Source of the DNA: Candidatus Methylomirabilota bacterium
Lineage (GTDB): Bacteria > Methylomirabilota > Methylomirabilia > Rokubacteriales > CSP1-6
Direction: 5' to 3'
Assembly (NCBI GenBank): GCA_046726415.1
Contig: JBKPAK010000213.1
Location: forward strand, 1-64,000
Length of the DNA stretch: 64,000 bases
Part shown: positions 1-64,000 of the stretch, piece after piece
Numbering within the stretch: position 1 is the first letter of the stretch
Layout of the letters: every line of letters begins with the position of its first letter
The notes under the pieces: model-generated
The model's input: only the letters and a program-made list of their open reading frames with translations
Databases searched by the model: none
What the model was told of the DNA's origin: nothing
Translations under genes and position numbers: made by a program

Positions 1-2
1 GA

Positions 3-1073
3 GACGCCGGTCGCCGGGTGGCGCGGCGTGAAGAGGGTGCAGCAGTCGGCGTCCGGCTCAATGGAAACCTCGTAGGTGCCCAGCCGCCTCGCCTCGGCGG
101 TGATCTCGAGCTTGTCCATGCCAACCAGAGGGCGCAGGATCGGCAGGCCCCCCGCCTCGTTGATCCGGGTCAGATTCACGAGGGTCTGCGAGGCGACCTG
201 GCCGAGACTCTCGCCGCTCACCAGGGCCTGAGCGCCGTGGCGCCGGCCCAGCGCCTCCGCGATGCGGACCATCAGCCGCCGGTACACGACGATCCGCACC
301 GGTGGCGGCACCGAGAGCACCACCTCGCGCTGAATCTCGCCGAACGGGACCAACCAGAGACGCGATTCGTACTGCCACGCGGTGAGCCGCTCCACCAGCG
401 ATCGAACCTTGGCCTGTGAGGTGGCGGGAAGATACGGCACGCTGTGGAAGTGAACGAAGAGGACCCGACAGCCGCGCTTCATCATTCGCCAGGCGGCCAC
501 CGGCGAGTCGATTCCTCCGGAGAGCAGCGCGGCCACCACGCCGCTCGAGCCGACGGGAAGTCCCCCGGGGCCCGCCGTGCGGTCCGCGTACACAAAGGCC
601 TCGTCTGGTAACACTTCCACGTGAATCGTCAGCTCGGGGTCGCTGAGGTCGACGCGGGTGGCCACGCGGCCGAGCACGAAGGCGCCGAGCTCGCGGTTCA
701 GCTCCACACTCGTCTTCGGGTAAGTCTTGAACGCTCGGCGAGCGGTGATCCGGAACGAGCGGAACGTGCGCCCTTCAACCAGGGAGGCGACCGCGCTCTT
801 CATGGCCTCCATCGAGGCCTCCCCGCAGAACCCGAGGGACACGCTGGCCACTCCGCACACGCGGGCAATGCGGTCGCGCACGACCTCTGGATCACCCCTC
901 CCTTCCAGATCCACGATGAATCGCCCAGACAGCCGGCGGACCGGCGTCAACCCGAGGTCGGCCGTCGCCCGCTCGACGTTCTGCCGCAGATGGCGAAGGA
1001 AGAGCGGCCGGTTGCCTCCCTTCAGGCTGATCTCACCGTAGTGCACGATGGCGGCACGGCGGCACCGGCTCAC
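3..1073 (-). CDS. thiI: tRNA 4-thiouridine synthase ThiI (C-terminus runs off the left edge)
   Basis: Absent from the ORF track because there is no stop in the window. Manual translation from GTG 1073 gives HYGEISLKGGNR, PP-loop LLSGGIDSPVAAWRMMKRG, TGESLGQVASQTL, RPLVGMDK and DCC motifs. Confidence 0.93.
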   Translation of the reverse strand, partial: MSRCRRAAIVHYGEISLKGGNRPLFLRHLRQNVERATADLGLTPVRRLSGRFIVDLEGRGDPEVVRDRIARVCGVASVSLGFCGEASMEAMKSAVASLVEGRTFRSFRITARRAFKTYPKTSVELNRELGAFVLGRVATRVDLSDPELTIHVEVLPDEAFVYADRTAGPGGLPVGSSGVVAALLSGGIDSPVAAWRMMKRGCRVLFVHFHSVPYLPATSQAKVRSLVERLTAWQYESRLWLVPFGEIQREVVLSVPPPVRIVVYRRLMVRIAEALGRRHGAQALVSGESLGQVASQTLVNLTRINEAGGLPILRPLVGMDKLEITAEARRLGTYEVSIEPDADCCTLFTPRHPATGV

Positions 1074-1081
1074 AGATCGTC

Positions 1082-1891
1082 TCAGTACGCGCCGTCCGGG
1101 AAGGTACAGATGGCGGCGGGAGCATCCGGAGCCCTGAACATCTTGATTCCTTCCCAGGGACCCCCGAGCACGCCGTCATGGATCGCCCAGCTCCGTCCCC
1201 GCGCCGTGTGCTCCAGGCCCGGGCACCGGAACGGCGACGAGTTGTCCAGCTGTCGATGCAACTCGCTGCCCGGCTGGAATCCGTCGTGAATCATTCCCAT
1301 GCGATCGCGCCCGAGGAAATAGCTGCACCCTCGCCGCTCGTAGAGGATTGCCGAGTGGTAGAAGAGCGGCTCGAGTAGATAGAACTCCTGGCCGAGCAGC
1401 CGGCAGAAGCCGTCCATCGCCTCCAGCACGGCCCCGAGCATACGCAGTCCCGATCGCACCTGGCCGGGAGCGAGCCCGGCCGCCATCGCGCGCCGCTCCT
1501 CGCCTTTGTTGCGTCGGACCGTACCGAGCAGAGTGTCCTGTCCATCTTCGTCGCGATCGATGGCGAAACGTGGCGATCGTGGGTCGTTGATCTGGACGAG
1601 CGACAGCTCCGGCACGCCCAATGCCGACATGCCGATGTCGATGAGAAGGGCCGGATCTCGATCGTCGGGAGCCGCCCGCAGCTCGACCCGGGCCCACGAC
1701 GCCTCATCGGGAGCCGTGATGCGGACGAGCCGGCTCCCGGAGCCCGCTCGCAGGACATGGCGATCGAGCGAGAGGGCGGTCAGGAGCGCGTCGGGAACGA
1801 GCCGGAGATAGACCGCCTCCCGCACGCTGGAAGGTAGCATGTTGATCTCCGCGATACCACCGAGTCCGAGGGCGTCGAGACGACTGCTCAC
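1082..1891 (-). CDS. hypothetical protein, possibly divergent GNAT-like fold
   Basis: C-terminal part of ORF 1082..2533. The GTG at 1891 overlaps the mobA stop (GTGA). Contains LAPGQVRSGLRM and FYHSAILYERRG segments. Confidence 0.75.
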   Translation of the reverse strand: MSSRLDALGLGGIAEINMLPSSVREAVYLRLVPDALLTALSLDRHVLRAGSGSRLVRITAPDEASWARVELRAAPDDRDPALLIDIGMSALGVPELSLVQINDPRSPRFAIDRDEDGQDTLLGTVRRNKGEERRAMAAGLAPGQVRSGLRMLGAVLEAMDGFCRLLGQEFYLLEPLFYHSAILYERRGCSYFLGRDRMGMIHDGFQPGSELHRQLDNSSPFRCPGLEHTARGRSWAIHDGVLGGPWEGIKMFRAPDAPAAICTFPDGAY

Positions 1892-2496
1892 GACCAGGGC
1901 GCCGCCGAGGCCTCCACGATCGCCCGAGCTCGGGCCAGCTCTTCGGGCGTGTTGACGTTCATGAAGATGAGCGCGGGATCTCCGAATCTGGCCACATCTC
2001 CCTCCGGGATCTCCACCACATGCACGCGGTCGAAGAAACCGACAATTCTGAATGCCCCGGCGCTCAGGCGTTCCTCCATGTGGGGCAAGCAGCCCTTGGC
2101 ATAGACCGCATGCATCGTCTCGAGCTGGGTGCCCACCCGCGGAATCACCACGTCGCCCTCGCCGGCCCGAGCGCAGACCAGGCGCGCGACGTCGGCCGAC
2201 AGGAACGGCATGTCGCAGGCCACCGTGAGCACCGCCTCGCCGGTCGCCGCCCGCAAACCGCTGTAGATGCCTCCCAGCGACCCATGATCGGGCAGGGCGT
2301 CGGCCACCATCGGCACGCCGAGGAAGGCATACAGCTCCGGTGTGTTGGTGACGACCAAGATGTCGTCGACGGCCGGCACCAGGGCCGCCATCACCCGCTC
2401 GATGATGCGGCGACCGCCAAGCGTGATGAGTGCCTTGGGAGCGCCGCCCATGCGCGTGCTTTTGCCGCCGGCCTGGATGACGCCGGTCACCCGCAT
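1888..2496 (-). CDS. mobA: molybdenum cofactor guanylyltransferase MobA
   Basis: AGGKSTRMGGAPKAL, GSLGGIYSGL, ACDMPF and FMNVNTPEEL motifs. Confidence 0.9.
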   Translation of the reverse strand: MRVTGVIQAGGKSTRMGGAPKALITLGGRRIIERVMAALVPAVDDILVVTNTPELYAFLGVPMVADALPDHGSLGGIYSGLRAATGEAVLTVACDMPFLSADVARLVCARAGEGDVVIPRVGTQLETMHAVYAKGCLPHMEERLSAGAFRIVGFFDRVHVVEIPEGDVARFGDPALIFMNVNTPEELARARAIVEASAAPWS

Positions 2497-2529
2497 TGCA
2501 CGGTGCCCCCGGGGTGAAGCCGACTACCC

Positions 2530-2570
2530 TCATGGCGCGACCGCCCCTGGATCACAGCGCGACCGCTCCC
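2530..2570 (-). repeat. imperfect 22-bp-period tandem duplication of the tsaC 3' end including the stop
   Basis: tcatggcgcgaccgcccc (2530) vs tcacagcgcgaccgctcc (2552). Confidence 0.55.
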
Positions 2571-3160
2571 CGTCGCCGCACGAACGGCGGCGACACGGTG
2601 AGGTCGAGCACAGTGGACGGCAGCCCGCCGGCGGTCGCACCGCCGTCCAGGACCATGTCGATCCGGTTGTCGAAGGCGGTCAGGACCTCGCCGGCCGTCG
2701 TCGGTGGCGGCTCGCCAGAGCGATTGGCACTGGGCGCGGTCACGGGCATCCCCAGATGCTCGACGAGCATCGAGGCCACCCGGTGGGCCGAGTGTCTGAC
2801 GCCGACGGTTCCCGTCCCGGCGGTGATGATCGCGGAGACCCCGGGACGAGCGCGCAGCACGAGCGTAAGAGCCCCCGGCCAGTGCCGAGCCATCAGGTCG
2901 ACGGCGGTCGGCGGGATCTCCGCAATCATCTCGACCATGGCCACGGAACTGACGAGCACGAGAATCGGCTTGGCCTCGGACCGGTCCTTCACGCGATAGA
3001 GTGTGGCGAGGGCGTCCTCACGGCCCATGGCGACGCCGAGCCCGTAGAACGTTTCGGTGGGAAAGGCGACCAACCCTCCGGCTCGGAGCGACGCCGTGGC
3101 GACCTCGAGGATTTCGCCGGACGGCCACCTCGGATCGACGGTCAGCACACGCGTTGCCAC
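2552..3160 (-). CDS. tsaC: L-threonylcarbamoyladenylate synthase (YrdC/TsaC, no Sua5 C-domain)
   Basis: VAFPTETFYGL, KDRSEAKP, HWPGALTLV, APSANRSG, PSTVLD; AGAGG upstream of GTG 3160. Confidence 0.92.
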   Translation of the reverse strand: MATRVLTVDPRWPSGEILEVATASLRAGGLVAFPTETFYGLGVAMGREDALATLYRVKDRSEAKPILVLVSSVAMVEMIAEIPPTAVDLMARHWPGALTLVLRARPGVSAIITAGTGTVGVRHSAHRVASMLVEHLGMPVTAPSANRSGEPPPTTAGEVLTAFDNRIDMVLDGGATAGGLPSTVLDLTVSPPFVRRRGAVAL

Positions 3161-3170
3161 CAAACCTCTA

Positions 3171-4442
3171 TCATCTTCTCGAACGACGGCGGCCAATGTC
3201 CGTGCGGTAGTGCATGCCCTCGAAGTGAATGTCTCCTAGCGCGGCGTACGCGCTTTCCACAGCCCCGTCGAGGGCCGGAGCCACCGCGGTCACGCCCAGG
3301 ACACGCCCGCCCCAGGTCACCAGTCGCCCGTCTCGCTCCGCTGTTCCCGCGTGGAAGACGCGAACCCCGGACCGGCGCTCCGCCGTCTCCAGTCCGGTAA
3401 TCGGCATCCCCCGTTCGTATTCACCGGGATAGCCGGCTGAGGTGGCCGTGACGCACACGGCCGCGCTCGCCGTCCACCCCACGTCGGCGGGAATCGCCTC
3501 CCCCCGCGCCACCGTCAGCAGAAGCGGGAGCATATCTCCCTGAAACCGAGCAAGGATCGACTGGCACTCCGGATCGCCGAAGCGACAATTGAACTCGATG
3601 ACTTTCGGGCCCTCGTCGGTGAGCATCAGGCCCACGTAGAGCACCCCCCGATAGGGCGCGCCCTCGTCAAGCAAGGCCGCGAGAGTGGGGCGAACGATGG
3701 TGGTCATGATCTGCGCCTCGACCGCGGAGTCGATGGCCGGGAAAGGAGAATAGCTGCCCATGCCGCCGGTGTTGGGCCCACGATCACCGTCGAAAACCGT
3801 CTTGTGATCCTGGGCCGTGGCCAGGGCCAGCGCCTCCCCACCGTTCGTCACGACGTGAAACGAGACCTCTTCTCCCCGGAGGAACTCCTCCACCACCACG
3901 CGGGCGCCGGCCTCGCCAAAGCGACGGCGTTCCATGCAGTCAGCGACCGCGCGGTCGGCCTCATCGAGCGTGGCGCAGACGATGGCCCCCTTGCCGGCGG
4001 CCAAGCCATCCGCCTTCACGACGACAGGCGCGCCCAGCACGCGGCAGAAGCGGCGTGCCGATTCCGGATCGTCAAACGCGGCGAAGCGTGCCGTGGGAAT
4101 GTCGCACGCCGCCATCAGCGCCTTCGCATACGCCTTGGAGCCCTCGATGCGAGCCGCCGCGGCACACGGTCCGAACACCAAGGACCCCCGCTCGGCAAAG
4201 TGATCGACCAGTCCTGTCACCAGCGGCCCCTCGGGGCCGACCACGGTCAGGTCCATTCGCTCGTGCTCGGCGAAGCGCGCCAGGTCCTCCAGGGCTTCGG
4301 CGCCCAGATCGACGCACTTGGCGTGACGCGCGATGCCGGGATTGCCGGGCGCGGCGTAGAGCGCTTCCACGCGGGGGCTCTGGGCGATCTTCCAGGCCAG
4401 CGCGTGCTCGCGTCCCCCGCCGCCGATGAGCAGGACCTTCAT
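3171..4442 (-). CDS. purD: phosphoribosylamine-glycine ligase
   Basis: GGGGREHALAW, KADGLAAGKG, QDHK, GPNTGGMG, EFNCRFGDPE. Confidence 0.97.
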   Translation of the reverse strand: MKVLLIGGGGREHALAWKIAQSPRVEALYAAPGNPGIARHAKCVDLGAEALEDLARFAEHERMDLTVVGPEGPLVTGLVDHFAERGSLVFGPCAAAARIEGSKAYAKALMAACDIPTARFAAFDDPESARRFCRVLGAPVVVKADGLAAGKGAIVCATLDEADRAVADCMERRRFGEAGARVVVEEFLRGEEVSFHVVTNGGEALALATAQDHKTVFDGDRGPNTGGMGSYSPFPAIDSAVEAQIMTTIVRPTLAALLDEGAPYRGVLYVGLMLTDEGPKVIEFNCRFGDPECQSILARFQGDMLPLLLTVARGEAIPADVGWTASAAVCVTATSAGYPGEYERGMPITGLETAERRSGVRVFHAGTAERDGRLVTWGGRVLGVTAVAPALDGAVESAYAALGDIHFEGMHYRTDIGRRRSRR

Positions 4443-5323
4443 AATTCCGGCGACTCGACGATTTCCAGATGGGCCCGGGCGATGCGCGCCCAGGGGCTCG
4501 CCGCGTCGAGCTCGAGGTAGCGCTGCCAGTGCTTCACGGCGTCCCCTGGGCGGCCCGCCCGCGCCAGGGCGGCGGCCAGGTTGAAGTGAGCGTCGGCATA
4601 GTCGGGCGACAAGTCGAGCGCACGCCGGTAGTGGCCGACCGCATCCTCGATGCGTCCCTCATCCTCATCCAGCGAGCCGAGGTTGTAGGCCGACTCGCAG
4701 CAGCGCGGGTCCTGCTTCAGCGCCGCCTCATACGCCGCTCGGGCCTCGCGGTACTGGCCCACGCGGTGCAGGAGCAATCCCAGATTGTTCCAGGCGGCGG
4801 CATACGTCGGATCGATGGCCACCACCCGGCGATACGCCTCGATCGCCTCGTCCCACCGCGCCGGATCGTCGTCGCACTCCGCGGCCCGCTCGAACCACGT
4901 CTCCGCCTGCTCCACTGGTGGGGCGAGCGGCCGCACCAGTCCGGTTCGCAGGGCGGCGTCGGTGTCGCTCTTCAGTCCCGCCACGTCGAGATCCAACACC
5001 GTTTGTCCCGAGCGCGGATCGAAGCGGACGCGATCCGACTGCGCCAGGAGCCGCTGGCCTTCGACGATGAACCGAACCTCCGTCAGTGGATGCTCGAGTC
5101 CAGGGTCCTGGCGCCGCAGGGCGGTGAGGGCTTCGCGGATCTGCCGCACCGACGCGCCGGCGTCGAGGAGCGCCGCGGCGACCCGGAGCGCCGCGAGGTC
5201 GCGGAACGAGTAGCTCGCCTCCCGAAGCAACTCGAGACGTTTGAGCTGGGCCACCCGTTTGGGGGTCAGGGCCAGCACGCGCGTCAGCTCGCGCAACCCG
5301 TAGACCCGCTCCGCCGAAGCCAT
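4439..5323 (-). CDS. MerR-like HTH + tetratricopeptide repeat protein
   Basis: N-terminal [22 protein letters not shown] (MerR-like), followed by TPR motifs (AWNNLG, AYNLG, AHFNLA). Confidence 0.85.
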
Positions 5324-5332
5324 GGCTCACCG

Positions 5333-6892
5333 TCAGTGGCGAAAATGCCGGACACCGGTCACCACCATGGCCATCGCGTACTCATCGGCCGCGGCGATGA
5401 CTTCCTCGTCGCGCACCGAGCCCCCAGGATGGATGACGGCCGAGGCTCCCGCCCGGGCCACCACGTCCAGCCCGTCGCGGAAGGGAAAGAACGCGTCGGA
5501 GGCGCACACCGAACCCTCGGTGGCGAAGCCCGCTTCGCGAGCGCGCATCACGGCCAGGCGCGCGGAGTCCACTCGATTCATCTGGCCAGCCCCTATGCCG
5601 ATCACCTGGTCGCGCCCGGCGAGGACGATGGCGTTGGACTTCGCGTGCTTGGCCACCCGCCACGCGAAGCGCAGGGCTTGCATCTCATGAGCGGTCGGCT
5701 CCCTTCTCGATACCGTCTTGAGCGGCTCGGCGCCGAGGGTGAGCCGGTCGGCGGCCTGCGCCAGCAGTCCCCCGAGAATACTGCGGTACTCCACGCATGC
5801 CCCCGGCCAGCCTGTGGCATCACACGACACGCGGAACACGCGGGCCTTCGTTTTCGTGCGTCGCAGCTCGGCCAGCGCGTCGTCGGTATAGTCGGGCGCA
5901 AAGAGCATCTCCACGAAGACGCCTCTCAGCGCCCCGACTACGGTCATGTCCAGGGGGCGATTCACCCCGACGATGCCTCCGTAGATCGAGACCGGATCTG
6001 ACGCCTTGGCCTTGACCATGGCCTCCCCGACGGACGCGCCGGCGGCGGCCCCGCAGGGATTAGTGTGCTTGATGACGACCGCCGCCGGCTCGTCGAACTC
6101 CGCCAGCAGTGCCAGCGCCGCCGAGAAATCCAGCAGATTGTTGTACGACAGCTCTGGCCCATGGAGCTGCTCGATCGCCCCCAGCCCCCATCGCCCCGCG
6201 CCCTCGGTCCGATAGAACGCGGCGGCCTGGTGCGGGTTCTCCCCGTAGCGCAGCGGTGACACCAGCGACGCCTCGAGGCGGAGCGTCCGCGGAAAGGCCG
6301 CGCCGGCGCCGCCGCTCAGATGGGCGGCGATCGCCGCATCGTACTCCGACGTCCTCCGGAACGCCTCTGCGGCCAGTCGGGCCCGCGTCGCCTCGCTCAG
6401 CCCACCGCTGGTGTCCCGCAGTTCGCGCAGCACGGGCTCGTACTGCGACGGATGCGTCACCACGGCCACGGCTGCGTGATTCTTGGCGGCGGCCCGGATC
6501 ATGGCGGGCCCTCCGATGTCGATCTGCTCGATGGCGTCCTCGCGAGTGACATCGGAGCGGGCGACCGTGGCCTCGAACGGATACAGGTTCACCACGACCA
6601 GGTCGATCGGATCGATGCCATGCTGCTGGAGGGCGGCGAGATGCTCGGCGCGATCCCTCCGAGCCAGGAGAGCCCCGTGGATTCTCGGATGCAGCGTCTT
6701 GACCCGGCCGTCGAGCATCTCCGGGAAGCCCGTCACGTCAGCGACGTCGCGGACGGCCACGCCCGCTTCGCGCAGCAGCCGCGCGGTGCCCCCGGTGGAT
6801 ACGATCGCGATGCCGAATGCGGTGAGCGTCCGGGCCAGATCGACAATACCCGTCTTGTCGTGGACGCTGATAAGGGCCTGCCTGATCTTCAT
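5333..6892 (-). CDS. purH: bifunctional AICAR transformylase/IMP cyclohydrolase
   Basis: [46 protein letters not shown]-terminus. Confidence 0.97.
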
Positions 6893-7074
6893 GCGGTGGT
6901 CCCCTCGAATCCTCGGCGACCGACGGTCCCGAGCCGACGGCTGGCCGCGGGGCGGCGGGATTCGGGGTCTAGACGCTGCTCCTCGACGAGCAGAGTGGCG
7001 GCCGGGTCGAGACGCCCTTCGAGATCCGAGCCTCGCTCCGATGCGAGGACAGCGACCCGCAGCCGCGCCGTCAC
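6889..7074 (-). pseudogene. purN: internally deleted purN remnant
   Basis: 61-aa frame joins a PurN-like N-terminus (LRVAVLASERGSDL ~ IAVLASGRGSNL) to a PurN-like C-terminus (LLVEEQRLDPE..RRL..VGRR ~ ILxEEHRLYPE..GRL...GRR). It sits at the purN position and overlaps the purH start. Confidence 0.7.
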
Positions 7075-7107
7075 GTCAGCTCGACCCACCGAGGAGCGAA
7101 GCCATGC

Positions 7108-8526
7108 CTACGGTTCGAAGAGGCGCAGCTGCGGGGTCCGTTCGGGCTCGATGCCGACGCGGTAATCGCCCGTGAAGCAGGCATGGCAAAAGTGCTCGGG
7201 GTCGGCGCCGGTAGCTTTCAGCATGCCTTCGAGGGACAGATGCCCGAGACTGTCGGCGCCGAGGTAGCGCCGGATTTCCTCGATGTCGTGGCTCGCCGCG
7301 ATCAGCTCCTTTCGCGTGGGCGTGTCGATACCGTAGTAACACGGCCACTGGATGGGAGGCGAGGAGATGCGCATGTGCACCTCGCTGGCTCCGGCACCAC
7401 GGATCATCTTGACGATCTTCCGGCTCGTGGTCCCGCGCACGATCGAATCGTCCACGACCACCACCCGCCGCCCCTGCAGCATCTCCCGCATCGGGTTGAG
7501 CTTGACCTTCACGCCAAAGTGCCGGATGCCCTGCTTGGGCTCGATGAAGGTGCGCCCGACGTAGTGGTTGCGGATGAGTCCCATCTCGTAGGGCGTCCCC
7601 GATTCCTCGGAGTAGCCCAGGGCGGCGCTGACCCCGGAGTCAGGAACCGGAATGACGATGTCGGCGTGTACCGGGTGCTCCCGGGCCAGCTGATGCCCGA
7701 ACGCCTTACGCACCGTGTGGACGTTGCGTCCCCACAGCGCCGAGTCCGGCCGGGCGAAATAGACGTATTCAAAGACACACTGCAGGCGTGGGCGCGCGGG
7801 AAAGGCTTGCACCGACGTGACTCCGGTGTTCCGGATGACGAGCAGCTCGCCGGGCTCCACGTCGCGCTCGTGTCGAGCCTCCAGCAGATCCAAGGCGCAA
7901 GTCTCTGAGGCCACGACCCACGCCTCGTCGAGCCGTCCCAACGAGAGCGGACGGAAGCCGTGAGCATCGCGGATGGCGTACAGGGCTTCCGGCGTGAGGA
8001 GCAGAAGGGCATATGCGCCCTCGACCTGATTGAGCACGTACGGGAGCTGCTCCTCCAGCGGGGCCGCCGGAGCCCGGGCCAGAAGGTGGAGAATCACCTC
8101 TGTGTCCGAGTTGGACTGGAAGATGGCGCCGTCGCGCTCCATGGCGGTTCTGAGCGCTTCCGCGTTGGTGAGGTTGCCGTTGTGGGCGATGGCGATCGGG
8201 CCCCGCGCGGTCGTGCCGGCGATAGGCTGGGCGTTCCTGAGATTGGAACTACCAGCCGTCGAGTAGCGAACGTGGCCGATGGCGCGGTGCCCGGGAAGCC
8301 GCCTCAGCCGTTCCGGTCCGAACACGTCGGCCACCCAGCCCATGGCTTTTTCGGTGTGAAAGCTGGTCCCGTCGGTGGCCGCGATGCCCGCCGACTCCTG
8401 ACCTCGGTGCTGGAGCGCATAGAGGCCGAGGTAGGTCAGATTGGCCGCCTCGGGATGGTTCCAGATGCCGAACAGCCCGCACTCGTCGTGGAATCTGTCG
8501 TCATCCCACGTGGCGTTCAAAACCAT
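7108..8526 (-). CDS. purF: amidophosphoribosyltransferase (propeptide/Fe-S type)
   Basis: [33 protein letters not shown], Cys motifs CVFE/CYYG/CHAC. Confidence 0.96.
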
Positions 8527-10726
8527 TCCTCCACGCAGCCTCGAGCCCAGCCAGGTCCGCGTCCACGACCGTCCGCTCCCCAAGCCTGACCACCATGCGC
8601 GCACCGCCCGTCTCCCCGATCCATCGCCACGGAATGGTCCACTCGGCCATGAGCGCCTCGAAGCGAGGAGTCTGAGCGGCCTCGACTTCGACGAGAACCC
8701 GCGATGGCCCCTCACCGAAGAGCACGACGTCGGGCCGCTCGTGCGCGTCGAGGCTCACCGAGCATCCGACGTGAGCGGGGCCCGAGATACAGCTCTCGGC
8801 GAGGGCAACGGCCAGACCGCCTTCGGAACAATCATGACAGGCGGTCGCCAGGCCAGCCTCCACGGCCCCCCGGGCTGCCGCTTGCACACGCGCCTCCAGC
8901 GCGAGATCGAGGGGGGCCAACTCGCCGCCGAGCACGCCGTGTCGCATCCAGAGATATTCGCTTCCCCCCAGACTGACGGCGGCCGGTCCCAGAAGGGCTA
9001 TGCGCCGACCGTCGCTCTTGAACCACTGGGTGGCATGCCGCGCCACTTCGTCCAGAACGCCCACCACTCCGATGATCGGCGTGGGGAGGATCGCCTGGCC
9101 ACTGGTCTCATTGTAGAAGGAAACGTTGCCGCCCACTACCGGTAGCTCCAGGACGCGACACGCCTCAGCCACTCCCTCGATGGCTTCGGCGAACTGCCAT
9201 AGAATCTCGGGCCGCTCGGGCGAGCCGAAATTCATGCAGTCTGTGATGCCCAGCGGGCGACCCCCGGCGCAGGAGACGTTCCGCGCAGCCTCAGCGACCG
9301 CCATGGCCGCGCCCCGGCGCGGGTCGAGGGCCACGTAGCGGCCATTGCCGTCAGTGGCGACGACCAGCCCGCGGCGCGTGCCCTTGACCCGCAATACCGC
9401 GGCGTCGGATCCCGGCAGCACCAGCGTGTTGATTCCGACCTGCTGGTCGTATTGGCGAACTGCCCAAGCCTTGGAGGCGATAGTCGGCGAGGCGAGCAAA
9501 TCCTCGAGGGCGGTGGTGCCGTCGCCGGGGGCGGTGAAACCGAGGGGGTCTACGGCACGCTGGGCGGCCAACCACGGGGGGACCGCGGTTGGCCTCTCGT
9601 ACACGGGGGCCTCGCTCAGGGCTCGCACCGGCACCCGAGCGACTACAGTGCCGTCCAGGCGCACGGTGAGGTCAGGCCCGGCGGTCACGTGCCCCACCTG
9701 GACTGCGTCCAGCTCCCACTTGGCGAAGATCCGCCTCACGTCCGCCTCGCGCCCCCGCGCCGCGACGAGAAGCATCCGTTCCTGGGATTCCGAGAGAAGG
9801 ATCTCGTAGGCCGTCATACCCGTCTCGCGGCGGGGCACGCGATCCAGCTCGACGTCCATGCCGGTCCCGCTCCGCGCCGGCATCTCTGACGTGCAGCAGG
9901 CCAGCCCAGCCGCACCCATGTCCTGGATGCCAACGACGGCGCCGCTGGCCATCGCTTCCAGGCATGCTTCGAGCAGAAGCTTCTCGGTGAAGGGATCGCC
10001 CACCTGAACCGTCGGCCGGCGCTCTTCGGCGCGATCGTCGAAGGTCGCCGAGGCCATCGTGGCGCCATGAATCCCATCCCGCCCGGTCTTGTTGCCCACA
10101 TAGAACACCGGATTGCCGACCCCCTCCGCGCGCGCCCGAAACAGGCGATCCGCGCGCACGAGGCCAACGCACATGACGTTCACCAGCGGATTTCCCGCAT
10201 ATTCCGGGGCGAAAGCGATCTCCCCACCGACCGTCGGACATCCGAAGCAGTTGCCGTACCAGCCGATGCCCGCGACCACGCCCTGGACGAGACGACGCGT
10301 TCGGGGATCGCGGGGATCACCGAAGCGGAGCGAGTCCAAGAGCGCAATGGGCCGCGCGCCCATGGTGAAGATGTCCCGAAGAATCCCGCCCACGCCGGTG
10401 GCCGCACCCTGGAAAGGCTCGATGAACGACGGATGATTGTGGCTTTCGATCTTGAACACCACCGCCCAGCCGTCGCCGACGTCGATGGCACCGGCGTTCT
10501 CGCCGGGCCCCTGGAGCACGGCGGGACCGCGTTGCGGGAGCCGACCCAGAAAGGCCCTCGAATGCTTGTAGGCGCAGTGCTCGGACCACAGCGCGGAGAA
10601 GAGACCCAGCTCAGCGTACGTGGGCGTCCGATTCAGGCGGGTGACGATCTGCTCGTACTCGTCGGCCGTCAGCCCGAGCTTTCGCGCGAGCTCGATGGAG
10701 ACGGTCGCCGAAGTCCCCGCGGCGAT
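8501..10726 (-). CDS. purL: phosphoribosylformylglycinamidine synthase subunit PurL (no canonical start; ATC at 10726 proposed)
   Basis: [28 protein letters not shown]. The conserved N-terminus [18 protein letters not shown] is in frame upstream of the ORF-track start at 10519. Confidence 0.93.
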
Positions 10727-10728
10727 GG

Positions 10729-11442
10729 CTAGCGCGGCGGGAAACCACCCGCCTCGACCAGGGTGCCGAGGAGGGAGTGGAAGATGCGAAGGCCGTCCGT
10801 CCCCCCCATTGCCGTCTCCGCCACTCGCTCGGGATGCGGCATCAAGCCGAGGACAGTGCCCGCCTCGTTGACGATGCCCGCGATGCTTTCCAGCGAGCCG
10901 TTGGGATTGGCGGACGGCGCCTCAAGACCGTCGGCAGTGGTGTAGCGGAAGATCACCCGTCGCTGCGCATTGAGCCGCTGCAGGGTGTCAGAATCGGCGC
11001 AGTACTTGCCCTCACCGTGCGAGATCGGCATCGTCAGGACCTGCCCCTTCTCGAGACTGCGCGTGAAGGGAGTGTCGGCATTCTCCACCCTGAGATGGAC
11101 GGACTGGCAGCGGTACTGCAAGCATTCGTTCCGCATCAACGCCCCGGGAAGGAGGCCCGCTTCACACAGGATCTGGAACCCGTTGCACGAGCCCAGCACG
11201 AGACCACCCTTCACCACGAAGTCGCCGAGGGCCTCCACGATCGGTGACCGCGCCGCCACCGCGCCGGCTCTCAGATAGTCGCCATAGGCGAAGCCACCGG
11301 GGAGGATCACGCAGTCGAGGGCGCGCAGGTCCGTCTCTCGATGCCAGATATCGCGAACGGGCTGACCGAGGACGTCGGCAATGACGTAGTGGAAGTCGGC
11401 GTCACTCCAGGTGCCGGGGAAGGTGACCACGCCGAAGTTCAT
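10729..11442 (-). CDS. purQ: phosphoribosylformylglycinamidine synthase subunit PurQ
   Basis: [36 protein letters not shown]. Confidence 0.96.
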
Positions 11443-11456
11443 GCCGCGACTCCATC

Positions 11457-11726
11457 TTAGCGTCCCGGGCGCGAACCGGCAACCTCCCCGACGACCTCGA
11501 CCACGTAGTCTTCGAGAATGGGATTGGCCAGAAGCCGACGGCACATCTCGTCGGCCCGCGCGCGCGCGTGCTCCGAGGTGGGGGCCTCGATCTCCATCTC
11601 GATCACCTTCCCGATCCGGAGCTCGCTGAGGTCCGAGAAGCCCAGTCCCACGAGGGCGCGCTGGACCGCCGTGCCTTGGACGTCCATGATGCCCGGCTTC
11701 AGCCGGACCAAAACCCGGAGCGTCAC
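11457..11726 (-). CDS. purS: phosphoribosylformylglycinamidine synthase subunit PurS
   Basis: LKPGIMDVQG, RIGKVI, MCRRLLANPILEDY. Confidence 0.93.
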   Translation of the reverse strand: MTLRVLVRLKPGIMDVQGTAVQRALVGLGFSDLSELRIGKVIEMEIEAPTSEHARARADEMCRRLLANPILEDYVVEVVGEVAGSRPGR

Positions 11727-11870
11727 CGGAGTCGTGATAGCGCCGAGGCGGCGCCCGAGGCTTCGCGCGCCGGCACATCGCTCCAGGGCTCCACGCCCCC
11801 CGCGTGCCGGCCCCGGTAGCCTCCGCGTTGCCCACCCCCGATCACGTCCCTCGCTCCGAACGCCCGGACG

Positions 11871-13166
11871 TCAGGAGAGACCCAGTCGCTGGAAGACCGC
11901 GTCCACGTTGCGTACGTACCAGTCTGGTTCGAAGCAAGCCTTCAATTCTTGGGCGCTCACCCGCTCGGTCACGGCGGGGTCAGCAGCCAGAAGGTCGAAG
12001 AAGGGGCGCCGCTCGCGCCACGCCCGCATGGCGTGGCGCTGCACCAGCTCGTAAGCGACCTGCCGGGCGAGGCCGGCCTCCGTCAGGCGCAGGAGCACGC
12101 GCTGAGAGTAGACGAGACCATGACTCCGCTCGAAATTTTCGATCATGCGCCCCGGATCGACGTGTAACCCGTCCAGGACGGTGACCGTCAAGTCCAGGAT
12201 GTAATCGAGGAGGATCGTGGAGTCAGGCAGAATGACCCGCTCGACTGACGAATGGCTGATGTCCCGCTCGTGCCAGAGCGCGACGTTCTCCAGGGAGGCC
12301 AGGGCGTTCGTGCGGAGCAGGCGAGCCAGGCCGCAAATCCGCTCGGACAGCTCGGGATTGCGCTTGTGCGGCATGGCGCTCGAACCCTTCTGGCCTTCCG
12401 CGAACGGCTCTTGCAGCTCCAGCGTTTCCGTGCGCTGGAGGCTCCGCACCTCAACCGCGATCTTCTCGAGCGACGCGGCGGCGATGGCGAGGACCGCGCA
12501 ATACTCGGCGTGCCGGTCGCGCTGGATCACCTGGGTCGACGCCGGGGCCGCAGCCAGTCCGAGGTCCCGGCAGACCTCCTCCTCGAGTTCGGGGTCGACG
12601 TGGGCGAAGCTTCCCACTGCGCCAGAAATTTTCCCGACGGCGATCGCCTCGCGCGCCCGGTGCAGCCGCTCGAGGTTCCGGCCGGCCTCCGCGTACCACA
12701 CAGCAACCTTGAGGCCGAAGGTGATGGGCTCCGCGTGCACGCCGTGAGTCCGCCCTAGCATGACTGTGTCCTTGTAGCGGAGGGCGAGGGCGCGGAGCAC
12801 GTCGCGCAGGCGCTCCTGCCCGGCGATGAGGAGGTCGGCCGCGTCGCGCAGCTGGAGCGCCGTGGCCGTGTCCCACACGTCGGACGAGGTCAGGCCCATG
12901 TGGACGAACCGGGAGTCCTCGTCCAGATACTCCTCGAGGTTGGTCAGCAGGGCGATCATCTCGTGCTTCACCCGGCCCAGGATCTCCTGGATGCGCCCGA
13001 CGTCGATCCGGGCCTTGGCCCGGATGCGCTCCATGGCCGCGGGCGGGATGCGGCCGCGCCGCGCGTACGCCTCGCACACCGCCATCTCGACGCGAAGCCA
13101 CGCGCGGTACTTGGCCTCATCGCTCCAGATGGCGCCCATGGCCTGACGCGTGTAACGCTCGATCAT
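11871..13166 (-). CDS. purB: adenylosuccinate lyase
   Basis: MIERYT, GRTHGVHAEP, GSSAMPHKRNP, WHERDISHSSVER. Confidence 0.97.
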   Translation of the reverse strand: MIERYTRQAMGAIWSDEAKYRAWLRVEMAVCEAYARRGRIPPAAMERIRAKARIDVGRIQEILGRVKHEMIALLTNLEEYLDEDSRFVHMGLTSSDVWDTATALQLRDAADLLIAGQERLRDVLRALALRYKDTVMLGRTHGVHAEPITFGLKVAVWYAEAGRNLERLHRAREAIAVGKISGAVGSFAHVDPELEEEVCRDLGLAAAPASTQVIQRDRHAEYCAVLAIAAASLEKIAVEVRSLQRTETLELQEPFAEGQKGSSAMPHKRNPELSERICGLARLLRTNALASLENVALWHERDISHSSVERVILPDSTILLDYILDLTVTVLDGLHVDPGRMIENFERSHGLVYSQRVLLRLTEAGLARQVAYELVQRHAMRAWRERRPFFDLLAADPAVTERVSAQELKACFEPDWYVRNVDAVFQRLGLS

Positions 13167-13220
13167 GCGGATGCTACTCCGAGCGGAGGTCGCCCAACAG
13201 GCATCGTCGGCGCCGATCCT

Positions 13221-13283
13221 CTCGTGCGCTCAACGGTGAAGCAATCGCGAGCTCGTGCGCTCAGCGGTGAAGCAACTCGCGAG
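13221..13283 (-). repeat. 31-32 bp tandem duplication spanning the M16 peptidase stop codon
   Basis: ctcgtgcgctcaacggtgaagcaatcgcgag followed directly by ctcgtgcgctcagcggtgaagcaactcgcgag. Confidence 0.9.
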
Positions 13284-14518
13284 GCAGGTTGCGGCGGTCG
13301 AGGGGGCCGAGGGTGGTGAGGGCAAGATGCTCTTCGTCGAGCAGCTGGCCCAGCAAGGCTTGGACCTCCTCGAGGCGCACCCCGGCGATGGCCGCCAGCA
13401 TGGCATCCATGGAGAGGAATGTCGCAAAATGCATCTCCTGCTTGGCCAGTCGGTTCATGCGACTGCTGGTGGACTCGAGGCCGAGCATGAGACTACCTTT
13501 GAGGTGGTCGCGAGCCCGCGCCAGCTCGTCTTCGGTGATCCCGCTCTTCTTCAGCTCGCGCAGCTCTTTCAAGATCGACTTGAGCATCTTCGAGAAGTTC
13601 GAGGCGTCGGTGGCGGCGTACAGGTAGAGCAGGCCGGTATCGAGGTAGCTCTGCGCCCCGGAGTGGATGGAGTATACCAGCCCCTGCCGCTCGCGGACCT
13701 CCTGGAACAGCCGTGACGACATGCTGCCCCCGATAATGTCGTTGAGGACGAAGAGGGCGTAGCGCTCGGGCGCCGCGTGAGACAGTCCGGGAAAGCCCAT
13801 CACGACGTGGACCTGCTCCAACGTCTTGCCGACGATTTGCACCCCTGGTGACAGGCGCGGCGGGGCGTCCGTCCGGTCCATGGGCGTCCGCTGGAAACCC
13901 TCAAAGGCCCGGGCGAACAAGTCCACCACGCGCTCGTGCTCGACGTTGCCGGCGACGGCCACGATGATCGTGGGGGGAACGTACTCCTCGGCAAAGTGGT
14001 CGAGCACAGCCTGCCGGCTGAATCCGTTCACCCGGTCGCGCGTGCCCAGGATGGGACGGCCCAGCGGATGACCGACCCACACCTGCTCCGCGAAGATGTC
14101 GTGGATGATGTCGTCCGGTGTATCCTCCACCATTTTGATCTCCTGGAGGACCACCGACTTCTCTCGCTCGAGCTCCTCGCTGTCGAACAGGGGGTGCAGG
14201 AGGATGTCGGTCAGCAGATCGACGGCCAGGGGCAGGTGCTCGTCCAGAACCTGCACGTAGAAGCAGGTGTGCTCCTTGGTGGTGAAGGCGTCCATCTGGC
14301 CTCCCACCGAATCCATGGTCCGCGCGATGGTCTCGGCACTCCGGTTGGCCGTACCCTTGAACACGAGGTGCTCGATGAGGTGCGAGATGCCGCCGCGATT
14401 GTCGGGCTCCCGGCGCGACCCCGTGCCCAACCAAATCCCCACGGCCACCGAACGGACATGGGGCATGCGCTCGGTCAGGACGCGAATGCCGTTGGGCAGA
14501 ACGCTCTTCCGGTACTCT

Positions 14519-14526
<8 letters not shown>
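13261..14526 (-). CDS. M16 family zinc peptidase (YmxG-like)
   Basis: Inverted zinc motif HLIEH, SSRLFQEVRERQGLVY; downstream of pnp. Confidence 0.92.
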
Positions 14527-16657
<2,131 letters not shown>

Positions 16658-16787
16658 ACGAATGCTTGTCCTCGTGGTTCGGCCGTTTTCCGGCGACCAC
16701 CATTAGGAGGCGGCAGCAGTCCGCGCCTCTGGGCCCCCGGGGTCTTTCCGTCCGAGGACCAGCAACACTCCGCGCGGGAACGCCCGT

Positions 16788-17057
16788 TCACCGGCGAATG
16801 CCGAGCCTATCGAGCAAGGCTCGATATCGCTCGGGATCCTCCCGCTTGAGGTACTCGATAAGCCCTCGCCGCTTGCCGATCAGCATGAGCAACCCGCGCC
16901 GGGAGTGATGGTCCTTGGCGTGCTGCTTGAAATGCTCCGTGAGTCCGTTGATCCGCTCGCTCAGCAGAGCGATCTGGACCTCGGGAGAGCCAGTGTCACC
17001 TTCGTGCGTCCTGAACTGCTCGATCAGGTCCTTCTTCCTCTCGGCGGTCAGCGGCAT
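16788..17057 (-). CDS. rpsO: 30S ribosomal protein S15
   Basis: [22 protein letters not shown]. Confidence 0.98.
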
Positions 17058-17202
17058 TGGAGGGCCCCCTTACAATCGCCACGCCCCAGGGAGGTGCTCC
17101 GCCGGAACGGGTTCAAAAAGGCTTACGCCATCAGCAGATACCATTACTCTAACACGGGTCCTCCGCGCAGGCCAGATCTCGGAGGAACGGGAACCACGCA
17201 CT

Positions 17203-18120
17203 CTACAGCAGGCTGGCGGCAAGCGCGGCGTCGGCCGCGATTTGCCGACGGAGGGCTTCCACCGAGGGGAATTTCATCTCCTCTCTCAGCCGTTTGACCA
17301 GCGCGAGATCGATGCGGTTTTCATAGAGATCGTCATGAAAATCGAGGAGATGCGCCTCGATCGCCACCTCGTTCTCACCGAACGTTGGCTGCCGTCCCAC
17401 GTTGAGCACCGCCTTGTGGACGCTCTCGCCCACCCGCGCCCGACAGGCATAGACGCCCAGCGGGACCAGGGGAGGACGTTCGGGTCTCACATTCGCTGTT
17501 GGGAATCCAAGCGTCCGGCCGCGACCCGCGCCGCGCACTACCTTTCCGGCGACGGAGTACTCCCGTCCCAGCAGCCGATTAGCCCGCTCCAGATCACCGC
17601 GCTGCAAGGCGGCGCGGATCTCCGACGACGAGACGGGAATGCCGTCGACGATCAGAGGTGGTATCACGTGGGCTCGAAAGCCCAAGCGCCCGGCCAAGGC
17701 CTCCAGCAGTGCGGGATCGCCGCGCGCGCCCCGCCCGAAGCGGTGGTTGAATCCGACGACGATCTCCACGACGCCGAGCCGCCGCAGCATCACGTCTTCG
17801 ATGAACACCTCGGGCTCAACCGCCGCCAGCTCCGCCGTGAAATGAAGCACGACCGTGGTGTCGATGCCCGCCTCGGCGATCAGATCGAGCCTCTCCTCGA
17901 GGGTCGTGATGGGAAGCGGGGCGCGAGTCGGTTGAAGCACTTCCACCGGACTGGGATCGAACGTGCACGCGAGCGAGGCGGCGCGGATGGCCTGTGCGCG
18001 CTCCACCGCCACCCCGAGGATCTTGCGGTGACCGAGATGGATGCCATCGAACGCGCCTAGGGCGACGACCCCCCCGGCTGCCTCAGGCCGGAAGGACTCG
18101 AGCCCCCGAACGATCCGCAC
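17203..18120 (-). CDS. ribF: bifunctional riboflavin kinase/FAD synthetase
   Basis: GAFDGIHLGH, VSSSEIR, GRTLGFPTAN, IEAHLLDF, LREEMKF. Confidence 0.95.
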   Translation of the reverse strand: MRIVRGLESFRPEAAGGVVALGAFDGIHLGHRKILGVAVERAQAIRAASLACTFDPSPVEVLQPTRAPLPITTLEERLDLIAEAGIDTTVVLHFTAELAAVEPEVFIEDVMLRRLGVVEIVVGFNHRFGRGARGDPALLEALAGRLGFRAHVIPPLIVDGIPVSSSEIRAALQRGDLERANRLLGREYSVAGKVVRGAGRGRTLGFPTANVRPERPPLVPLGVYACRARVGESVHKAVLNVGRQPTFGENEVAIEAHLLDFHDDLYENRIDLALVKRLREEMKFPSVEALRRQIAADAALAASLL

Positions 18121-19021
18121 CGACGATCCGCTCTGGCCGCACTCGGGTGCCGCTCGAGACGACCTCGCCAATCCCGAGGAACCTCCCCTGCCCGTCTCGA
18201 ACGCGGACGAGTGACTCTCCCATCCCTCTGCGCAGCATGGCGACGTGCTGCCCGTGGACGAACGCCACCGCATCCCGCTCGGCAAGCTCCACGATCGGCC
18301 AGCCCGCGAGCGGCGCATCGACTGGGAGCAGTCGTGCCAGCACGGCCGAGCGCTCCATCCGTGCAAGCTCGTCCGATGGCAACGCCTGGCCCCGCGTGAA
18401 CGGACCCACGCGTTCCCGGACGAGGCGCTCTAGGGCGCCCCCACAACCGAGATCAGCGCCCAGGTCGGCGGCAAGCGTCCGGATATACGTGCCCTTGCCG
18501 CACACGATCCGGACTTGCACGCGGTCCTCACGCACGTCCAGAACGTCTATGGAGTGGACCGTGACCTCGCGCGCTTCACGCGCGACCTCGACCCCCTGAC
18601 GGGCCAGCTCGTAGAGACGTCGGCCTGCGTGGTGGACAGCAGAGAACATGGGAGGCGTCTGCCGAATGCGACCGACGAACCGTCGGCATGTCCGGTCGAC
18701 TCGATCGTGATCCAGCATGGGAACGGGCGCCCTGGCCACGACTCGCCCTTCGAGATCGTGGGTGTCGGTCGTGATGCCGAGCCGGATGGTCGCGACGTAC
18801 TCCTTCTCCTGATCCACGAGGTACGGCATCATCTTGGTCGCTTCCCCTACGAGCAGGGGAAGCACGCCGACGGCGGCAGGATCGAGCGTACCCGCGTGGC
18901 CGATGCGGCGCTCGCCGAGGGCCTGCCGGCCGCGAGCGACGACATCGAACGACGTGAGTCCGGCCGCCTTGTCGATCACCACCACTCCCGAGCACGTCGA
19001 ATGGCGGGCGCGCAGCGCCAC
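18083..19021 (-). CDS. truB: tRNA pseudouridine(55) synthase
   Basis: IDKAAGLTSFDVV, GHAGTLDP, QTPPMFSA, KGTYIRTL. Confidence 0.95.
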   Translation of the reverse strand: MALRARHSTCSGVVVIDKAAGLTSFDVVARGRQALGERRIGHAGTLDPAAVGVLPLLVGEATKMMPYLVDQEKEYVATIRLGITTDTHDLEGRVVARAPVPMLDHDRVDRTCRRFVGRIRQTPPMFSAVHHAGRRLYELARQGVEVAREAREVTVHSIDVLDVREDRVQVRIVCGKGTYIRTLAADLGADLGCGGALERLVRERVGPFTRGQALPSDELARMERSAVLARLLPVDAPLAGWPIVELAERDAVAFVHGQHVAMLRRGMGESLVRVRDGQGRFLGIGEVVSSGTRVRPERIVGADRSGARVLPA

Positions 19022-19023
19022 GT

Positions 19024-20010
19024 CTAGGCGCCTCGCCCGCCGACGCCGTGCAGGGCCGCCTCCACCGCGGCGAGCACGTCCCTGATCGCGTCCTCCAGTG
19101 ACCCGGCCAGGGTGCACCCCGCCGCGTTGCGATGCCCTCCCCCGCCGAATTGAGAGGCGATCCGATTGACGTCGACATCCCCCTTGCCTCGAAGACTCAC
19201 CTTGACGCGGCCTTCCCGCTCGCGAAAGAGACAGGCCACGCGGACGGAGTCGATCGACCGCGGATAGTTGATGAGGTCCTCGGCCTCGATGAACGACTCT
19301 GGCACGAGCCCGGGGGGCACGGCCAGCCAGGCCACCCGCCCGTCCTCGCTCACCTGGACAAGTGCCAGCACCTTGCCGAGCCAGCCCAACGCCTCGCGCG
19401 GACGGCGCTCGTAGAGCGCGCTGGCCACCCGGGCCGGGTCGGCGCCGGCGCTCACGAGGGCGGCCGCGATGCGAAACGTGTCAGGCGTCACGTTGGAATA
19501 GCGGAAAGAGCCGGTGTCAGTGTGGATGGCCGTGTACAAGTTGGTCGCCAACGCCGGGGTCACTGCCACTCCGAGGGCAACGAGCAACTCGTACACCAAC
19601 TCGCCCGTCGCCGCCGCGGTCGAATCGACCCAGTTCACATCGCCATAACGCCGGTTGTCGGGATGATGATCGACGTTCAGCACGCAGCGGGTCGCGGCGC
19701 GAGCTTGAGCCAGGAGGCCTTCGGTGCGGTCCGGGTTGGGGCAGTCCGTCAGGACCGTGAGGTCGAAGGCATCCACGACTTCGTCGAGGGTGTGATACCG
19801 CTCAACTCCCGGTAGGAAGTCGAGGATGGCGGGGGCCGGATGAGGTCCGCCGTAGAGCACATTCCATCCGCGGCTCTCCAGAGCCAGACCCAGCGCGAGG
19901 AGAGTTCCCAGGACGTCGGCGTCGGGATGCACATGACCGAGCATCAACGCCCGTCCACTGTGGCCCCGGACGGCGGCCAAGGCGTCGGCGGGAACCCTGA
20001 GCCCCGTCAC
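19024..20010 (-). CDS. nrnA: DHH/DHHA1 phosphoesterase (NrnA-like)
   Basis: HVHPDAD, NVDHH, TDTGSFRY, GGGHRNAAG. Confidence 0.9.
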   Translation of the reverse strand: MTGLRVPADALAAVRGHSGRALMLGHVHPDADVLGTLLALGLALESRGWNVLYGGPHPAPAILDFLPGVERYHTLDEVVDAFDLTVLTDCPNPDRTEGLLAQARAATRCVLNVDHHPDNRRYGDVNWVDSTAAATGELVYELLVALGVAVTPALATNLYTAIHTDTGSFRYSNVTPDTFRIAAALVSAGADPARVASALYERRPREALGWLGKVLALVQVSEDGRVAWLAVPPGLVPESFIEAEDLINYPRSIDSVRVACLFREREGRVKVSLRGKGDVDVNRIASQFGGGGHRNAAGCTLAGSLEDAIRDVLAAVEAALHGVGGRGA

Positions 20011-20360
20011 GCCGGGCGCTCGCCGGCGAGTCGCTTGAGGAGAGCCTGGATGCGGGCGCCATGCTCCATCGATCGATCGGCCCGGAACTCCAGAATCGGG
20101 GTCACGCGAAGATCGAGGTGATCGCGGAGCCAGTGCCGGATGAAGCCGCGCGCACTCGCCAATCCCTCCAGCGACGACACCCATTGCTCCTCCGTGCCCA
20201 ACACGGACACGTAGATCTTGGCCAGGCGTAGATCCTTCGTGGTCTCGACCTCGGTGATGGTCACGAAGCCCAACCGCGGGTCCTTGAGCTCCCGTTGGAG
20301 GAGCATCGACACCTCCTCCTTGATGAGCTGATTCACGCGGTCCAGGCGCTTGCCTTGCAC
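20007..20360 (-). CDS. rbfA: ribosome-binding factor A
   Basis: RLDRVNQLIKEE, KDPRLGFVTITEV, TPILEF..D.S.E.G. Confidence 0.95.
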   Translation of the reverse strand: MQGKRLDRVNQLIKEEVSMLLQRELKDPRLGFVTITEVETTKDLRLAKIYVSVLGTEEQWVSSLEGLASARGFIRHWLRDHLDLRVTPILEFRADRSMEHGARIQALLKRLAGERPA

Positions 20361-20481
20361 TCGACTTAACGCCGGGGGAAGCGGCGCTGCTTTCCCCGAG
20401 ATCTCCCACCGGAATCGCTCGGAGCGCTGGTCCCCGATTGCCGCAGCCAAGCCGCCGCTACGGCGCGTCGGTCCCAGGCTC

Positions 20482-20772
20482 TCACAGGGCCTCCACTGAA
20501 GTGTCGAGCACGTGCCCGTCCACATTCGCCTCGATGAAATCGACGGCCTTGGCCACCACGGCATTGGCGTGCCGCCCGTCGTGAGACACGTACGCGACGG
20601 CCAGAGTCGCCCGCTGCCAGACGTCGTGGTGATCGACCTCGGCCACCGCGACCTCGAACCGGTTCCTGAGCTTGTCCTTGAGGCTCTTGAGGACCTGACG
20701 TTTGCCCTTCAGAGAATGGATGTCGGGGAGATGAAGCTCCACCGTGCCCAGGACCACGCGCGCGACGGACAT
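20482..20772 (-). CDS. DUF503 (YlxP) family protein
   Basis: SLKGKR..KSL..KLRNRFEVAVAEVDHHDVWQR; located between infB and rbfA. Confidence 0.9.
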   Translation of the reverse strand: MSVARVVLGTVELHLPDIHSLKGKRQVLKSLKDKLRNRFEVAVAEVDHHDVWQRATLAVAYVSHDGRHANAVVAKAVDFIEANVDGHVLDTSVEAL

Positions 20773-20791
20773 GCCGGGCCTCTGCGCGCGA

Positions 20792-23344
20792 TCAGAGCGT
20801 GCGCGCGACTTCCTCCGTCGTGAAAAATTCGAGGATGTCACCGGCCTGCACGCCACCCACGCTGACCCCGATACCGCACTCCAAACCCGCCGGCACCTCG
20901 CGCACCTCGTCCTTGAAGCGCTTCAGCGACGTCACCGTCCCCTCGCCCAGCCCGTCGGCACCCCGCTTGACGCGTACCCTCGCCGACCGCACGACCTTGC
21001 CCTCCTCGACGTAGCTGCCGCACACCGGGCCGAGCTTGGAGATGTTGAAGATCTGACGTACCTGGGCCCTGCCCACGATCGTCTCGCGGATCTCGGGGGC
21101 CAGCATCCCGGCCAGAGCGGCCCGCAGGTCATTGATGGCCTCGTAGATCACGTTGTAGTTCCGGACGTCCACTCCCGAGGCCTGGGCCTGGCTGGCGGCT
21201 TTTGGTTCGGCCTTGACGTTGAAGCCCAGCACGATGGCGTTGGAGGCCGAGGCCAGCATCACGTCGCTCTCGTTGATGGCCCCCACGGACGCGTGGATCA
21301 CCTTGAGCTTGACCTCTTCGGTCGACAGCCGCTCCAGCGACTCGGTCAGGGCCTCCACCGAACCCTGCACGTCGCCCTTCAGGATCAGTCGTAGTTCTTT
21401 CACCTCGCCGGTCTGGATCTGCTTGTGCAGCCCCTCCAGGGTGATCCGCGTCGCCGCTTTGGTTTTGGCGCGGTCGCGGTCCTGGCGCATCGCTGCGATC
21501 TGCCGGGCCTTTCGCTCGTCGGAGACGGCCACCAGGACATCGCCCGCCGAAGGAACTCCGGAAAGCCCGAGGACCTCGACGGCGTCGGATGGACCAGCCG
21601 ACTTCACCTTCTTGCCCGAGGCATCGACGAGGGCGCGAATCCTCCCCGAGTGCGCGCCGACGACCACCGCGTCCCCTTCTCGCAAGCTGCCGGTCTGGAT
21701 GAGCACGGTAGCGACAGCGCCCCGACCGCGGTCGAGCCGGCTCTCGATGATCACTCCCTTGGCGGCGCGATTGGGGTTGGCTTTCAACTCGAGGACTTCG
21801 GCCTGCAGGGCCGTCATCTCCAGGAGTTGCTCGATTCCGGTGCCCCGCTTGGCCGAGGTCGGCACGTAGATCGTCTGACCGCCCCACTCCTCGGGCACCA
21901 AGTCGAGATTGGCCAGCTCACGCTTGACTCGGTCGGAATCCGCCTCCGGTTTATCGATCTTGTTGACCGCCACCAGGATCGGTACGTTCGCCGCCCGCGC
22001 ATGGTTGACGGCCTCGACGGTCTGCGGCATCACCCCGTCGTCGGCCGCCACCACCAAGATCACGATGTCGGTGGCCTGAGCGCCGCGGGCCCGCATGGCC
22101 GTGAACGCCTCGTGTCCAGGTGTGTCCAGGAACGTGACCTTGCCATGCGAGGTCACGACCTGATAGGCGCCGATATGCTGCGTGATCCCCCCGAACTCTT
22201 TCTCCGCCACTTTGGTGCGTCGGATGGCGTCGAGGAGCGACGTTTTGCCGTGGTCGACGTGTCCCATGACGGTCACCACGGGAGGCCGCAGAGTCAGCTG
22301 CGCGGGATCGCTCTCGTCCTCCTCCAGGATACCGCCCTCCACGGAGCGAATCTCCAGGTCGACGTTGAACTTGTCAGCGACGAGCTTTGCCTCCGTGGGA
22401 TCGAGCAGGTCGTTCACCATGCGCATCACGCCGAGCTCGACGAGGGCCTTGATGACTTCACCCGACTTGCGTCGCATCTTTTCCGCCAGCTCGGCCACCG
22501 TCACTGACTCGGGCACACGGATCAGCTCCCGCCGGACCTCCGCGGGAGGCGCTTCGGCAGCGACTACTGGAATGGGTGGCGGCGTGATGACCGGTGGAAT
22601 GTCCAGGACAATCGGTGGTTCTGCGACGGGAACGGCACTCGGTTCCGCGACCGGGGGCGCCGTCGCCGCGGGAGGCACAACGGTAGGCGCCGGCTGCGGC
22701 CGGGGCGGACGCGGCGGCGAAGGAAGCGCCGCCGGCCGGGGTGGACCAATCGTCACCCGAGGTGGCGAAAAAGGCCCAACCGGCTGCCGAGGACTCCGGG
22801 GTGGGGGGGGGGGCGCCGCCGGGCGCTCGGTTGGCCGAAAGGGAACCACACGGGGTTCCGGCCGCCTGGGAGGCGCGGGGGGGGTGGAGGAAGGTTCCAC
22901 CGGCGACACCGCTGCTGCCGGCGCCACTGGCTCGATGACCGGAGGCTCTGGTTTGATCTCCGGTCTCGTGACGGCCGGGAGCTCGGGAGCGGGCTCCGTC
23001 GCGCTTGGTCTGGGCTTCACGATGGTTGCCGCAGGCTTGATATCGACCGGTATTTCTTCCTCGGAAGCCGCAGTCTTGCGGGCGCGCGTGGGCTTGACAG
23101 GCGCGCCGTCGCCTTCGGCGGCCTTGGTCGCCCTGGGTCGGGCTGCCCGCTTGGGCTTGGGCTCCTCGGGGAGCTCGCGTCCCTTTCCGAGCTTCACGCG
23201 AAGAGCGTTGGCAAGCGTGCTGTCGAGGGGCGTCATGGCACGCACGCCCTTATGTCCCATCTCCTCGGCGGCGACCATGAGATCTTTGCTGGTCACGCCG
23301 AGTTCCTTGGCGAGTTCGATCACCTTCACCTTGCCAGCTGCCAC
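20792..23344 (-). CDS. infB: translation initiation factor IF-2
   Basis: [34 protein letters not shown]; Pro-rich N-terminal linker. Confidence 0.97.
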
Positions 23345-23592
23345 CGCTCCCTCACCTCCCCCGCCAGGCTCGGCCCAACAGCACATGGCTTCCTGAAGGC
23401 GTGTGCCAGCCGGCCTCGTTCCAGACCACGCGCCAGACACCTGGCCTCCGGGCACAGGTACGCGCCGCGCCCCCCTTCCCGGTCGGTCGAATCCACGATC
23501 ACCTCTCCGCTCCTCCTGAGCGCCAGCCGCACCAAGCTCACCTTGCCCTTCACAGCCCGGCACGCGACACACGTCCGCTGCGGCTGCCTCAC
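23326..23592 (-). CDS. ylxR: YlxR/DUF448 RNA-binding protein
   Basis: PQRTCVACR, GRGAYLC; between nusA and infB. Confidence 0.88.
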   Translation of the reverse strand: MRQPQRTCVACRAVKGKVSLVRLALRRSGEVIVDSTDREGGRGAYLCPEARCLARGLERGRLAHAFRKPCAVGPSLAGEVRERWQLAR

Positions 23593-23666
23593 GAGGGCCT
23601 CGGCCACCCGCACTTCGGCTGCCTCACGAGGGCCTCGGCCACCTGCGCTGCGATGCCTCACGAGGG
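23581..23666 (-). repeat. three tandem copies (34-35 bp period) of the nusA-stop/ylxR-start junction
   Basis: tgcctcacgaggg at 23585, 23620 and 23654; the first two copies share the 28 bp cggctgcctcacgagggcctcggccacc. Confidence 0.88.
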
Positions 23667-24983
23667 TCCGGCATTTTCGTCCGCCGCCGGCTCCCGCGAT
23701 GTCACCGGCACCGATCCCGCGCGTTTGCCGACCAGCCACTGCTCCGCTGCCGCATAGATTGTCTCGCACCGCGGGCCGATCTCGGGAACTTCCCGCAGAC
23801 GCTCCAGCCCGGCCTGGACGATGGCCTCGGGAGAACCGAGGCCGGCCGTGTCCAGGGCCTCCGCCAACTCGGGCGACACCTCGGGCAAGCTCAGGAGCGC
23901 AGCGAGCATCTCGCGCGGCGGATCATCCGCGGTGGCTCCTTCGGCCTCGATCTCCGACTCGCTCTTGATGTCAATCCGCATGCCCGTGAGCTTGGCCGCC
24001 AAGCGGGCGTTCTGTCCTTTCTTGCCGATGGCCAACGACAGCTGATTGTCGGCCACGACCACCAAGGCCGACGCTGGTTCGTCGGGAGTCTCGGATTCGC
24101 TGATCGTCACCATCGACACCTTGGCCGGCGACAGCGCCCGCGCCACGAACGTAGCCGGATCCTGCGACCACTCGATGATGTCGATCTTCTCCCCGCGCAG
24201 CTCGCGGCTGATCACCTGGATCCGGGTGCCGCGCAAGCCCACGCAGGCGCCGATGGGATCGACGTCGCGTCGGGTCGAGGCCACCGCCACCTTGGCGCGT
24301 TCACCGGCTTCGCGAGCCGCCGCCTTGACGACCACGATACCCTCCTGGATCTCGGGAATCTCCGTCTCGAACAGCCGAACCAGGTAGCCGGGATGGGTGC
24401 GGGAGAGCACCACCTGTGGGCCTTTGGTCGTCCGCCGCACTTCGAGAACGAAGGCCCGCATACGATCACCGGGATTGTGGCGCTCCCCGGGGATTTGCTC
24501 CCGCTCGGGAAGGACGGCCTCCGCCTTGCCGATTTCCAGGATGACGTTGCGCTTCTCGATGCGATGGACGACGCCGCGAACGATTTGCCCTTCCTTGTTG
24601 GCGAACTCCGAGAAGATGCTCTCGCGCTCGGCATCGCGCACCCGCTGCAGGATCACCTGCTTGGCCCGCTGCGCGTCGATGCGTCCGAACTGCTGCGGGG
24701 GCAGCTCTTGTTCCAGCTCGTCGCTCAGTTCGGCGGCCGGATTGAGGGCCTTGGCCTCGGACAAGCTGATCTCTACCGAAGCATCCTCGACGGTGTCGAC
24801 GACCTTCTTGCGCCCGTAGGCGCGCAATGCGCCGGTCTTCCGATCCAGCTCCATGCGAACGTTGTCCGGCGTCTTCTTGGCCGCGGACAGTAGGGCAGAC
24901 TCCAGCGCCTCGAAGAGGACCTCGGGATCGATCCCCTTCTCGCGTCCGATCTGTTCGATCACGGCAATCAATTCGCGATTCAC
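23658..24983 (-). CDS. nusA: transcription termination/antitermination factor NusA
   Basis: [39 protein letters not shown]-terminal HhH. Confidence 0.97.
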
Positions 24984-24990
24984 GCTGTCG

Positions 24991-25458
24991 TCACGTCCGT
25001 CGGGACCACGGCACCTCGATGTCGAGGCGGGCCTTCGTCAGCGCCGCCCGCGGCACCTCGACCATTTGCTGCGTCCGCTCCAGCACGAGCCGATCGGGCC
25101 ACACCTCGACGAGCCGACCGACGAATTCCTGCCCTCCCGCCGTCCAGCACCGCACCGGCTTGCCAATTGCCCATCGGTACTCGCGCTCCGTGCGCAGCAA
25201 CCGATCGAGCCCAGGCGAGGATACCTCCAAGTCATAGGCATCCTCGATCACGCCGGCCACGTCGAGGAGATCGCCCAGTTCTCGGCTCACTCGCTCGCAG
25301 TCATCGAGCCTGACGCCACCAGACTTGTCCACGAACACCTTCAGGGCCCCACGAGGCCGGGACCCTCGCCAATCCACATCGACCAACTCTAGGCCGTGGT
25401 CCCGGAGCACCGGCTGGATGACCTCCTCGATCCGAGCGAGCTGAGCATCGTCCAGCAT
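24991..25458 (-). CDS. rimP: ribosome maturation factor RimP
   Basis: LDDCERVSRE, YDLEVSSPGLDR. Confidence 0.94.
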   Translation of the reverse strand: MLDDAQLARIEEVIQPVLRDHGLELVDVDWRGSRPRGALKVFVDKSGGVRLDDCERVSRELGDLLDVAGVIEDAYDLEVSSPGLDRLLRTEREYRWAIGKPVRCWTAGGQEFVGRLVEVWPDRLVLERTQQMVEVPRAALTKARLDIEVPWSRRT

Positions 25459-25470
25459 CGGCAATTCACC

Positions 25471-25502
25471 AAAAGTAAAAAAGTGGGCAGCGCCCACTTT
25501 TT
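25471..25502 (-). terminator. intrinsic terminator-like hairpin in the rimP leader
   Basis: Minus strand AAAAAGTGGGC-GCT-GCCCACTTTTT followed by TACTTTT, just downstream of a TGcTAAAGT extended -10-like element. Confidence 0.7.
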
Positions 25503-25535
25503 CAGGACTTTAGCACGTGGATGGACAGGAGGCAA

Positions 25536-25635
25536 GCTCAGGCAGCGCTGACAGCACCCTGGACGGCCGCTCAGCCAGCGCTGACGGGGACCCCGACGGC
25601 CGCTCAGCCAGCGCTGACGGGACCTCCGACGGCCG
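25536..25635 (-). repeat. three 33-bp tandem copies of the proS 3' end including the stop codon
   Basis: gctcag(g/c)cagcgctgac......gacggcc units starting at 25536, 25569 and 25602; TGA at 25538, 25571 and 25604. Confidence 0.9.
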
Positions 25636-27313
25636 GTCGGAGCCCGACGATGGCGTCGGCGGCTTCGTCCTTGGGCACTCGTCTCTCCCGGCGATCCCGG
25701 CGAGCCCGCACTTCGATCATCCCATCCTTCGTGAGGGCATTGCCCACGGTGACGCGGACGGGCACGCCCAACAAGTCGGCATCCTTGAACTTGACGCCCG
25801 GACGTTCGTCTCGGTCATCGAGCAGCGCCTCCAGGCCGCGCCGCCAGCACTCGGCGTAGAGCTCCTCGGCCGCGCTGACTTGCGCGGCATCGCGCCCGCT
25901 CACCAGGACGATGTGGACATGAAACGGGGCAATGGACCACGGCCAAACGATGCCGTCCTCGTCCGTGAGCTGCTCCACAACCGAGGCGGCGATCCGCGCG
26001 GGACCGATGCCGTAGCTTCCCATCACGATCGGCCGCTCCTTGCCGGACTCGTCCAAATACATGGCGCCGAGGGGAACCGAATACTTCGTGCCCAGCTTGA
26101 AGATGTTGCCGATTTCAATGGCGCGCTCTACCGCCAGAGGCGCCCCACAGCGCGGACAGGCCTCGCCCGCCACGACCGTGTGGAGGTCGACAAAACGGCA
26201 GCCGAAGTCCCGCCCGGGCACCACGGCGCGACGATGGTGCCCCTCGCGATTGGCTCCGACCACATAAGAGCCCGTCGCCAAGGCCTCGTCGGCCAGCACG
26301 GGCACGCGCTCACCGAGCGGCCCGATGCTGCCGGGCGGTGCTCCGAGATGGTGCGTCACCTCCTCGGGATGGGCAGGCCGGAATTCCTCGCCGAGGGCCC
26401 GCGCCAGCTTCCGCTCGTGGAGCGCATGATCACCGCGCACGAGGGCGAGCACGGGGCCCGACGCCGTCACGTAGAGAAGCGACTTGATGATCAGTCGCGG
26501 GTCGATGTGGAGGAGGGCCGATACCTCGGCGATGGTCCGGGCATTGGGGGTGGGGACTTCTCCGCCGTCCCAGTCTGGGAACGTTGGCGCTTCTGGCTTG
26601 CCCCGGGCCAGCTCCACGTTGGCCGCGTACCCGCACTGGCTGCACAGCGCCACCTCGTCCTCGCCGGCCGCGCTGGGGGCCATGAATTCGTGCGAGCCAA
26701 GGCCACCCATCATGCCGGGATCCGACTGCACGACGTAATAGCGCAAGCCGCACCGGTCGAAAATCCGACGATACGCATGCTCGTGGGCGAGATACGACCG
26801 CTCCAGCGCCTCTTCGTCGGGATCGAGCGTATACGAATCCTTCATGACGAACTCGCGCGTTCGCAGCACACCCGAGCGCGGTCGGGCCTCGTCGCGCTCC
26901 TTGGTTTGGATCTGGTACCAGATCTGGGGCAGGTCGCGATACGAGCGAATCTCGCGGGCCGCCAGCCAGGCCACCACTTCCTCGTGGGTCATGCCGAGGC
27001 ACATGTCCCGTCCGTGACGGTCCTTCAGCCGGAACATCTCCTCGCCGATGGCGTCCCATCGCCCGGACTGGCGCCAGAGCTCGGCCGGCTGGAGTACGGG
27101 CATGCTCAGCTCCTGTCCCCCGATGGCGTTCATTTCCTGGCGAATGATGGTGGTGATCTTGTCGAGCACCCGCAGTCCGAGGGGGAGATAGACGTAGATG
27201 CCGGCCCCCAGCTGGCGCACGAGACCCGCCCGAAGCATGAGGCGGTGGCTGAGCGCCTCCGCCTCGGCTGGGGCCTCGCGCAGCGTGGGAACGAGAGACC
27301 GCGTCAGCCGCAT
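25604..27313 (-). CDS. proS: proline--tRNA ligase (long form with editing insertion)
   Basis: THEE, KERDEARPRSGVLRTREFVMKDSY, IEIGNIFKLG, MGSYGIG, GVKFKDADL. Confidence 0.97.
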   Translation of the reverse strand: MRLTRSLVPTLREAPAEAEALSHRLMLRAGLVRQLGAGIYVYLPLGLRVLDKITTIIRQEMNAIGGQELSMPVLQPAELWRQSGRWDAIGEEMFRLKDRHGRDMCLGMTHEEVVAWLAAREIRSYRDLPQIWYQIQTKERDEARPRSGVLRTREFVMKDSYTLDPDEEALERSYLAHEHAYRRIFDRCGLRYYVVQSDPGMMGGLGSHEFMAPSAAGEDEVALCSQCGYAANVELARGKPEAPTFPDWDGGEVPTPNARTIAEVSALLHIDPRLIIKSLLYVTASGPVLALVRGDHALHERKLARALGEEFRPAHPEEVTHHLGAPPGSIGPLGERVPVLADEALATGSYVVGANREGHHRRAVVPGRDFGCRFVDLHTVVAGEACPRCGAPLAVERAIEIGNIFKLGTKYSVPLGAMYLDESGKERPIVMGSYGIGPARIAASVVEQLTDEDGIVWPWSIAPFHVHIVLVSGRDAAQVSAAEELYAECWRRGLEALLDDRDERPGVKFKDADLLGVPVRVTVGNALTKDGMIEVRARRDRRERRVPKDEAADAIVGLRPAVGGPVSAG

Positions 27314-27314
27314 C

Positions 27315-27650
27315 TCACGCGTGATCGTCCTTCTTCTTGTTGGCTCCCTTGACGCCCGGCTGGTAGAGTAGGCGCTCCACAGGCTTACCGCCGAGGATGT
27401 GCGACTGCATGATGTCGTCGAGGTCCGATTCCTGGACCCCCGCGTACCATACGTTCTCGGGATAGACCACGATCATCGGGCCGTGACCACACTGGGAGAA
27501 GCACCCAGCATGGTTCACGCGAACCTCGTCCTTCTTCCCGGCCTTGAACGCCTCGCCGCGCAGGTACTTGACGAACTTCTGCACGTCGCCCTGGGTCGGG
27601 CAGGTCTCGCCGGCGGTACACACGAACACGTGAATGTCGTACTGGCCCAT
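27315..27650 (-). CDS. thioredoxin-like [2Fe-2S] ferredoxin
   Basis: HVFVC-X5-C ... GCFSQCGHGPMIVVYPENVWY ... HILGGKPVERL. Confidence 0.88.
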   Translation of the reverse strand: MGQYDIHVFVCTAGETCPTQGDVQKFVKYLRGEAFKAGKKDEVRVNHAGCFSQCGHGPMIVVYPENVWYAGVQESDLDDIMQSHILGGKPVERLLYQPGVKGANKKKDDHA

Positions 27651-27658
27651 GGACGCTC

Positions 27659-28750
27659 TCACTCAGCGACCGCGGTCGGCGCCGCGCGTCGCTCCGAAAT
27701 GAACCTGTCCACCTCTTCGCGCATGGCCTTCACAATGTCGGCCTCGGGGACTTTGCGAACGACCTCGCCGTTCTTGAAGATCAGGCCGATACCGCGGCCG
27801 CCGGCCACGCCGATGTCGGCCGCCCGTGCCTCGCCTGGCCCGTTCACCTCGCAACCCATGACCGCGATGTGGATCTCCTCGTTCAACCCCTTGAACTCTT
27901 CTTCTACCTGCCGCGCCAGCTTCACCAGATCCACGTCGGCGCGCCCGCACGACGGACAGGACACGAAGGTCAGCCCCCCCTTGCGCAGCCCCAGCGACTT
28001 GAGGATGTCGATGCCGACGCGCACTTCCTCCGTAGGATCCGCGGACAGGGAGACGCGGAGGGTGTCGCCGATCCCCTCCGAGAGGAGGGCCCCCAGACCC
28101 ACCGCCGATTTGATGGTGCCGACGCCGGGAGTGCCCGCTTCGGTGACGCCCAGATGGAACGGGTAGTCCACCTGGTCGGCGAGCATGCGGTAGGCTTCGA
28201 TCATCATGAGGGGATCGGACGCCTTGAGGGAGACCTTCATCTCAGGGTAGTCGAGGTCCTCCAGGATCCGAATGTGGCGTAGGGCGGACTCCACCATGCC
28301 CTCCGGGGTGGGGCCGCCGTACTTCGCGAGGAGATCCTTCTCCAGCGATCCGGCATTGACGCCAATGCGAATGGGGATCGTTCGCTCCTTGGCCAGATTG
28401 ACGACCTCCCGGACGAATGGCACGCCTCCGATGTTCCCGGGGTTCAACCGCAAACCATCGACCCCTTGCTCCAGAGCGATCAGGGCGAGCTTGTAGTTGA
28501 AGTGGATGTCTGCCACCAACGGGATGCGGATCTGGCGCTTGATCTCCGCCAGCTTTTCGGCCGCCTCCCGTACCGGGACCGCGCACCGCACGATCTCGCA
28601 GCCGGCCGCTTCCAGCGACCAGATCTCGAGCAGCGTGGCCTGCACGTCGCGGGTGTCCGTCTTGGTCATCGACTGCACGGTGAGCGGTGCCTCGCCTCCC
28701 ACCTTCACCCCACCGAGCTGAATCTGTCGGGTCGTGCGCCGAGTGATCAT
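27659..28750 (-). CDS. ispG: 4-hydroxy-3-methylbut-2-enyl diphosphate synthase
   Basis: VQSMT, ADIHF, RLNPGNIG, RIGVNAGSL, SCPSCGR, MGCEVNGPGE. Confidence 0.97.
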   Translation of the reverse strand: MITRRTTRQIQLGGVKVGGEAPLTVQSMTKTDTRDVQATLLEIWSLEAAGCEIVRCAVPVREAAEKLAEIKRQIRIPLVADIHFNYKLALIALEQGVDGLRLNPGNIGGVPFVREVVNLAKERTIPIRIGVNAGSLEKDLLAKYGGPTPEGMVESALRHIRILEDLDYPEMKVSLKASDPLMMIEAYRMLADQVDYPFHLGVTEAGTPGVGTIKSAVGLGALLSEGIGDTLRVSLSADPTEEVRVGIDILKSLGLRKGGLTFVSCPSCGRADVDLVKLARQVEEEFKGLNEEIHIAVMGCEVNGPGEARAADIGVAGGRGIGLIFKNGEVVRKVPEADIVKAMREEVDRFISERRAAPTAVAE

Positions 28751-28793
28751 CTCGCCCCTATGGTGGCCGGAATTTTCACCGCGTCCTTCTCTC

Positions 28794-30161
28794 TTACTGC
28801 CGGAGGAACTTGAAGGCGTCGATGCGGACCAGATCGTTGTAGAGCGCGTACACCATGAGCAGCATGAGCAGCACGAACCCGAGCTGCTGGGCCGCCTCCC
28901 GCTTCTTCAACGACAGCGGCCGTCCCAACACGGCTTCAATGAGGAAGAAGAGCAAGTGGCCGCCGTCCAGCATCGGCACGGGCAAGAGGTTCAGCACGGC
29001 CAGGTTCACGCTGATGATGGCCGTGAAGAGGGCAAGCGAGCCGAGGCCTTCCCTGGCCTGGCGACCCGCCTCGGAGGCGATCTGGATGGGCCCGCCGATG
29101 TTCGACGAATCGATCTGCCGGGAGAGGATTTTCCACAAGCCCTTGACGGTCACCACGGTCATGTCCCACGTTCGCACGCTGCCGTACCACACGGCGGCCA
29201 GCGGCGGGTAAGGCTCGTAGGTCACGGTTCGGGTGACGATGGACACGCCGATGCGCCCGACCTGCACGTCCTCCCCGGATGGCGCCTTCTCGGTCTTGCG
29301 CTCGGCGGTCACCGTCAATGCCTGGCGCCGACCCCCTCGCTCGACCATCAGCTCGAACGTCTGCCCTGGGCGCTTCTGAATGGCCTGCATGAGGTCTTCC
29401 GGCGTGAACACCGGCTCTCCAGCCACCGCCACCACCGCATCCCCCGGCTGGAGTCCGGCGCGGGCGGCGGGCGAGTCACCGTTAACCGCCCCGATGTGCG
29501 GGGTGAGCTGGGGTCCCGCCCCGATCTCCCAAACCTCGCGCGGCTCCTTGAAGATTGGATCGCGCGTCACCGAGCGCCGCGAGGTCAGCGACAGCGTTAC
29601 CTCGGTGCCGTCACGGGCGACGGTGAGCTGCAGTGGCCGGCCCTCGGAAGAGGCCACCACCCGGTCGAGATCCTCCCAGTTCCTCGCCGCGGCGCCGTTG
29701 ATCTTCAGCACGACGTCGCCGCTCCGCAGGCCGGCCATCGCGGCCGGCCCCCCGTCTGCCACCTTCCCCACGATAGCCGGCCACACCGGGCGCCCCACAG
29801 TGGCCAGGACGACGGCGAAGATCACGGCGGCCAGGACGAAATTCATGCCGGGCCCCGCAAAGACGATGAGGAAGCGCGCCCAAAGGGGCTTGGCGGCGAA
29901 GGCCTTGGCCGGATCCGAGGCGAGCGATGAGCCACCTTCCAGCGGGCTCTCCTCGCCGACCATCTTTACGTAGCCCCCCATGGGGATCACCGAGAGGCAG
30001 TACTCCGTCTCCTTCCCCCGCCAGCGCAGCAATACTGGCCCGAACCCGATGGAGAAGCGCTCCACGCCAACGCCAGCCAGGCGGGCGACGATGAAGTGGC
30101 CAAGCTCGTGAATGAGAATCAGGATCCCGATCACAATGACGAACGATACGACCGTGGTCAC
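28794..30161 (-). CDS. rseP: RIP metalloprotease RseP (two PDZ domains)
   Basis: HELGH, FSIGFG, AGPGMNF, NLLPVPMLDGGH. Confidence 0.95.
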   Translation of the reverse strand: MTTVVSFVIVIGILILIHELGHFIVARLAGVGVERFSIGFGPVLLRWRGKETEYCLSVIPMGGYVKMVGEESPLEGGSSLASDPAKAFAAKPLWARFLIVFAGPGMNFVLAAVIFAVVLATVGRPVWPAIVGKVADGGPAAMAGLRSGDVVLKINGAAARNWEDLDRVVASSEGRPLQLTVARDGTEVTLSLTSRRSVTRDPIFKEPREVWEIGAGPQLTPHIGAVNGDSPAARAGLQPGDAVVAVAGEPVFTPEDLMQAIQKRPGQTFELMVERGGRRQALTVTAERKTEKAPSGEDVQVGRIGVSIVTRTVTYEPYPPLAAVWYGSVRTWDMTVVTVKGLWKILSRQIDSSNIGGPIQIASEAGRQAREGLGSLALFTAIISVNLAVLNLLPVPMLDGGHLLFFLIEAVLGRPLSLKKREAAQQLGFVLLMLLMVYALYNDLVRIDAFKFLRQ

Positions 30162-31333
30162 TCCGACCGTCCTCCTCCGCGCGGCTCCACAAACCCTCGG
30201 ACTTTGCGCCGTACTTCTGCGTCGACGGCAACGCAGTCCTCGATCGACGCGAGACCGCCTCCCGCGTCCGCCGAGAGAGCACGCTCAATCAGTATAGGGA
30301 CGTCGGCAAATCCGATGCGCCGATCGAGGAAGGCCGCCACCGCGATCTCGTTGGCTGCGTTGAGCACGACCGGAGCCCGTGGCCCATGCCCCAGCGCGCT
30401 TCGAGCCAGGGCGAGGCACGGGAAGCGGTCCGTATCCGGCTCCTCGAAGGTCAGGCGGCCCACGCAGGTGAGGTCCAGGCGGGCTGCCGGGGCCGGGCGC
30501 CGCTCGGGGTAGGTCAGCGCGTAGAGGATGGGAACCCCCATGTCCGCGATCCCGAGTTGGGCAATGACCGAGCCGTCGATGTACTCGACCATCGAGTGCA
30601 CGATCGATTGCGGATGCACGACCACGGCGATGCGGTCGGGATCGAGATCGAACAACCACCGGGCCTCGATAATTTCCAGTCCCTTGTTCATCAGGGTCGC
30701 GGAGTCGATCGTGATCTTCGCCCCCATCTTCCACGTGGGATGGCGCAGGGCGTCCTCCACAGTGATCGAGGCAAAGGTATGCCGGGGGCGCTCGCGAAAG
30801 GGTCCGCCCGACGCCGTCAGTAGGACCCGATGGACGTCCTGGCGATTATGTCCCTGCAAACACTGAAACACGGCACTGTGCTCGGAGTCCACGGGGAGCA
30901 GTGACACCCCCCGCGCGCGGGCCGCCGCCATCATGAGGCCCCCGGCCATCACCAGCGTTTCCTTGTTGGCCAGCGCTACGGTCCGGCCCGCCTGGATGGC
31001 CGCCATGGTGGGCAAGAGTCCGGCCGCCCCTACGAGCGCCGATACCACGATGTCGGCGTCGACCTCTTCGGCGAGGGCCACCAGCCCCTCCGGACCACGG
31101 AGCAGATCGGGCCGTGGCCTCGGCAGTTGGCCGGCGAGCCGATCGACAGCCTCTCCGTCGAGCAGGGCGACGACCTTTGGCGCGTACTTGCGGCACACGT
31201 CGGCGATGACGTCAACGTTGGAGCCGCGCGCGGCCAACCCGGCCACCGTGAACTCTTCGGGAAAACTCGAGATCAGCTCGAGGGTGCGGAGTCCAACGGA
31301 GCCAGTGGCGCCGAGGATGGTGATGCGCTTCAC
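30158..31333 (-). CDS. dxr: 1-deoxy-D-xylulose-5-phosphate reductoisomerase
   Basis: ILGATGSVG, LANKE, PVDSEHSA, HPTWKMGAKITIDSATLMNKGLE. Confidence 0.97.
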   Translation of the reverse strand: MKRITILGATGSVGLRTLELISSFPEEFTVAGLAARGSNVDVIADVCRKYAPKVVALLDGEAVDRLAGQLPRPRPDLLRGPEGLVALAEEVDADIVVSALVGAAGLLPTMAAIQAGRTVALANKETLVMAGGLMMAAARARGVSLLPVDSEHSAVFQCLQGHNRQDVHRVLLTASGGPFRERPRHTFASITVEDALRHPTWKMGAKITIDSATLMNKGLEIIEARWLFDLDPDRIAVVVHPQSIVHSMVEYIDGSVIAQLGIADMGVPILYALTYPERRPAPAARLDLTCVGRLTFEEPDTDRFPCLALARSALGHGPRAPVVLNAANEIAVAAFLDRRIGFADVPILIERALSADAGGGLASIEDCVAVDAEVRRKVRGFVEPRGGGRSE

Positions 31334-32166
31334 GCTCGTCCCCCGAGGACTCCCGCGTAGTAGAAGAGCGCGGGCGTGTTGAACAAGAGGCCGTCGATCC
31401 GGTCGAGGAGCCCACCGTGGCCGGGGAAAACATTCCCCGCCTCCTTGGCGCCGACACTCCGCTTGATGACGGACTCGGCGAGGTCGCCCACCTGCCCCAC
31501 CGCGCCCAAGAGGAGTCCGGCCATGCTCGTCTCCACGCTGGACCAGCGCGGCACCAATCCGGCGAGCGCCCATGCCGCCACGACCGAAGCGAGGAGTTGG
31601 CCCGCCGCCCCTTCGACCGTCTTCCCTGGACTGATCTTCGGCGCAAGCTTGTGGCGTCCGATGGCCGAGCCAACCAGGTAGGCTGCGGTCTCCCCAGCCC
31701 AGGTGACGGCGAGGAGGAAGAGGATCAGGGCCCGCCCATCAGCGAGCTGGTGCAGGAGGAGGGCGTGCCCCATGAGGACACCGATATAGCAGAGACTCGT
31801 CAGTCCGATCACCACCGCGTCACTCGAAGGCCCGCTGGGTATCCAGAGCGAGGCAGCGAGAATCAGCCCGGTGGTCACCGCCAGCGCCGCCACCGGCGCG
31901 CCGGGGAAGATGAAGCTGGCCGTGACCACCGCGGCGCAGAGCGCCGTCAACCAGGGCCGGGCCACGCGTCCGGTCCCCTGGAAGAGGTGACAGAGCTCCC
32001 AGCTGGCCGCGGCGCTCAACACGACCACGAACCACTGAAAGATCCACGGCGGCGCCCCCGCCACGATCCACACCACCACCGGAACGAGCACCACTGCGCT
32101 GAGGATACGCTTCAGCAGCACGTGACCCTCGCCGGCGCGCCGCAGGGAGACAGCCACCACCCCCAT
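31330..32166 (-). CDS. cdsA: phosphatidate cytidylyltransferase
   Basis: Hydrophobic; ISPGKTVEG, GDLAESVIKR, PGHGGLLDRID; start uncertain (32166 or 32121). Confidence 0.93.
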   Translation of the reverse strand: MGVVAVSLRRAGEGHVLLKRILSAVVLVPVVVWIVAGAPPWIFQWFVVVLSAAASWELCHLFQGTGRVARPWLTALCAAVVTASFIFPGAPVAALAVTTGLILAASLWIPSGPSSDAVVIGLTSLCYIGVLMGHALLLHQLADGRALILFLLAVTWAGETAAYLVGSAIGRHKLAPKISPGKTVEGAAGQLLASVVAAWALAGLVPRWSSVETSMAGLLLGAVGQVGDLAESVIKRSVGAKEAGNVFPGHGGLLDRIDGLLFNTPALFYYAGVLGGRA

Positions 32167-32167
32167 G

Positions 32168-32956
32168 TCACAGTCCGCCGAAACGGCGTGTCCGCCCCTG
32201 GAACTCCGCGAGCGCCCGATACAAGTCGAGCGCCGCGAAGTCGGGCCACATGATCGGGGTGATCCAGAGCTCCGTGTACGCGATCTGCCACAGGAGGAAG
32301 TTGGAGACCCGCATCTCACCGCTCGTCCTGATGAGAAGATCGGGGTCGGGCACATCAGCCGTGTACAGGGCTTGGCTCACGTGCTTCTCGGTGATCTCAT
32401 CGGGCTCGAGCCTGCCCGCTTTCACCTGCTGCGCGAGCGACCGTACGGCATCCAGCACCTCGTCGCGCCCACCATAGTTGAAGGCCATGAGCAGGGTCAG
32501 GCCGGTGTTGTCGGCGGTGGCTCGCACGACCCGGTCGATGCCTCGCTGGACTGCGGCGGGCACCCGATGGGGCTGCCCGATGACTCGCAAGCGCACGTTG
32601 CGCCGCACCAGCTCGGGCAGCTCATCTCCGATGGACCTCTCCAGCAGGCGCATCAGCGTGGAAACTTCTGTTTCCGGTCTCGTCCAGTTCTCAGTGGAGA
32701 AGGCGAACAGGGTGAGGTAGCGAAGTCCGACGGTGGCCGCGGCGGTGACGATGCGCCGCGCCGCTTTCACGCCCTCGCGATGGCCGGCGATCCGCGGCAG
32801 GCCACGCCGGGTGGCCCAGCGTCCGTTGCCGTCCATGATGATGGCGACGTGCTCCGGCAGGGGCTGCGTGCGGATGGCGGCGAGCACACGCGCCTCTTCG
32901 AGCTCGGCCCTGACGGCCGAGCCGCGAGCTCGTTCCGAAGCCATGGGTGGTTTCAT
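32168..32956 (-). CDS. uppS: undecaprenyl diphosphate synthase
   Basis: HVAIIMDGNGRWA, FSTENW, NYGGRDE, IRTSGEMRVSNFLLWQ, RRFGG. Confidence 0.97.
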   Translation of the reverse strand: MKPPMASERARGSAVRAELEEARVLAAIRTQPLPEHVAIIMDGNGRWATRRGLPRIAGHREGVKAARRIVTAAATVGLRYLTLFAFSTENWTRPETEVSTLMRLLERSIGDELPELVRRNVRLRVIGQPHRVPAAVQRGIDRVVRATADNTGLTLLMAFNYGGRDEVLDAVRSLAQQVKAGRLEPDEITEKHVSQALYTADVPDPDLLIRTSGEMRVSNFLLWQIAYTELWITPIMWPDFAALDLYRALAEFQGRTRRFGGL

Positions 32957-32960
32957 TAGA

Positions 32961-33515
32961 CTAGATCGTGAGGATCTCGTGCTCCTTTTTCTTCAGGAGC
33001 TCGTCGACCTTGGCGATGAACCGGTCGGTGGTCTTCTGGATCTGCTCGTGCCCTCGGCGCTCGTCGTCCTCGGACACCTTCGTGTCTTTGGCCAGGACCT
33101 TCAGTTTGTCGTTGGCCTCGCGTCGGAGATTGCGGATGGACACCCGCCCTTCCTCCGCCACCTTCCCCACGGTTTTCGCGAGTTGCTTGCGCCGCTCCTC
33201 GGTGAGGGTGGGCATGACCAGACGGATCACCTTTCCGTCATTCATGGGGGTGATCCCGAGGTCCGAGGCCACGATGGCTTTTTCGATGATTTTGAGTTGG
33301 TTCGCTTCCCAGGGCTGGATAGTGATGGTCCGCGCGTCCGGCACGGCCACGGAGGCCATCTGGTTGAGCGGCGTGGGAGTCCCGTAGTAGTCGACCCGAA
33401 CGCCATCGAGCAGGCTGGACGAGGCTCGTCCCGTCCGGATTGAGGCGAACTCCCGGCCCAGTGCCTCCACCGCCGCGTTCATGCGGGCTTCGGTATCCTT
33501 CATCAGCGCCTGCAC
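32961..33515 (-). CDS. frr: ribosome recycling factor
   Basis: IRTGRA, VDYYG, LTEERRK, IRNLRR. Confidence 0.97.
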   Translation of the reverse strand: MQALMKDTEARMNAAVEALGREFASIRTGRASSSLLDGVRVDYYGTPTPLNQMASVAVPDARTITIQPWEANQLKIIEKAIVASDLGITPMNDGKVIRLVMPTLTEERRKQLAKTVGKVAEEGRVSIRNLRREANDKLKVLAKDTKVSEDDERRGHEQIQKTTDRFIAKVDELLKKKEHEILTI

Positions 33516-33516
33516 G

Positions 33517-34260
33517 TCACCCTCCTGTCGAGGACACGATGGAACCGACCGGCTCGCCGAGCACGATCCGCCTGATATTCCCCGTGGACGTGAGGTCGAA
33601 GACCACGATGGGCAAGCCGTTCTCCATGCACAGGGAAATGGCCGTCGTATCCATGACCTCCAGCCGTCGGCTGAGCATGTCGATGTACGTCATGCGGGCC
33701 AGTCGCTCGGCACTGGCGTCGCGCTTGGGGTCCGCGGTGTAGATGCCGTCGACTTGGGTGGCCTTCATGATGACATCAGCCCCGATCTCGATGGCGCGCA
33801 GGGCACCGGCGGTATCGGTCGTGAAGAAGGGGTTTCCGGTGCCCGCGGCGAAGATGACCACCCGCCCTTTCTCGAGATGCCGGATGGCCCGACGCCGGAT
33901 GTAGGGCTCGGCCACCGCACGCATCTCAATGGCCGACAGCACGCGTGTCTGCAACCCGCATTTCTCGAGGGCATCCTGCAGGGCCAGGGCATTGATGACG
34001 GTGGCCAGCATGCCCATGTAATCGGCGGTGGCCCGCTCCATGCCCTTGGCGCTGGCCGCCACCCCTCGAAAAATGTTGCCACCGCCGATCACGATGGCGA
34101 TCTGCACGCCGAGCTCGACGACCCCGTGGACTTCCTGCGCGATCCGCTCCAGCACCGGAGGGTCGATGCCATAACCCTGGCCGCCCGCGAGGGCCTCGCC
34201 GGAAAGCTTCAGAACGACTCGGCGGTAGGCCGGACGCGATGAGCCGGCGTCCGCCGACAT
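33517..34260 (-). CDS. pyrH: UMP kinase
   Basis: [32 protein letters not shown]. Confidence 0.97.
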
Positions 34261-34263
34261 GGC

Positions 34264-34866
34264 TTATCCCACCTCGCCGACCTTGAAGCGGGCGAAACGC
34301 CTGACCACGATGCGCTCCTGCGTCTTGGCGTTAACGCTATCGACCACGTCCTTGACGCGGGTCTTTCCCGAGGCGTCCTTCACGAAGGGCTGCTCGAGCA
34401 GACAGGCCTCAGTGAAAAACTTCTCCAGCTTCCCCTCCACGATCTTGTCGAGGATCGGTGGCGGCTTCTTCTGGTCGGCCATCTGCTCGCGGTAGATCTG
34501 TCGCTCCTTGTCGAGCACCGCCGGGGGCACGTCCTCCCTCGCCACGTAGGCGGGGTTGGAGGCGGCCACCTGCATGGCGAGATCGCGAACCAGCTCGCGA
34601 AAGGCGTCGGTCTTGGCCACGAAGTCGGTCTCGCAGGCCACCTCCACGAGCACGCCGAGCTTGCCGCCGGGGTGAATGTACGCCTCCACCAGCCCCTCGC
34701 GCGCCTCGCGATGGCCCCGCGCGGCGGCGTCGGCCAGCCCCTTCTTGCGCAGGTACTCGACGGCGGCGTCCAGGCTGCCGTTGGACGCCTGAATCGCGGC
34801 CTTGCAATCCATGACGCCCGCCCCGGTTCGCTCCCGGAGCTCCTTCACCAGCTGCGCGTCCGACAT
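34264..34866 (-). CDS. tsf: elongation factor Ts (short, 200 aa form)
   Basis: VKELRERTGAGVMDCK, ETDFVA, LLEQPFVKD. Confidence 0.96.
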   Translation of the reverse strand: MSDAQLVKELRERTGAGVMDCKAAIQASNGSLDAAVEYLRKKGLADAAARGHREAREGLVEAYIHPGGKLGVLVEVACETDFVAKTDAFRELVRDLAMQVAASNPAYVAREDVPPAVLDKERQIYREQMADQKKPPPILDKIVEGKLEKFFTEACLLEQPFVKDASGKTRVKDVVDSVNAKTQERIVVRRFARFKVGEVG

Positions 34867-34869
34867 GAA

Positions 34870-35634
34870 TCAACCCTCCGCAACCGCCACGGGCATATCG
34901 ATGTCGCCCGCGTGCTCGACCAGCACCTCCTCGGCGCTCTCTTCCTTGGCGAGGGTGCCCCGGCCTTCGTTGATGGCATCGGCGATGCGAGAAGCGATCA
35001 GGCGCACCGCGCGAATGGCGTCGTCGTTGCCGGGGATGGGGTAGTCGATCCCCGAGGGGTCGCAGTTGGTGTCGACGATGGCCACGATGGAGATGCCCAG
35101 CCGACGGGCCTCGGCCACCGCGATCGCCTCCTTGCGCGGATCGACGATGAAAACGGCCGAGGGCAGGATCTCCATCGTCTTGATGCCGACCAACGCCTTC
35201 TCCAGCTTCTGGCGCTCGCGCTCCAGCTCCAGCGCTTCCTTCTTGGGCAGCCGCTCGTACTCGCCGGTATCGCGCATCTCCTCCAGACGCTTGAGCCGCG
35301 CGATGGACTTGCGGATGGTGGTGAAGTTGGTGAGGGTGCCCCCCAACCATCGCTGGTTGACGTAGAACATTCCGCACCGCGCGGCTTCCTCGAAGACCGT
35401 CTCCTGGGCCTGCTTCTTGGTCCCCACGAACAACACCGACCCGCCTCCCGCCGCCAGGTCTCGGACGAAGGCGTAGGCCTCGCGGAACTTCTTCAGAGTC
35501 TTCTGCAGATCGATGATGTAGATCCCATTGCGCTCGCCGAAGATGTACTTCTGCATCTTCGGGTTCCAGCGCTTGGTCTGGTGGCCGAAATGCACTCCGG
35601 CCTCCAGCAGTTCCTTCATGGTCAGAGCTGCCAT
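34870..35634 (-). CDS. rpsB: 30S ribosomal protein S2
   Basis: [35 protein letters not shown]. Confidence 0.98.
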
Positions 35635-35643
35635 GGTTCCTCC

Positions 35644-35716
35644 CTCGGTTGTGCCTCCGCCGCGTGTTCGAAGCGGTACCCGCTCCGCACCGATGGTGAC
35701 GCGGCGTGCGTGATCA
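35644..35716 (-). promoter_or_regulatory. probable rpsB (uS2) autoregulatory leader RNA
   Basis: Minus strand CACGCAC-GCCGCGT...CGGTG...ACGCGGC-GGAGGCACAACCG: long stem, GGAGGC-N-AACC motif and CGGT/ACCG pseudoknot potential, resembling known rpsB leaders. Confidence 0.65.
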
Positions 35717-35721
35717 CTGCC

Positions 35722-36936
35722 TCACGTCGTGTACTTCGCGTTGATCCGTACGTACTCCTCGGACAGGTCCGAGGTCAACACCCGGTCCTCGCCGGCACCC
35801 AGACCGAGGTCGATCGTGATGCCATATTCAGGACCGCTCATGATCTCGCGGATCTTTTCCAGGCGGGTCCCCTCGCGCCGGATTCCGCGTTCCACGATGG
35901 TCTCGTCGCCGAAGGCGATGCTCACCCGGCTCTGGTCCACCCGGGCTGCAGACTTTCCCAACGCCATCATGATGCGCCCCCAGTTGGGATCCTGGCCATT
36001 GATGGCCGTCTTCACGAGGGGCGAGTTGGCCACGCTGCGCGCCGCGGTGAGCGCGTCGCGCCGAGACGCGGCCCCGCGCACGGTGACGGTCACCAGCTTG
36101 GTGGCTCCCTCGCCGTCCGCCACCAGCATCCGGGCCAAGCGCTCCATGAGCGCTTCAAGTCCTCGGGCGAATTGACGCAGTCCCCCGCTCCCTCGCTCGA
36201 GGGTGACGTTCTCCGCCAAGCCGTTGGCGAGGACGGCCACCGTGTCGCTGGTGGACTGGTCCCCGTCGATGGTGATGCGGTTGAACGACCGATCGACCGC
36301 GCGGTGCGTGATGCCGGCCAGCGCGTCCCGCGCGATGACGGCATCGGAAGTGACGAAGCAAAACATCGTGGCCAGGTGTGGCTCGATCATCCCCACGCCC
36401 TTGGCCATCCCCCCGAGCGTGACGGGGCGCCCGTTCACTTCGACGCGGAGGGCGGCTTCCTTCGGTCGAGTGTCGGTGGTCATGATCGCCTCTGCCGCCG
36501 CTCGTCCCCCTTGCGGTGAGAGGGCCTTGACCAGCCGGGGCAGGGCCGCGCGAATCCGGTCCATGGGCAGCGGCACGCCGATGACCCCGGTAGAGGCGAT
36601 GAGCACGTGCTGGGCTGAGATGCGCAGGAGATCCGCCACCGTCTTCGTCATCTCTCGCGCGTCGCGGAGCCCCTGATCACCGGTGCACACGTTGGCGCAT
36701 CCACTCGAGGCCAGGATGGCCTGAGCCACCCCACTCCGAGCGTGCTCCGCCGACACGACGACGGGAGCCCCCTTGACCTGATTGGAGGTGAACACGGCCG
36801 CCACCCGGGCCGGCGTCGGCGAGTGAATCAGCGCCAAATCCTTCTTACCGCTCGGCTTGATGCCCGCCGCGACGGCGCCGGCGAGGATACCGGGCACGGC
36901 GGTCGCGCCGCCCTCGAGCCATTCGAGATCAGCCAT
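35722..36936 (-). CDS. argJ: ornithine acetyltransferase/N-acetylglutamate synthase ArgJ
   Basis: ASTGVIG, AIMTTDT, KGVGMIEPHLATM, DGEGATK, DPNWGRI, INAKYTT. Confidence 0.96.
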   Translation of the reverse strand: MADLEWLEGGATAVPGILAGAVAAGIKPSGKKDLALIHSPTPARVAAVFTSNQVKGAPVVVSAEHARSGVAQAILASSGCANVCTGDQGLRDAREMTKTVADLLRISAQHVLIASTGVIGVPLPMDRIRAALPRLVKALSPQGGRAAAEAIMTTDTRPKEAALRVEVNGRPVTLGGMAKGVGMIEPHLATMFCFVTSDAVIARDALAGITHRAVDRSFNRITIDGDQSTSDTVAVLANGLAENVTLERGSGGLRQFARGLEALMERLARMLVADGEGATKLVTVTVRGAASRRDALTAARSVANSPLVKTAINGQDPNWGRIMMALGKSAARVDQSRVSIAFGDETIVERGIRREGTRLEKIREIMSGPEYGITIDLGLGAGEDRVLTSDLSEEYVRINAKYTT

Positions 36937-37992
36937 CTAGGGATACACCGGTGAGGCCTCGAGACCGGTGCGCTCGTCCCACCCCATCATCGCGTTGAGA
37001 TTCTGCACGCCGTTGGCCGCGCCCCCTTTGCCCAGGTTGTCGATCGCCGAGATGCAAGTCGCCCGCTGCGTTCGAGGGTCGGCTACCACGGCAACGTCAC
37101 AGAAGTTCGAGCCGACCACCGCCCGCGTGGTGGGACGCGCCCCGTCGTCGGCGACGCGGATGAATGGCTCGCCGGCATAGAACTCGCGGTAGAGGGCCAT
37201 CAGATCGGCAGTGGCCACCGCGCGCGTCAGCGCCACCGAGGCGGTGGTGAAGAGGCCGCGGTTCATCGGGAGCAAGTGCGGCGTGAACGACACGCGGACC
37301 ACGGCGCCGCACAGTCCCGCCATTTCTTGTTCCATTTCGGGCGTATGTCGGTGAACGCCGATGCCATACGCCTGGACGTTCTCGTTGGCCTCCGTATAGA
37401 GATACATGGGATCGATCTTCCGGCCCTGGGCTCCCGCCCCCGTCACACCCGACTTGCCATCGATCACGATACCCTCCGCCCGCGCCAGCCCTGCCTTGAG
37501 AAGCGGTGCGGTGGCCAGGATGGCGCCGGCCGGATAGCAGCCCGGGACGGCCACGAGCGATGCCCCCGCGATGGCCTTTCGGTGCAACTCGGGAAGACCG
37601 TAGACGGCGTCGGCCAGTCCCTGGGCGTCTTCGTGGGGAGTCTTGTACCAGGTCACGTAGTCGCTGGCATCGCGCAGTCGATAGTCGGCGGACAGGTCGA
37701 TGGCGCGGCGGCCGCGGCGGCGAAGGACCGGCACGGCGCGCTGCGACTCCATGTGCGGGAGGGCCAGAAAGACCACGTCGGCCGTATCGGCCAGCCACTC
37801 GGGCTCGAGCTCGTGGAAGACCAGGCTGGTGAGACCGCGCAGGTGCGGGTAGCTACGGTCGAGCCTCTCTCCCGCCAAGCGCTCCGACGTCACGCCGGCC
37901 AGCTGGACGTGAGGATGCCGCAGGAGCAGCCGGATCAGCTCGGCGCCGATGTAGCCACTGGCGCCCGCAACGACAGCGCGAACCCCAGCCAC
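36937..37992 (-). CDS. argC: N-acetyl-gamma-glutamyl-phosphate reductase
   Basis: GASGYIG, DLSADYRL, PGCYP, SGVTGAG, IDNLGKG. Confidence 0.96.
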   Translation of the reverse strand: MAGVRAVVAGASGYIGAELIRLLLRHPHVQLAGVTSERLAGERLDRSYPHLRGLTSLVFHELEPEWLADTADVVFLALPHMESQRAVPVLRRRGRRAIDLSADYRLRDASDYVTWYKTPHEDAQGLADAVYGLPELHRKAIAGASLVAVPGCYPAGAILATAPLLKAGLARAEGIVIDGKSGVTGAGAQGRKIDPMYLYTEANENVQAYGIGVHRHTPEMEQEMAGLCGAVVRVSFTPHLLPMNRGLFTTASVALTRAVATADLMALYREFYAGEPFIRVADDGARPTTRAVVGSNFCDVAVVADPRTQRATCISAIDNLGKGGAANGVQNLNAMMGWDERTGLEASPVYP

Positions 37993-38005
37993 CCTGGCTC
38001 CGCGC

Positions 38006-38401
38006 CTACCGCTTGGAGTACTGGAACTTCTGGCGGGCACCAGGTTGGCCGTACTTCTTCCTCTCCCGCATACGGGGATCGCGAGTGAGGAGCCCGGCCT
38101 TCTTCAGCGCCAGGCGCAGCTTGTCATCATAGTGCACGAGCGCGCGCGCGATCCCATGCCGGACTGCGCCTGCCTGTCCGGTGGGGCCGCCGCCGCCCAC
38201 ATTGACGGCCACATCGAACTGTCCGTCGGTCCCCGTCACCTGGAAGGGTTGCGCGATGATCATGCGCAGAGTCTCGCGCGCGAAGTAGTCCTCGAAGGTC
38301 CGCCGGTTGACTACGATGTGGCCGGAGCCCGGCTTGATCCACACCCGGGCGACCGAGGTCTTGCGGCGACCGGTTCCGTAGAAGCGATCGACCACCGCCA
38401 T
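38006..38401 (-). CDS. rpsI: 30S ribosomal protein S9
   Basis: [39 protein letters not shown]. Confidence 0.98.
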
Positions 38402-38823
38402 CACCGGACCTCCAATGTCTGAGGCTGCTGCGCTTGGTGTGGGTGCTCGGCCCCCCGGTACACCTTGAGCTTCTTCGCCATGGCGCGACCGAGGCGGTTT
38501 TTCGGGAGCATTCCCTGAACCGCCCACTCGATGACCCTTTCAGGGTGCTTGTGCAGCATCTGGTCGGCGCTCACCTCGCGCAGGCTCCCGATGTAGCCGG
38601 AATGGGTGCGGTAGAGCTTATCTCGCCCCTTGCGGCCACTGAGATGTACCTTCTGCGCATTGACGACCACCACGTGGTCACCGACGTCCAGGTGCGGCAC
38701 AAAGATCCGCTTGTGCTTGCCTCTCAGGATGGTCGCGATTCGGGAGGCCAAACGGCCCAGGACCACGCCCTCGGCATCGACGACATACCAGCTCCGCTTG
38801 CTCTCACACTCTGTTCGCGTCAT
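38401..38823 (-). CDS. rplM: 50S ribosomal protein L13
   Basis: [34 protein letters not shown]. Confidence 0.98.
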
Positions 38824-38865
38824 CAAGCTTTCCCCGGCATCGCCTCTGGAAATTCGCAACGTTTT

Positions 38866-38894
38866 ACCTTAGACGACCACTCCCATTGTGTCAA
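38866..38894 (-). promoter_or_regulatory. sigma70-type promoter upstream of rplM
   Basis: TTGACA-17 nt-TAAGGT on the minus strand. Confidence 0.75.
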
Positions 38895-38903
38895 GAGACG
38901 CGC

Positions 38904-39620
38904 CTACTTGCGAGGCACCTCCAGACGGCGGGGCGAACCCCGGCGCGAGGGCATGACGCCGCTCGCGCCCGCTCGCGTCTTTCTCGGCCAAGGGCATTGG
39001 GCGCGGATCGGGCAGACAGGACATACCGGCTTCAAGGCCGTGCAGGTCCGTCTTCCATGCGCTTGGACCAGGTGGCAGAAGCGGGTCCACTTGGCGCGCG
39101 GGACGACCTCCACCAGCTGATGGTGAATGCGGTCGGGATCGTCACCGCGGGCCAGACCGAGGCGCTGGGCAATCCGGACGACGTGCGTGTCCACGGCAAT
39201 CGCCGGCTCGCCGAAGGCATTGCCGAGGAGTACGTTGGCGGTCTTGAGGCCCACCCCGGGTAACGCGGTCAGGGCATCGCGGGATCGGGGAACGTCACCG
39301 CCGTGTCGTTCAACCAACCCACGCGCCATGCCCAAAAGGGATCGGGTCTTGGCCCTGTAGAAGCCGGTGGAGCGGATCTCCGCTTCCAGCACGGCTGGAT
39401 CAGCGGCGGCATAGTCCCGAGCGGTGCGGTACTTCCGGAACAAGGATTTCGTCACCTGATTGACGCGCTCGTCGGTGCACTGGGCTGCCAGGATGGTCGC
39501 GACGAGCAACTCGAGCGGCGTGGAGAAGTTCAGAGCGATCCGGGCGTCCGGATAGGCACGCTCCAGGTTGCGAATGATGACCCGCGCTCGGGCTCGCGTC
39601 GCCTCTCTCGTCTCTCGCAT
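38904..39620 (-). CDS. nth: endonuclease III
   Basis: LLVATILAAQCTDERVN, HhH LPGVGLKTANV, AVDTHV, C-X6-C-X2-C-X5-C. Confidence 0.95.
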   Translation of the reverse strand: MRETREATRARARVIIRNLERAYPDARIALNFSTPLELLVATILAAQCTDERVNQVTKSLFRKYRTARDYAAADPAVLEAEIRSTGFYRAKTRSLLGMARGLVERHGGDVPRSRDALTALPGVGLKTANVLLGNAFGEPAIAVDTHVVRIAQRLGLARGDDPDRIHHQLVEVVPRAKWTRFCHLVQAHGRRTCTALKPVCPVCPIRAQCPWPRKTRAGASGVMPSRRGSPRRLEVPRK

Positions 39621-39685
39621 CGGTATCAGCGCGTCATCTGCCGCTCATCATCAGCCACGCCGATCATACGCCGGCACCGCTCGGC

Positions 39686-41863
39686 TCATTCCCCGGAGAT
39701 CGTGACCCCGTCCGCCTGGATCGTGACCTGCCCGATCTTGACGGGCATGGCCAGCCGCCGGGCGATCCGCCCCGTAGGGTCGTATTGTCGGGTGACCCAA
39801 TCGACCAGCCCGTCGGGTATGGCGAGGCGTCCCACGCGCACCCCTTCAGGCACGAGAGCAATGGGCAGATCGCCGGGTGCCCGGACCACGCGAACCCGCC
39901 CTGTCACGTCGGGGCCGAACTGCCGCACCGTCACCGCCAGGGCCCCCGATTCGAGCGTCACCTGGGTCTGAAGCTTGGGAAGCTCGGCGAGAAAGCCAGC
40001 TAAGTCCTCCGCGGTGATCATCGCGCGTTCCAGCCGGAAGAGGGAGGCGGAGAGCAGCTCCAGCCGCGCCTCGCTCACCGCTGTGTGGGGATTAATGAGG
40101 GCGTCTTCGACGCTGACCTGCACGTTTCGCATCCGAAGCCGGGCCGCGCGCGGTCGCAAGAACTCCGCGAAGGTCGCGCGGGCGGCCGACAGCTCCACGC
40201 GCCTGATGCGCCCCTCCCGCGCGCCCTCGTCGTAGCGCACATGGATCGACGCGCCCTCGAGGTCGCGAGCGAAGTCGGCGATCCAGCGCCAGAACGCGCG
40301 CTGGGCGGCCTCCGCGACGTCTGCGGCCGAGGCACCAGAGATCGCGGTCAACCGACGGGCACGGACCGTCGCCTCGGACCCGTCGGGCAAGGCAAACCGC
40401 CCGATGACGGGGAACACACGACCCAAACCCGCCGGCGCCTCGATGCTTGCTGTCGCGCGGCGGATCCTTGCTTCGGTCCAGGGCGGACCCACGTCGCCTG
40501 TCTTGAGAATGACGTACTCGATTCCCAGGGGCGTCTGATCTCCCCAGGCCCGCGAGAACTGGAGCGCCAGCCCGTCTCGCCGCGCGAAGTAGCTGAAGTT
40601 CGAGAGAGAGAAGAACGGGTGATTGGGTACCACGCTCACCGTGGCCGGCCGCCCTCCGCTATCGCGGGCGATGAGCGCGAGGATGTCGCGCTGCGGCCAG
40701 TCACTTCGAAGTGGGGGTGAGGGGATCCCCAGGGCCACACCGAGCCCGGGCACATGGGCCGCATGCGGATGGTCGAACGCGGTGGCTCCGATCTGAAGCA
40801 CGGCGACTACTCCCAGCGCAGCGGCCGTGGCGAGCCGGCCGCTCGATGGCAGGGCACGCCAGCCGATTGCCGAGACGACGGCGGCGAGGGGCAGCAAGGG
40901 CAGCGTGTACCGCATGTTCTTGTTGCGGAGCGCTTCGAGGACGAGGAAGGGACACGCCAAGGACCCCAGCAGCCACCAGCGTCGCCGGTAGAACGCAGCC
41001 AGGAGGCCGACGAGGAACAGGGCCGTCGCCGCGACCCCGAACTGCGAAGGGAGCCAGCCAGGGTATTGCAAAAGTGCCTCCCAGGTTCGGGGATCGAGAT
41101 GACGGGTCTCGTCAGCCGACACGGCACGCCAAGCAAACTGAGAGGGGAGCCCGAACAGTCGCGGACCATACCACGGCAACGCCAGAACCGTGCCGACGCC
41201 CAGGAGGAGGATCCCGTTGGCGGCCCCACGCCAGTCCCGCATACCCCGCAGGAGCCAGATGAGCGCTGGCGCCACGTACAGCCCGAACGAGGGCTTCGTC
41301 AGCATCCCCAGCCCCAGCACCGCACCGGTGAGAAGCGCCCAGCGGCTGTCCCCAAGGCCATCTGCCTCGCGGATCACCACGAGGGCGAGCGCAGCCATCG
41401 CCGCGAGCGGAAGGTCGAGTTGCATCTGCACGGTCGAGAGGACCACATAGGGCGCGGTGCCATAGAGCAAGGCGGCCACGGCAGCGCCGGAATCACCCGC
41501 ACTGGGCTGGGCCAGGAGGTACGTCGCGAACATCCCCAGGCCAAGAGCGGCAAGCATGACCACCGCACCAGCGGCCACGTCGGTGGGCGCGATCAAGTAC
41601 ACGAGGCCCGTCGCGCAGAGGACCAGGGGCGGGTAAAAGGGAGAGTGGCCGAGCACCGCGTCCCAATCGCCGCGCTGGATTCCCTGGGCGCACCGCACAG
41701 CACGCTCGAGGTGGTTGGCATAGTCCCATTCGGGCGGGTGTCGATCGATCCACAACCACACGATGGCGACCAGGGTCAGGCCGATGAATCCCACCAAGGT
41801 CGCCCACCGGGCGGGTCGCCGGGCGCGGCGCGCGGCCTCCGGCGCTGTCGCCATGGCGGGCAT
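39686..41863 (-). CDS. ArnT/PMT-like (GT-C) membrane glycosyltransferase with a long soluble C-terminal extension
   Basis: PPEWDYANH, YPPL, DLPL, LGMLTK, PWY, NKNMRYTLPLLP motifs; multiple TM segments. Confidence 0.78.
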   Translation of the reverse strand: MPAMATAPEAARRARRPARWATLVGFIGLTLVAIVWLWIDRHPPEWDYANHLERAVRCAQGIQRGDWDAVLGHSPFYPPLVLCATGLVYLIAPTDVAAGAVVMLAALGLGMFATYLLAQPSAGDSGAAVAALLYGTAPYVVLSTVQMQLDLPLAAMAALALVVIREADGLGDSRWALLTGAVLGLGMLTKPSFGLYVAPALIWLLRGMRDWRGAANGILLLGVGTVLALPWYGPRLFGLPSQFAWRAVSADETRHLDPRTWEALLQYPGWLPSQFGVAATALFLVGLLAAFYRRRWWLLGSLACPFLVLEALRNKNMRYTLPLLPLAAVVSAIGWRALPSSGRLATAAALGVVAVLQIGATAFDHPHAAHVPGLGVALGIPSPPLRSDWPQRDILALIARDSGGRPATVSVVPNHPFFSLSNFSYFARRDGLALQFSRAWGDQTPLGIEYVILKTGDVGPPWTEARIRRATASIEAPAGLGRVFPVIGRFALPDGSEATVRARRLTAISGASAADVAEAAQRAFWRWIADFARDLEGASIHVRYDEGAREGRIRRVELSAARATFAEFLRPRAARLRMRNVQVSVEDALINPHTAVSEARLELLSASLFRLERAMITAEDLAGFLAELPKLQTQVTLESGALAVTVRQFGPDVTGRVRVVRAPGDLPIALVPEGVRVGRLAIPDGLVDWVTRQYDPTGRIARRLAMPVKIGQVTIQADGVTISGE

Positions 41864-41864
41864 C

Positions 41865-43037
41865 CTAGCGGTCGTCCAGAAAGCGGCCGATCCTTCGAAG
41901 TCCCTCGGCGATGCGGTCGATGGATGAGGCGTAGGAAAAGCGGAGATATCCCTCGGCATTGGTGCCGAAGGCAGCTCCGGGTGTCACGGCCACGTGGCAG
42001 GATTCCAACATGTCGAAGGCGAAACGGGTCGAATCACGCGTGTAACGGCGAGCATTGGCGAGGACATAAAAGGCCCCGGTCGGCTCAAAGCCGACGCCGA
42101 GCCCGATCGCGCGCAGCCCCGCGATCATTGCCCGGCGGCGCTCGTCGAAGATCGCGCGGTATTGCTGGGCGTCCTGGCGCGCCTCGGTGAGCGCCGCGAC
42201 TCCTGCCCATTGAACAAATTCGTTGGTCGAGATGAAGAAGTTTCCATAGACGGTCTGGAGCGCCCGAATGTGCTCACGCGGACCGATCAGGTAGCCGAGT
42301 CGCCAGCCGGTCATGGCGAACGCCTTCGAGAAGCCGTTGAGGACGAAGGCCCGCTCTGTGAACTCGAGGATCGAGCGGTCCCGATCGCCGTAGTTCAACC
42401 CGTGGTAGATCTCATCGGACACGACGAACGGACCCTCAGCGGACACGCGGGCGATCGCCTCCAGCCGCTCGGCCTCGAGCACAGCCCCCGTCGGGTTGGC
42501 GGGGGAGTTGACCAGGACGGCCTTCGTTCGCGGTCCGAGGCGTTGGGCGATCGCGTCCGGACGGTATTGGAAGTGCTCCTCCTCGCTGATCGGCACGTAC
42601 GCGGGGGTTCCTCCAGCGTACCGGATAAAATTCGGATAGCAGGCGTAGTACGGATCGCTGAGGATCACCTCGTCGCCAGGGTCCACCAGGTGTCCGAAGA
42701 GCAACAGCATGGCCGGCGAGGTTCCGGGCGTGACGAGAATCTGATCGGGCGAGATGGTTACCCCGTAGGTGCGATGGTAGTGCTGCGCGATGGCCTCGCG
42801 CAGGGGCAGAATACCGAGGCTCGAGACGTATCGGGTTCGACCGTCCTTGAGGGCCCGCTCCGCGGCCTCACGCACGACCAGCGGGGCCTCGAAGTCCGGT
42901 TCCCCGAACTCGAGATGGACGATGTCGGCCCCTGCGCGTTCGAGCGCCTGTGCCCGTTCGGCGATCTCAACGGCCAGGAACGGCTCGATCGCCCCGACAC
43001 GCCCGCGGGGCGTCAGCGGCAAGCCTTCAGGCGCCAC
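41865..43037 (-). CDS. PLP-dependent aminotransferase class I/II
   Basis: GEPDF, NSPANPTG, SDEIY, NGFSKAFAMTGWRLG, YLRFSYA. Confidence 0.93.
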   Translation of the reverse strand: MAPEGLPLTPRGRVGAIEPFLAVEIAERAQALERAGADIVHLEFGEPDFEAPLVVREAAERALKDGRTRYVSSLGILPLREAIAQHYHRTYGVTISPDQILVTPGTSPAMLLLFGHLVDPGDEVILSDPYYACYPNFIRYAGGTPAYVPISEEEHFQYRPDAIAQRLGPRTKAVLVNSPANPTGAVLEAERLEAIARVSAEGPFVVSDEIYHGLNYGDRDRSILEFTERAFVLNGFSKAFAMTGWRLGYLIGPREHIRALQTVYGNFFISTNEFVQWAGVAALTEARQDAQQYRAIFDERRRAMIAGLRAIGLGVGFEPTGAFYVLANARRYTRDSTRFAFDMLESCHVAVTPGAAFGTNAEGYLRFSYASSIDRIAEGLRRIGRFLDDR

Positions 43038-43735
43038 CGCGCCTTGACGATCTCCAGGACCATGCCCAGCCCGTGCCTGAGCACGCCAACCTTTCCCCCG
43101 GGCTGGTCGGTCCAGTTCACGGGAACCTCGGCAATGCGATAGCCCGCCGCGCGGGCGAGCAGAAGTAGTTCGACGTCGAAACCGAGCCCAGTCGTGGACA
43201 GCCTACCGAAGAGGTCATCCGCCACGTGTCCCACGAACAGCTTGAACCCACACTGCGTGTCCGACACACCATCGAGGCCCAGGCGGCCGACCATCCAGTT
43301 GAAGACGCGCCCAGCCACCACGCGGTGCGGCGAGGCGACCACGGCGACGGACGGGTCATGCGCGGCCCGCGAGCCGATGACGACATCAGCCCCGGCGGCC
43401 AAGGCCGGCTCGAAGCGTTTGACCTCTTCGATGGGCGTGGCCCCGTCAGCGTCGGTGAACAGTCGGAACATGCCTGAGCTGCCCAGCATGCCCCGTTGGA
43501 CAGCCGCGCCCTTACCCTGATGCCATCCGAGGGCCACGGCCCGCACGGCCGGGTGCTCTCTTGCACAGCGCTGGACCACTTCGATCGTGTCGTCGCTGCT
43601 TCCGTCGTCGACCACTATGACCTCATAGGGCTCGGACCGTCCTTCGAAGTAGGTCACGACCCGGTCGAGGTACGGAGGCAAGCGGTCGCCCTCGTTGAGG
43701 GCCGGGATGACCACCGACCATCGCGGAGGAATCAC
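43013..43735 (-). CDS. GT2 glycosyltransferase, polyprenyl-phosphate glycosyltransferase-like
   Basis: SVVIPALNE, VVDDGSSD, GKGAAV, FTDADGA, DTQCGFKLF, FDVELL. Confidence 0.9.
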   Translation of the reverse strand: MIPPRWSVVIPALNEGDRLPPYLDRVVTYFEGRSEPYEVIVVDDGSSDDTIEVVQRCAREHPAVRAVALGWHQGKGAAVQRGMLGSSGMFRLFTDADGATPIEEVKRFEPALAAGADVVIGSRAAHDPSVAVVASPHRVVAGRVFNWMVGRLGLDGVSDTQCGFKLFVGHVADDLFGRLSTTGLGFDVELLLLARAAGYRIAEVPVNWTDQPGGKVGVLRHGLGMVLEIVKARWRLKACR

Positions 43736-45168
43736 AGGACCGCGGAGAGATCCAGCCGACGCCGACGCCTGGCCACCCCCGTGGCGTGAGCGGCCCGAGC
43801 CACGCCTCCCGCGACGGCAGGAGCCACGCTCTTGTTGAACACACTGGGGATGATGTATTCCTCGCTGAGCTGGCCCTTGCTCACGCACGCGGCGAGGGCC
43901 CGAGCGGCCGCCAGCTTCATCTCGTCGTTGACGGTGCGCGCCCGGGAGTCGAGCAGACCCCGGAAGAAACCGGGGAAGCATAGGACGTTGTTGATCTGGT
44001 TCGCGTAGTCGGACCGCCCGGTGGCCATGACCCGCACGTGCTTCAGCGCGAGCTCTGGCTGAATTTCGGGGACGGGATTGGCCATGGCGAACACGATGGG
44101 GTCCCGTGCCATCAACCGCAGCTCTCGCCCGGTCAGGATGCCGGGGACGGACAACCCGATGAACACGTCAGCGCCCCTCATCGCCTGAGCGAGGCCTCCC
44201 GTCACGCCGCGCGGATTGGTGCTGGTGGCCACCCACCGCTTCATGAAGTCCAGGTTCCCTGCGCGACCCCGATGGATGATACCGTGTTCGTCGACACCCA
44301 CGATGTCGCGGACACCGCTGGACTGAAGGATCTTGATCGTCGCCGTGCCCGCGGCGCCCACGCCCGTCACCACCACCCGCACGCGGCGGAGCTCCTTGCC
44401 CACGATGCGCAGAGCGTTGAGGAGAGCGGCCAACACCACCACGGCCGTGCCGTGCTGGTCGTCGTGAAAGACGGGGATGTCGAGCTCCTTGCGCAAGCGC
44501 TCTTCAACTTCGAAGCAACGCGGCGCCGCGATGTCCTCCAGGTTGATGCCGCCGAAGGCGGGGGCGATCAGCTTGACCGTCTCGACAATCGCGTCGACCT
44601 CTTTGGTGGCGAGGCAAATCGGGAAGGCGTCGACCCCACCAAACTCCTTGAACAGCATTGACTTGCCTTCCATCACGGGAAGGGCTCCCTCAGGGCCGAT
44701 GTCCCCGAGGCCGAGGACCGCGGTGCCATCTGTGACCACCGCCACGCTGTTCTGTTTCATGGTCAGGGAAAACGCGCGCTGGCGATCGTCTCTGATGGCG
44801 AGGCATACCCGCGCCACCCCGGGCGTATAGACCATCGAGAGATCGTCGCGGGTCCGTATCGGGACCTTGTTGCGAATCTCGATCTTGCCTCCCAGGTGTA
44901 CGAGGAAGGTGCGGTCGGAGATGTTGACGACCTTGACTCCGGCCAGTTGCCTGAGGCGATTCACGATCTGCTGGCCGTGGTGGCTGTCGCGCGCTTTGAT
45001 CGTGATATCCCGCACCACGCGATCGCGGCCCGACTCGACGAGGTCGACGGCCCCGATGTCGCCCCCCGCCCCGCCGATCGCCATGGCCACCCGTCCGAGC
45101 ATGCCCGGTCGATTGGTGATCGACAGGCGGGCCGTAATGCTGTAGCTCGCGCTCGGGGCGACAGCCAT
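43732..45168 (-). CDS. malic enzyme with N-terminal ACT domain
   Basis: YTPGVA, DGTAVLGLGDIG, PVMEGK, INLEDI, FHDDQHGTA, NNVLCFPG; N-terminal NRPGMLG ACT motif. Confidence 0.94.
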   Translation of the reverse strand: MAVAPSASYSITARLSITNRPGMLGRVAMAIGGAGGDIGAVDLVESGRDRVVRDITIKARDSHHGQQIVNRLRQLAGVKVVNISDRTFLVHLGGKIEIRNKVPIRTRDDLSMVYTPGVARVCLAIRDDRQRAFSLTMKQNSVAVVTDGTAVLGLGDIGPEGALPVMEGKSMLFKEFGGVDAFPICLATKEVDAIVETVKLIAPAFGGINLEDIAAPRCFEVEERLRKELDIPVFHDDQHGTAVVVLAALLNALRIVGKELRRVRVVVTGVGAAGTATIKILQSSGVRDIVGVDEHGIIHRGRAGNLDFMKRWVATSTNPRGVTGGLAQAMRGADVFIGLSVPGILTGRELRLMARDPIVFAMANPVPEIQPELALKHVRVMATGRSDYANQINNVLCFPGFFRGLLDSRARTVNDEMKLAAARALAACVSKGQLSEEYIIPSVFNKSVAPAVAGGVARAAHATGVARRRRRLDLSAVL

Positions 45169-45465
45169 CAAGCAATTCCTCCGCTTCGCCGAGGGACGGC
45201 CCGAGGCGAAGCCCTTGTCCCCGGCTGCCATTGGCCGGGCCGGGGGCCCCGCCCTGCCCCGGCCTCCGGGGAGCGTCACTATTGAGACAGAATTGAGGCC
45301 AATAATCCGGCCAAGCGGCGACGCCGACACGGTCACGGCCCCCCCAGCCGGCATGGGGGCTTCATCGTAGCAGAAGGCCCACGCCCTGAATATCTCCAGG
45401 TGCGGCGGGGTCTTACACCGCGGAACCACCAACGGCCCCCGCGCGTTCACCGTGGAGGGTCGAGG

Positions 45466-47052
<1,587 letters not shown>

Positions 47053-47118
47053 TCGCGCATCGCGGCGCCGCGCCTCCGCGCTCCGTTCATGCGGCTGAGA
47101 TGGTGAGCCGGGCATGAC

Positions 47119-47334
47119 CTAGTCGAGAATCGCGACCGTCTCGCCTTCCTGCACGGTCTGACCCTCCTCGACGCAGATCTCCTTGACCGATCCGGCCCGC
47201 GGCGCTTCCACCGGGATCTCCATTTTCATCGACTCCAGCACGATCACGGCGTCGCCAGCGGCGACACTGTCTCCGGGCTTGGCCGCGATCTGGAACACGA
47301 CCCCTGTGATGTGCGCCTTGATCTCCTCAGGCAT
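47119..47334 (-). CDS. stand-alone biotin carboxyl carrier protein
   Basis: ESMKM biotinylation motif in a 71-aa biotinyl domain. Confidence 0.92.
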   Translation of the reverse strand: MPEEIKAHITGVVFQIAAKPGDSVAAGDAVIVLESMKMEIPVEAPRAGSVKEICVEEGQTVQEGETVAILD

Positions 47335-48673
47335 TGAACGCTCCTTGCTCGACCAGCTGGGTGTGCACCTGCCCCCGCCGGAACGCCTCCGAGGCTACCA
47401 TGCGCCCGAGGAAGGCGAGATTGGTCTTCAGGCCCTCCACCCGGCAGTGACCAAGGCCGACGGCCATGCGGGCAATGGCCTCCTCGCGCGAGTGGCCATG
47501 GACGATCAGCTTGAACAGCAAAGGATCGTAGTGGACCGACACGCTGCTACCCGCCTCGACCCCGGACTCCACGCGCACGCCCTCGCCGGAGGGCAATTCG
47601 AGATGGCCGATGGTCCCCGGTGAGGGCAGGAAGCCCCGCTCGGGGTCCTCGGCGTATACCCGGCATTCGATCGAGCTGCCATGCATCGCGAGGTCGCCTT
47701 GCCGCCAGCTCAGATGCTCCCCTGCCGCCACCTTGAGTTGTTCGATGACGAGGTCCACACCGGTCACTTCCTCCGTGACCGCATGCTCCACTTGAAGCCG
47801 CGTGTTCATCTCGAGGAAGTAGAAGTTCCCGCCTTCGTCGACCAGGAATTCCATGGTCCCTGCGTTGGTGTAGTCGATGGCGGCCGCCCCCCTGAGCGCC
47901 GCCGCGAACAGGCCTGTCCGCGTGGCCTCGGCCAGGTGGGGCGCTGGGGACTCCTCCACCAGCTTCTGGTGCCGTCGCTGTAGGGAGCACTCCCGTTCAT
48001 AGAGGTGGACCAGGGTCCCGTGACCATCACCGAATACCTGCACCTCCACGTGGCGAGGCCGTTCGAGGTACCGCTCGACGTAGAGGGCCGCCGTTCCGAA
48101 GGCCGCCTGGGCGCGCCGAGCGGCGGTCGCGAATGCACCGGCCAGTTCGCCAGCCGATCCGGCCCGCGCCATGCCGATTCCGCCACCGCCACCCGCGGCC
48201 TTCAAGATCACCGGAAACCCGATCGAGCCCGCCGCGCGTTCGACCTCGGAAAGGTCCGTGAGTGGCGCCATGCTCCCGGGCACGATCGGAACTCCCGCCT
48301 CGCGCATGCGGCGCCGCGCCTGGGTCTTGTCCCCCATGACGCGGATGACCTCAGGACTCGGCCCCACGAAGACTAATCCCGCCTCCCGGCAGGCTTCCGC
48401 GAACCGCCAGTTCTCGGAGAGGAACCCGTAACCGGGATGCACTGCGTCCGCGCCCGCCCGCTGGGCACCCGCGACGATGCGGTCGATCGCCAAGTAGCTG
48501 TCGCGCGCCGGGGCCGGGCCGACATGGACCGCGGTGTCGGCCTCACGCACGTGGAGCGCGCCGGCATCGGCCTCGGAGCACACCGCCACAGTCCGCGTGC
48601 CAAGCGCGCGGCAGGCCCGAAACACGCGGCGAGCAATTTCCCCGCGGTTCGCGACAAGGACAGTCCGAAACAC
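47327..48673 (-). CDS. biotin carboxylase subunit
   Basis: VANRGEIA, HPGYGFLSEN, GGGGIGM, ECSLQRRHQK, EMNTRLQVEH. Confidence 0.94.
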   Translation of the reverse strand: MFRTVLVANRGEIARRVFRACRALGTRTVAVCSEADAGALHVREADTAVHVGPAPARDSYLAIDRIVAGAQRAGADAVHPGYGFLSENWRFAEACREAGLVFVGPSPEVIRVMGDKTQARRRMREAGVPIVPGSMAPLTDLSEVERAAGSIGFPVILKAAGGGGGIGMARAGSAGELAGAFATAARRAQAAFGTAALYVERYLERPRHVEVQVFGDGHGTLVHLYERECSLQRRHQKLVEESPAPHLAEATRTGLFAAALRGAAAIDYTNAGTMEFLVDEGGNFYFLEMNTRLQVEHAVTEEVTGVDLVIEQLKVAAGEHLSWRQGDLAMHGSSIECRVYAEDPERGFLPSPGTIGHLELPSGEGVRVESGVEAGSSVSVHYDPLLFKLIVHGHSREEAIARMAVGLGHCRVEGLKTNLAFLGRMVASEAFRRGQVHTQLVEQGAFNA

Positions 48674-48701
48674 TAGCCGGACGAGATCGGCGCCGAGGCA
48701 G

Positions 48702-49661
48702 TCAGGCGGCAGGTTCGATGCGTACCACTTCCGCGCTGTAGAGGCGCCACCCGTCTCTGCCACCCCGCCACTGTTGCTGAACGACGGCCAGGCCACCTGG
48801 TCCCTTGAAGGCCAGCTTGACCATTCGGTACTCGCCGATCTTAGCCACCGCGACAATCTTGGACCCGGACAGGGGCGGAGGGAGCTTGACGTATTCGGCG
48901 CGCACCTGCTCGCGCGCCCCCACCACCACCTGCTCCGCGGCGGCCTCGCCATCGCCGTTCTCGACGGCCTGGCAGTGGCGGTCGATCGCCTCCACCAGAT
49001 CGCCGGGGAGGTCGGGCCGGGCGAAGATGTTGCCAAGCGCGATGACGTCATCGTGGGCCCGCGGGTGCTCGGTGGGCCGGGAGGCAACGATCGGTGCGTC
49101 GCCGGTAACTCCACCGGCCTCGCCTAGCATCGCCAGTAACCGCGAGCTCCATGCCTCGACGCGCTCAGAGGTGACGGGATCTCGGGTGAGGGCTTCGAGC
49201 ACGATGTGCCCGGCCGCCACGTGCCGCCGTTCTTCCTCGAGGCACCGTTCGAGGATGCGCCGGGTGGGCGGTTCGTACACCGGATTCGCGCGGTCCAGGT
49301 GACGCTGGTAGGCGGAAACGAGATGGGGCTTCAGCACGCGATACATCGCGGTCAGGCGCTCCGGCGTCTGCGCGTACCGTTCACACCCCTCCAGCAGCTC
49401 CATGAAGCGAACCACGGTCGCGTTGGCCGGTTCGGATTGCTGGGCGGCCGCGCGCAGCTCGGGCAGGCGCCGGCCCCACTGGTCGGTGTGTTGCGCGCAA
49501 TCCCAGACGTGGCGGCCGAAAAGTAGCTTGGCGGGCAGCTCAGGAGTCAGCGCGATCCAGCCCCCCATGATCCGCATCATTCGCTCCTCGACATAGCGAT
49601 AGCGGCGGACGAGGGAGGCCGAGGTGTTCACGGAGAAGTGGCCGGCGAGCCGGTCCGGCAT
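48702..49661 (-). CDS. ferritin-like domain protein with extra C-terminal domain
   Basis: ATG 49661 overlaps the upstream stop; helical protein with YVEE, WDCAQH and LEEERRH ligand-like motifs. Confidence 0.72.
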   Translation of the reverse strand: MPDRLAGHFSVNTSASLVRRYRYVEERMMRIMGGWIALTPELPAKLLFGRHVWDCAQHTDQWGRRLPELRAAAQQSEPANATVVRFMELLEGCERYAQTPERLTAMYRVLKPHLVSAYQRHLDRANPVYEPPTRRILERCLEEERRHVAAGHIVLEALTRDPVTSERVEAWSSRLLAMLGEAGGVTGDAPIVASRPTEHPRAHDDVIALGNIFARPDLPGDLVEAIDRHCQAVENGDGEAAAEQVVVGAREQVRAEYVKLPPPLSGSKIVAVAKIGEYRMVKLAFKGPGGLAVVQQQWRGGRDGWRLYSAEVVRIEPAA

Positions 49662-50416
49662 CAGTAGACGGGCGAGCGCTGCGTGGTCCTGATGAGGCGA
49701 TCGATCTCCTCGTCGGTGAAGCCGGCGAGCTTGCGGGCGTCCTTGGCGATGGAGATCTGCACCTCCTCGTGGCCGCCATCCTGACGGACGCCGCCGAGAT
49801 TGAAGCGCTCGTCGATGGACTCCTGGAACTCGATGGCCCGGCGCCGGCGCTCCGGATCGCCCTCGGTGAGCTTGTTGAGCCACTTGGAGCCCATGCGCAC
49901 GTGGGTGATCTCGTCGGCCAGCACGAAGTCCACCGCTTTCTCGATGATGGGATCGCCGATCTTGGCCGCTATGTGGATCAGCTGGTTGAAGACGTCGCAG
50001 GCGAGCCCCTCCAGGCCGCGATTCACACCGGCCACGCGGGCCGCCGCGTCTTCCGCACAGGCACATCGCCACAGGAGCGTCGACTCTGGAAATTCGCCCA
50101 CGTAGCCGCCAAGATGCTCGAGGAGCCCGAGGTAGATCTCCACGTGGCGGGACTCGTCCCAGACCTGTCGCGCCATGTCCAGGGTGAACTCCCACGGCGC
50201 ATCGGGGAAATCGCAGACCGTGCGCCCTGCTCCTTCCATGGCTTGCAATTCACCCACCAGGATGCCGTGCACGCGCTCTCGCATCGACGCCCGACTGGCG
50301 AGATCCGGAAACGGTGGCAGCCCCTGGTCGATCCTCAGGGTCGCCGTGTCCCGTGCGCGCATTCGCACAAATCGGTCCTCGCGGGCGAGCTTGTCATAGG
50401 CGATCGGCCGCTCCAT
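49661..50416 (-). CDS. ferritin-like di-iron protein (DUF455-like)
   Basis: GELQAME, WDESRH, LEGLACD, ADEITH: complete E/ExxH/E/ExxH pattern. Confidence 0.85.
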   Translation of the reverse strand: MERPIAYDKLAREDRFVRMRARDTATLRIDQGLPPFPDLASRASMRERVHGILVGELQAMEGAGRTVCDFPDAPWEFTLDMARQVWDESRHVEIYLGLLEHLGGYVGEFPESTLLWRCACAEDAAARVAGVNRGLEGLACDVFNQLIHIAAKIGDPIIEKAVDFVLADEITHVRMGSKWLNKLTEGDPERRRRAIEFQESIDERFNLGGVRQDGGHEEVQISIAKDARKLAGFTDEEIDRLIRTTQRSPVY

Positions 50417-50453
50417 AGGTAGGCCTCCGGCAAGACTGAACCGCTGTTCATTG

Positions 50454-50482
50454 AGTGTAATCGAAGCGCGCGGGGGAGGCAA
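50454..50482 (-). promoter_or_regulatory. sigma70-type promoter for the ferritin-like/carboxylase operon
   Basis: TTGCCT-17 nt-TACACT on the minus strand. Confidence 0.6.
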
Positions 50483-50529
50483 CGCGCGGTTCACCCGGTG
50501 ATCCTGCTGACGCGCCATGCCGGGAAGTG

Positions 50530-51738
50530 TCACTCCGAGTGTCGCCTCGATGGGGCTGTCGGGACTTGGTCTGCGTGGTCGAGCAGGGACGCCGGCCGGA
50601 CCGCACCATCCCCGAAGCGCCGGGTCAGCCCGTCGACCACGCGCGCCAGACGCTCTCGGCGAACGGCGTTGACGTCGAGCAAGGAGAGCTGTCCCTGTCC
50701 TTCCGCAACCAACTGGGAGGCCGACACGCCAATCAACCGGGCCGGCTGGGACAGCTCGATGCGTTCGAGGAGAATGGCGGCGCGGCGATAGATCTCGAGA
50801 CCGTCCTGCGTGGGCTCGGCGGTCCAGCTCCGGGTCAGCGTGTGGAAGTCCGCGAAGCGCAACTTGAGCGTGACGCAGGATGCCGCGACGCCCCCGCGGC
50901 GAAGCTCAGCGCTCACCCGCTCCGCCTGCGCCCGTAGAGCGGCGCCGAGCCGGCGGAGATCACGGCAGTCGCGACTGAACGTCTCCTCGGCCCCCATCGA
51001 CTTGGCCGACCCCTCGGGAGCGACGCGGCGAGGGTCGAGGCCGAACGCGAGGCGATGCAGGTGCTCGCCAAGGGCACCGAATCGGCGCATCAAGGGCTCA
51101 CGAGGCAAGGCCTGCAACTGACCGATGGTCCTCAGGCCGAGGGTGTGCAGTTCTCTGGTCGTGACACCGCCCGCCCCCCACAGCCGTTCCACCGGCAACG
51201 GGGCCAAGAAGCGGGCTTCATCGCCGGCCGGTACCACCACGAGACCGTCGGGTTTCCGTAGATCGGAGGCCACCTTGGCCACAAACTTGTTGGAGGCGAG
51301 CCCAGCCGAGGCCGTGAGGCCCACCTCGGTCAGGATTCGGCCCTTGATCTGCCGGATCGCCTCGATGGGCGCCCCGAACAGCGACCCCGTGCCGGTGAGA
51401 TCGATGAACGCCTCGTCGACGGAGATTTGCTCCACCAGCGGTGAGAACTCCGCGAGGATCGCCATGATCCGGGTGGAAACGCGCTGGTACTTCTCCATGT
51501 CTACAGGAAGGAATACGGCGTGGGGGCAGAGGCGCGCGGCACGGCTGATCGGCATGGCCGAGCGCACGCCAAATGGGCGGGCCTCGTACGAGGCGGCCGA
51601 CACGACGCCGCGCCCGCGCGGGTCGCCGCCCACGATCACCGGACGCCCGCGCAGGTCTGGGCGATCCCGCTGCTCGACCGCCGCGTAGAAGGCGTCCATG
51701 TCGACGTGGGCGATCGAGGACGCGCGGCCTGTGCGCAT
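50530..51738 (-). CDS. dinB: DNA polymerase IV
   Basis: HVDMDAFYAAVE, ASYEAR.FGV.SAM, SVDEAF, AKVASDLRKPDG. Confidence 0.95.
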   Translation of the reverse strand: MRTGRASSIAHVDMDAFYAAVEQRDRPDLRGRPVIVGGDPRGRGVVSAASYEARPFGVRSAMPISRAARLCPHAVFLPVDMEKYQRVSTRIMAILAEFSPLVEQISVDEAFIDLTGTGSLFGAPIEAIRQIKGRILTEVGLTASAGLASNKFVAKVASDLRKPDGLVVVPAGDEARFLAPLPVERLWGAGGVTTRELHTLGLRTIGQLQALPREPLMRRFGALGEHLHRLAFGLDPRRVAPEGSAKSMGAEETFSRDCRDLRRLGAALRAQAERVSAELRRGGVAASCVTLKLRFADFHTLTRSWTAEPTQDGLEIYRRAAILLERIELSQPARLIGVSASQLVAEGQGQLSLLDVNAVRRERLARVVDGLTRRFGDGAVRPASLLDHADQVPTAPSRRHSE

Positions 51739-51748
51739 CCGCGGATGC

Positions 51749-52414
51749 TCAGTCGAGTCTCTCGGCCTCGCTGAGCCGGCGCAACGCATCCACCTCCTGT
51801 TCGAGCACCTGAATGCGGTCGAGGAGGTGTTCAATGGCCTTGGCCACCGGATCTGGAAGATCGGTCTGGTTCAGGTCGATGCCCGACGTCACCCGTTGAC
51901 CGTCGCGGTAGGTCACCTTGCCCGGAACTCCGACGACCACGGCGTTCGCTGGCACGTCCCGTACCACCACCGAACCGGCGCCAATGCGACTATTGTCACC
52001 CACCGTGATGGCGCCGAGCACCGTGGCCCCGGCACCCACGACCACGTTGTTGCCCAAGGTCGGGTGTCGCTTCCCCCGCTCGAGGCTGGTACCTCCCAAC
52101 GTCACGCCGTGGAGCAGGCTGACGTTCTCCCCCACCTCGGCCGTCTCGCCGATCACGACGCCCATGCCGTGATCGATGAAGAGGCCAGGCCCCAGGCGTG
52201 CCGCCGGATGGATCTCGATCCCCGTCAGGAATCGCGCCAGATGCGAGGTGAAGCGCGCCAGCCCGAGCCATCCGCCCGTCCACAGGCGATGAGCCAGACG
52301 GTGGAAGGTGAGGACGTGGACGCCCGGATAGCAGAGCAGCACTTCGAGGCGGGATCGCGCGGCGGGATCCCGCTCCAGGACGACCTGAATGTCGCGACGG
52401 AGGGAGTCAAACAT
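51749..52414 (-). CDS. cysE: serine O-acetyltransferase
   Basis: [35 protein letters not shown]. Confidence 0.96.
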
Positions 52415-52787
52415 GGCTTTCCTGGCGCCTCATGTAGTCTCGGGCGGCGGCCCGCAGGGCCTCTGCCACCACATCGGCCGCGTGCTTGCGGTCCTCCGGG
52501 AGGCCGTCCAGGGCCTCCTCGATGGCCACGGCCGATAGATGAGCGAGCGCCTCCACCGTGTATCCCGCGACCAGCTCGCTGGCCGCACTGGCCGCGGCGA
52601 TGGTTGGACCGCACCCGTAAGTCTGAAACCGCACTTCCGAGAGGCGGCCGTCGCGCACGCGGAGGAAGAAGCGCGCGAGATCGCCGCAGCCCTCGTATTC
52701 CTGCTGCCCCACGGCATCGGGCCCGCGCATGAGCCCAGCGTTGCGGGGGTGCAGGAAATGATCGACCAAGGTGGGGCTGTACCTCAT
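52407..52787 (-). CDS. IscU/NifU-N-like protein with only two of three scaffold cysteines
   Basis: YS..VDHF.HPRN.G, GCGD, TYGCG present; LPEDRKHAA replaces LPPVKIHCS. Confidence 0.88.
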
Positions 52788-53938
52788 ACGGCGGCCGGCA
52801 GGGCCTCCCGCAACTTGGCGACCAGAGGTTCCGCGCAGTCGATGACGTACTCGATATCCTCGGCCGCCGTGGTTCGGCCGAGGGAGCACCGCACCGCTCC
52901 GATGGCCCAGTCGAGCGGCACGCCCATGGCCTGGAGCACGTACGAGGGTTCGACGTTGCCCGAGGTGCACGCGGAGCCAGCCGACACGGCGACGCCCTTG
53001 AGATCGAGCCCCAAGACGATCGACTCGGACTCCACGTGACGGAAGCTGACGTTGGCAGTCCCGGGCAGCCGCTCGACCGGATGCCCGTTCAGCCGTACCT
53101 CGGGGACGCGGGCACGGAGGCCCTCCCAGAGCCGGTCGCGCAGCGCGCGCAACCGCTCTGTTTCACTGGTCATATCGCGGGCGCGGACCTCGACCGCCTT
53201 GCCAAAACCCGCGATGCCCGCCACGTTCTCGGTGCCGGCTCGCCGGCGACGCTCGTGCTCGCCACCGTGCTGAACCGAGACCATCTTCGTGCCGCGCCGG
53301 ATGTAGAGAGCGGCGACGCCTTTGGGCCCGTAAATCTTGTGCGCAGAGCACGACAACACGTCGATGCCCCAGCCGTCGAGGTCGATGGGGATCTTGGCGA
53401 ACGTCTGCACGGCGTCCACGTGGAAGGGGACGCCGTGATTTCGGGCGAGAACGCCGATCGCCGCGACGGGCTGGATCGTCCCCACCTCGCTGTTGGCGTG
53501 CATCACGCTGATGGCGATGGTGTCGGGCCGGAGCGCTCGCTTGACGTCGTCGGGATCGATCATCCCGTAGCCGTCCACCGGCAGATATGTCACCTCGAAC
53601 CCGGCCGCCTCCAGCGCTTGACAGGTGCGCAGAACCGCGTGGTGTTCAACGCGCGAGGTGATTAGGTGGCCCTTGCCCTTGGCCCCGGCCAGCCCTTTGA
53701 CGGCAAGGTTGTCGGATTCCGTTCCGCCCGACGTGAAGACGATCTCTTCTGGACGCGCGCCCAGGAAGCGGGCCACCCGTTCGCGGGCGGTCTCCAGCCC
53801 TTCTCGCGCTTCGCGCCCGAAGGCGTGCACGCTCGACGGGTTGCCGAAGCGTTCCATCAAGTACGGCAGCATCTCGGCCGCGACCTCCGGATGGACGGGC
53901 GTCGATGCGTTGTGATCCAAGTACACTCGACGGCTCAT
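52784..53938 (-). CDS. cysteine desulfurase (NifS/IscS group I, catalytically intact)
   Basis: YLDHNAST, SGGTESDN, EHHAV, HVDAVQ, SAHKIYGPKG, SAGSACTS. Confidence 0.95.
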   Translation of the reverse strand: MSRRVYLDHNASTPVHPEVAAEMLPYLMERFGNPSSVHAFGREAREGLETARERVARFLGARPEEIVFTSGGTESDNLAVKGLAGAKGKGHLITSRVEHHAVLRTCQALEAAGFEVTYLPVDGYGMIDPDDVKRALRPDTIAISVMHANSEVGTIQPVAAIGVLARNHGVPFHVDAVQTFAKIPIDLDGWGIDVLSCSAHKIYGPKGVAALYIRRGTKMVSVQHGGEHERRRRAGTENVAGIAGFGKAVEVRARDMTSETERLRALRDRLWEGLRARVPEVRLNGHPVERLPGTANVSFRHVESESIVLGLDLKGVAVSAGSACTSGNVEPSYVLQAMGVPLDWAIGAVRCSLGRTTAAEDIEYVIDCAEPLVAKLREALPAAV

Positions 53939-53942
53939 GAGC

Positions 53943-53971
53943 TTGCTCTCCCTCGATCCCGATGCTAGGCT
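53943..53971. promoter_or_regulatory. overlapping divergent promoter candidates (dsrEFH-like on +, desulfurase on -)
   Basis: + strand TTGCTC-17 nt-TAGGCT with extended TG; the overlapping - strand reads TAGCAT upstream of a GAGGGAG RBS. Confidence 0.5.
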
Positions 53972-53979
53972 CGGCCCGG

Positions 53980-54303
53980 ATGGATCTCGCCCGGAAAAAG
54001 TTCGGCCTCCTGCTCTCGACCGGACCTGAGCACGGAAATCTCGACACCGCCATCGGCCTCACCGCGGCGGCTCTGGGTCGCGGGGCGACCGTCTACCTCT
54101 ACCTCATCGACGACGGCGTGGCGACTCTGTCCGACCCTCGCCTTCGCGCGCTGCCTGCGCGCGGAGTGAAGCTCTTCGCGTGCGCCTACGGTTGCCAGAA
54201 GCGCCGGATCCCGCTCGAAGACAGTGACGAGATCACCTACTGCGGTCTGGTGGTGCTGACGGATCTCATCAACGGCACCGACCGCTTCGTCGCGCTCAAC
54301 TGA
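53980..54303 (+). CDS. DsrE/TusD-like sulfurtransferase
   Basis: VYLYLIDDGV, LFACAYGCQKR (Cys at the TusD/DsrE active position). Confidence 0.85.
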   Translation: MDLARKKFGLLLSTGPEHGNLDTAIGLTAAALGRGATVYLYLIDDGVATLSDPRLRALPARGVKLFACAYGCQKRRIPLEDSDEITYCGLVVLTDLINGTDRFVALN

Positions 54304-54336
54304 AACAGCACCGACCGCTTCGTCGCGCTCAACTGA
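54271..54336 (+). repeat. 33-bp tandem duplication of the dsrE-like 3' end including the stop
   Basis: aacggcaccgaccgcttcgtcgcgctcaactga / aacagcaccgaccgcttcgtcgcgctcaactga (32/33 identical). Confidence 0.95.
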
Positions 54337-54355
54337 GCGCCCTCGCGGCGCGCGC

Positions 54356-54712
54356 GTGACCGACCACGCCCCCGTGCTCGTGCTGATCTCCGCCGATCCA
54401 CGAGAGTCGCATCGCGCCAACGAGGCCCTGCGCATCGGGCTCGGAATCGTCTCGGGCGAAAACGAGGTGGTCTTCGTCCTCAGCGGCGCGGGGGTCCACC
54501 TCCTCGACGCCGACACCGACGACCTCGTCGATGGCGACGACATCGCGCGTTTTCGCGCCAGTCTCAAGGCCCTCGATGTCTCCTTCCACGTCGAATCGGA
54601 ATCCCGACCATCCGATCCCGACTGGAACGCCGCCAACCACCCGGTGGTCGTCCAGCCGGGGAGCGCCATCGTCGACCTCCTCCGGACCAGCCGCCGGGCG
54701 CTGATCTTCTGA
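54356..54712 (+). CDS. DsrF/TusC-like protein
   Basis: DP..SHRANEALRIGLG, VFVLSGAGV; no Cys. Confidence 0.75.
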   Translation: MTDHAPVLVLISADPRESHRANEALRIGLGIVSGENEVVFVLSGAGVHLLDADTDDLVDGDDIARFRASLKALDVSFHVESESRPSDPDWNAANHPVVVQPGSAIVDLLRTSRRALIF

Positions 54713-54933
54713 TGGCGTCCGTTCTTCATCTTCTGGGCCACAACAATCCTGCGCGCGCTCTGGTGGTGATGGAGGGCCAGGTGGCGGCCGGCGACACGGT
54801 GACGGTCGCCGTGGTGGGACCGCGGGCCCCGGCGCTCCCGCCCGGGGTGACCGCGTTCCGTGTGCCGGGGGACAAGTCGTGGGAGGAGCTCCTGGACGTT
54901 ATCTTCGGGGCCGACCAGGTGCTTAGCTGGTGA
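54712..54933 (+). CDS. DsrH/TusB-like small protein
   Basis: VLHLL N-terminus, WEELLDVIF..DQVLSW C-terminus; TGATG coupling to the preceding gene. Confidence 0.65.
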   Translation: MASVLHLLGHNNPARALVVMEGQVAAGDTVTVAVVGPRAPALPPGVTAFRVPGDKSWEELLDVIFGADQVLSW

Positions 54934-55039
54934 CCGCTGGGAACCTCGACGCGGGCCTCGACCGTCCCCTTCGAGCATTCCCCGAGGCGAGATGGCACAG
55001 GCCAGGCCGACGCCCGAAACGGGGTCATCCCGCACGCTC

Positions 55040-55240
55040 CTAGCGGTTCCGATACTCGTCGAGCCAAGCCATCTGGATCGACTCCAGGAGCTTTTCGTTC
55101 GATCCCTTCGGATCATCGGAGAACTCGGGCAGTTCCGTCACCCAGCGGTGGAGGTCCGTGAAGCGCACGGTGACCGGATCCAGTTCGGGAAAGCGCTCGG
55201 CCAGGGCGATGCCGATGTCTTCCGCGTCGCGCCACGTCAC
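55040..55240 (-). CDS. iscX: Fe-S assembly protein IscX
   Basis: TWRDAEDIGIAL, DP..VRFTDLHRWV..LPEFSDDP..SNEKLLE.I..AW. Confidence 0.93.
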   Translation of the reverse strand: MTWRDAEDIGIALAERFPELDPVTVRFTDLHRWVTELPEFSDDPKGSNEKLLESIQMAWLDEYRNR

Positions 55241-55560
55241 TTGGGAATCTCCACCGTCACGTTGCCTCGCACCACGGCCTGACAGCCGAGGCGCGAGTGG
55301 ATGGTCAGCCCTTCGGCCATGTCCAGCCGATCCTCCTCGTCGGGCTCCATCTCCGAAAGGTTCTCCTCGCCACTCCGGACGATCACATGGCAGGTGGTGC
55401 ACGCGCAGCTGCCGCCGCAGTTGTGCTCGAGGTGGATGTCACGGGCGAGGGCGATGTCGAGCAGCGAGCCCGGCTTGCCATGGTCGGCCAGCGGGTACTT
55501 GTCGTCATCGACCTCGACGGTCACGTTGGCCGGGAGAAACGTCACCTTGTACACTGCCAT
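55237..55560 (-). CDS. fdx: ISC-type [2Fe-2S] ferredoxin
   Basis: HNCGGSCACTTCH, SRLGCQ. Confidence 0.93.
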   Translation of the reverse strand: MAVYKVTFLPANVTVEVDDDKYPLADHGKPGSLLDIALARDIHLEHNCGGSCACTTCHVIVRSGEENLSEMEPDEEDRLDMAEGLTIHSRLGCQAVVRGNVTVEIPK

Positions 55561-57392
55561 CACGATGACTCCATGACCTCGTCGGCCCGTCGGCTGCCCA
55601 GCGCCCCCTTGAGGGCCGCATCCATCATGGTCTCCGCCAAGCGCGTCGTCACCTGGTTCAGCGCGGTGGTCTTATCGCGGATGAGATCGCGGTCGGCCCC
55701 CCCACGCGCCCGGCGCAGCTCATCAAGCGCACCCGCGATCGCCTCGCGCTCCGGCGCCGTGGCCAGGGTGCCCGCCTGACGGAGAGCGCGCTCGACGTGT
55801 GTCATCACCGTGTCCGCCTCGGTGCGCGCCTCGATCAGGAGGCGCGCCTCCACATCGGCTTCGGCGTAGGTGAAGGACTCCTCCACCATGCGCGCGACGT
55901 CGACCTCCGAGAGCCCGTACGTCGGGCGCACCTCGATGGCGGCCGCCTCGCCCGTGCGCAGCTCGCGGGCCGTGACTTGGAGGATGCCGTTGGCGTCGAT
56001 GAGAAACGTCATCTCGATCTTCGGCATGCCCGCCGGCATGGGGTCGATTCCTCGCAGCTCGAACCGGGCCAGCGAACGGCAGTCCTTGGCCAGCTCGCGC
56101 TCTCCTTGCACGACGTGGAGGTCGACCACGGTCTGCCCGTCTACCGAGGTCGTGAACAGCTCCTTGGCGCTGGTGGGGATCGTGGTATTGCGCGGGATCA
56201 GCACGCTGACAATGCCGCCCAGCGTCTCGATGCCGAGCGAGAGCGGCGTCACGTCCAGGAGCAACAGATGATCGATTCCACCGGCCAGGATGTGGGCCTG
56301 GACGGCAGCCCCCAGCGCCACCACCTCGTCGGGATTGATCTGACTATGAGGCGCCCGGCCAAACAGCTCCTCTACGCGCCGCCGCACCATGGGCACCCGT
56401 GTGGAGCCCCCCACCAGCACGACCTCGTCGATCTCCGCCGGCTCGATTCCCGCATCGGCGAGGGCCGCTCGGCATGGACCGAGCGTTCGCATCACCAGCG
56501 GCTCGATGAGCCCCTCCAGCTCGGCCCGGGTCAGCTCCCGGTGATACACGAACGTCTCGAAGGGAATGGTCACCGACGTCCGATCCAGTGCCGACAGTCG
56601 GACTTTGGCGGCCTCGGCGGCCAGGCGCAGTTCCTGAACTGACTCCGCGTCCCCGGCGAGGTCGACGCCGTGCCGGGCGCGGATCTCGTCGAGAAAGACG
56701 GTTTGCAGGGCCCGGTCGAGGTCGTCGCCTCCCAGGTGCGTGTCGCCATTGGTCGCCAGCACCTCGAAGATTCCGTCTTTGACGCGGAGGATCGAGATGT
56801 CGAACGTCCCGCCCCCGAGGTCGTACACGGCGATCAGACCATGGGAGAGCCGCTGGAGGCCGTAGGCGAGCGATGCCGCCGTTGGCTCGTTGACGATGCG
56901 AACCACGTCCAAGCCGGCGATGCGGCCGGCATCGCGCGTGGCCTGGCGTTGGCTGTCGTTGAAGTACGCGGGCACCGTCACCACGGCGTGCTCGGCAGGC
57001 TCGCCGAGGTGCCTCGCCGCGCGGTCCTTGAGGGCTCTCAGAATCACGGCCGAGACCTCGGGCGGCGTCACCGCTCGATTTCCGACGACCAGCCGAACCA
57101 GGCCCTCCCCGGGGACCACCGTGAACGGGAAGTACTGCAGCTCCTCGCGCACGTCGTCGACACCGCGGCCCATGAACCGCTTGACCGAATAGACAGTGTG
57201 ACCAGCCCGATGCACCAGCTCCCGCTTCGCCGCATCTCCGACCAGGATGCCATCGGGCGTGAATGACACCACCGACGGAAGTAGCGGCCGCCCGTCGGCA
57301 TCGGGAATGACCCGGGGCAGGCCCGTGGCCTCGTCGACGTAGGCCACCAAGCTGTTGGTGGTTCCCAGATCAATGCCGATGATGCGCGACAT
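55560..57392 (-). CDS. hscA: Fe-S assembly chaperone HscA (Hsp70)
   Basis: GIDLGTTNS, TVPAYF, NEPTAA, DLGGGTFD, PTYGL; located in the isc operon. Confidence 0.92.
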   Translation of the reverse strand: MSRIIGIDLGTTNSLVAYVDEATGLPRVIPDADGRPLLPSVVSFTPDGILVGDAAKRELVHRAGHTVYSVKRFMGRGVDDVREELQYFPFTVVPGEGLVRLVVGNRAVTPPEVSAVILRALKDRAARHLGEPAEHAVVTVPAYFNDSQRQATRDAGRIAGLDVVRIVNEPTAASLAYGLQRLSHGLIAVYDLGGGTFDISILRVKDGIFEVLATNGDTHLGGDDLDRALQTVFLDEIRARHGVDLAGDAESVQELRLAAEAAKVRLSALDRTSVTIPFETFVYHRELTRAELEGLIEPLVMRTLGPCRAALADAGIEPAEIDEVVLVGGSTRVPMVRRRVEELFGRAPHSQINPDEVVALGAAVQAHILAGGIDHLLLLDVTPLSLGIETLGGIVSVLIPRNTTIPTSAKELFTTSVDGQTVVDLHVVQGERELAKDCRSLARFELRGIDPMPAGMPKIEMTFLIDANGILQVTARELRTGEAAAIEVRPTYGLSEVDVARMVEESFTYAEADVEARLLIEARTEADTVMTHVERALRQAGTLATAPEREAIAGALDELRRARGGADRDLIRDKTTALNQVTTRLAETMMDAALKGALGSRRADEVMESS

Positions 57393-57978
57393 GTGTCTGC
57401 CGTCCCTCGTCCAGGACTTGAGTGAGGTCATCGATCACTGTCCGCAGGTAGGTGCGCGTCGCCAATGTTTCCTTGAGGGCGGCGAGGGCCCGAGGGCGTT
57501 CGCCAGGAGCCGAGATGTCCCAGGCCTCCGACAAGGGCCCTCGCAGACGTCCCTCCTCCGCGCGATACCGGATCTCGAGCTGCTCGCGTCGCTCTTGCAG
57601 AGCGGCGCGTCCGGTTGCGTCCAGGCCGCCCGCGCGGGCCTCCTGGAGCGCCTCCTGGATCTCGAACATTTCCGCCAGCAGCCCCGCGGGCGGCTTCGGC
57701 CTTGCCGCTCCCGCGTCCTCGATCTCCCGCCCCTCCAGGAGCCGCACGAGATATTCGATTCGCCGGATGGGATCGCGGAGGGCCCGATAGGCGGCATTGA
57801 CCCGAGCCGACGTCTTCAGAATCTGCGCCTGCTCCTCGGGCGACGCCCCCTGGTGGAAGTCAGGGTGGTAGCGGCGCGACAACTCGTAGAAGTTTCGCTG
57901 AAGCGCGGTCTCGTCCACCATCAACCGCCGCGGTAGTCCAAAGACCTCGAAGTAGTCCATGCCCTTTTCGTCGACCAT
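57370..57978 (-). CDS. hscB: Fe-S co-chaperone HscB
   Basis: DYFEVFGL, YHPD, VNAAYRALRDP..RIEYL. Confidence 0.92.
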   Translation of the reverse strand: MVDEKGMDYFEVFGLPRRLMVDETALQRNFYELSRRYHPDFHQGASPEEQAQILKTSARVNAAYRALRDPIRRIEYLVRLLEGREIEDAGAARPKPPAGLLAEMFEIQEALQEARAGGLDATGRAALQERREQLEIRYRAEEGRLRGPLSEAWDISAPGERPRALAALKETLATRTYLRTVIDDLTQVLDEGRQTHVAHHRH

Positions 57979-57987
57979 CAGAAATGG

Positions 57988-58015
57988 GAACGGGCCCGTG
58001 GGGCCGGGCCCGTTC
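57988..58015. other. perfect 11-bp stem-loop between iscA and hscB
   Basis: gaacgggcccg-tggggc-cgggcccgttc. Confidence 0.7.
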
Positions 58016-58036
58016 GCGCGGCGCGCTGTCGCCCCG

Positions 58037-58366
58037 CTACGCTGAGAACGACGTCCCGCAGCCGCAGCTCGACTTCGCGCTGGGATTGACAAAGGTGAAG
58101 CCGCCCGTCAGCCCCTGCGTCACGTAGTCGAGGGTCGTCCCGTTCAGGTAGAGATAGCTCTTGCGGTCGACCACGACCTTCACCCCGTCGATCTCGAACT
58201 CCTTGTCGTGGGGCCCGATCTCGGAGTCGAACTCCAGGGCGTACGACAAGCCGGAACAGCCGCCTCCCTTCACGCCCATGCGGAGGAAAACGGTATCGGG
58301 CAGGTTCTGCGACTGTTTGAGGCTCTTCAGCTGCTTCACGGCAGCCTCCGAGAGCGCCACGGGCAT
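58037..58366 (-). CDS. iscA: A-type Fe-S carrier IscA
   Basis: GGGCSGLSY, NP....CGCGTSF. Confidence 0.95.
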   Translation of the reverse strand: MPVALSEAAVKQLKSLKQSQNLPDTVFLRMGVKGGGCSGLSYALEFDSEIGPHDKEFEIDGVKVVVDRKSYLYLNGTTLDYVTQGLTGGFTFVNPSAKSSCGCGTSFSA

Positions 58367-58392
58367 GGGTAATATCCTCCTTGCCTACTCTT

Positions 58393-58809
58393 CTAAGATG
58401 CGACCCCCGCCTCGGTCGTTGCCGGTTTCGCGTGCTTCTCTCGGTAGTCGGTCAGGGCGGCCTTGATGGCGTCCTCGGCAAGGACCGAGCAGTGAATCTT
58501 GACGGGCGGCAGCTTCAGCTCATTCACGATGTCCGTGTTCTTGATCTTGCCGGCCTCATCGACGGTCTTACCCTTCAGCCACTCGGTGGCCAAGCTCGAG
58601 GAGGCGATGGCGCTGCCACAGCCGAACGTCTTGAACTTGGCGTCTTCGATGACGCCCGTGTCGAGATTGACCTTGATCTGCAGCTTCATGACGTCGCCGC
58701 ACTCAGGCGCGCCCACCAGCCCGGTACCCACGCCCGGAGCGTCCTTGGTGAAGGACCCGACGTTGCGGGGGTTGTTGTAGTGATCAACGACCTTCTCGCT
58801 ATAGGCCAT
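58393..58809 (-). CDS. iscU: Fe-S scaffold IscU
   Basis: NPRNVG, GAPECGD, FGCGSAIASSS, LPPVKIHCS. Confidence 0.97.
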   Translation of the reverse strand: MAYSEKVVDHYNNPRNVGSFTKDAPGVGTGLVGAPECGDVMKLQIKVNLDTGVIEDAKFKTFGCGSAIASSSLATEWLKGKTVDEAGKIKNTDIVNELKLPPVKIHCSVLAEDAIKAALTDYREKHAKPATTEAGVAS

Positions 58810-58823
58810 GACTCGCGCCTCCC

Positions 58824-60050
58824 TTACTCAGCTTTCCAATGAATCGACTTCAGATCAACGCCCTCCTTGGCCAGCTCGTAGAGGGGCGACATTTCGCGCA
58901 GCCGCTGCACGACCTCGATCGTCCGCTTGGCCACGTAGTCGATCTCCTCGTCGGTGTTGAACCGGTGGAGGCTGAAGCGGATCGAGGAGTGGGCCAGCTC
59001 GGTGCTCGCCCCCAGGGCCGCGATGACATAGGAAGGCTCCAAGGTCGAGGATGTGCAGGCCGACCCCGACGACAGCGCCGTCTCTTTGTTGAGCCCCATG
59101 AGCACCGACTCCCCTTCGACATAGGCGAAGGAGATGTTCAGGTTGTGGGGCAACCGTCGCTCCGGGTGCCCGTTCAGAAAGGCCTCTTCCACGTTGGACA
59201 GGATGCAATCTTGTAGTCTGTCGCGCAGCGCGGCCAACCGCGATCCTTCCGTCGACATGACCTCGCGGCAGATCTCCGCCGCCCGGCCGAATCCGACAAT
59301 CAACGGGACGGGCAGTGTCCCCGAGCGCATCCCGCGCTCGTGACCGCCCCCGTCGATGAGGGGCGCGATGCGCACGCGCGGAGCTTTGCGGCGCACATAG
59401 AGAGCACCGATGCCTTTCGGACCGTACAGCAGATGTCCCGTGCACGACAGGAGGTCGATGCCCATACCCTCGACGCTCACGGGAACTTTGCCAACCGCCT
59501 GGGTGGCATCGGTGTGGAAGATGATCCCCTTCTCTTTGGCCAGCTTCCCGATGGCGGCGATATCCTGGATCGTCCCGATCTCGTTGTTGGCAAACATGAC
59601 CGAGATCAGGATCGTCTTGTCGTTGATCGCCTTGCGAATCTCGTCCACGTCGACCAGGCCGTCGGGTTGAACAGGGACGTAGGTCACCGCCGCCCCGTGT
59701 CGCTCGAGTCGCCGGCACACGTCGAGGCCGGCCCGCTGCTCGATGACCGTGGTGACGATGTGATTGCCCTTCTCCCGGTACATCTCGACCACGCCCTTGA
59801 TAGCGAGGTTGATGGCCTCCGTTCCACCAGAGGTGAAGACGATCTCCTTGGGATCCCGAGCGCCGATGAGCGCCGCGATTTGCTCGCGCGCCCGGTCCAC
59901 CGCGGCTTCGGCCTCCCAGCCGAACGGATGGTTGCGGCTGGCTGGATGGCCGAACTTCTCCGTGAAGTACGGGATCATCGCCTCGACCACCCGCGGGTCA
60001 ACCGGGGTCGTCGACTGCGCGTCCATGAAGAGCGGAAACTTCAGCGCCAT
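58824..60050 (-). CDS. iscS: IscS homolog lacking the PLP lysine (probable pseudo-desulfurase)
   Basis: Full-length IscS with SSGSACTS, RSGT and LREMSPLYE, but TGHLLYGPKG in place of SGHKxYGPKG and EQRAG in place of EHKAV. Confidence 0.9.
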   Translation of the reverse strand: MALKFPLFMDAQSTTPVDPRVVEAMIPYFTEKFGHPASRNHPFGWEAEAAVDRAREQIAALIGARDPKEIVFTSGGTEAINLAIKGVVEMYREKGNHIVTTVIEQRAGLDVCRRLERHGAAVTYVPVQPDGLVDVDEIRKAINDKTILISVMFANNEIGTIQDIAAIGKLAKEKGIIFHTDATQAVGKVPVSVEGMGIDLLSCTGHLLYGPKGIGALYVRRKAPRVRIAPLIDGGGHERGMRSGTLPVPLIVGFGRAAEICREVMSTEGSRLAALRDRLQDCILSNVEEAFLNGHPERRLPHNLNISFAYVEGESVLMGLNKETALSSGSACTSSTLEPSYVIAALGASTELAHSSIRFSLHRFNTDEEIDYVAKRTIEVVQRLREMSPLYELAKEGVDLKSIHWKAE

Positions 60051-60499
60051 CGGTCGGTCTCCCTCACCCCCGCAATCGACAGCATTTCGGGGACGTCGTC
60101 ACTCGTCAACTCGGCCAAACTCATGCTGTCCAGCATCTGCGTCATGGCTGCTTGCAGCTTTTGCACGGGGCGCCGGAGATTGCAATGCGAGAGCTGCGGG
60201 CAATCGCTTGCTTCTTCCATGCAGCTCACGATGCGCACGGGCCCCTCCAGCGCGCGGATCACATCACCCACCGTGATCTGGGTCGGGCGCTGGGCCAGGA
60301 CGTACCCCCCCTTGGGGCCGTTCTGGCCGCTGATCAACCCGCGCTTGGCCAGACGCTGCAGGATCTTCGCGAGCAATTCCGCCGGGATATGAAACTGTTC
60401 GGCAATCCGTTTGGCGCTTACGGGCGCGAGTGCCTCGTGGATGGCGATATAATGAATCGCCATCAATCCGTAGTCGGCGCGCTTGGTAAAGCGGAGCAT
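60041..60499 (-). CDS. iscR: Rrf2 family regulator (IscR-like, three Cys)
   Basis: GPKGGYVL, ALEGP, C-X6-C-X5-C; heads the isc operon. Confidence 0.85.
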   Translation of the reverse strand: MLRFTKRADYGLMAIHYIAIHEALAPVSAKRIAEQFHIPAELLAKILQRLAKRGLISGQNGPKGGYVLAQRPTQITVGDVIRALEGPVRIVSCMEEASDCPQLSHCNLRRPVQKLQAAMTQMLDSMSLAELTSDDVPEMLSIAGVRETDRWR

Positions 60500-60572
60500 T
60501 TATGAACCCTTACGCTCGTCCGTCCACGGTCGCCCAAGCATTTGCCTCGCCCGCGGGGGGGCGCGTATGCCT

Positions 60573-60622
60573 ATCGCCGACCATTTCGGTCGTATTCTTG
60601 CACCGCCACCGACAGGAGTCAA
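60573..60622 (-). promoter_or_regulatory. isc promoter with overlapping IscR/Rrf2-type operator
   Basis: TTGACT-17 nt-AAGAAT on the minus strand; adjacent palindrome CGACC-ATTTC-GGTCG (60578-60592). Confidence 0.65.
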
Positions 60623-60638
60623 CAGGAAAAGGGTTCCC

Positions 60639-61901
60639 ATGACCTCAACTCCCGAGTTCGAGTCGAACCTTTATCACACGGCGATCGCTCAACTCGAGAG
60701 CGTGGCAGGCCGAATCGGGCTGGATTCGGACACCCTCGAGAGGCTCCGCTTGCCGAGGAGGGCTCTCGTCGTTTCCGTCCCCATCCGCATGGATAACGGC
60801 GAGACCCACGTCTTCATGGGCTATCGGGTCCACCACAACACCGCGCTCGGCCCGACGAAGGGGGGCCTCCGCTACGATCTCGAGGTGAACCTGGGTGAGG
60901 TGACGGCACTCGCGATGCTCATGACCTGGAAGTGCGCGCTCATGGGCCTGCCCTACGGCGGCGCCAAGGGCGGCGTCCGCTGCAATCCCAGGACCCTCTC
61001 CCTGCGGGAACGCGAGAATCTGACGCGGCGCTACACCGCCGAGGTGATCCTCCTCATCGGCCCCGATCTCGACATTCCTGCGCCCGACCTCGGCACCGAC
61101 GAGCAAACCATGGCGTGGGTCATGGACACTTACTCGATGACGCAGGGGAGGAGCGTCCCGGGCGTGGTCACGGGAAAGCCCCTGATCGTGGGCGGGTCAG
61201 CCGGTCGAAAAGAAGCGACCGGCCGGGGCATCGTGTATGTGCTCTACCAGGCGGCCAAGCGGCTCGGCCAGGAATTGCGCGGGCGCCGGGTGGCCGTCCA
61301 GGGGTTCGGGAACGTCGGCTCCGTCGCCGCCCGGCTCCTCTGGCGAGACGGGGTGCTGATCACCGGTGTGAGCGACGTCAAGGGAGCCATCTGGAACGAG
61401 CGCGGAATCGATCTGCCCAGCCTGGAGGCTTACATCGCCGAGGCCAGGACCGTCACTGGGTTTCCAGGAGCCGACACCCTCACGAACGCCGAGTTGCTCG
61501 AGCAACCCTGCGACGTGCTGATCCCGGCCGCCGTCGGCTCCCAGATCCACCAAAACAACGCCGCGCGGATCCGCGCCAGCATCGTGGCGGAAGGCGCCAA
61601 CGGACCCACGACCCCCGAGGGGGATCGGATCCTCCGTGAGCGCGGGGTCACCGTGATCCCCGACATCCTCGCCAATGCCGGTGGCGTCGTCGTCTCTTAT
61701 TTCGAGTGGGTCCAGGGACTCCAGTACTATTTCTGGCGCGAGACCGAGATCATCGCGCGGCTGCAAGAAGTGATGACCCGCGCGTTCAACCGCGTGTGGG
61801 CCAGTGCCTCCAAGGAAGGGGTCGATCTTCGCACGGCGGCCCTCATGGAAGGGGTCCGGAGGGTCGCCGAAGCCCACAAGGTGCGCGGACTCTATCCCTG
61901 A
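60639..61901 (+). CDS. Glu/Leu/Phe/Val dehydrogenase (glutamate dehydrogenase-like)
   Basis: GPTKGGLRY, MTWK, GGAKGG, DIPAPD, QGFGNVG, EGANGP, NAGGVVVSYFEW. Confidence 0.94.
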   Translation: MTSTPEFESNLYHTAIAQLESVAGRIGLDSDTLERLRLPRRALVVSVPIRMDNGETHVFMGYRVHHNTALGPTKGGLRYDLEVNLGEVTALAMLMTWKCALMGLPYGGAKGGVRCNPRTLSLRERENLTRRYTAEVILLIGPDLDIPAPDLGTDEQTMAWVMDTYSMTQGRSVPGVVTGKPLIVGGSAGRKEATGRGIVYVLYQAAKRLGQELRGRRVAVQGFGNVGSVAARLLWRDGVLITGVSDVKGAIWNERGIDLPSLEAYIAEARTVTGFPGADTLTNAELLEQPCDVLIPAAVGSQIHQNNAARIRASIVAEGANGPTTPEGDRILRERGVTVIPDILANAGGVVVSYFEWVQGLQYYFWRETEIIARLQEVMTRAFNRVWASASKEGVDLRTAALMEGVRRVAEAHKVRGLYP

Positions 61902-62908
61902 GGCGTGGCCAGGCTCGACGGCAGAGTCGCCCAGGCCTCCCGCAGCGCGGCGGCCGCCGTTTCCGGAGGCAACTCGTTGACGTAGATCCCCCCCACGCGG
62001 TTGATCCGCTCGAGATGCGTAATCACCTCGATGTGCCAGTGATAGTCGTCGTGGATGGTCGCCCAGTCGTCCTTCATCACACGCGACCTTTGATTCGGCG
62101 CGTTGTGGATGACCATCTCGTAGCTGGGATCGCCGAAACTTGCGGCGAGGGCGCGGAAGAGCGCGGACAGGAGGCGGGCGAGATCGCCCACCACCTCCGG
62201 ATCGACGGCGTCCTCGAAGGAACAGCCGTGTCGGCGGGGCATGATCCACGTCTCGAGTGGCGTGCGAGCGGCATAGGGAACGAGGGCGGCGAAGAACCTC
62301 GTGACATGCACCACCCGCTCCTCAGCGGCTAGCTCCTGCCGGAGGATGTCGCAGTAGAGGCACCGGCGCTTGTACTGGTAGTACTCCCGCGCTTCGCGAA
62401 GCTCTCGGCGACCGGCGTCGAACACGATCGGAATGGCCGACACCCGCGAATATGGGTGATGCGGACCCACCCCGGGTTTGCGGTGATGCCGGGAGATGAG
62501 GATGTCGCGGATCTGATCGTCGCGCTTGAGGTCCACGATGCGATCTCGATACATCCACAGGATCGACTCGAGATGCTCGGGAGCCATCGAGGCCAGGGTG
62601 TCGTCGTGACGTGGCGACTCGATGATGAGTTCGCTCGCCCCTCGCGGAGTGATGACGTCGAACATTCCCAATCCTTCCCGCACGAGCTCCCACTCGATGC
62701 GGAAGTAGGGATCGCGCTCGGCCACGACCCGTACGGTCCACCCCGGAGCGTTGGGCGGAGAATCGTCCCCGCGGTAGGCGGCGATCTCTGGACCAGAGAG
62801 GTGCTCGGCGCCGGGACAGTAGAAGCAGTCACTCTCGAGAGGTGGCTTGGACGACGGCCGGACCAGGACCCAGCGTCCACCCGTCGTATCCTTCCTCAGC
62901 TCATCCAC
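61892..62908 (-). CDS. GalT-like (HIT superfamily) protein with degenerate active site
   Basis: ELRKD....WV, CFYCPG, ELIIESPRH, CLYCDI, YHWHIE, PE.AA..LR; HHPYSR in place of HPHSQ. Confidence 0.85.
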   Translation of the reverse strand: MDELRKDTTGGRWVLVRPSSKPPLESDCFYCPGAEHLSGPEIAAYRGDDSPPNAPGWTVRVVAERDPYFRIEWELVREGLGMFDVITPRGASELIIESPRHDDTLASMAPEHLESILWMYRDRIVDLKRDDQIRDILISRHHRKPGVGPHHPYSRVSAIPIVFDAGRRELREAREYYQYKRRCLYCDILRQELAAEERVVHVTRFFAALVPYAARTPLETWIMPRRHGCSFEDAVDPEVVGDLARLLSALFRALAASFGDPSYEMVIHNAPNQRSRVMKDDWATIHDDYHWHIEVITHLERINRVGGIYVNELPPETAAAALREAWATLPSSLATPQG

Positions 62909-62919
62909 CTGCCGTCGAT

Positions 62920-63999
62920 CTACTCCTTGATCTGGCCCTTCAGCTTCCGGAGGTGCTGGCGCGCCACGTCGACCCAGTCCTTCTCCGAAGGAAGCTGCGA
63001 CGCCAGGGCGATGTATTTCTCCCACTGGACGATCGACTCCTTGGGATCGACCTTCTCGTACACCAGGGCGAGATTGTAGAGAGCCCCGGTGTGCTTGGCA
63101 TCGAGCTCGATGACTTTCTTGTATTCGTCGATGGCCTCGCGGTAGAGCCCTTTGTCCTCGTAGACCTCGCCGAGTCCCATTCGCGCTTCAACCGAATGCG
63201 GATCGAGATCGATCGCCTTCTTGTAGGCCGTGACGGACTCGTAGTAGAGGCCTTTCTCACTGTAATAGATCTTTCCGAGACTCATGTAGACCCGCGGATT
63301 GGCGGGGTTGTAGACCAGCGCCTTCTGGTAGGCGCTGACGGCTCCGTCGACTTCCCCCTTCGCGGCCCGCGCGTCGCCCAGCCCCACGTGAGCGTCGGCG
63401 TAGAACGGGCGCAGCTCGATCGCTTTGCCATAAGCCTCCACCGCCTGATCGAACAGCCGGCGAGGCGCGGCCAGAAACAGGTCGCCCAGCGCCTTCATCG
63501 GCTCGGGGTACGTGGGGTCGAGCTGGGCGGCCGCTCGAAACTGGGCGGACGCCTTCCAGCGGTTGTTCAGGGTTTGATGGACGCTCCCCAGGGTGTACTG
63601 CCCCACCGCGAATGTCGGATCTGCCTCGATGGCTTTCGTCAGGAGCTCGACCGCCGCTTCATTGCCTTCCTGGTTCCCCCGCTGGGCCGCCACCACGCCG
63701 CGTGCGAAGAATTCGAACGCCCGAGCGGATTGGGTCGGGCGCGATGCCCTCTCCATGCGGGCGGCCTCAGCGTCGGTCAAGGTGACCTTCAGGGTGCGCG
63801 CATAGGTCACCGGCAGGGTGGCGAGACGCCCGAACGACTCCCCTTCCTGGAGCGTGATGGGTTCCAGAGTGACGAAGTCGGGACCACTAGCCTTCATCTC
63901 GAGCAGACGTGGCTGAATGACAAGGTCGTTGCCTCTACGCGCGATCTGGCCGAAGAGCGCGGCATCTGCCTTGACGGCCTTGGCCGCTTGAACGACTGC
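62920..63999 (-). CDS. tetratricopeptide repeat protein (N-terminus off the right edge)
   Basis: Many TPR motifs (AHVGLGD, VYMSLG, ARMGLG, ALYNLA); the frame is open to the window edge. Confidence 0.88.
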   Translation of the reverse strand, partial: AVVQAAKAVKADAALFGQIARRGNDLVIQPRLLEMKASGPDFVTLEPITLQEGESFGRLATLPVTYARTLKVTLTDAEAARMERASRPTQSARAFEFFARGVVAAQRGNQEGNEAAVELLTKAIEADPTFAVGQYTLGSVHQTLNNRWKASAQFRAAAQLDPTYPEPMKALGDLFLAAPRRLFDQAVEAYGKAIELRPFYADAHVGLGDARAAKGEVDGAVSAYQKALVYNPANPRVYMSLGKIYYSEKGLYYESVTAYKKAIDLDPHSVEARMGLGEVYEDKGLYREAIDEYKKVIELDAKHTGALYNLALVYEKVDPKESIVQWEKYIALASQLPSEKDWVDVARQHLRKLKGQIKE

Positions 64000-64000
64000 T

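Follow-up and report, generated by a model that had tools for sequence, protein, structure and literature searches.

A full isc operon of Rokubacteriales whose IscS lacks the PLP lysine, adjoining an intact nifS-like desulfurase gene

How is an isc operon supplied with sulfur when its own IscS has lost the PLP lysine? This question is raised by a locus in a Rokubacteriales metagenome-assembled genome (MAG) that is 98% complete; the window, i.e. the whole stretch of DNA analysed, comprises 64,000 nucleotides. A first-pass annotation had described three adjacent units here, with a Lys-less IscS in one of them, and this observation was confirmed as a whole. Its interpretation, in which sulfur mobilisation is separated from cluster assembly, was partly supported: IscS has almost certainly lost its desulfurase activity and an intact desulfurase does adjoin it, whereas the proposed co-occurrence and the claim of novelty did not hold.

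The window contains the full iscR-S-U-A-hscB-A-fdx-iscX operon, with all genes on the minus strand. Upstream of iscR, on the same strand, lies a candidate promoter and operator (60578..60622; TTGACT-17-AAGAAT with a short inverted repeat after it); the consensus scan returned 2 promoter-like sites, with 0.7 expected. The first gene, iscR (60041..60499), encodes an Rrf2-family regulator (Pfam Rrf2, E 1.1e-36; TIGR00738, 119.7 bits, cut-off 73.3) that scores below the IscR equivalog cut-offs. It is followed by the gene for the IscS ortholog without the PLP lysine, designated iscS* (58824..60050; NF010611, 609 bits, cut-off 548), and by iscU (58393..58809; TIGR01999, 216.5 bits, cut-off 192.4), which encodes a canonical scaffold (Cys, Asp, Cys, LPPVK, His-Cys) with its three cysteines and the LPPVK motif all present. 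The remaining genes are iscA for an A-type carrier (58037..58366; TIGR00049, 121 bits, cut-off 58.8), hscB for the co-chaperone (about 57370..57960, the start being placed at the beginning of the family match; TIGR00714, 56.9 bits, cut-off 46.75, residues 59-155 of a long ORF), hscA for the chaperone (55560..57431; TIGR01991, 722 bits, cut-off 708.55), fdx for an ISC-type [2Fe-2S] ferredoxin (55237..55563; Pfam Fer2, 1.1e-10; TIGR02007, 90.5 bits, below the cut-off of 132.1) and iscX (55040..55240; TIGR03412, 106.9 bits, cut-off 40.4).

IscS* is closer to E. coli IscS (1p3w; E 1e-149) than to 4eb5_A (9e-105), and its C-terminal tail aligns with the E. coli tail. In the alignment to 1p3w, 'GH-L-LYGPKG' is found opposite E. 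coli 'GH-K-IYGPKG' and 'IE-Q-RA' opposite 'TE-H-KA', showing that K206 is replaced by Leu (L207; codon 59430-59432, CTG) and H104 by Gln (Q105; codon 59736-59738). The pairing of a canonical IscU with a PLP-defective IscS was thus read correctly in the first-pass annotation. The loop cysteine, Cys332 ('SGSACTS'; codon 59055-59057), is kept, and I80 (59811-59813) and R117 (59700-59702) belong to the clade signature. The His to Gln change had been missed earlier. Engineered E. coli IscS variants H104Q and K206A are each reported to be without desulfurase activity, and Q183E is inactive too (PMC9978102). Given these mutant data, IscS* has almost certainly no desulfurase activity; it would be unable to cleave cysteine because two residues are gone, the lysine that forms the Schiff base and acts as general base, and the histidine that positions the substrate.

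Besides the window, 36 genomes of its family were searched, and 32 of them had an IscS ortholog. It is Lys-less in all 32 and in the window (33 genomes), and also in the single genome of a further family (f5). Among 45 distinct Lys-less species sequences, 35 have Leu and 10 have Met. The codons found at position 207 across the clade are CTG, CTC, TTG and ATG, so that Leu is encoded in three ways. In a metagenome collection of 5.8 billion proteins, the best 120 cluster representatives combined Leu, Gln and the loop Cys in 120/120 cases. Seen in each family member that was examined, with Leu specified by different codons, the loss is neither chance nor a sequencing error. The Lys-less sequences were monophyletic in a FastTree tree, in which the local support of their stem was only 0.57. 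The loss of the lysine is real, old and of single origin.

Amino-acid distances of IscS relative to those of HscA gave a ratio of 0.71 for the 136 pairs of the Lys-less clade versus 0.80 for the 78 pairs of Lys-keeping relatives; purifying selection on IscS* is undiminished and constraint is strong. Only columns 80, 117 and 207 are private to the clade. C328, R354, T76, N155, D180, Q183, H205 and T243 are kept in 45/45 Lys-less sequences, as is the Arg patch (R220, R223, R225, R237), and all PLP-contacting residues besides K206 and H104 are invariant. Since the catalytic residues are lost in a protein that is otherwise nearly unchanged, IscS* is now probably only a docking partner. In a sister genus (g40) the lysine is kept, but H104Q and Q183E occur together in 10/10 sequences, which to judge from the sequences is convergence with the Lys-less clade. 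Active-site decay of IscS was found twice, both times within Rokubacteriales only.

The second unit, also on the minus strand, begins with a gene for a nifS-like (MisS/NifS-type) cysteine desulfurase (52784..53938; NF002806, 334.9 bits, cut-off 304; TIGR03402, 519.5 bits, just below the cut-off of 530.75). Its predicted active site has the His, Lys and Cys all in place (H99; K201, 53336-53338; C324, 52967-52969), in agreement with the intact desulfurase postulated earlier. The protein is 48% identical to IscS* and shorter (384 versus 408 aa), without the IscS C-terminal tail. The ATG of the next gene, encoding an IscU/NifU-N-like protein (52407..52787; Pfam NifU_N, 2e-28), overlaps the nifS stop (ATGA), indicating translational coupling. 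This protein has the Cys, Asp, Cys and His of the family with Ala for Cys3: 'RKH-A-ADV' stands opposite 'KMH-C-SNL' of its best solved relatives, which are archaeal (7c8m, 4eb5_C), and Ala ('HAA') is found in all orthologs. Of the two defects ascribed to it before, the missing Cys3 stands; the lack of LPPVK carries less weight, as the closest solved relatives have 'LPPQK' instead. The start of cysE (serine O-acetyltransferase; 51749..52414; TIGR01172, 243.9 bits, cut-off 210.65) lies 8 nt inside the 3' end of the IscU-like gene. The conserved downstream neighbour dinB (DNA polymerase IV; 50530..51834, minus strand; NF002751, 392 bits, cut-off 371) is probably not a member of the sulfur unit, because relatives have gaps of about 140-900 bp between cysE and dinB.

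Between the isc operon and the nifS-like gene, a DsrE/F/H-like trio lies on the plus strand, pointing away from nifS across a 23-41 bp spacer; family and fold matches bear out this part of the first description. The DsrE/TusD-like gene (53962 or 53980..54303; Pfam DsrE, 26.1 bits, cut-off 22.7) encodes three invariant cysteines, a C-x3-C pair and one more (numbered from the 53980 start: C68, 54181-54183; C72, 54193-54195; C88, 54241-54243). The top Foldseek match of its AF2 model (pLDDT 94.5) was 2hy5_A, the DsrE of DsrEFH (E 5e-7, TM 0.82), and the first 11 matches listed were DsrEFH, TusBCD, YchN and other DsrE-type or DsrE-like chains. Nearly all genomes of the order have this gene, in one copy (f1, 148/158; f4, 20/21). 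The second gene (54356..54712) is of the DsrE/DsrF family and DsrF/TusC-like by position; it scores below the Pfam DsrE cut-off (18.4 bits), and 18/20 orthologs match this family at 0.01 or better (best 4.3e-9). The third (54712..54933) encodes a 73-aa protein with a predicted DsrE/F/H-type fold (AF2 pLDDT 95), DsrH/TusB-like by position. Neither of these two proteins contains a cysteine. For the 73-aa protein, no Pfam match was found in 21 orthologs, no DsrH family match was obtained, and Foldseek returned nothing at E 0.001 or better. In a wide VIA-align search, 6 of the best 9 matches were DsrE/F-family chains, with middling Z scores (8.1-8.8) and an rmsd of 1.7-2.1 over 72-73 residues. An orthologous ORF follows dsrF in 30/31 loci.

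The conservation of this layout was counted in 31 Rokubacteriales loci long enough to extend past iscX. The nifS-like, dsrE-like and dsrF-like genes were found in all 31, and within 10 kb of isc in none of 65 loci from Nitrospira, Acidobacteriota and other outgroups. In 31/31 loci, as expected from the first description, IscS is adjoined by an intact desulfurase that is accompanied by a gene for cysteine supply, cysE. However, in 13 loci of the sister family a Lys-keeping IscS is flanked in the same way by the nifS-like gene, the 2-Cys IscU-like gene and the trio. The 15-gene layout is therefore older than the loss of the lysine and the flanking genes are not tied to it, contrary to the suggestion that these genes single out a Lys-less IscS. 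Missing from 5/31 loci, one of them in the window's own genus, the 2-Cys IscU-like gene is dispensable. As the neighbourhood around a Lys-keeping IscS is identical, adjacency alone cannot show that the nifS-like enzyme feeds the ISC machinery.

Contigs of four soil RNA libraries (three studies), which may contain DNA, match parts of nifS, iscA-iscU, iscS* and iscR with 0-5 mismatches. One piece from an RNA library, which may likewise be DNA, corresponds to 59389-59620, across codon 207. These matches are weak evidence for expression of the locus.

Our preferred explanation, to which we assign a probability of roughly 0.55, is that IscS* serves as a scaffold and cysteine donor without being catalytic, with sulfur most likely coming from the adjacent nifS-like desulfurase. 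IscS* would then be a catalytically dead paralog-in-place that has lost cysteine cleavage and is kept as the structural partner of IscU, within an otherwise complete, working ISC machine, docking IscU, ferredoxin and IscX. By analogy with A. fulgidus IscS-IscU, its invariant mobile-loop Cys may bear a persulfide or act as a ligand of the nascent cluster. Sulfur would be mobilised outside IscS*, and adjacency points to the intact nifS-like enzyme as the likeliest source. The cysE gene, translationally coupled to this unit, may provide a local cysteine supply. A role for the trio can be envisaged through the DsrE-like protein, whose three invariant cysteines make it a candidate persulfide carrier between the units.

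The strongest alternative, possible although clearly less probable, is that the units are independent neighbours: IscS*-IscU would use free sulfide or any cellular desulfurase, and the flanking genes would serve other thiolation, of tRNA or a cofactor. The presence of the flanking genes before the lysine was lost, and beside a Lys-keeping IscS, favours this. The same applies to the E-F-H order of the trio, which we take to be that of tusDCB, serving tRNA thiolation, and to the presence of MnmA in the genome. Other possible sulfur donors exist as well: a full SUF system with SufS-SufU, a second SufS and two further NifS-like genes with the lysine. Supply by free sulfide or any cellular desulfurase has been suggested for A. 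fulgidus, as well as for E. coli without iscS when rescued by sulfide; this rescue by H2S is reported to occur only if IscU is present (PMC13015791). On the other hand, the 15-gene layout is kept throughout Rokubacteriales, in 31/31 loci, in contrast to its absence from all 65 outgroup isc loci, and two decays of the IscS active site within Rokubacteriales alone fit a local back-up donor. TusE/DsrC was not found in the 98%-complete MAG, so a Tus-type relay would be incomplete. Finally, the sequencing runs that hold most of the window are soil metagenomes, and soil is not obviously sulfidic.

It is unlikely that IscS* is still an enzyme, holding PLP or a PLP-cysteine adduct non-covalently for slow or different chemistry, or for cysteine or PLP sensing. 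The K206A variant of E. coli IscS has some PLP bound and traps intermediates (PMC9978102), and the other PLP contacts are invariant, including T76, N155, D180, Q183, H205, T243 and R354, so the pocket may still hold a ligand and IscS* may perform unusual chemistry. However, K206A and H104Q each abolish activity of the E. coli enzyme, and no new Lys was seen at the clade-specific columns of IscS*.

Also unlikely is a heterodimer of IscS* and the nifS-like protein, with one working site per dimer and IscS* providing the IscU-binding tail. Both proteins have the class-V aminotransferase fold of a dimeric family, the nifS-like protein lacks the tail, and T243, presumably the residue that reaches into the partner's active site, is kept in every Lys-less sequence. 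Against this, the two genes lie in separate transcription units, the same pair is present where IscS keeps its lysine, and we know of no natural desulfurase heterodimer. A decaying iscS gene or an assembly artefact, for which nothing speaks besides the substitution, is refuted by full-length orthologs, 80-92% identical in 29 genomes and under unrelaxed constraint, by the state shared among all 120 independent cluster representatives, and by the several synonymous codons for Leu.

Among known systems, the two-gene NifS/NifU-like systems defined as 'MIS' (PMC13066941) resemble the second unit in that a single-domain NifU-N/IscU-like gene comes after one for a nifS-like desulfurase. Unlike in MIS, no ortholog of the scaffold-like partner has Cys3, 5/31 loci are without this gene, and the pair shares an operon with cysE. 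The trio resembles TusBCD (2d1p) and DsrEFH (2hy5) in its three small neighbouring genes, the first two of Pfam DsrE and the third shorter with the same fold, and in the conserved Cys that the DsrE-like model places at a strand-helix junction. No match at the sequence level emerged when solved structures were searched with profiles; the trio differs in its third protein, which is without a DsrH family match, in the three invariant cysteines of its DsrE-like member, and in that TusE/DsrC was not found in the genome.

E. coli ISC (1p3w, 3lvl) shares the gene set and order, and IscS* aligns over residues 3-406, including the tail and the Arg patch. Unlike in E. coli, K206 and H104 are replaced, CyaY was not found in the 98%-complete MAG, and the operon is flanked by the second desulfurase unit and the trio. 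The laboratory variants H104Q, Q183E and K206A (PMC9978102) have natural counterparts in H104Q with K206L/M (window's family) and H104Q with Q183E (g40); the former are single, engineered changes with Ala at 206, whereas those in Rokubacteria are combined and fixed in nature, with Leu or Met at 206.

The first-pass view that such a system had not been described before overlooked the archaea, in which Lys-less IscS is known from Archaeoglobus fulgidus and as IscS1 of Methanosarcina acetivorans; A. fulgidus IscS (Lys to Asp) is reported to be inactive and to ligate the [2Fe-2S] cluster of IscU through a Cys (PMC7585200). Our literature search found no description of a Lys-less IscS within a full bacterial ISC operon. 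Like IscS*, A. fulgidus IscS-IscU (4eb5, 4eb7, 4hvk) and M. acetivorans IscS1 lack the lysine, keep the loop Cys and have iscU adjoining. The archaeal systems are two-gene clusters without chaperones, ferredoxin or IscX, whereas IscS* is part of an iscRSUA-hscBA-fdx-iscX operon, and the archaeal change is Lys to Asp, in contrast to Lys to Leu/Met with His to Gln in Rokubacteria. IscS* is a true bacterial IscS ortholog, which lost its lysine independently of the archaea, within one bacterial order.

The genome that carries the window is a 7.6-Mb MAG of 352 contigs (98% complete, 4.66% contaminated), and the window lies on its contig C213. ORF listing and family scans placed iscR, iscS, iscU, iscA, hscB, hscA, fdx and iscX on the minus strand, from 60499 down to 55040, that is, a complete ISC gene set (iscRSUA-hscBA-fdx-iscX) in a single operon. 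Fdx and IscR scored under the equivalog cut-offs, but matched their general families. Upstream of iscR, at 60578-60622, a promoter-like hexamer pair is followed by an inverted repeat (a short palindrome), which is a candidate IscR operator. The same scans placed a trio of small DsrE/F/H-like genes on the plus strand (53962-54933), convergent with iscX and divergent from a minus-strand unit of a nifS-like desulfurase, an IscU-like gene, cysE and dinB (53938 down to 50530). In this unit the start of the IscU-like gene overlaps the nifS-like stop in an ATGA junction, and 8 nt are shared by the end of the IscU-like gene and the start of cysE. The start codons of the nifS-like and dsrE-like genes (window 53938-53980) are 23-41 bp apart, and about 20-140 bp apart in relatives. 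At a spacing of 23-41 bp the two promoters must overlap, either with one another or with coding sequence, which suggests shared regulation of the two genes. Judged by eye, the flanks (47327-50533 and 60636-63999) seem to encode a TPR protein, a biotin-carboxylase-like and a GalT-like protein, and two proteins of ferritin-like or DUF type. They also seem to encode a Glu/Leu-type dehydrogenase divergent from iscR, which is conserved beside iscR in many relatives.

The covalent link of IscS to PLP is formed by K206 (E. coli numbering). The IscS of the window aligned to E. coli IscS 1p3w over residues 3-406 (E 1e-149) with Leu (L207) at the position of K206, confirming the loss of the PLP lysine noticed in the first-pass annotation. 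This position is Leu or Met in all 45 distinct species sequences of the Lys-less clade, and the active-site His (E. coli H104) is Gln in the window and in 45/45. The loop Cys (E. coli C328, Cys332 in the window), in the motif SGSACTS, is kept in the same 45 sequences and in 120/120 cluster representatives; the window protein also retains the C-terminal tail and the Arg-rich patch. It reached the IscS subfamily score of NF010611 (609.2 bits, cut-off 548) and remained under the cut-off of TIGR02006 (596.4 bits, cut-off 643.2). According to the accessible text of PMC9978102, engineered E. coli IscS variants H104Q, Q183E and K206A have no desulfurase activity, and K206A still binds some PLP. By analogy with H104Q and K206A, we infer that the Lys-less IscS has no desulfurase activity either. 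Public records, including those of NCBI and JGI, name these proteins '(IscS subfamily) cysteine desulfurase', which is an annotation problem. The neighbouring nifS-like desulfurase had been described as intact, and this was borne out: His, Lys and Cys are all kept.

Sixty other genomes of the order were searched, and the residues were read in every IscS ortholog found. In the family of the window, an ortholog was present in 32 of the 36 other genomes, and all 32, as well as the window, had Gln at 104 and Leu or Met at 206; two of them (G011 and G025) are flagged as unpublished, and without these the count is 30/30 plus the window. An IscS-level match was absent from the other four genomes (G006, G012, G016 and G023; 79-95% complete). 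Residue 206 was read in 33 genomes out of 158 in this family. The single genome of family f5 was also Lys-less. The lysine was kept in all 17 genomes with an ortholog in the sister family, and likewise in the single genomes of f2 and f3. Counted as distinct sequences over all loci, the states at H104/K206 in Rokubacteriales were Gln/Leu (35), Gln/Met (10), Gln/Lys (10) and His/Lys (8), with one partial sequence that has the Lys; sequences from Nitrospira, Acidobacteriota and other outgroups were His/Lys in 65/65.

A collection of 5.8 billion proteins gave the same picture at two levels. The best 120 cluster representatives (86-99% identical) all had Leu, Gln and the loop Cys. At 50% clustering, the sites were spanned by 136 of the best 150 representatives, 132 of which had His/Lys/Cys; of the other four, one was the Rokubacteria cluster itself, one a fragment resembling it, one of an 'SSND' type and one of an Asn/Lys type. 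In an outgroup-rooted FastTree tree the Lys-less sequences formed one clade, with a stem support of only 0.57 and several Leu/Met interchanges inside it. At position 207, Lys is encoded by AAG, Met by ATG and Leu by CTG, CTC or TTG, which is consistent with a change of Lys first to Met and then to Leu, with synonymous drift afterwards. The 'SSND'-type representative (P0310), among the best 150, is 46% identical to the Lys-less IscS. The own genome encodes a desulfurase look-alike (L006, contig C21, 1383-2871, minus strand) in which His-Lys of the PLP site is Asn-Asp ('SSNDMYGPPG') and Q183 is Gly. Its loop Cys is retained, and the gene immediately upstream encodes a TusA with a CPxP motif.

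A second decay of the IscS active site was found in g40, a genus of the sister family, where K206 is kept and H104Q and Q183E are present in 10/10 sequences (L126-L131, L145, L154-L156). Each of these two substitutions inactivates E. coli IscS (accessible text of PMC9978102), and on the strength of these mutants the g40 IscS should also be inactive, by a different route than in the Lys-less clade. Because g40 nests among His/Lys sequences in the tree, H104Q arose separately in this genus. That the IscS active site was eroded twice independently in one order suggests that catalysis by IscS was already dispensable in the ancestor of the order.

Relaxed constraint on the Lys-less IscS was looked for by comparing IscS with HscA distances, and none was found: the mean ratio of amino-acid distances (IscS/HscA) was 0.71 in the Lys-less clade (136 pairs) versus 0.80 in Lys-keeping Rokubacteriales (78 pairs). 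By amino-acid distance the Lys-less IscS also evolves slower than the nifS-like protein. Only three alignment columns were private to the clade (D/N/T80I, K117R and K207L/M), and a search of the clade-specific columns for a compensating lysine showed no new Lys, nor any other gain particular to the clade. T76, N155, D180, Q183, H205, T243, C328 and R354 (E. coli numbering) were invariant in 45/45 Lys-less sequences. Some function of this protein therefore clearly still constrains nearly its whole surface, even the former cofactor pocket.

Fifteen window proteins were mapped onto 35 Rokubacteriales loci, 31 of which extend past iscX; some loci, fetched by two routes, may be the same genome. The dsrE-like, dsrF-like and nifS-like genes were at the same places in 31/31 loci. 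A DsrH-like ORF followed dsrF in 30/31 and was broken in one long-read assembly with other frameshifts. At locus L145 (G050:C13:46000-56500, a low-contig assembly) nifS, dsrF-like and dsrH-like were each in two frames; these breaks are probably assembly indel errors and not real. The IscU-like gene was present in 26/31 loci and missing in 2/18 Lys-less and 3/13 Lys-keeping loci (L137, from genome G002 of the window's own genus, L052, L126, L129 and L131), where nifS is directly followed by cysE, so the protein is dispensable for the function of the cluster. None of the dsrE-like, dsrF-like, nifS-like and IscU-like genes was found within 10 kb of the 65 outgroup isc loci. With a DsrE-like profile, strong single matches were obtained in 148/158 genomes of the window's family, 20/21 of the sister family and the single f2, f3 and f5 genomes, and only weak matches in 8/68 genomes of the other families of the phylum; these tallies include four flagged unpublished genomes.

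The super-cluster is a hallmark of the order and older than the lysine loss. Since it predates this loss, the proposed test, co-occurrence of a Lys-less IscS with the flanking genes, does not discriminate: the same layout flanks Lys-keeping IscS. The first-pass annotation had further proposed that the two desulfurase-scaffold pairs are defective in complementary ways. Its observation that the IscU-like protein lacks Cys3 holds, with Ala in the window and in every ortholog, those from Lys-keeping genomes included. The proposal as a whole is only half right, since the 2-Cys protein was there before the IscS defect arose and is dispensable.

The first protein of the trio passed the Pfam DsrE cut-off, and its AF2 model (pLDDT 94.5) had DsrE of DsrEFH as best match in Foldseek (2hy5_A, E 5e-7, TM 0.82). 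The first 11 matches listed were DsrEFH, TusBCD, YchN and other DsrE-type and DsrE-like chains. This protein has three invariant Cys (window 54181-54243), two as C-x3-C at a strand-helix junction and one 16 residues later; in the model, strand 64-68 ends with C68, and helix 69-74 contains C72. DsrE and TusD, in contrast, have a single active Cys (Cys78). The three Cys could form a dithiol or persulfide relay, or bind a metal. The second protein has no Cys and was recognised as a DsrE-family member in 18/20 orthologs. The third, 73 aa and also without Cys, had no family match, and the DsrH family was matched in 0/21 orthologs. Its model (pLDDT 95) superposed over its full length on DsrE/F-family proteins with a middling Z of 8.1-8.8, similar to that for unrelated Rossmann-like folds. 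Foldseek gave nothing for it at E 0.001 or better, with DsrH (2hy5_C) at rank 15 (E 0.095). Profile searches with the three trio alignments against sequences of solved structures gave no DsrEFH or TusBCD, the best matches being unrelated (E 0.016 or worse), and profile-profile comparison among the three proteins gave nothing (probabilities of about 1%).

Among possible partners in the own genome, TusE/DsrC (PF04358) had 0 matches in the 98%-complete MAG, and CyaY was not found. TusA is encoded on three other contigs and not on C213. MnmA and a full SUF system with SufS-SufU are present. On contig C24 a TusA gene and a DsrE-family gene adjoin (54933-55462, minus strand), about 22 kb from a Lys-containing NifS-like gene (77855-79030).

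Four soil RNA libraries, from three studies, contained contigs that match the window with 0-5 mismatches. Matches without mismatch were found in nifS (53099-53361), in iscA-iscU (58184-58549) and twice in iscS (58872-59019 and 58829-58961). Further matches were in iscS (59076-59346, 2 mismatches; 59389-59620, across codon 207, 4 mismatches) and iscR (60059-60375, 5 mismatches). Because such libraries can hold DNA, these contigs give weak support for transcription of the nifS-like and isc genes. Read depth was rejected as a ranking of expression, being dominated in hscA and iscU by 90-95% matches from other organisms.

The best-supported core of our interpretation is that the Lys-less IscS is a non-catalytic partner of IscU. 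It preserves the IscU-binding tail, the mobile-loop cysteine and the basic patch, where ferredoxin, IscX and CyaY dock in E. coli. The loop cysteine could accept a persulfide in trans and carry it, or it could be a ligand of the nascent cluster. The obvious candidate for the sulfur source is the adjacent nifS-like enzyme, welded to cysE, and its presence before the loss would explain how catalysis by IscS could be lost on two occasions. The DsrE-like protein is a candidate persulfide shuttle. In a full relay, the nifS-like enzyme would cleave cysteine supplied by its own CysE and pass sulfur through the DsrE-like protein to Cys332 of the Lys-less IscS and on to IscU, with the half-reactions split between two paralogs; we consider this complete scheme rather unlikely, at about one chance in five. 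The Lys-less IscS would then be purely a persulfide-delivery arm and cluster ligand for IscU in a chaperone-equipped ISC machine. A serious alternative is that free sulfide supplies the Lys-less IscS-IscU pair: E. coli without iscS regains Fe-S assembly when given H2S, provided that IscU is present (accessible text of PMC13015791). We also keep open a ligand-binding or sensing function, since the invariant residues of the PLP pocket are unexplained by a pure scaffold role; judging from these residues, the protein could additionally be a sensor of cysteine or PLP. A pseudogene or artefact was rejected, as the state is common to the orthologs and to 120/120 cluster representatives and is encoded by several Leu codons.

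In the usual view, IscS is the master hub that mobilises sulfur for the bacterial ISC pathway. The present soil bacteria, a widespread group, have kept the whole ISC machine with the chemistry of IscS apparently switched off, and in a sister genus this site has decayed by another route. The Lys-less IscS would be a natural separation-of-function allele, with which the non-catalytic roles of IscS (docking platform, cluster ligand, persulfide arm) become testable in a bacterial, chaperone-containing system, beyond the minimal archaeal pair. How sulfur reaches 'dead' IscS-IscU pairs has been a question since the work on A. fulgidus, and with the trio and the CysE-coupled desulfurase there are now concrete candidates.

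The earlier statement that no comparable system had been described was correct in part. Lys-less IscS is known from archaeal two-gene clusters; the literature searched (open-access main texts) contained no bacterial Lys-less IscS within a full ISC operon, neither a convergent case nor a connection with a DsrE/F/H-like trio, and no Rokubacteria Fe-S study describing this system. A relay from a desulfurase to a pseudodesulfurase was not found in the literature searched, and in a review from 2026 (PMC13066941) the words 'lysine' and 'DsrE' were found 0 times. The nifS-like unit differs from MIS/NIF-type two-gene NifS/NifU: the nifS-like protein stayed under the cut-off of TIGR03402 (519.5, cut-off 530.75), the score for TIGR03419 was 108.8 (cut-off 187.9), and Cys3 of the three-Cys scaffold is Ala. 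The closest parallel is the inactive IscS of A. fulgidus, in which Lys is Asp and the loop cysteine is reported to ligate the nascent cluster (accessible text of PMC7585200). Like the IscS of the window, proteins of this type lack the catalytic Lys, keep the loop Cys and are encoded beside IscU. However, the likeness is not one of common descent: the window IscS matches E. coli and mitochondrial IscS (E 1e-149) better than it matches 4eb5_A (9e-105), and in the tree its lysine loss maps inside Rokubacteriales.

Follow-up and report, generated by a model that had tools for sequence, protein, structure and literature searches.

The isc operon of a Candidatus Methylomirabilota bacterium (assembly GCA_046726415.1, contig JBKPAK010000213.1) encodes an IscS protein that has lost the PLP-binding lysine and two other residues of the cofactor site, and has retained the loop cysteine. 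We consider it probable (roughly 0.6) that this protein, here called IscS*, is a retained non-catalytic IscS, which would act as partner of IscU, with Cys332 as a cluster ligand or relay thiol and with sulfur coming from another enzyme. The window analyzed is the stretch of 64,000 nucleotides at positions 1 to 64,000 of the contig, to which all coordinates refer.

As well as producing the sulfur, the enzyme IscS/NFS1 is the docking hub for IscU, ferredoxin, frataxin/IscX and TusA; to our knowledge, in model organisms these two roles are inseparable without killing the system. If our reading is true, IscS* represents a natural separation of the catalysis of IscS/NFS1 from its docking or regulation: a dead enzyme whose hub was retained over long evolutionary time, in an otherwise complete bacterial ISC operon of an abundant soil lineage. 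It would thus provide a direct handle on the non-catalytic contribution of IscS to cluster assembly, and would also let one ask if external persulfide can be passed to IscS. Lysine-less IscS is known from Archaeoglobus, while the form found here, in a bacterial isc operon, is apparently undescribed: a literature search whose reach stopped at subscription journals and supplements returned no report of an IscS without the lysine from Rokubacteria or from the isc operon of any bacterium.

The IscS* gene and its operon

The gene sits between iscR and iscU, in an operon with iscA, hscBA, fdx and iscX. The features of this region are the following.

60041..60499, minus strand: iscR-like regulator of the Rrf2 type (Pfam Rrf2, 1.1e-36; NCBIfam rrf2_super, 119.7 bits)
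58824..60050, minus strand: iscS*, full-length IscS/NFS1-type protein of 408 aa without the PLP lysine (open reading frame and translation, no stop)
59811..59813, minus strand: codon 80 of iscS*, Ile where E. coli has Asp79 (alignment)
59736..59738, minus strand: codon 105 of iscS*, CAG, which encodes Gln at the site of the PLP-stacking His, E. coli H104 (DNA read and alignment)
59430..59432, minus strand: codon 207 of iscS*, CTG, which encodes Leu at the site of the Schiff-base Lys, E. coli K206 (DNA read and alignment)
59055..59057, minus strand: codon 332 of iscS*, loop cysteine, E. coli C328, retained (alignment of orthologues)
58393..58809, minus strand: iscU, canonical scaffold (TIGR01999, 216.5 bits versus 192.4)
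58037..58366, minus strand: iscA (Pfam Fe-S_biosyn, 2e-20; TIGR00049, 121 bits)
57370..57960, minus strand: hscB (Pfam DnaJ, 1.4e-7; TIGR00714, 56.9 versus 46.75)
55560..57431, minus strand: hscA (Pfam HSP70, 2.1e-201)
55237..55563, minus strand: fdx, [2Fe-2S] ferredoxin (Pfam Fer2, 1.1e-10; TIGR02007 fdx_isc, 90.5, under the cut-off of 132)
55040..55240, minus strand: iscX (TIGR03412, 104.5 versus 40.4; IscX domain at residues 56-117 of a 120-aa open reading frame)

The stop of the iscR-like gene, which scores 76 bits with the IscR model, under its cut-off, overlaps the start of iscS*. The start of hscB is probably the Met at 57960 (the listed frame extends to 58092), as the J domain begins at residue 46 of the listed frame, and iscX likely starts at the GTG at 55240, overlapping the stop of fdx. 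The cluster ligands of IscU are intact (C37 and D39 in 29/29 relatives; C64, H106 and C107 in 28/28). Co-variation of IscU with the loss of lysine was also considered and rejected: position 87 is the one fixed difference within the ordered core, and no ligand has changed.

As claimed in the original prediction, codons 207 and 105 encode Leu and Gln. Around codon 207 the sequence of the minus strand is ctg tcg tgc acg gga cat CTG ctg tac ggt ccg aaa (L-S-C-T-G-H-L-L-Y-G-P-K), and around codon 105 it is gtc atc gag CAG cgg gcc ggc (V-I-E-Q-R-A-G). When the protein is aligned by HMMER with E. coli IscS (1p3w_B, E = 1.1e-149), L207, Q105 and I80 fall in the columns of K206, H104 and D79. Translation, Pfam and NCBIfam likewise bear out the claims that the gene is full length, its other motifs intact and the operon complete: SSGSACTS with its cysteine, NNEIG, HTDATQ, RSGT, SIRFS and the C-terminal LREMSPLYE are all retained. 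The unusual N-terminal FMDAQST is also real, but it is a lineage trait unlinked to the loss of lysine, since lysine-bearing relatives have 'IFMDS.STTP'.

The product matches Pfam Aminotran_5 (2.9e-80) and passes the NCBIfam IscS model NF010611 (609.2 bits versus a cut-off of 548), while remaining under the stricter cut-off of TIGR02006 (596.4 versus 643.2). IscS* proteins are annotated 'IscS subfamily cysteine desulfurase'; since the NCBIfam IscS model is passed, metabolic reconstructions of Rokubacteria credit an activity that is almost certainly lacking. The C-terminal extension, which is a feature of IscS/NFS1 absent from NifS-type enzymes, is present, the E. coli chain of 404 residues being aligned up to residue 402. 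The AF2 model has a pLDDT of 90.8; values below 50 in the loop 330-335 are expected, as this loop is mobile.

In E. coli IscS, Lys206 forms the internal aldimine with PLP (PMC8300815, PMC9978102). According to PMC9978102, His104 lies above the pyridoxal ring, Asp79 is hydrogen bonded to Asp180 and tunes the pyridine nitrogen of PLP, and desulfurase activity is nil in the H104Q, Q183E and K206A variants, the last of which retains some PLP binding and gives adducts with cysteine. The statement of the original prediction that both the lysine of the HK pair and H104 are needed for desulfuration is thus in keeping with the inactivity of K206A and H104Q reported there (PMC9978102). On the basis of these two variants, desulfurase activity is predicted to be almost certainly absent from IscS*.

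Fixation of the substitutions and selection on the gene

Codon 207 specifies Leu or Met in all 92 orthologues from one Rokubacteria/Methylomirabilota family and one sister lineage, and all outgroups retain Lys. Lysine-less IscS occurs in 22/35 genomes of the order, in 70/70 further genomes of the family, and in 14 of the 15 named Rokuibacteriota/Methylomirabilota loci; Q105 and L207 are found together in 120/120 of the nearest protein clusters from independent metagenomes. The lysine is retained in 30/30 orthologues of other families in the class, in 65/65 Nitrospira/Acidobacteriota/Dormibacterota loci, and in 142 of 150 representatives at 50% identity, the other eight being five fragments, two members of this clade and one sequence of the SSND type. 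Ile at codon 80 is present in 92/92 lysine-less orthologues and in no lysine-bearing one. The alteration of a second PLP residue, to which the original prediction gave weight, is equally general (Gln at codon 105 in all 92), but H104Q alone is unspecific, since it is also carried by a lysine-bearing sister genus.

At the position of codon 207, 30 full-length orthologues have AAG (9), ATG (4), CTG (9), CTC (6) or TTG (2), and 70 further family members have CTG (32), ATG (19), CTC (18) or TTG (1). Replacement of Lys by CTG does require two base changes, as had been argued, but the one-step intermediate, ATG, persists: Met is found in 23 of the 92 lysine-less orthologues. These codons suggest that the lysine was lost by a route from AAG to the still extant ATG, and from there to CTG, TTG or CTC.

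The comparison of substitution rates that the original prediction had proposed gives a median dN/dS of 0.139 for lysine-less pairs (n = 210) versus 0.140 for lysine-bearing pairs (n = 36); as judged from these values, purifying selection on IscS* is the same as on its lysine-bearing relatives. In 21 sequences the block 301-360, which contains the cysteine loop, is the most conserved part of IscS* (73% invariant), and Cys332 is invariant across every orthologue examined. Pocket residues T77, N156, D181, Q184, T204, H206 and T245 are invariant in 21/21 sequences (the chance for seven random sites is 0.0085), as are R358 and the Tyr of EPSYV in the orthologues.

In trees calculated with LG+G4, IscS* nests among those ISC-type IscS proteins of its order that carry the lysine. 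With the trait columns included, a quick tree places the lysine-less group in one clade (SH-aLRT 97). When the six trait columns are removed, both free tree searches require two changes; the constrained single-clade tree differs by +0.6 lnL in the first set (p-AU 0.52), and a tree uniting all 91 lysine-less rows beats the free quick tree by 34.5 lnL (p-AU 0.84). Since forcing a single clade leaves the likelihood equal or improved, the alignments point to a single origin of the lysine loss in the clade.

A separate combination of changes is seen in a sister genus of the same order, whose IscS carries H104Q and Q183E with the lysine retained. A joint clade of this genus with the lysine-less group, as a single origin of H104Q would imply, is 20 lnL worse, at a p-AU of 0.127 by which the test does not reject it. 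If IscS* is indeed a dead enzyme, this genus would seem to have arrived at a similar state along another route.

The NifS module and the possible source of sulfur

A NifS module (nifS, nifU-like, cysE) lies 5-6 kb downstream of iscS* in conserved synteny, and DsrE-like genes are placed between it and the isc operon. The genes are the following.

54712-54933, plus strand: 73 aa, DsrE/F/H-like predicted fold (no Pfam match; model pLDDT 93.8)
54356-54712, plus strand: DsrE/F-like, 118 aa (Pfam DsrE, 18.4 bits, below the cut-off)
53962-54303, plus strand: DsrE-like, 113 aa, with three invariant Cys (Pfam DsrE, 26.1 bits versus 22.7)
52784..53938, minus strand: nifS-like canonical cysteine desulfurase with VEHHAV, SAHKIYGPKG and GSAC (TIGR03402 NifS, 519.5 bits, just below 530.75)
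52407..52787, minus strand: nifU-like N-domain protein (Pfam NifU_N, 1.9e-28)
51749..52414, minus strand: cysE, serine O-acetyltransferase (TIGR01172, 243.9 versus 210.65)

The nifS-like product (384 aa, no C-terminal extension) is 48% identical to IscS*; HK and GSAC are retained in 12/12 of its orthologues, and an orthologue with at least 71% identity is present in 86 of 93 family genomes. The nifU-like protein, aligned to IscU, is without the third cluster cysteine, having H-A instead of H-C (10/10 orthologues that cover the site). On the reading proposed below, the two pairs of the locus would be degenerate in reciprocal fashion, with a live enzyme and an incomplete scaffold in NifS/NifU-like, and a dead enzyme and a complete scaffold in IscS*/IscU. 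For the model of the 73-aa protein, VIA-align places DsrE, DsrF, YchN, DsrEFH or TusBCD in six of the nine top rows (Z 8.0-8.9 over 72-73 residues), with unrelated Rossmann-like rows tying with them, and Foldseek gives no match at E ≤ 0.001.

The order iscRS*UA-hscBA-fdx-iscX, three dsrE-like genes, nifS, nifU-like and cysE is found in 11/11 named loci of sufficient length, and the first DsrE-like gene adjoins nifS in 37/41 genomes of the order. A hand comparison of the 81 family genomes with both iscS* and nifS finds the two on the same contig, 2-7 kb apart, in 67, and on separate contigs in 14. Relatives with a lysine-bearing IscS have the NifS module and the DsrE-like genes just as well; the presence of these genes is for this reason permissive rather than specific. 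This genome has further possible sources of sulfur, namely two other type I paralogues that carry the lysine and a SUF system that includes a SufS-like gene, and NifS is therefore favoured as donor by synteny only.

The mechanism that we propose starts from the loss of the PLP residues (K206 to L, H104 to Q, D79 to I), owing to which IscS* would be unable to make persulfide from cysteine. The protein would still fold as a subunit of an IscS/NFS1 dimer, with its mobile loop cysteine, its C-terminal tail and what remains of the pocket, which probably still binds a B6 vitamer non-covalently. It would stay a partner of Fdx, IscX and, as we infer, IscU in the ISC machine, and Cys332 would be either a cluster ligand or a relay thiol taking persulfide sulfur from another enzyme. 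The most likely donor would be the canonical NifS, encoded together with the two-Cys NifU-like protein, CysE and the DsrE-like carriers in a conserved supercluster. Taken further, the housekeeping ISC machine of this entire family of widespread soil bacteria may be split in two, with a sulfur module of active NifS, two-Cys NifU-like shuttle, CysE and DsrE-like carriers feeding persulfide to a dead IscS* left with no other task than that of adaptor and relay thiol for IscU under Fdx, IscX and HscBA; we put this more specific version forward only tentatively, and we know of no reaction in which persulfide is transferred from one desulfurase to another. The general idea of the original prediction, that of a retained pseudo-enzyme receiving sulfur from elsewhere, fits the family-wide fixation, the dN/dS values, the invariant Cys332, the syntenic NifS and the E. 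coli variants of PMC9978102. On the other side, the strictly conserved pocket and substrate residues D181, Q184, H206 and R358 are also compatible with remaining PLP chemistry.

Comparison with known systems and alternative explanations

IscS* is 57% identical to E. coli IscS (PDB 1P3W, 3LVL) and 54% identical to human NFS1 (e.g. 6WI2) from end to end, C-terminal tail included, and its predicted structure superimposes on them with a TM-score of 0.92-0.96 and an rmsd of 1.2-1.8 Å. The gene order iscR-S-U-A-hscB-hscA-fdx-iscX is common to the two bacteria. Besides the loop cysteine, IscS* keeps the E. coli residues D180, Q183, H205, T243, R354 and the basic YVRRK.PRVR; it departs from E. coli at K206 (L), H104 (Q), D79 (I), V107 (G) and S203 (T). 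With respect to the engineered variants of PMC9978102, IscS* combines two of the changes in a natural protein, while the sister genus carries the other pair, H104Q and Q183E; the engineered changes are single substitutions, whereas those of IscS* are fixed, joined by D79I and V107G, and kept by selection.

Closest in kind are Archaeoglobus fulgidus IscS2 (AfIscS; 4EB5, 4EB7, 4HVK; D199K variant 4R5F) and Methanosarcina acetivorans IscS1, which like IscS* lack the Schiff-base lysine, have the loop cysteine, and are encoded alongside IscU. AfIscS, in which Lys is replaced by Asp and which has been published as an 'inactive cysteine desulfurase paralog', is reported to be inactive and to hold PMP, and is proposed to contribute its Cys as a ligand to the [2Fe-2S] cluster on IscU (PMC7585200, PMC8918507, PMC13066941). 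It is, however, a short NifS-like protein of 382 aa without the C-terminal tail, only 44-46% identical to IscS*, and among solved relatives E. coli IscS (3e-150) and NFS1 are nearer than AfIscS (9e-105). Its site is S-S-N-D (His205 to Asn, Lys206 to Asp) with His104 kept ('issndiygpkg' and 'savehmsv'), whereas IscS* has C-T-G-H-L and Gln105; H-L or H-M at the site with loss of His104 and Asp79 is found in IscS* and not in AfIscS. AfIscS is one half of a minimal IscS-IscU pair in an anaerobic archaeon, whereas IscS* is encoded in a full bacterial ISC operon with chaperones, ferredoxin and IscX. Judging from these alignments, the loss of lysine in IscS* is independent of that in Archaeoglobus. 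An AfIscS-type copy is also present in this genome, on another contig beside a TusA gene ('SSNDMYGPPG'; best solved match 4EB5, 2.4e-100). Selenocysteine in this second lysine-less paralogue was considered and discarded: the in-frame TGA, read with TGA as U and then with table 11, is the gene's own stop codon.

Extended to IscS*, the archaeal precedent would make it a pure scaffold that holds IscU and offers Cys332, never persulfidated, as the fourth ligand of a nascent [2Fe-2S] cluster, with sulfur coming from free sulfide, for example by assimilatory sulfate reduction. Such a model was put forward for the one lysine-less IscS studied to date (PMC8918507, PMC7585200), use of sulfide is reported for minimal systems (PMC13066941), and invariance of Cys332 and of the IscU ligands would suit it. 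We nevertheless regard it as unlikely, as IscS* is of the full ISC/NFS1 type and not of the minimal type, and genes for a desulfurase, a serine acetyltransferase and sulfur-carrier-like proteins are in tight synteny. Moreover, the runs bearing the locus are recorded as soil metagenomes, and such sites are probably poor in sulfide, unlike the habitat of a sulfate reducer. The accepted role of Fdx in ISC is to reduce persulfide sulfur, and fdx is retained in the operon, though it would be less needed with sulfide.

The syntenic NifS shares the type I fold of IscS* and is without the C-terminal extension, which raises the alternative of a heterodimer of IscS* with NifS or with another type I paralogue: the partner would make the persulfide, and the IscS* half would give the docking surface for IscU, Fdx and IscX together with the C-terminal tail. 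T245 of RSGT, retained in 21/21 IscS* sequences, corresponds to what we take to be a contact with the PLP phosphate of the other subunit in E. coli IscS. We judge such a pairing improbable, as we know of no cysteine desulfurase heterodimer of this kind, and the same NifS is present in lysine-bearing relatives, so that the pairing would be new to this family.

Still more doubtful is that IscS* remains an enzyme, with non-covalent PLP and another base supporting desulfuration of cysteine or some other PLP reaction. The seven invariant PLP contacts, R358 and the Tyr of EPSYV would accord with it, as would the residual PLP binding and cysteine adducts of K206A (PMC9978102); but in that same study K206A and H104Q are each inactive, and IscS* has both sites changed, and D79 in addition. 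No lysine has been gained at any of the five sites at which lysine-less and lysine-bearing orthologues have non-overlapping residues. The lysine of GPKG, named in the original prediction as a conceivable substitute, is conserved in all desulfurases and is therefore no new recruit.

A sequencing or assembly artefact, or a decaying pseudogene, can be dismissed, in agreement with the original prediction, given the same state in 92 genomes and 120 metagenome clusters, an intact frame, a dN/dS of 0.14, and coverage in independent runs without a listed difference at either codon (a DNA contig, run X1, over codon 105; an RNA-library contig, run X7, over codon 207). RNA-library contigs (Logan) of low depth cover parts of iscS* including codon 207, which is a weak hint of transcription, with carry-over of DNA as another possible origin.

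An intact IscS lacking the catalytic lysine

The isc-operon IscS of the window is encoded by a full-length gene, and its alignment to E. coli IscS identifies three substitutions:

58824-60050, minus strand: iscS, an ORF of 408 residues with no internal stop
59432-59430, minus strand: codon 207, CTG (Leu207), opposite the Schiff-base Lys206
59738-59736, minus strand: codon 105, CAG (Gln105), opposite His104
Residue 80: Ile80, opposite Asp79

The protein matches the Pfam family Aminotran_5 (2.9e-80), and scores above the cut-off of the NCBIfam IscS profile NF010611 (609 vs 548 bits) and below that of the stricter TIGR02006 (596 vs 643 bits). The closest solved structures, E. coli IscS (3e-150) and human NFS1 (2e-148), align with it end to end; the AlphaFold2 model (34 sequences), which is confident (pLDDT 90.8), superposes on both with TM 0.92-0.96, with pLDDT below 50 confined to the Cys loop (330-335) and the three C-terminal residues. 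The operon also contains genes for an Rrf2/IscR-like regulator, IscU, IscA, HscB, HscA, a [2Fe-2S] ferredoxin and IscX, and the IscU ligand set is intact (C37, D39, C64, H106, C107). On the strength of the ORF, the profile matches, the alignment and the operon content, the original prediction had described the gene accurately: CTG at codon 207, CAG at codon 105, a full-length frame and a complete isc operon. The longest hscB (57370-58092, minus strand) and iscX (55040-55402, minus strand) ORFs start well 5' of the encoded domains, running into iscA and fdx, respectively; the true starts are probably a Met at 57960 for hscB and, for iscX, a GTG at 55240 overlapping the fdx stop (GTGA).

Lys206 holds PLP and Cys328 bears the persulfide (PMC8300815), while Asp79 of E. 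coli IscS is hydrogen-bonded to Asp180, tuning the pyridine nitrogen (PMC9978102). The latter study reports no desulfurase activity for the E. coli mutants H104Q, Q183E and K206A, the last of which retains some PLP binding and traps adducts of cysteine. Because the window's protein combines H104Q- and K206-type changes and has also lost the counterpart of Asp79, it is predicted to lack desulfurase activity. A B6 vitamer may nevertheless be retained non-covalently, by analogy with the inactive A. fulgidus IscS, which is described as containing PMP (PMC8918507).

Spread and conservation of the lysine-less state

Judged from the names of its closest proteins and loci, the source organism belongs to the Rokubacteria (Candidatus Rokuibacteriota / Methylomirabilota). 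Gln105 and Leu207 are present in 120/120 of the nearest protein clusters from public metagenomes. Within the order, 22 of 35 genomes (the unpublished G011 among the 22) combine Leu or Met at 207 with Gln105, Ile80 and Thr204, and Gln105 with Leu or Met at 207 is fixed across the window's family: the phylum-wide sample holds 70 further family genomes (a count that leaves out three unpublished genomes and two others from the sample list), all of them lysine-less (51 Leu, 19 Met). The lysine is also absent in 14 of 15 Rokuibacteriota/Methylomirabilota loci from genomes of named GTDB species. His105 and Lys207 occur in 30/30 orthologues outside the family but within the class, and both residues are kept in 65/65 loci of Nitrospira, Acidobacteriota and Dormibacterota. 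Among the best 150 representatives of 50%-identity clusters, 142 have the lysine, 5 are fragments missing the site, and the lysine-less ones are two of the Rokubacterial clade and one of the Archaeoglobus 'SSND' type.

Codons 105 and 207 are both spanned by contigs of independent soil runs, with no difference listed, in agreement with the earlier argument that a sequencing error is unlikely. Within-group medians of pairwise Nei-Gojobori dN/dS are 0.139 (lysine-less, 210 pairs) and 0.140 (lysine-bearing, 36 pairs), placing the gene under purifying selection. An artefact or a decaying gene can be set aside with near certainty, given the family-wide state, the open frame, the purifying dN/dS and the independent contigs. 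The stretch around the loop cysteine (residues 301-360) is the best conserved of the lysine-less group (73% invariant, 21 sequences); Cys332, the persulfide cysteine that had been read as kept, is invariant across all orthologues seen. The remaining PLP contacts (T77, N156, D181, Q184, T204, H206, T245), plus R358, do not vary in 21/21 sequences; for seven sites drawn at random the chance of this is 0.0085 (208/408 invariant overall), a rough value since sites are not independent.

Origin of the loss

All lysine-bearing orthologues of the order have AAG at codon 207, against ATG, CTG, CTC or TTG in the lysine-less ones, so that a path from AAG through ATG (Met) to CTG or TTG (Leu), one step each, is still visible; several switches between Leu and Met (at least 6 changes) are counted on the 133-row tree. 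A quick tree from all columns unites the lysine-less sequences in a single clade (SH-aLRT 97) that nests within lysine-bearing Rokubacterial IscS. When the six trait columns are removed, free searches do not resolve the base and require two changes; the tree constrained to a single clade is then at +0.6 lnL relative to the free one (p-AU 0.52), and a constrained tree holding 91 lysine-less rows together is at +34.5 lnL (p-AU 0.84). As the constrained trees equal or better the free searches, a single loss is the best tree found, and one event is favoured over a possible two.

The two groups have non-overlapping residues at five sites only (D80I, V/I108G, K117R, K207L/M, T/A241M), three of which (80, 108, 207) are at or beside PLP-chemistry residues; R117 and M241 of the lysine-less group are the E. 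coli IscS residues. The comparison of orthologues revealed no gained lysine at any site in the lysine-less group.

The neighbouring NifS module

A second desulfurase locus lies next to the isc operon:

53962-54933, plus strand: three small genes, 3' of iscX, between iscX and nifS, on the opposite strand and divergent from nifS
52784-53938, minus strand: nifS-like canonical desulfurase (VEHHAV, SAHKIYGPKG, GSAC)
52407-52787, minus strand: NifU-N-like protein, adjoining the active-looking nifS, with its third cluster Cys replaced by Ala

The first small gene encodes a DsrE-family protein in which C74, C78 and C94 are invariant, and stands beside nifS in 37/41 genomes of the order; the second gives a weaker, Cys-free DsrE/F-like match; the third (73 aa) has a confident model that resembles DsrE/F, YchN, DsrEFH and TusBCD chains (Z 8.0-8.9) and, about equally well, generic Rossmann-like folds. 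The nifS and nifU-like genes are followed by cysE, the last of three minus-strand genes after the small DsrE-like ones. In the NifU-N-like protein the IscU 'IHC' is changed to 'KHA' in 10/10 sequences covering the site (the window and 9/9 orthologous loci), the His and the other two cluster cysteines, the first and second, being retained. The apparently dead IscS with a complete IscU, vs NifS with a two-Cys NifU-like protein, look like two reciprocally degenerate desulfurase/scaffold pairs.

Of the named loci with sufficient length, 11/11 keep the order isc, DsrE-like, nifS-nifU-like-cysE. NifS orthologues (identity 71% or higher) are found in 86/93 family genomes (a tally that includes the unpublished G011 and G124), and by hand comparison of two tables 81 family genomes have both genes; in 67 of these nifS shares a contig with iscS at a distance of 2-7 kb, and in 14 it is on a separate contig. 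Lysine-bearing relatives of the order have the same NifS and DsrE-like genes, so the second desulfurase predates the lysine loss, and probably made it tolerable. In two family genomes (G003:C44 and G091:C21) the distance is about 2-3 kb vs the usual 6 kb or so, which suggests a shortened or rearranged cluster. Upstream of iscR are genes for glutamate dehydrogenase (60483-61901, plus strand, divergent), a GalT-like nucleotidyltransferase (61892-63025, minus strand) and a TPR-repeat protein (62920-63897, minus strand; label from reading the sequence), with no apparent tie to the IscS finding.

Proposed role of the lysine-less IscS

The best-supported reading, to which as a whole we assign a probability of roughly 0.6, is that of a retained non-catalytic IscS supplied with outside sulfur; the narrower claim, that the protein is dead as a desulfurase but functional, is very likely. 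It would still dock IscU; docking of Fdx and IscX, both still encoded, is presumed. Cys332 would either ligate the cluster or serve as the thiol that relays sulfur from another, mobilising enzyme, the most likely source being the syntenic NifS module. These binding and transfer steps are proposed from conservation, synteny and analogy. Such a protein would represent a natural separation of the docking role of IscS from catalysis, which matters for Fe-S biogenesis.

A pure scaffold of the Archaeoglobus type, fed by free sulfide, is an unlikely alternative. PMC7585200, PMC8918507 and PMC13066941 describe in A. fulgidus an inactive lysine-less IscS, whose cysteine ligates [2Fe-2S] in the IscS-IscU structure, and a similar IscS1 in M. 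acetivorans. The window's protein would work like A. fulgidus IscS but belongs to another lineage: the latter is a short NifS-like protein of a minimal two-gene system, with S-S-N-D at the lysine site and His104 intact, whereas the former is an ISC/NFS1-type orthologue (44-46% identity) that lost its lysine within Rokubacteria. A heterodimer with NifS, the syntenic neighbour, is more doubtful. Residual PLP chemistry is less probable again, set against the inactive E. coli mutants.

The lysine loss is real and conserved and, as far as the literature can be searched, new to print (an inactive lysine-less IscS being already known from A. fulgidus): in full text outside subscription journals and supplements, no lysine-less IscS is described for Rokubacteria or for any bacterial isc operon.

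A sister genus and other Fe-S genes

Lys207 is kept, but positions 105 and 184 are Gln and Glu, in isc-operon IscS orthologues of six genomes from one genus of the sister family (loci L033, L036, L037, L118, L119, L120) and in the named locus L051. These changes correspond to E. coli H104Q and Q183E, either of which is reported to abolish activity (PMC9978102), and may mark another way to lose IscS activity. The orthologues form one clade (support 100/100) nested within the lysine-bearing group, with pairwise dN/dS of 0.06-0.11 (L033, L036 and L037 only).

The window's genome has a SUF cluster (contig 221, 3881-8207; SufB 639 bits, a SufD-like match and a SufS-like gene), so the ISC machine is not its sole Fe-S assembly system. 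It also has two further type I paralogues with the lysine, three type II-like hits and three TusA genes; CyaY/frataxin was not found in this genome, which is 98% complete. A second lysine-less desulfurase homologue, unrelated to the isc-operon IscS, is of the Archaeoglobus type ('LLTISSNDMYGPPGAGA') and lies on contig 21 (locus L005):

L005:1383-2525, minus strand: A. fulgidus IscS-type copy
L005:2530-2871, minus strand: TusA-like gene (PF01206, 7e-24)

There is no IscU gene beside this copy within the locus, where it is directly 3' of the TusA gene and 5' of a HAD hydrolase gene. It reads 'SSNDMYGPPG', and among solved structures A. fulgidus IscS2 (4EB5, 2.4e-100) matches it best.
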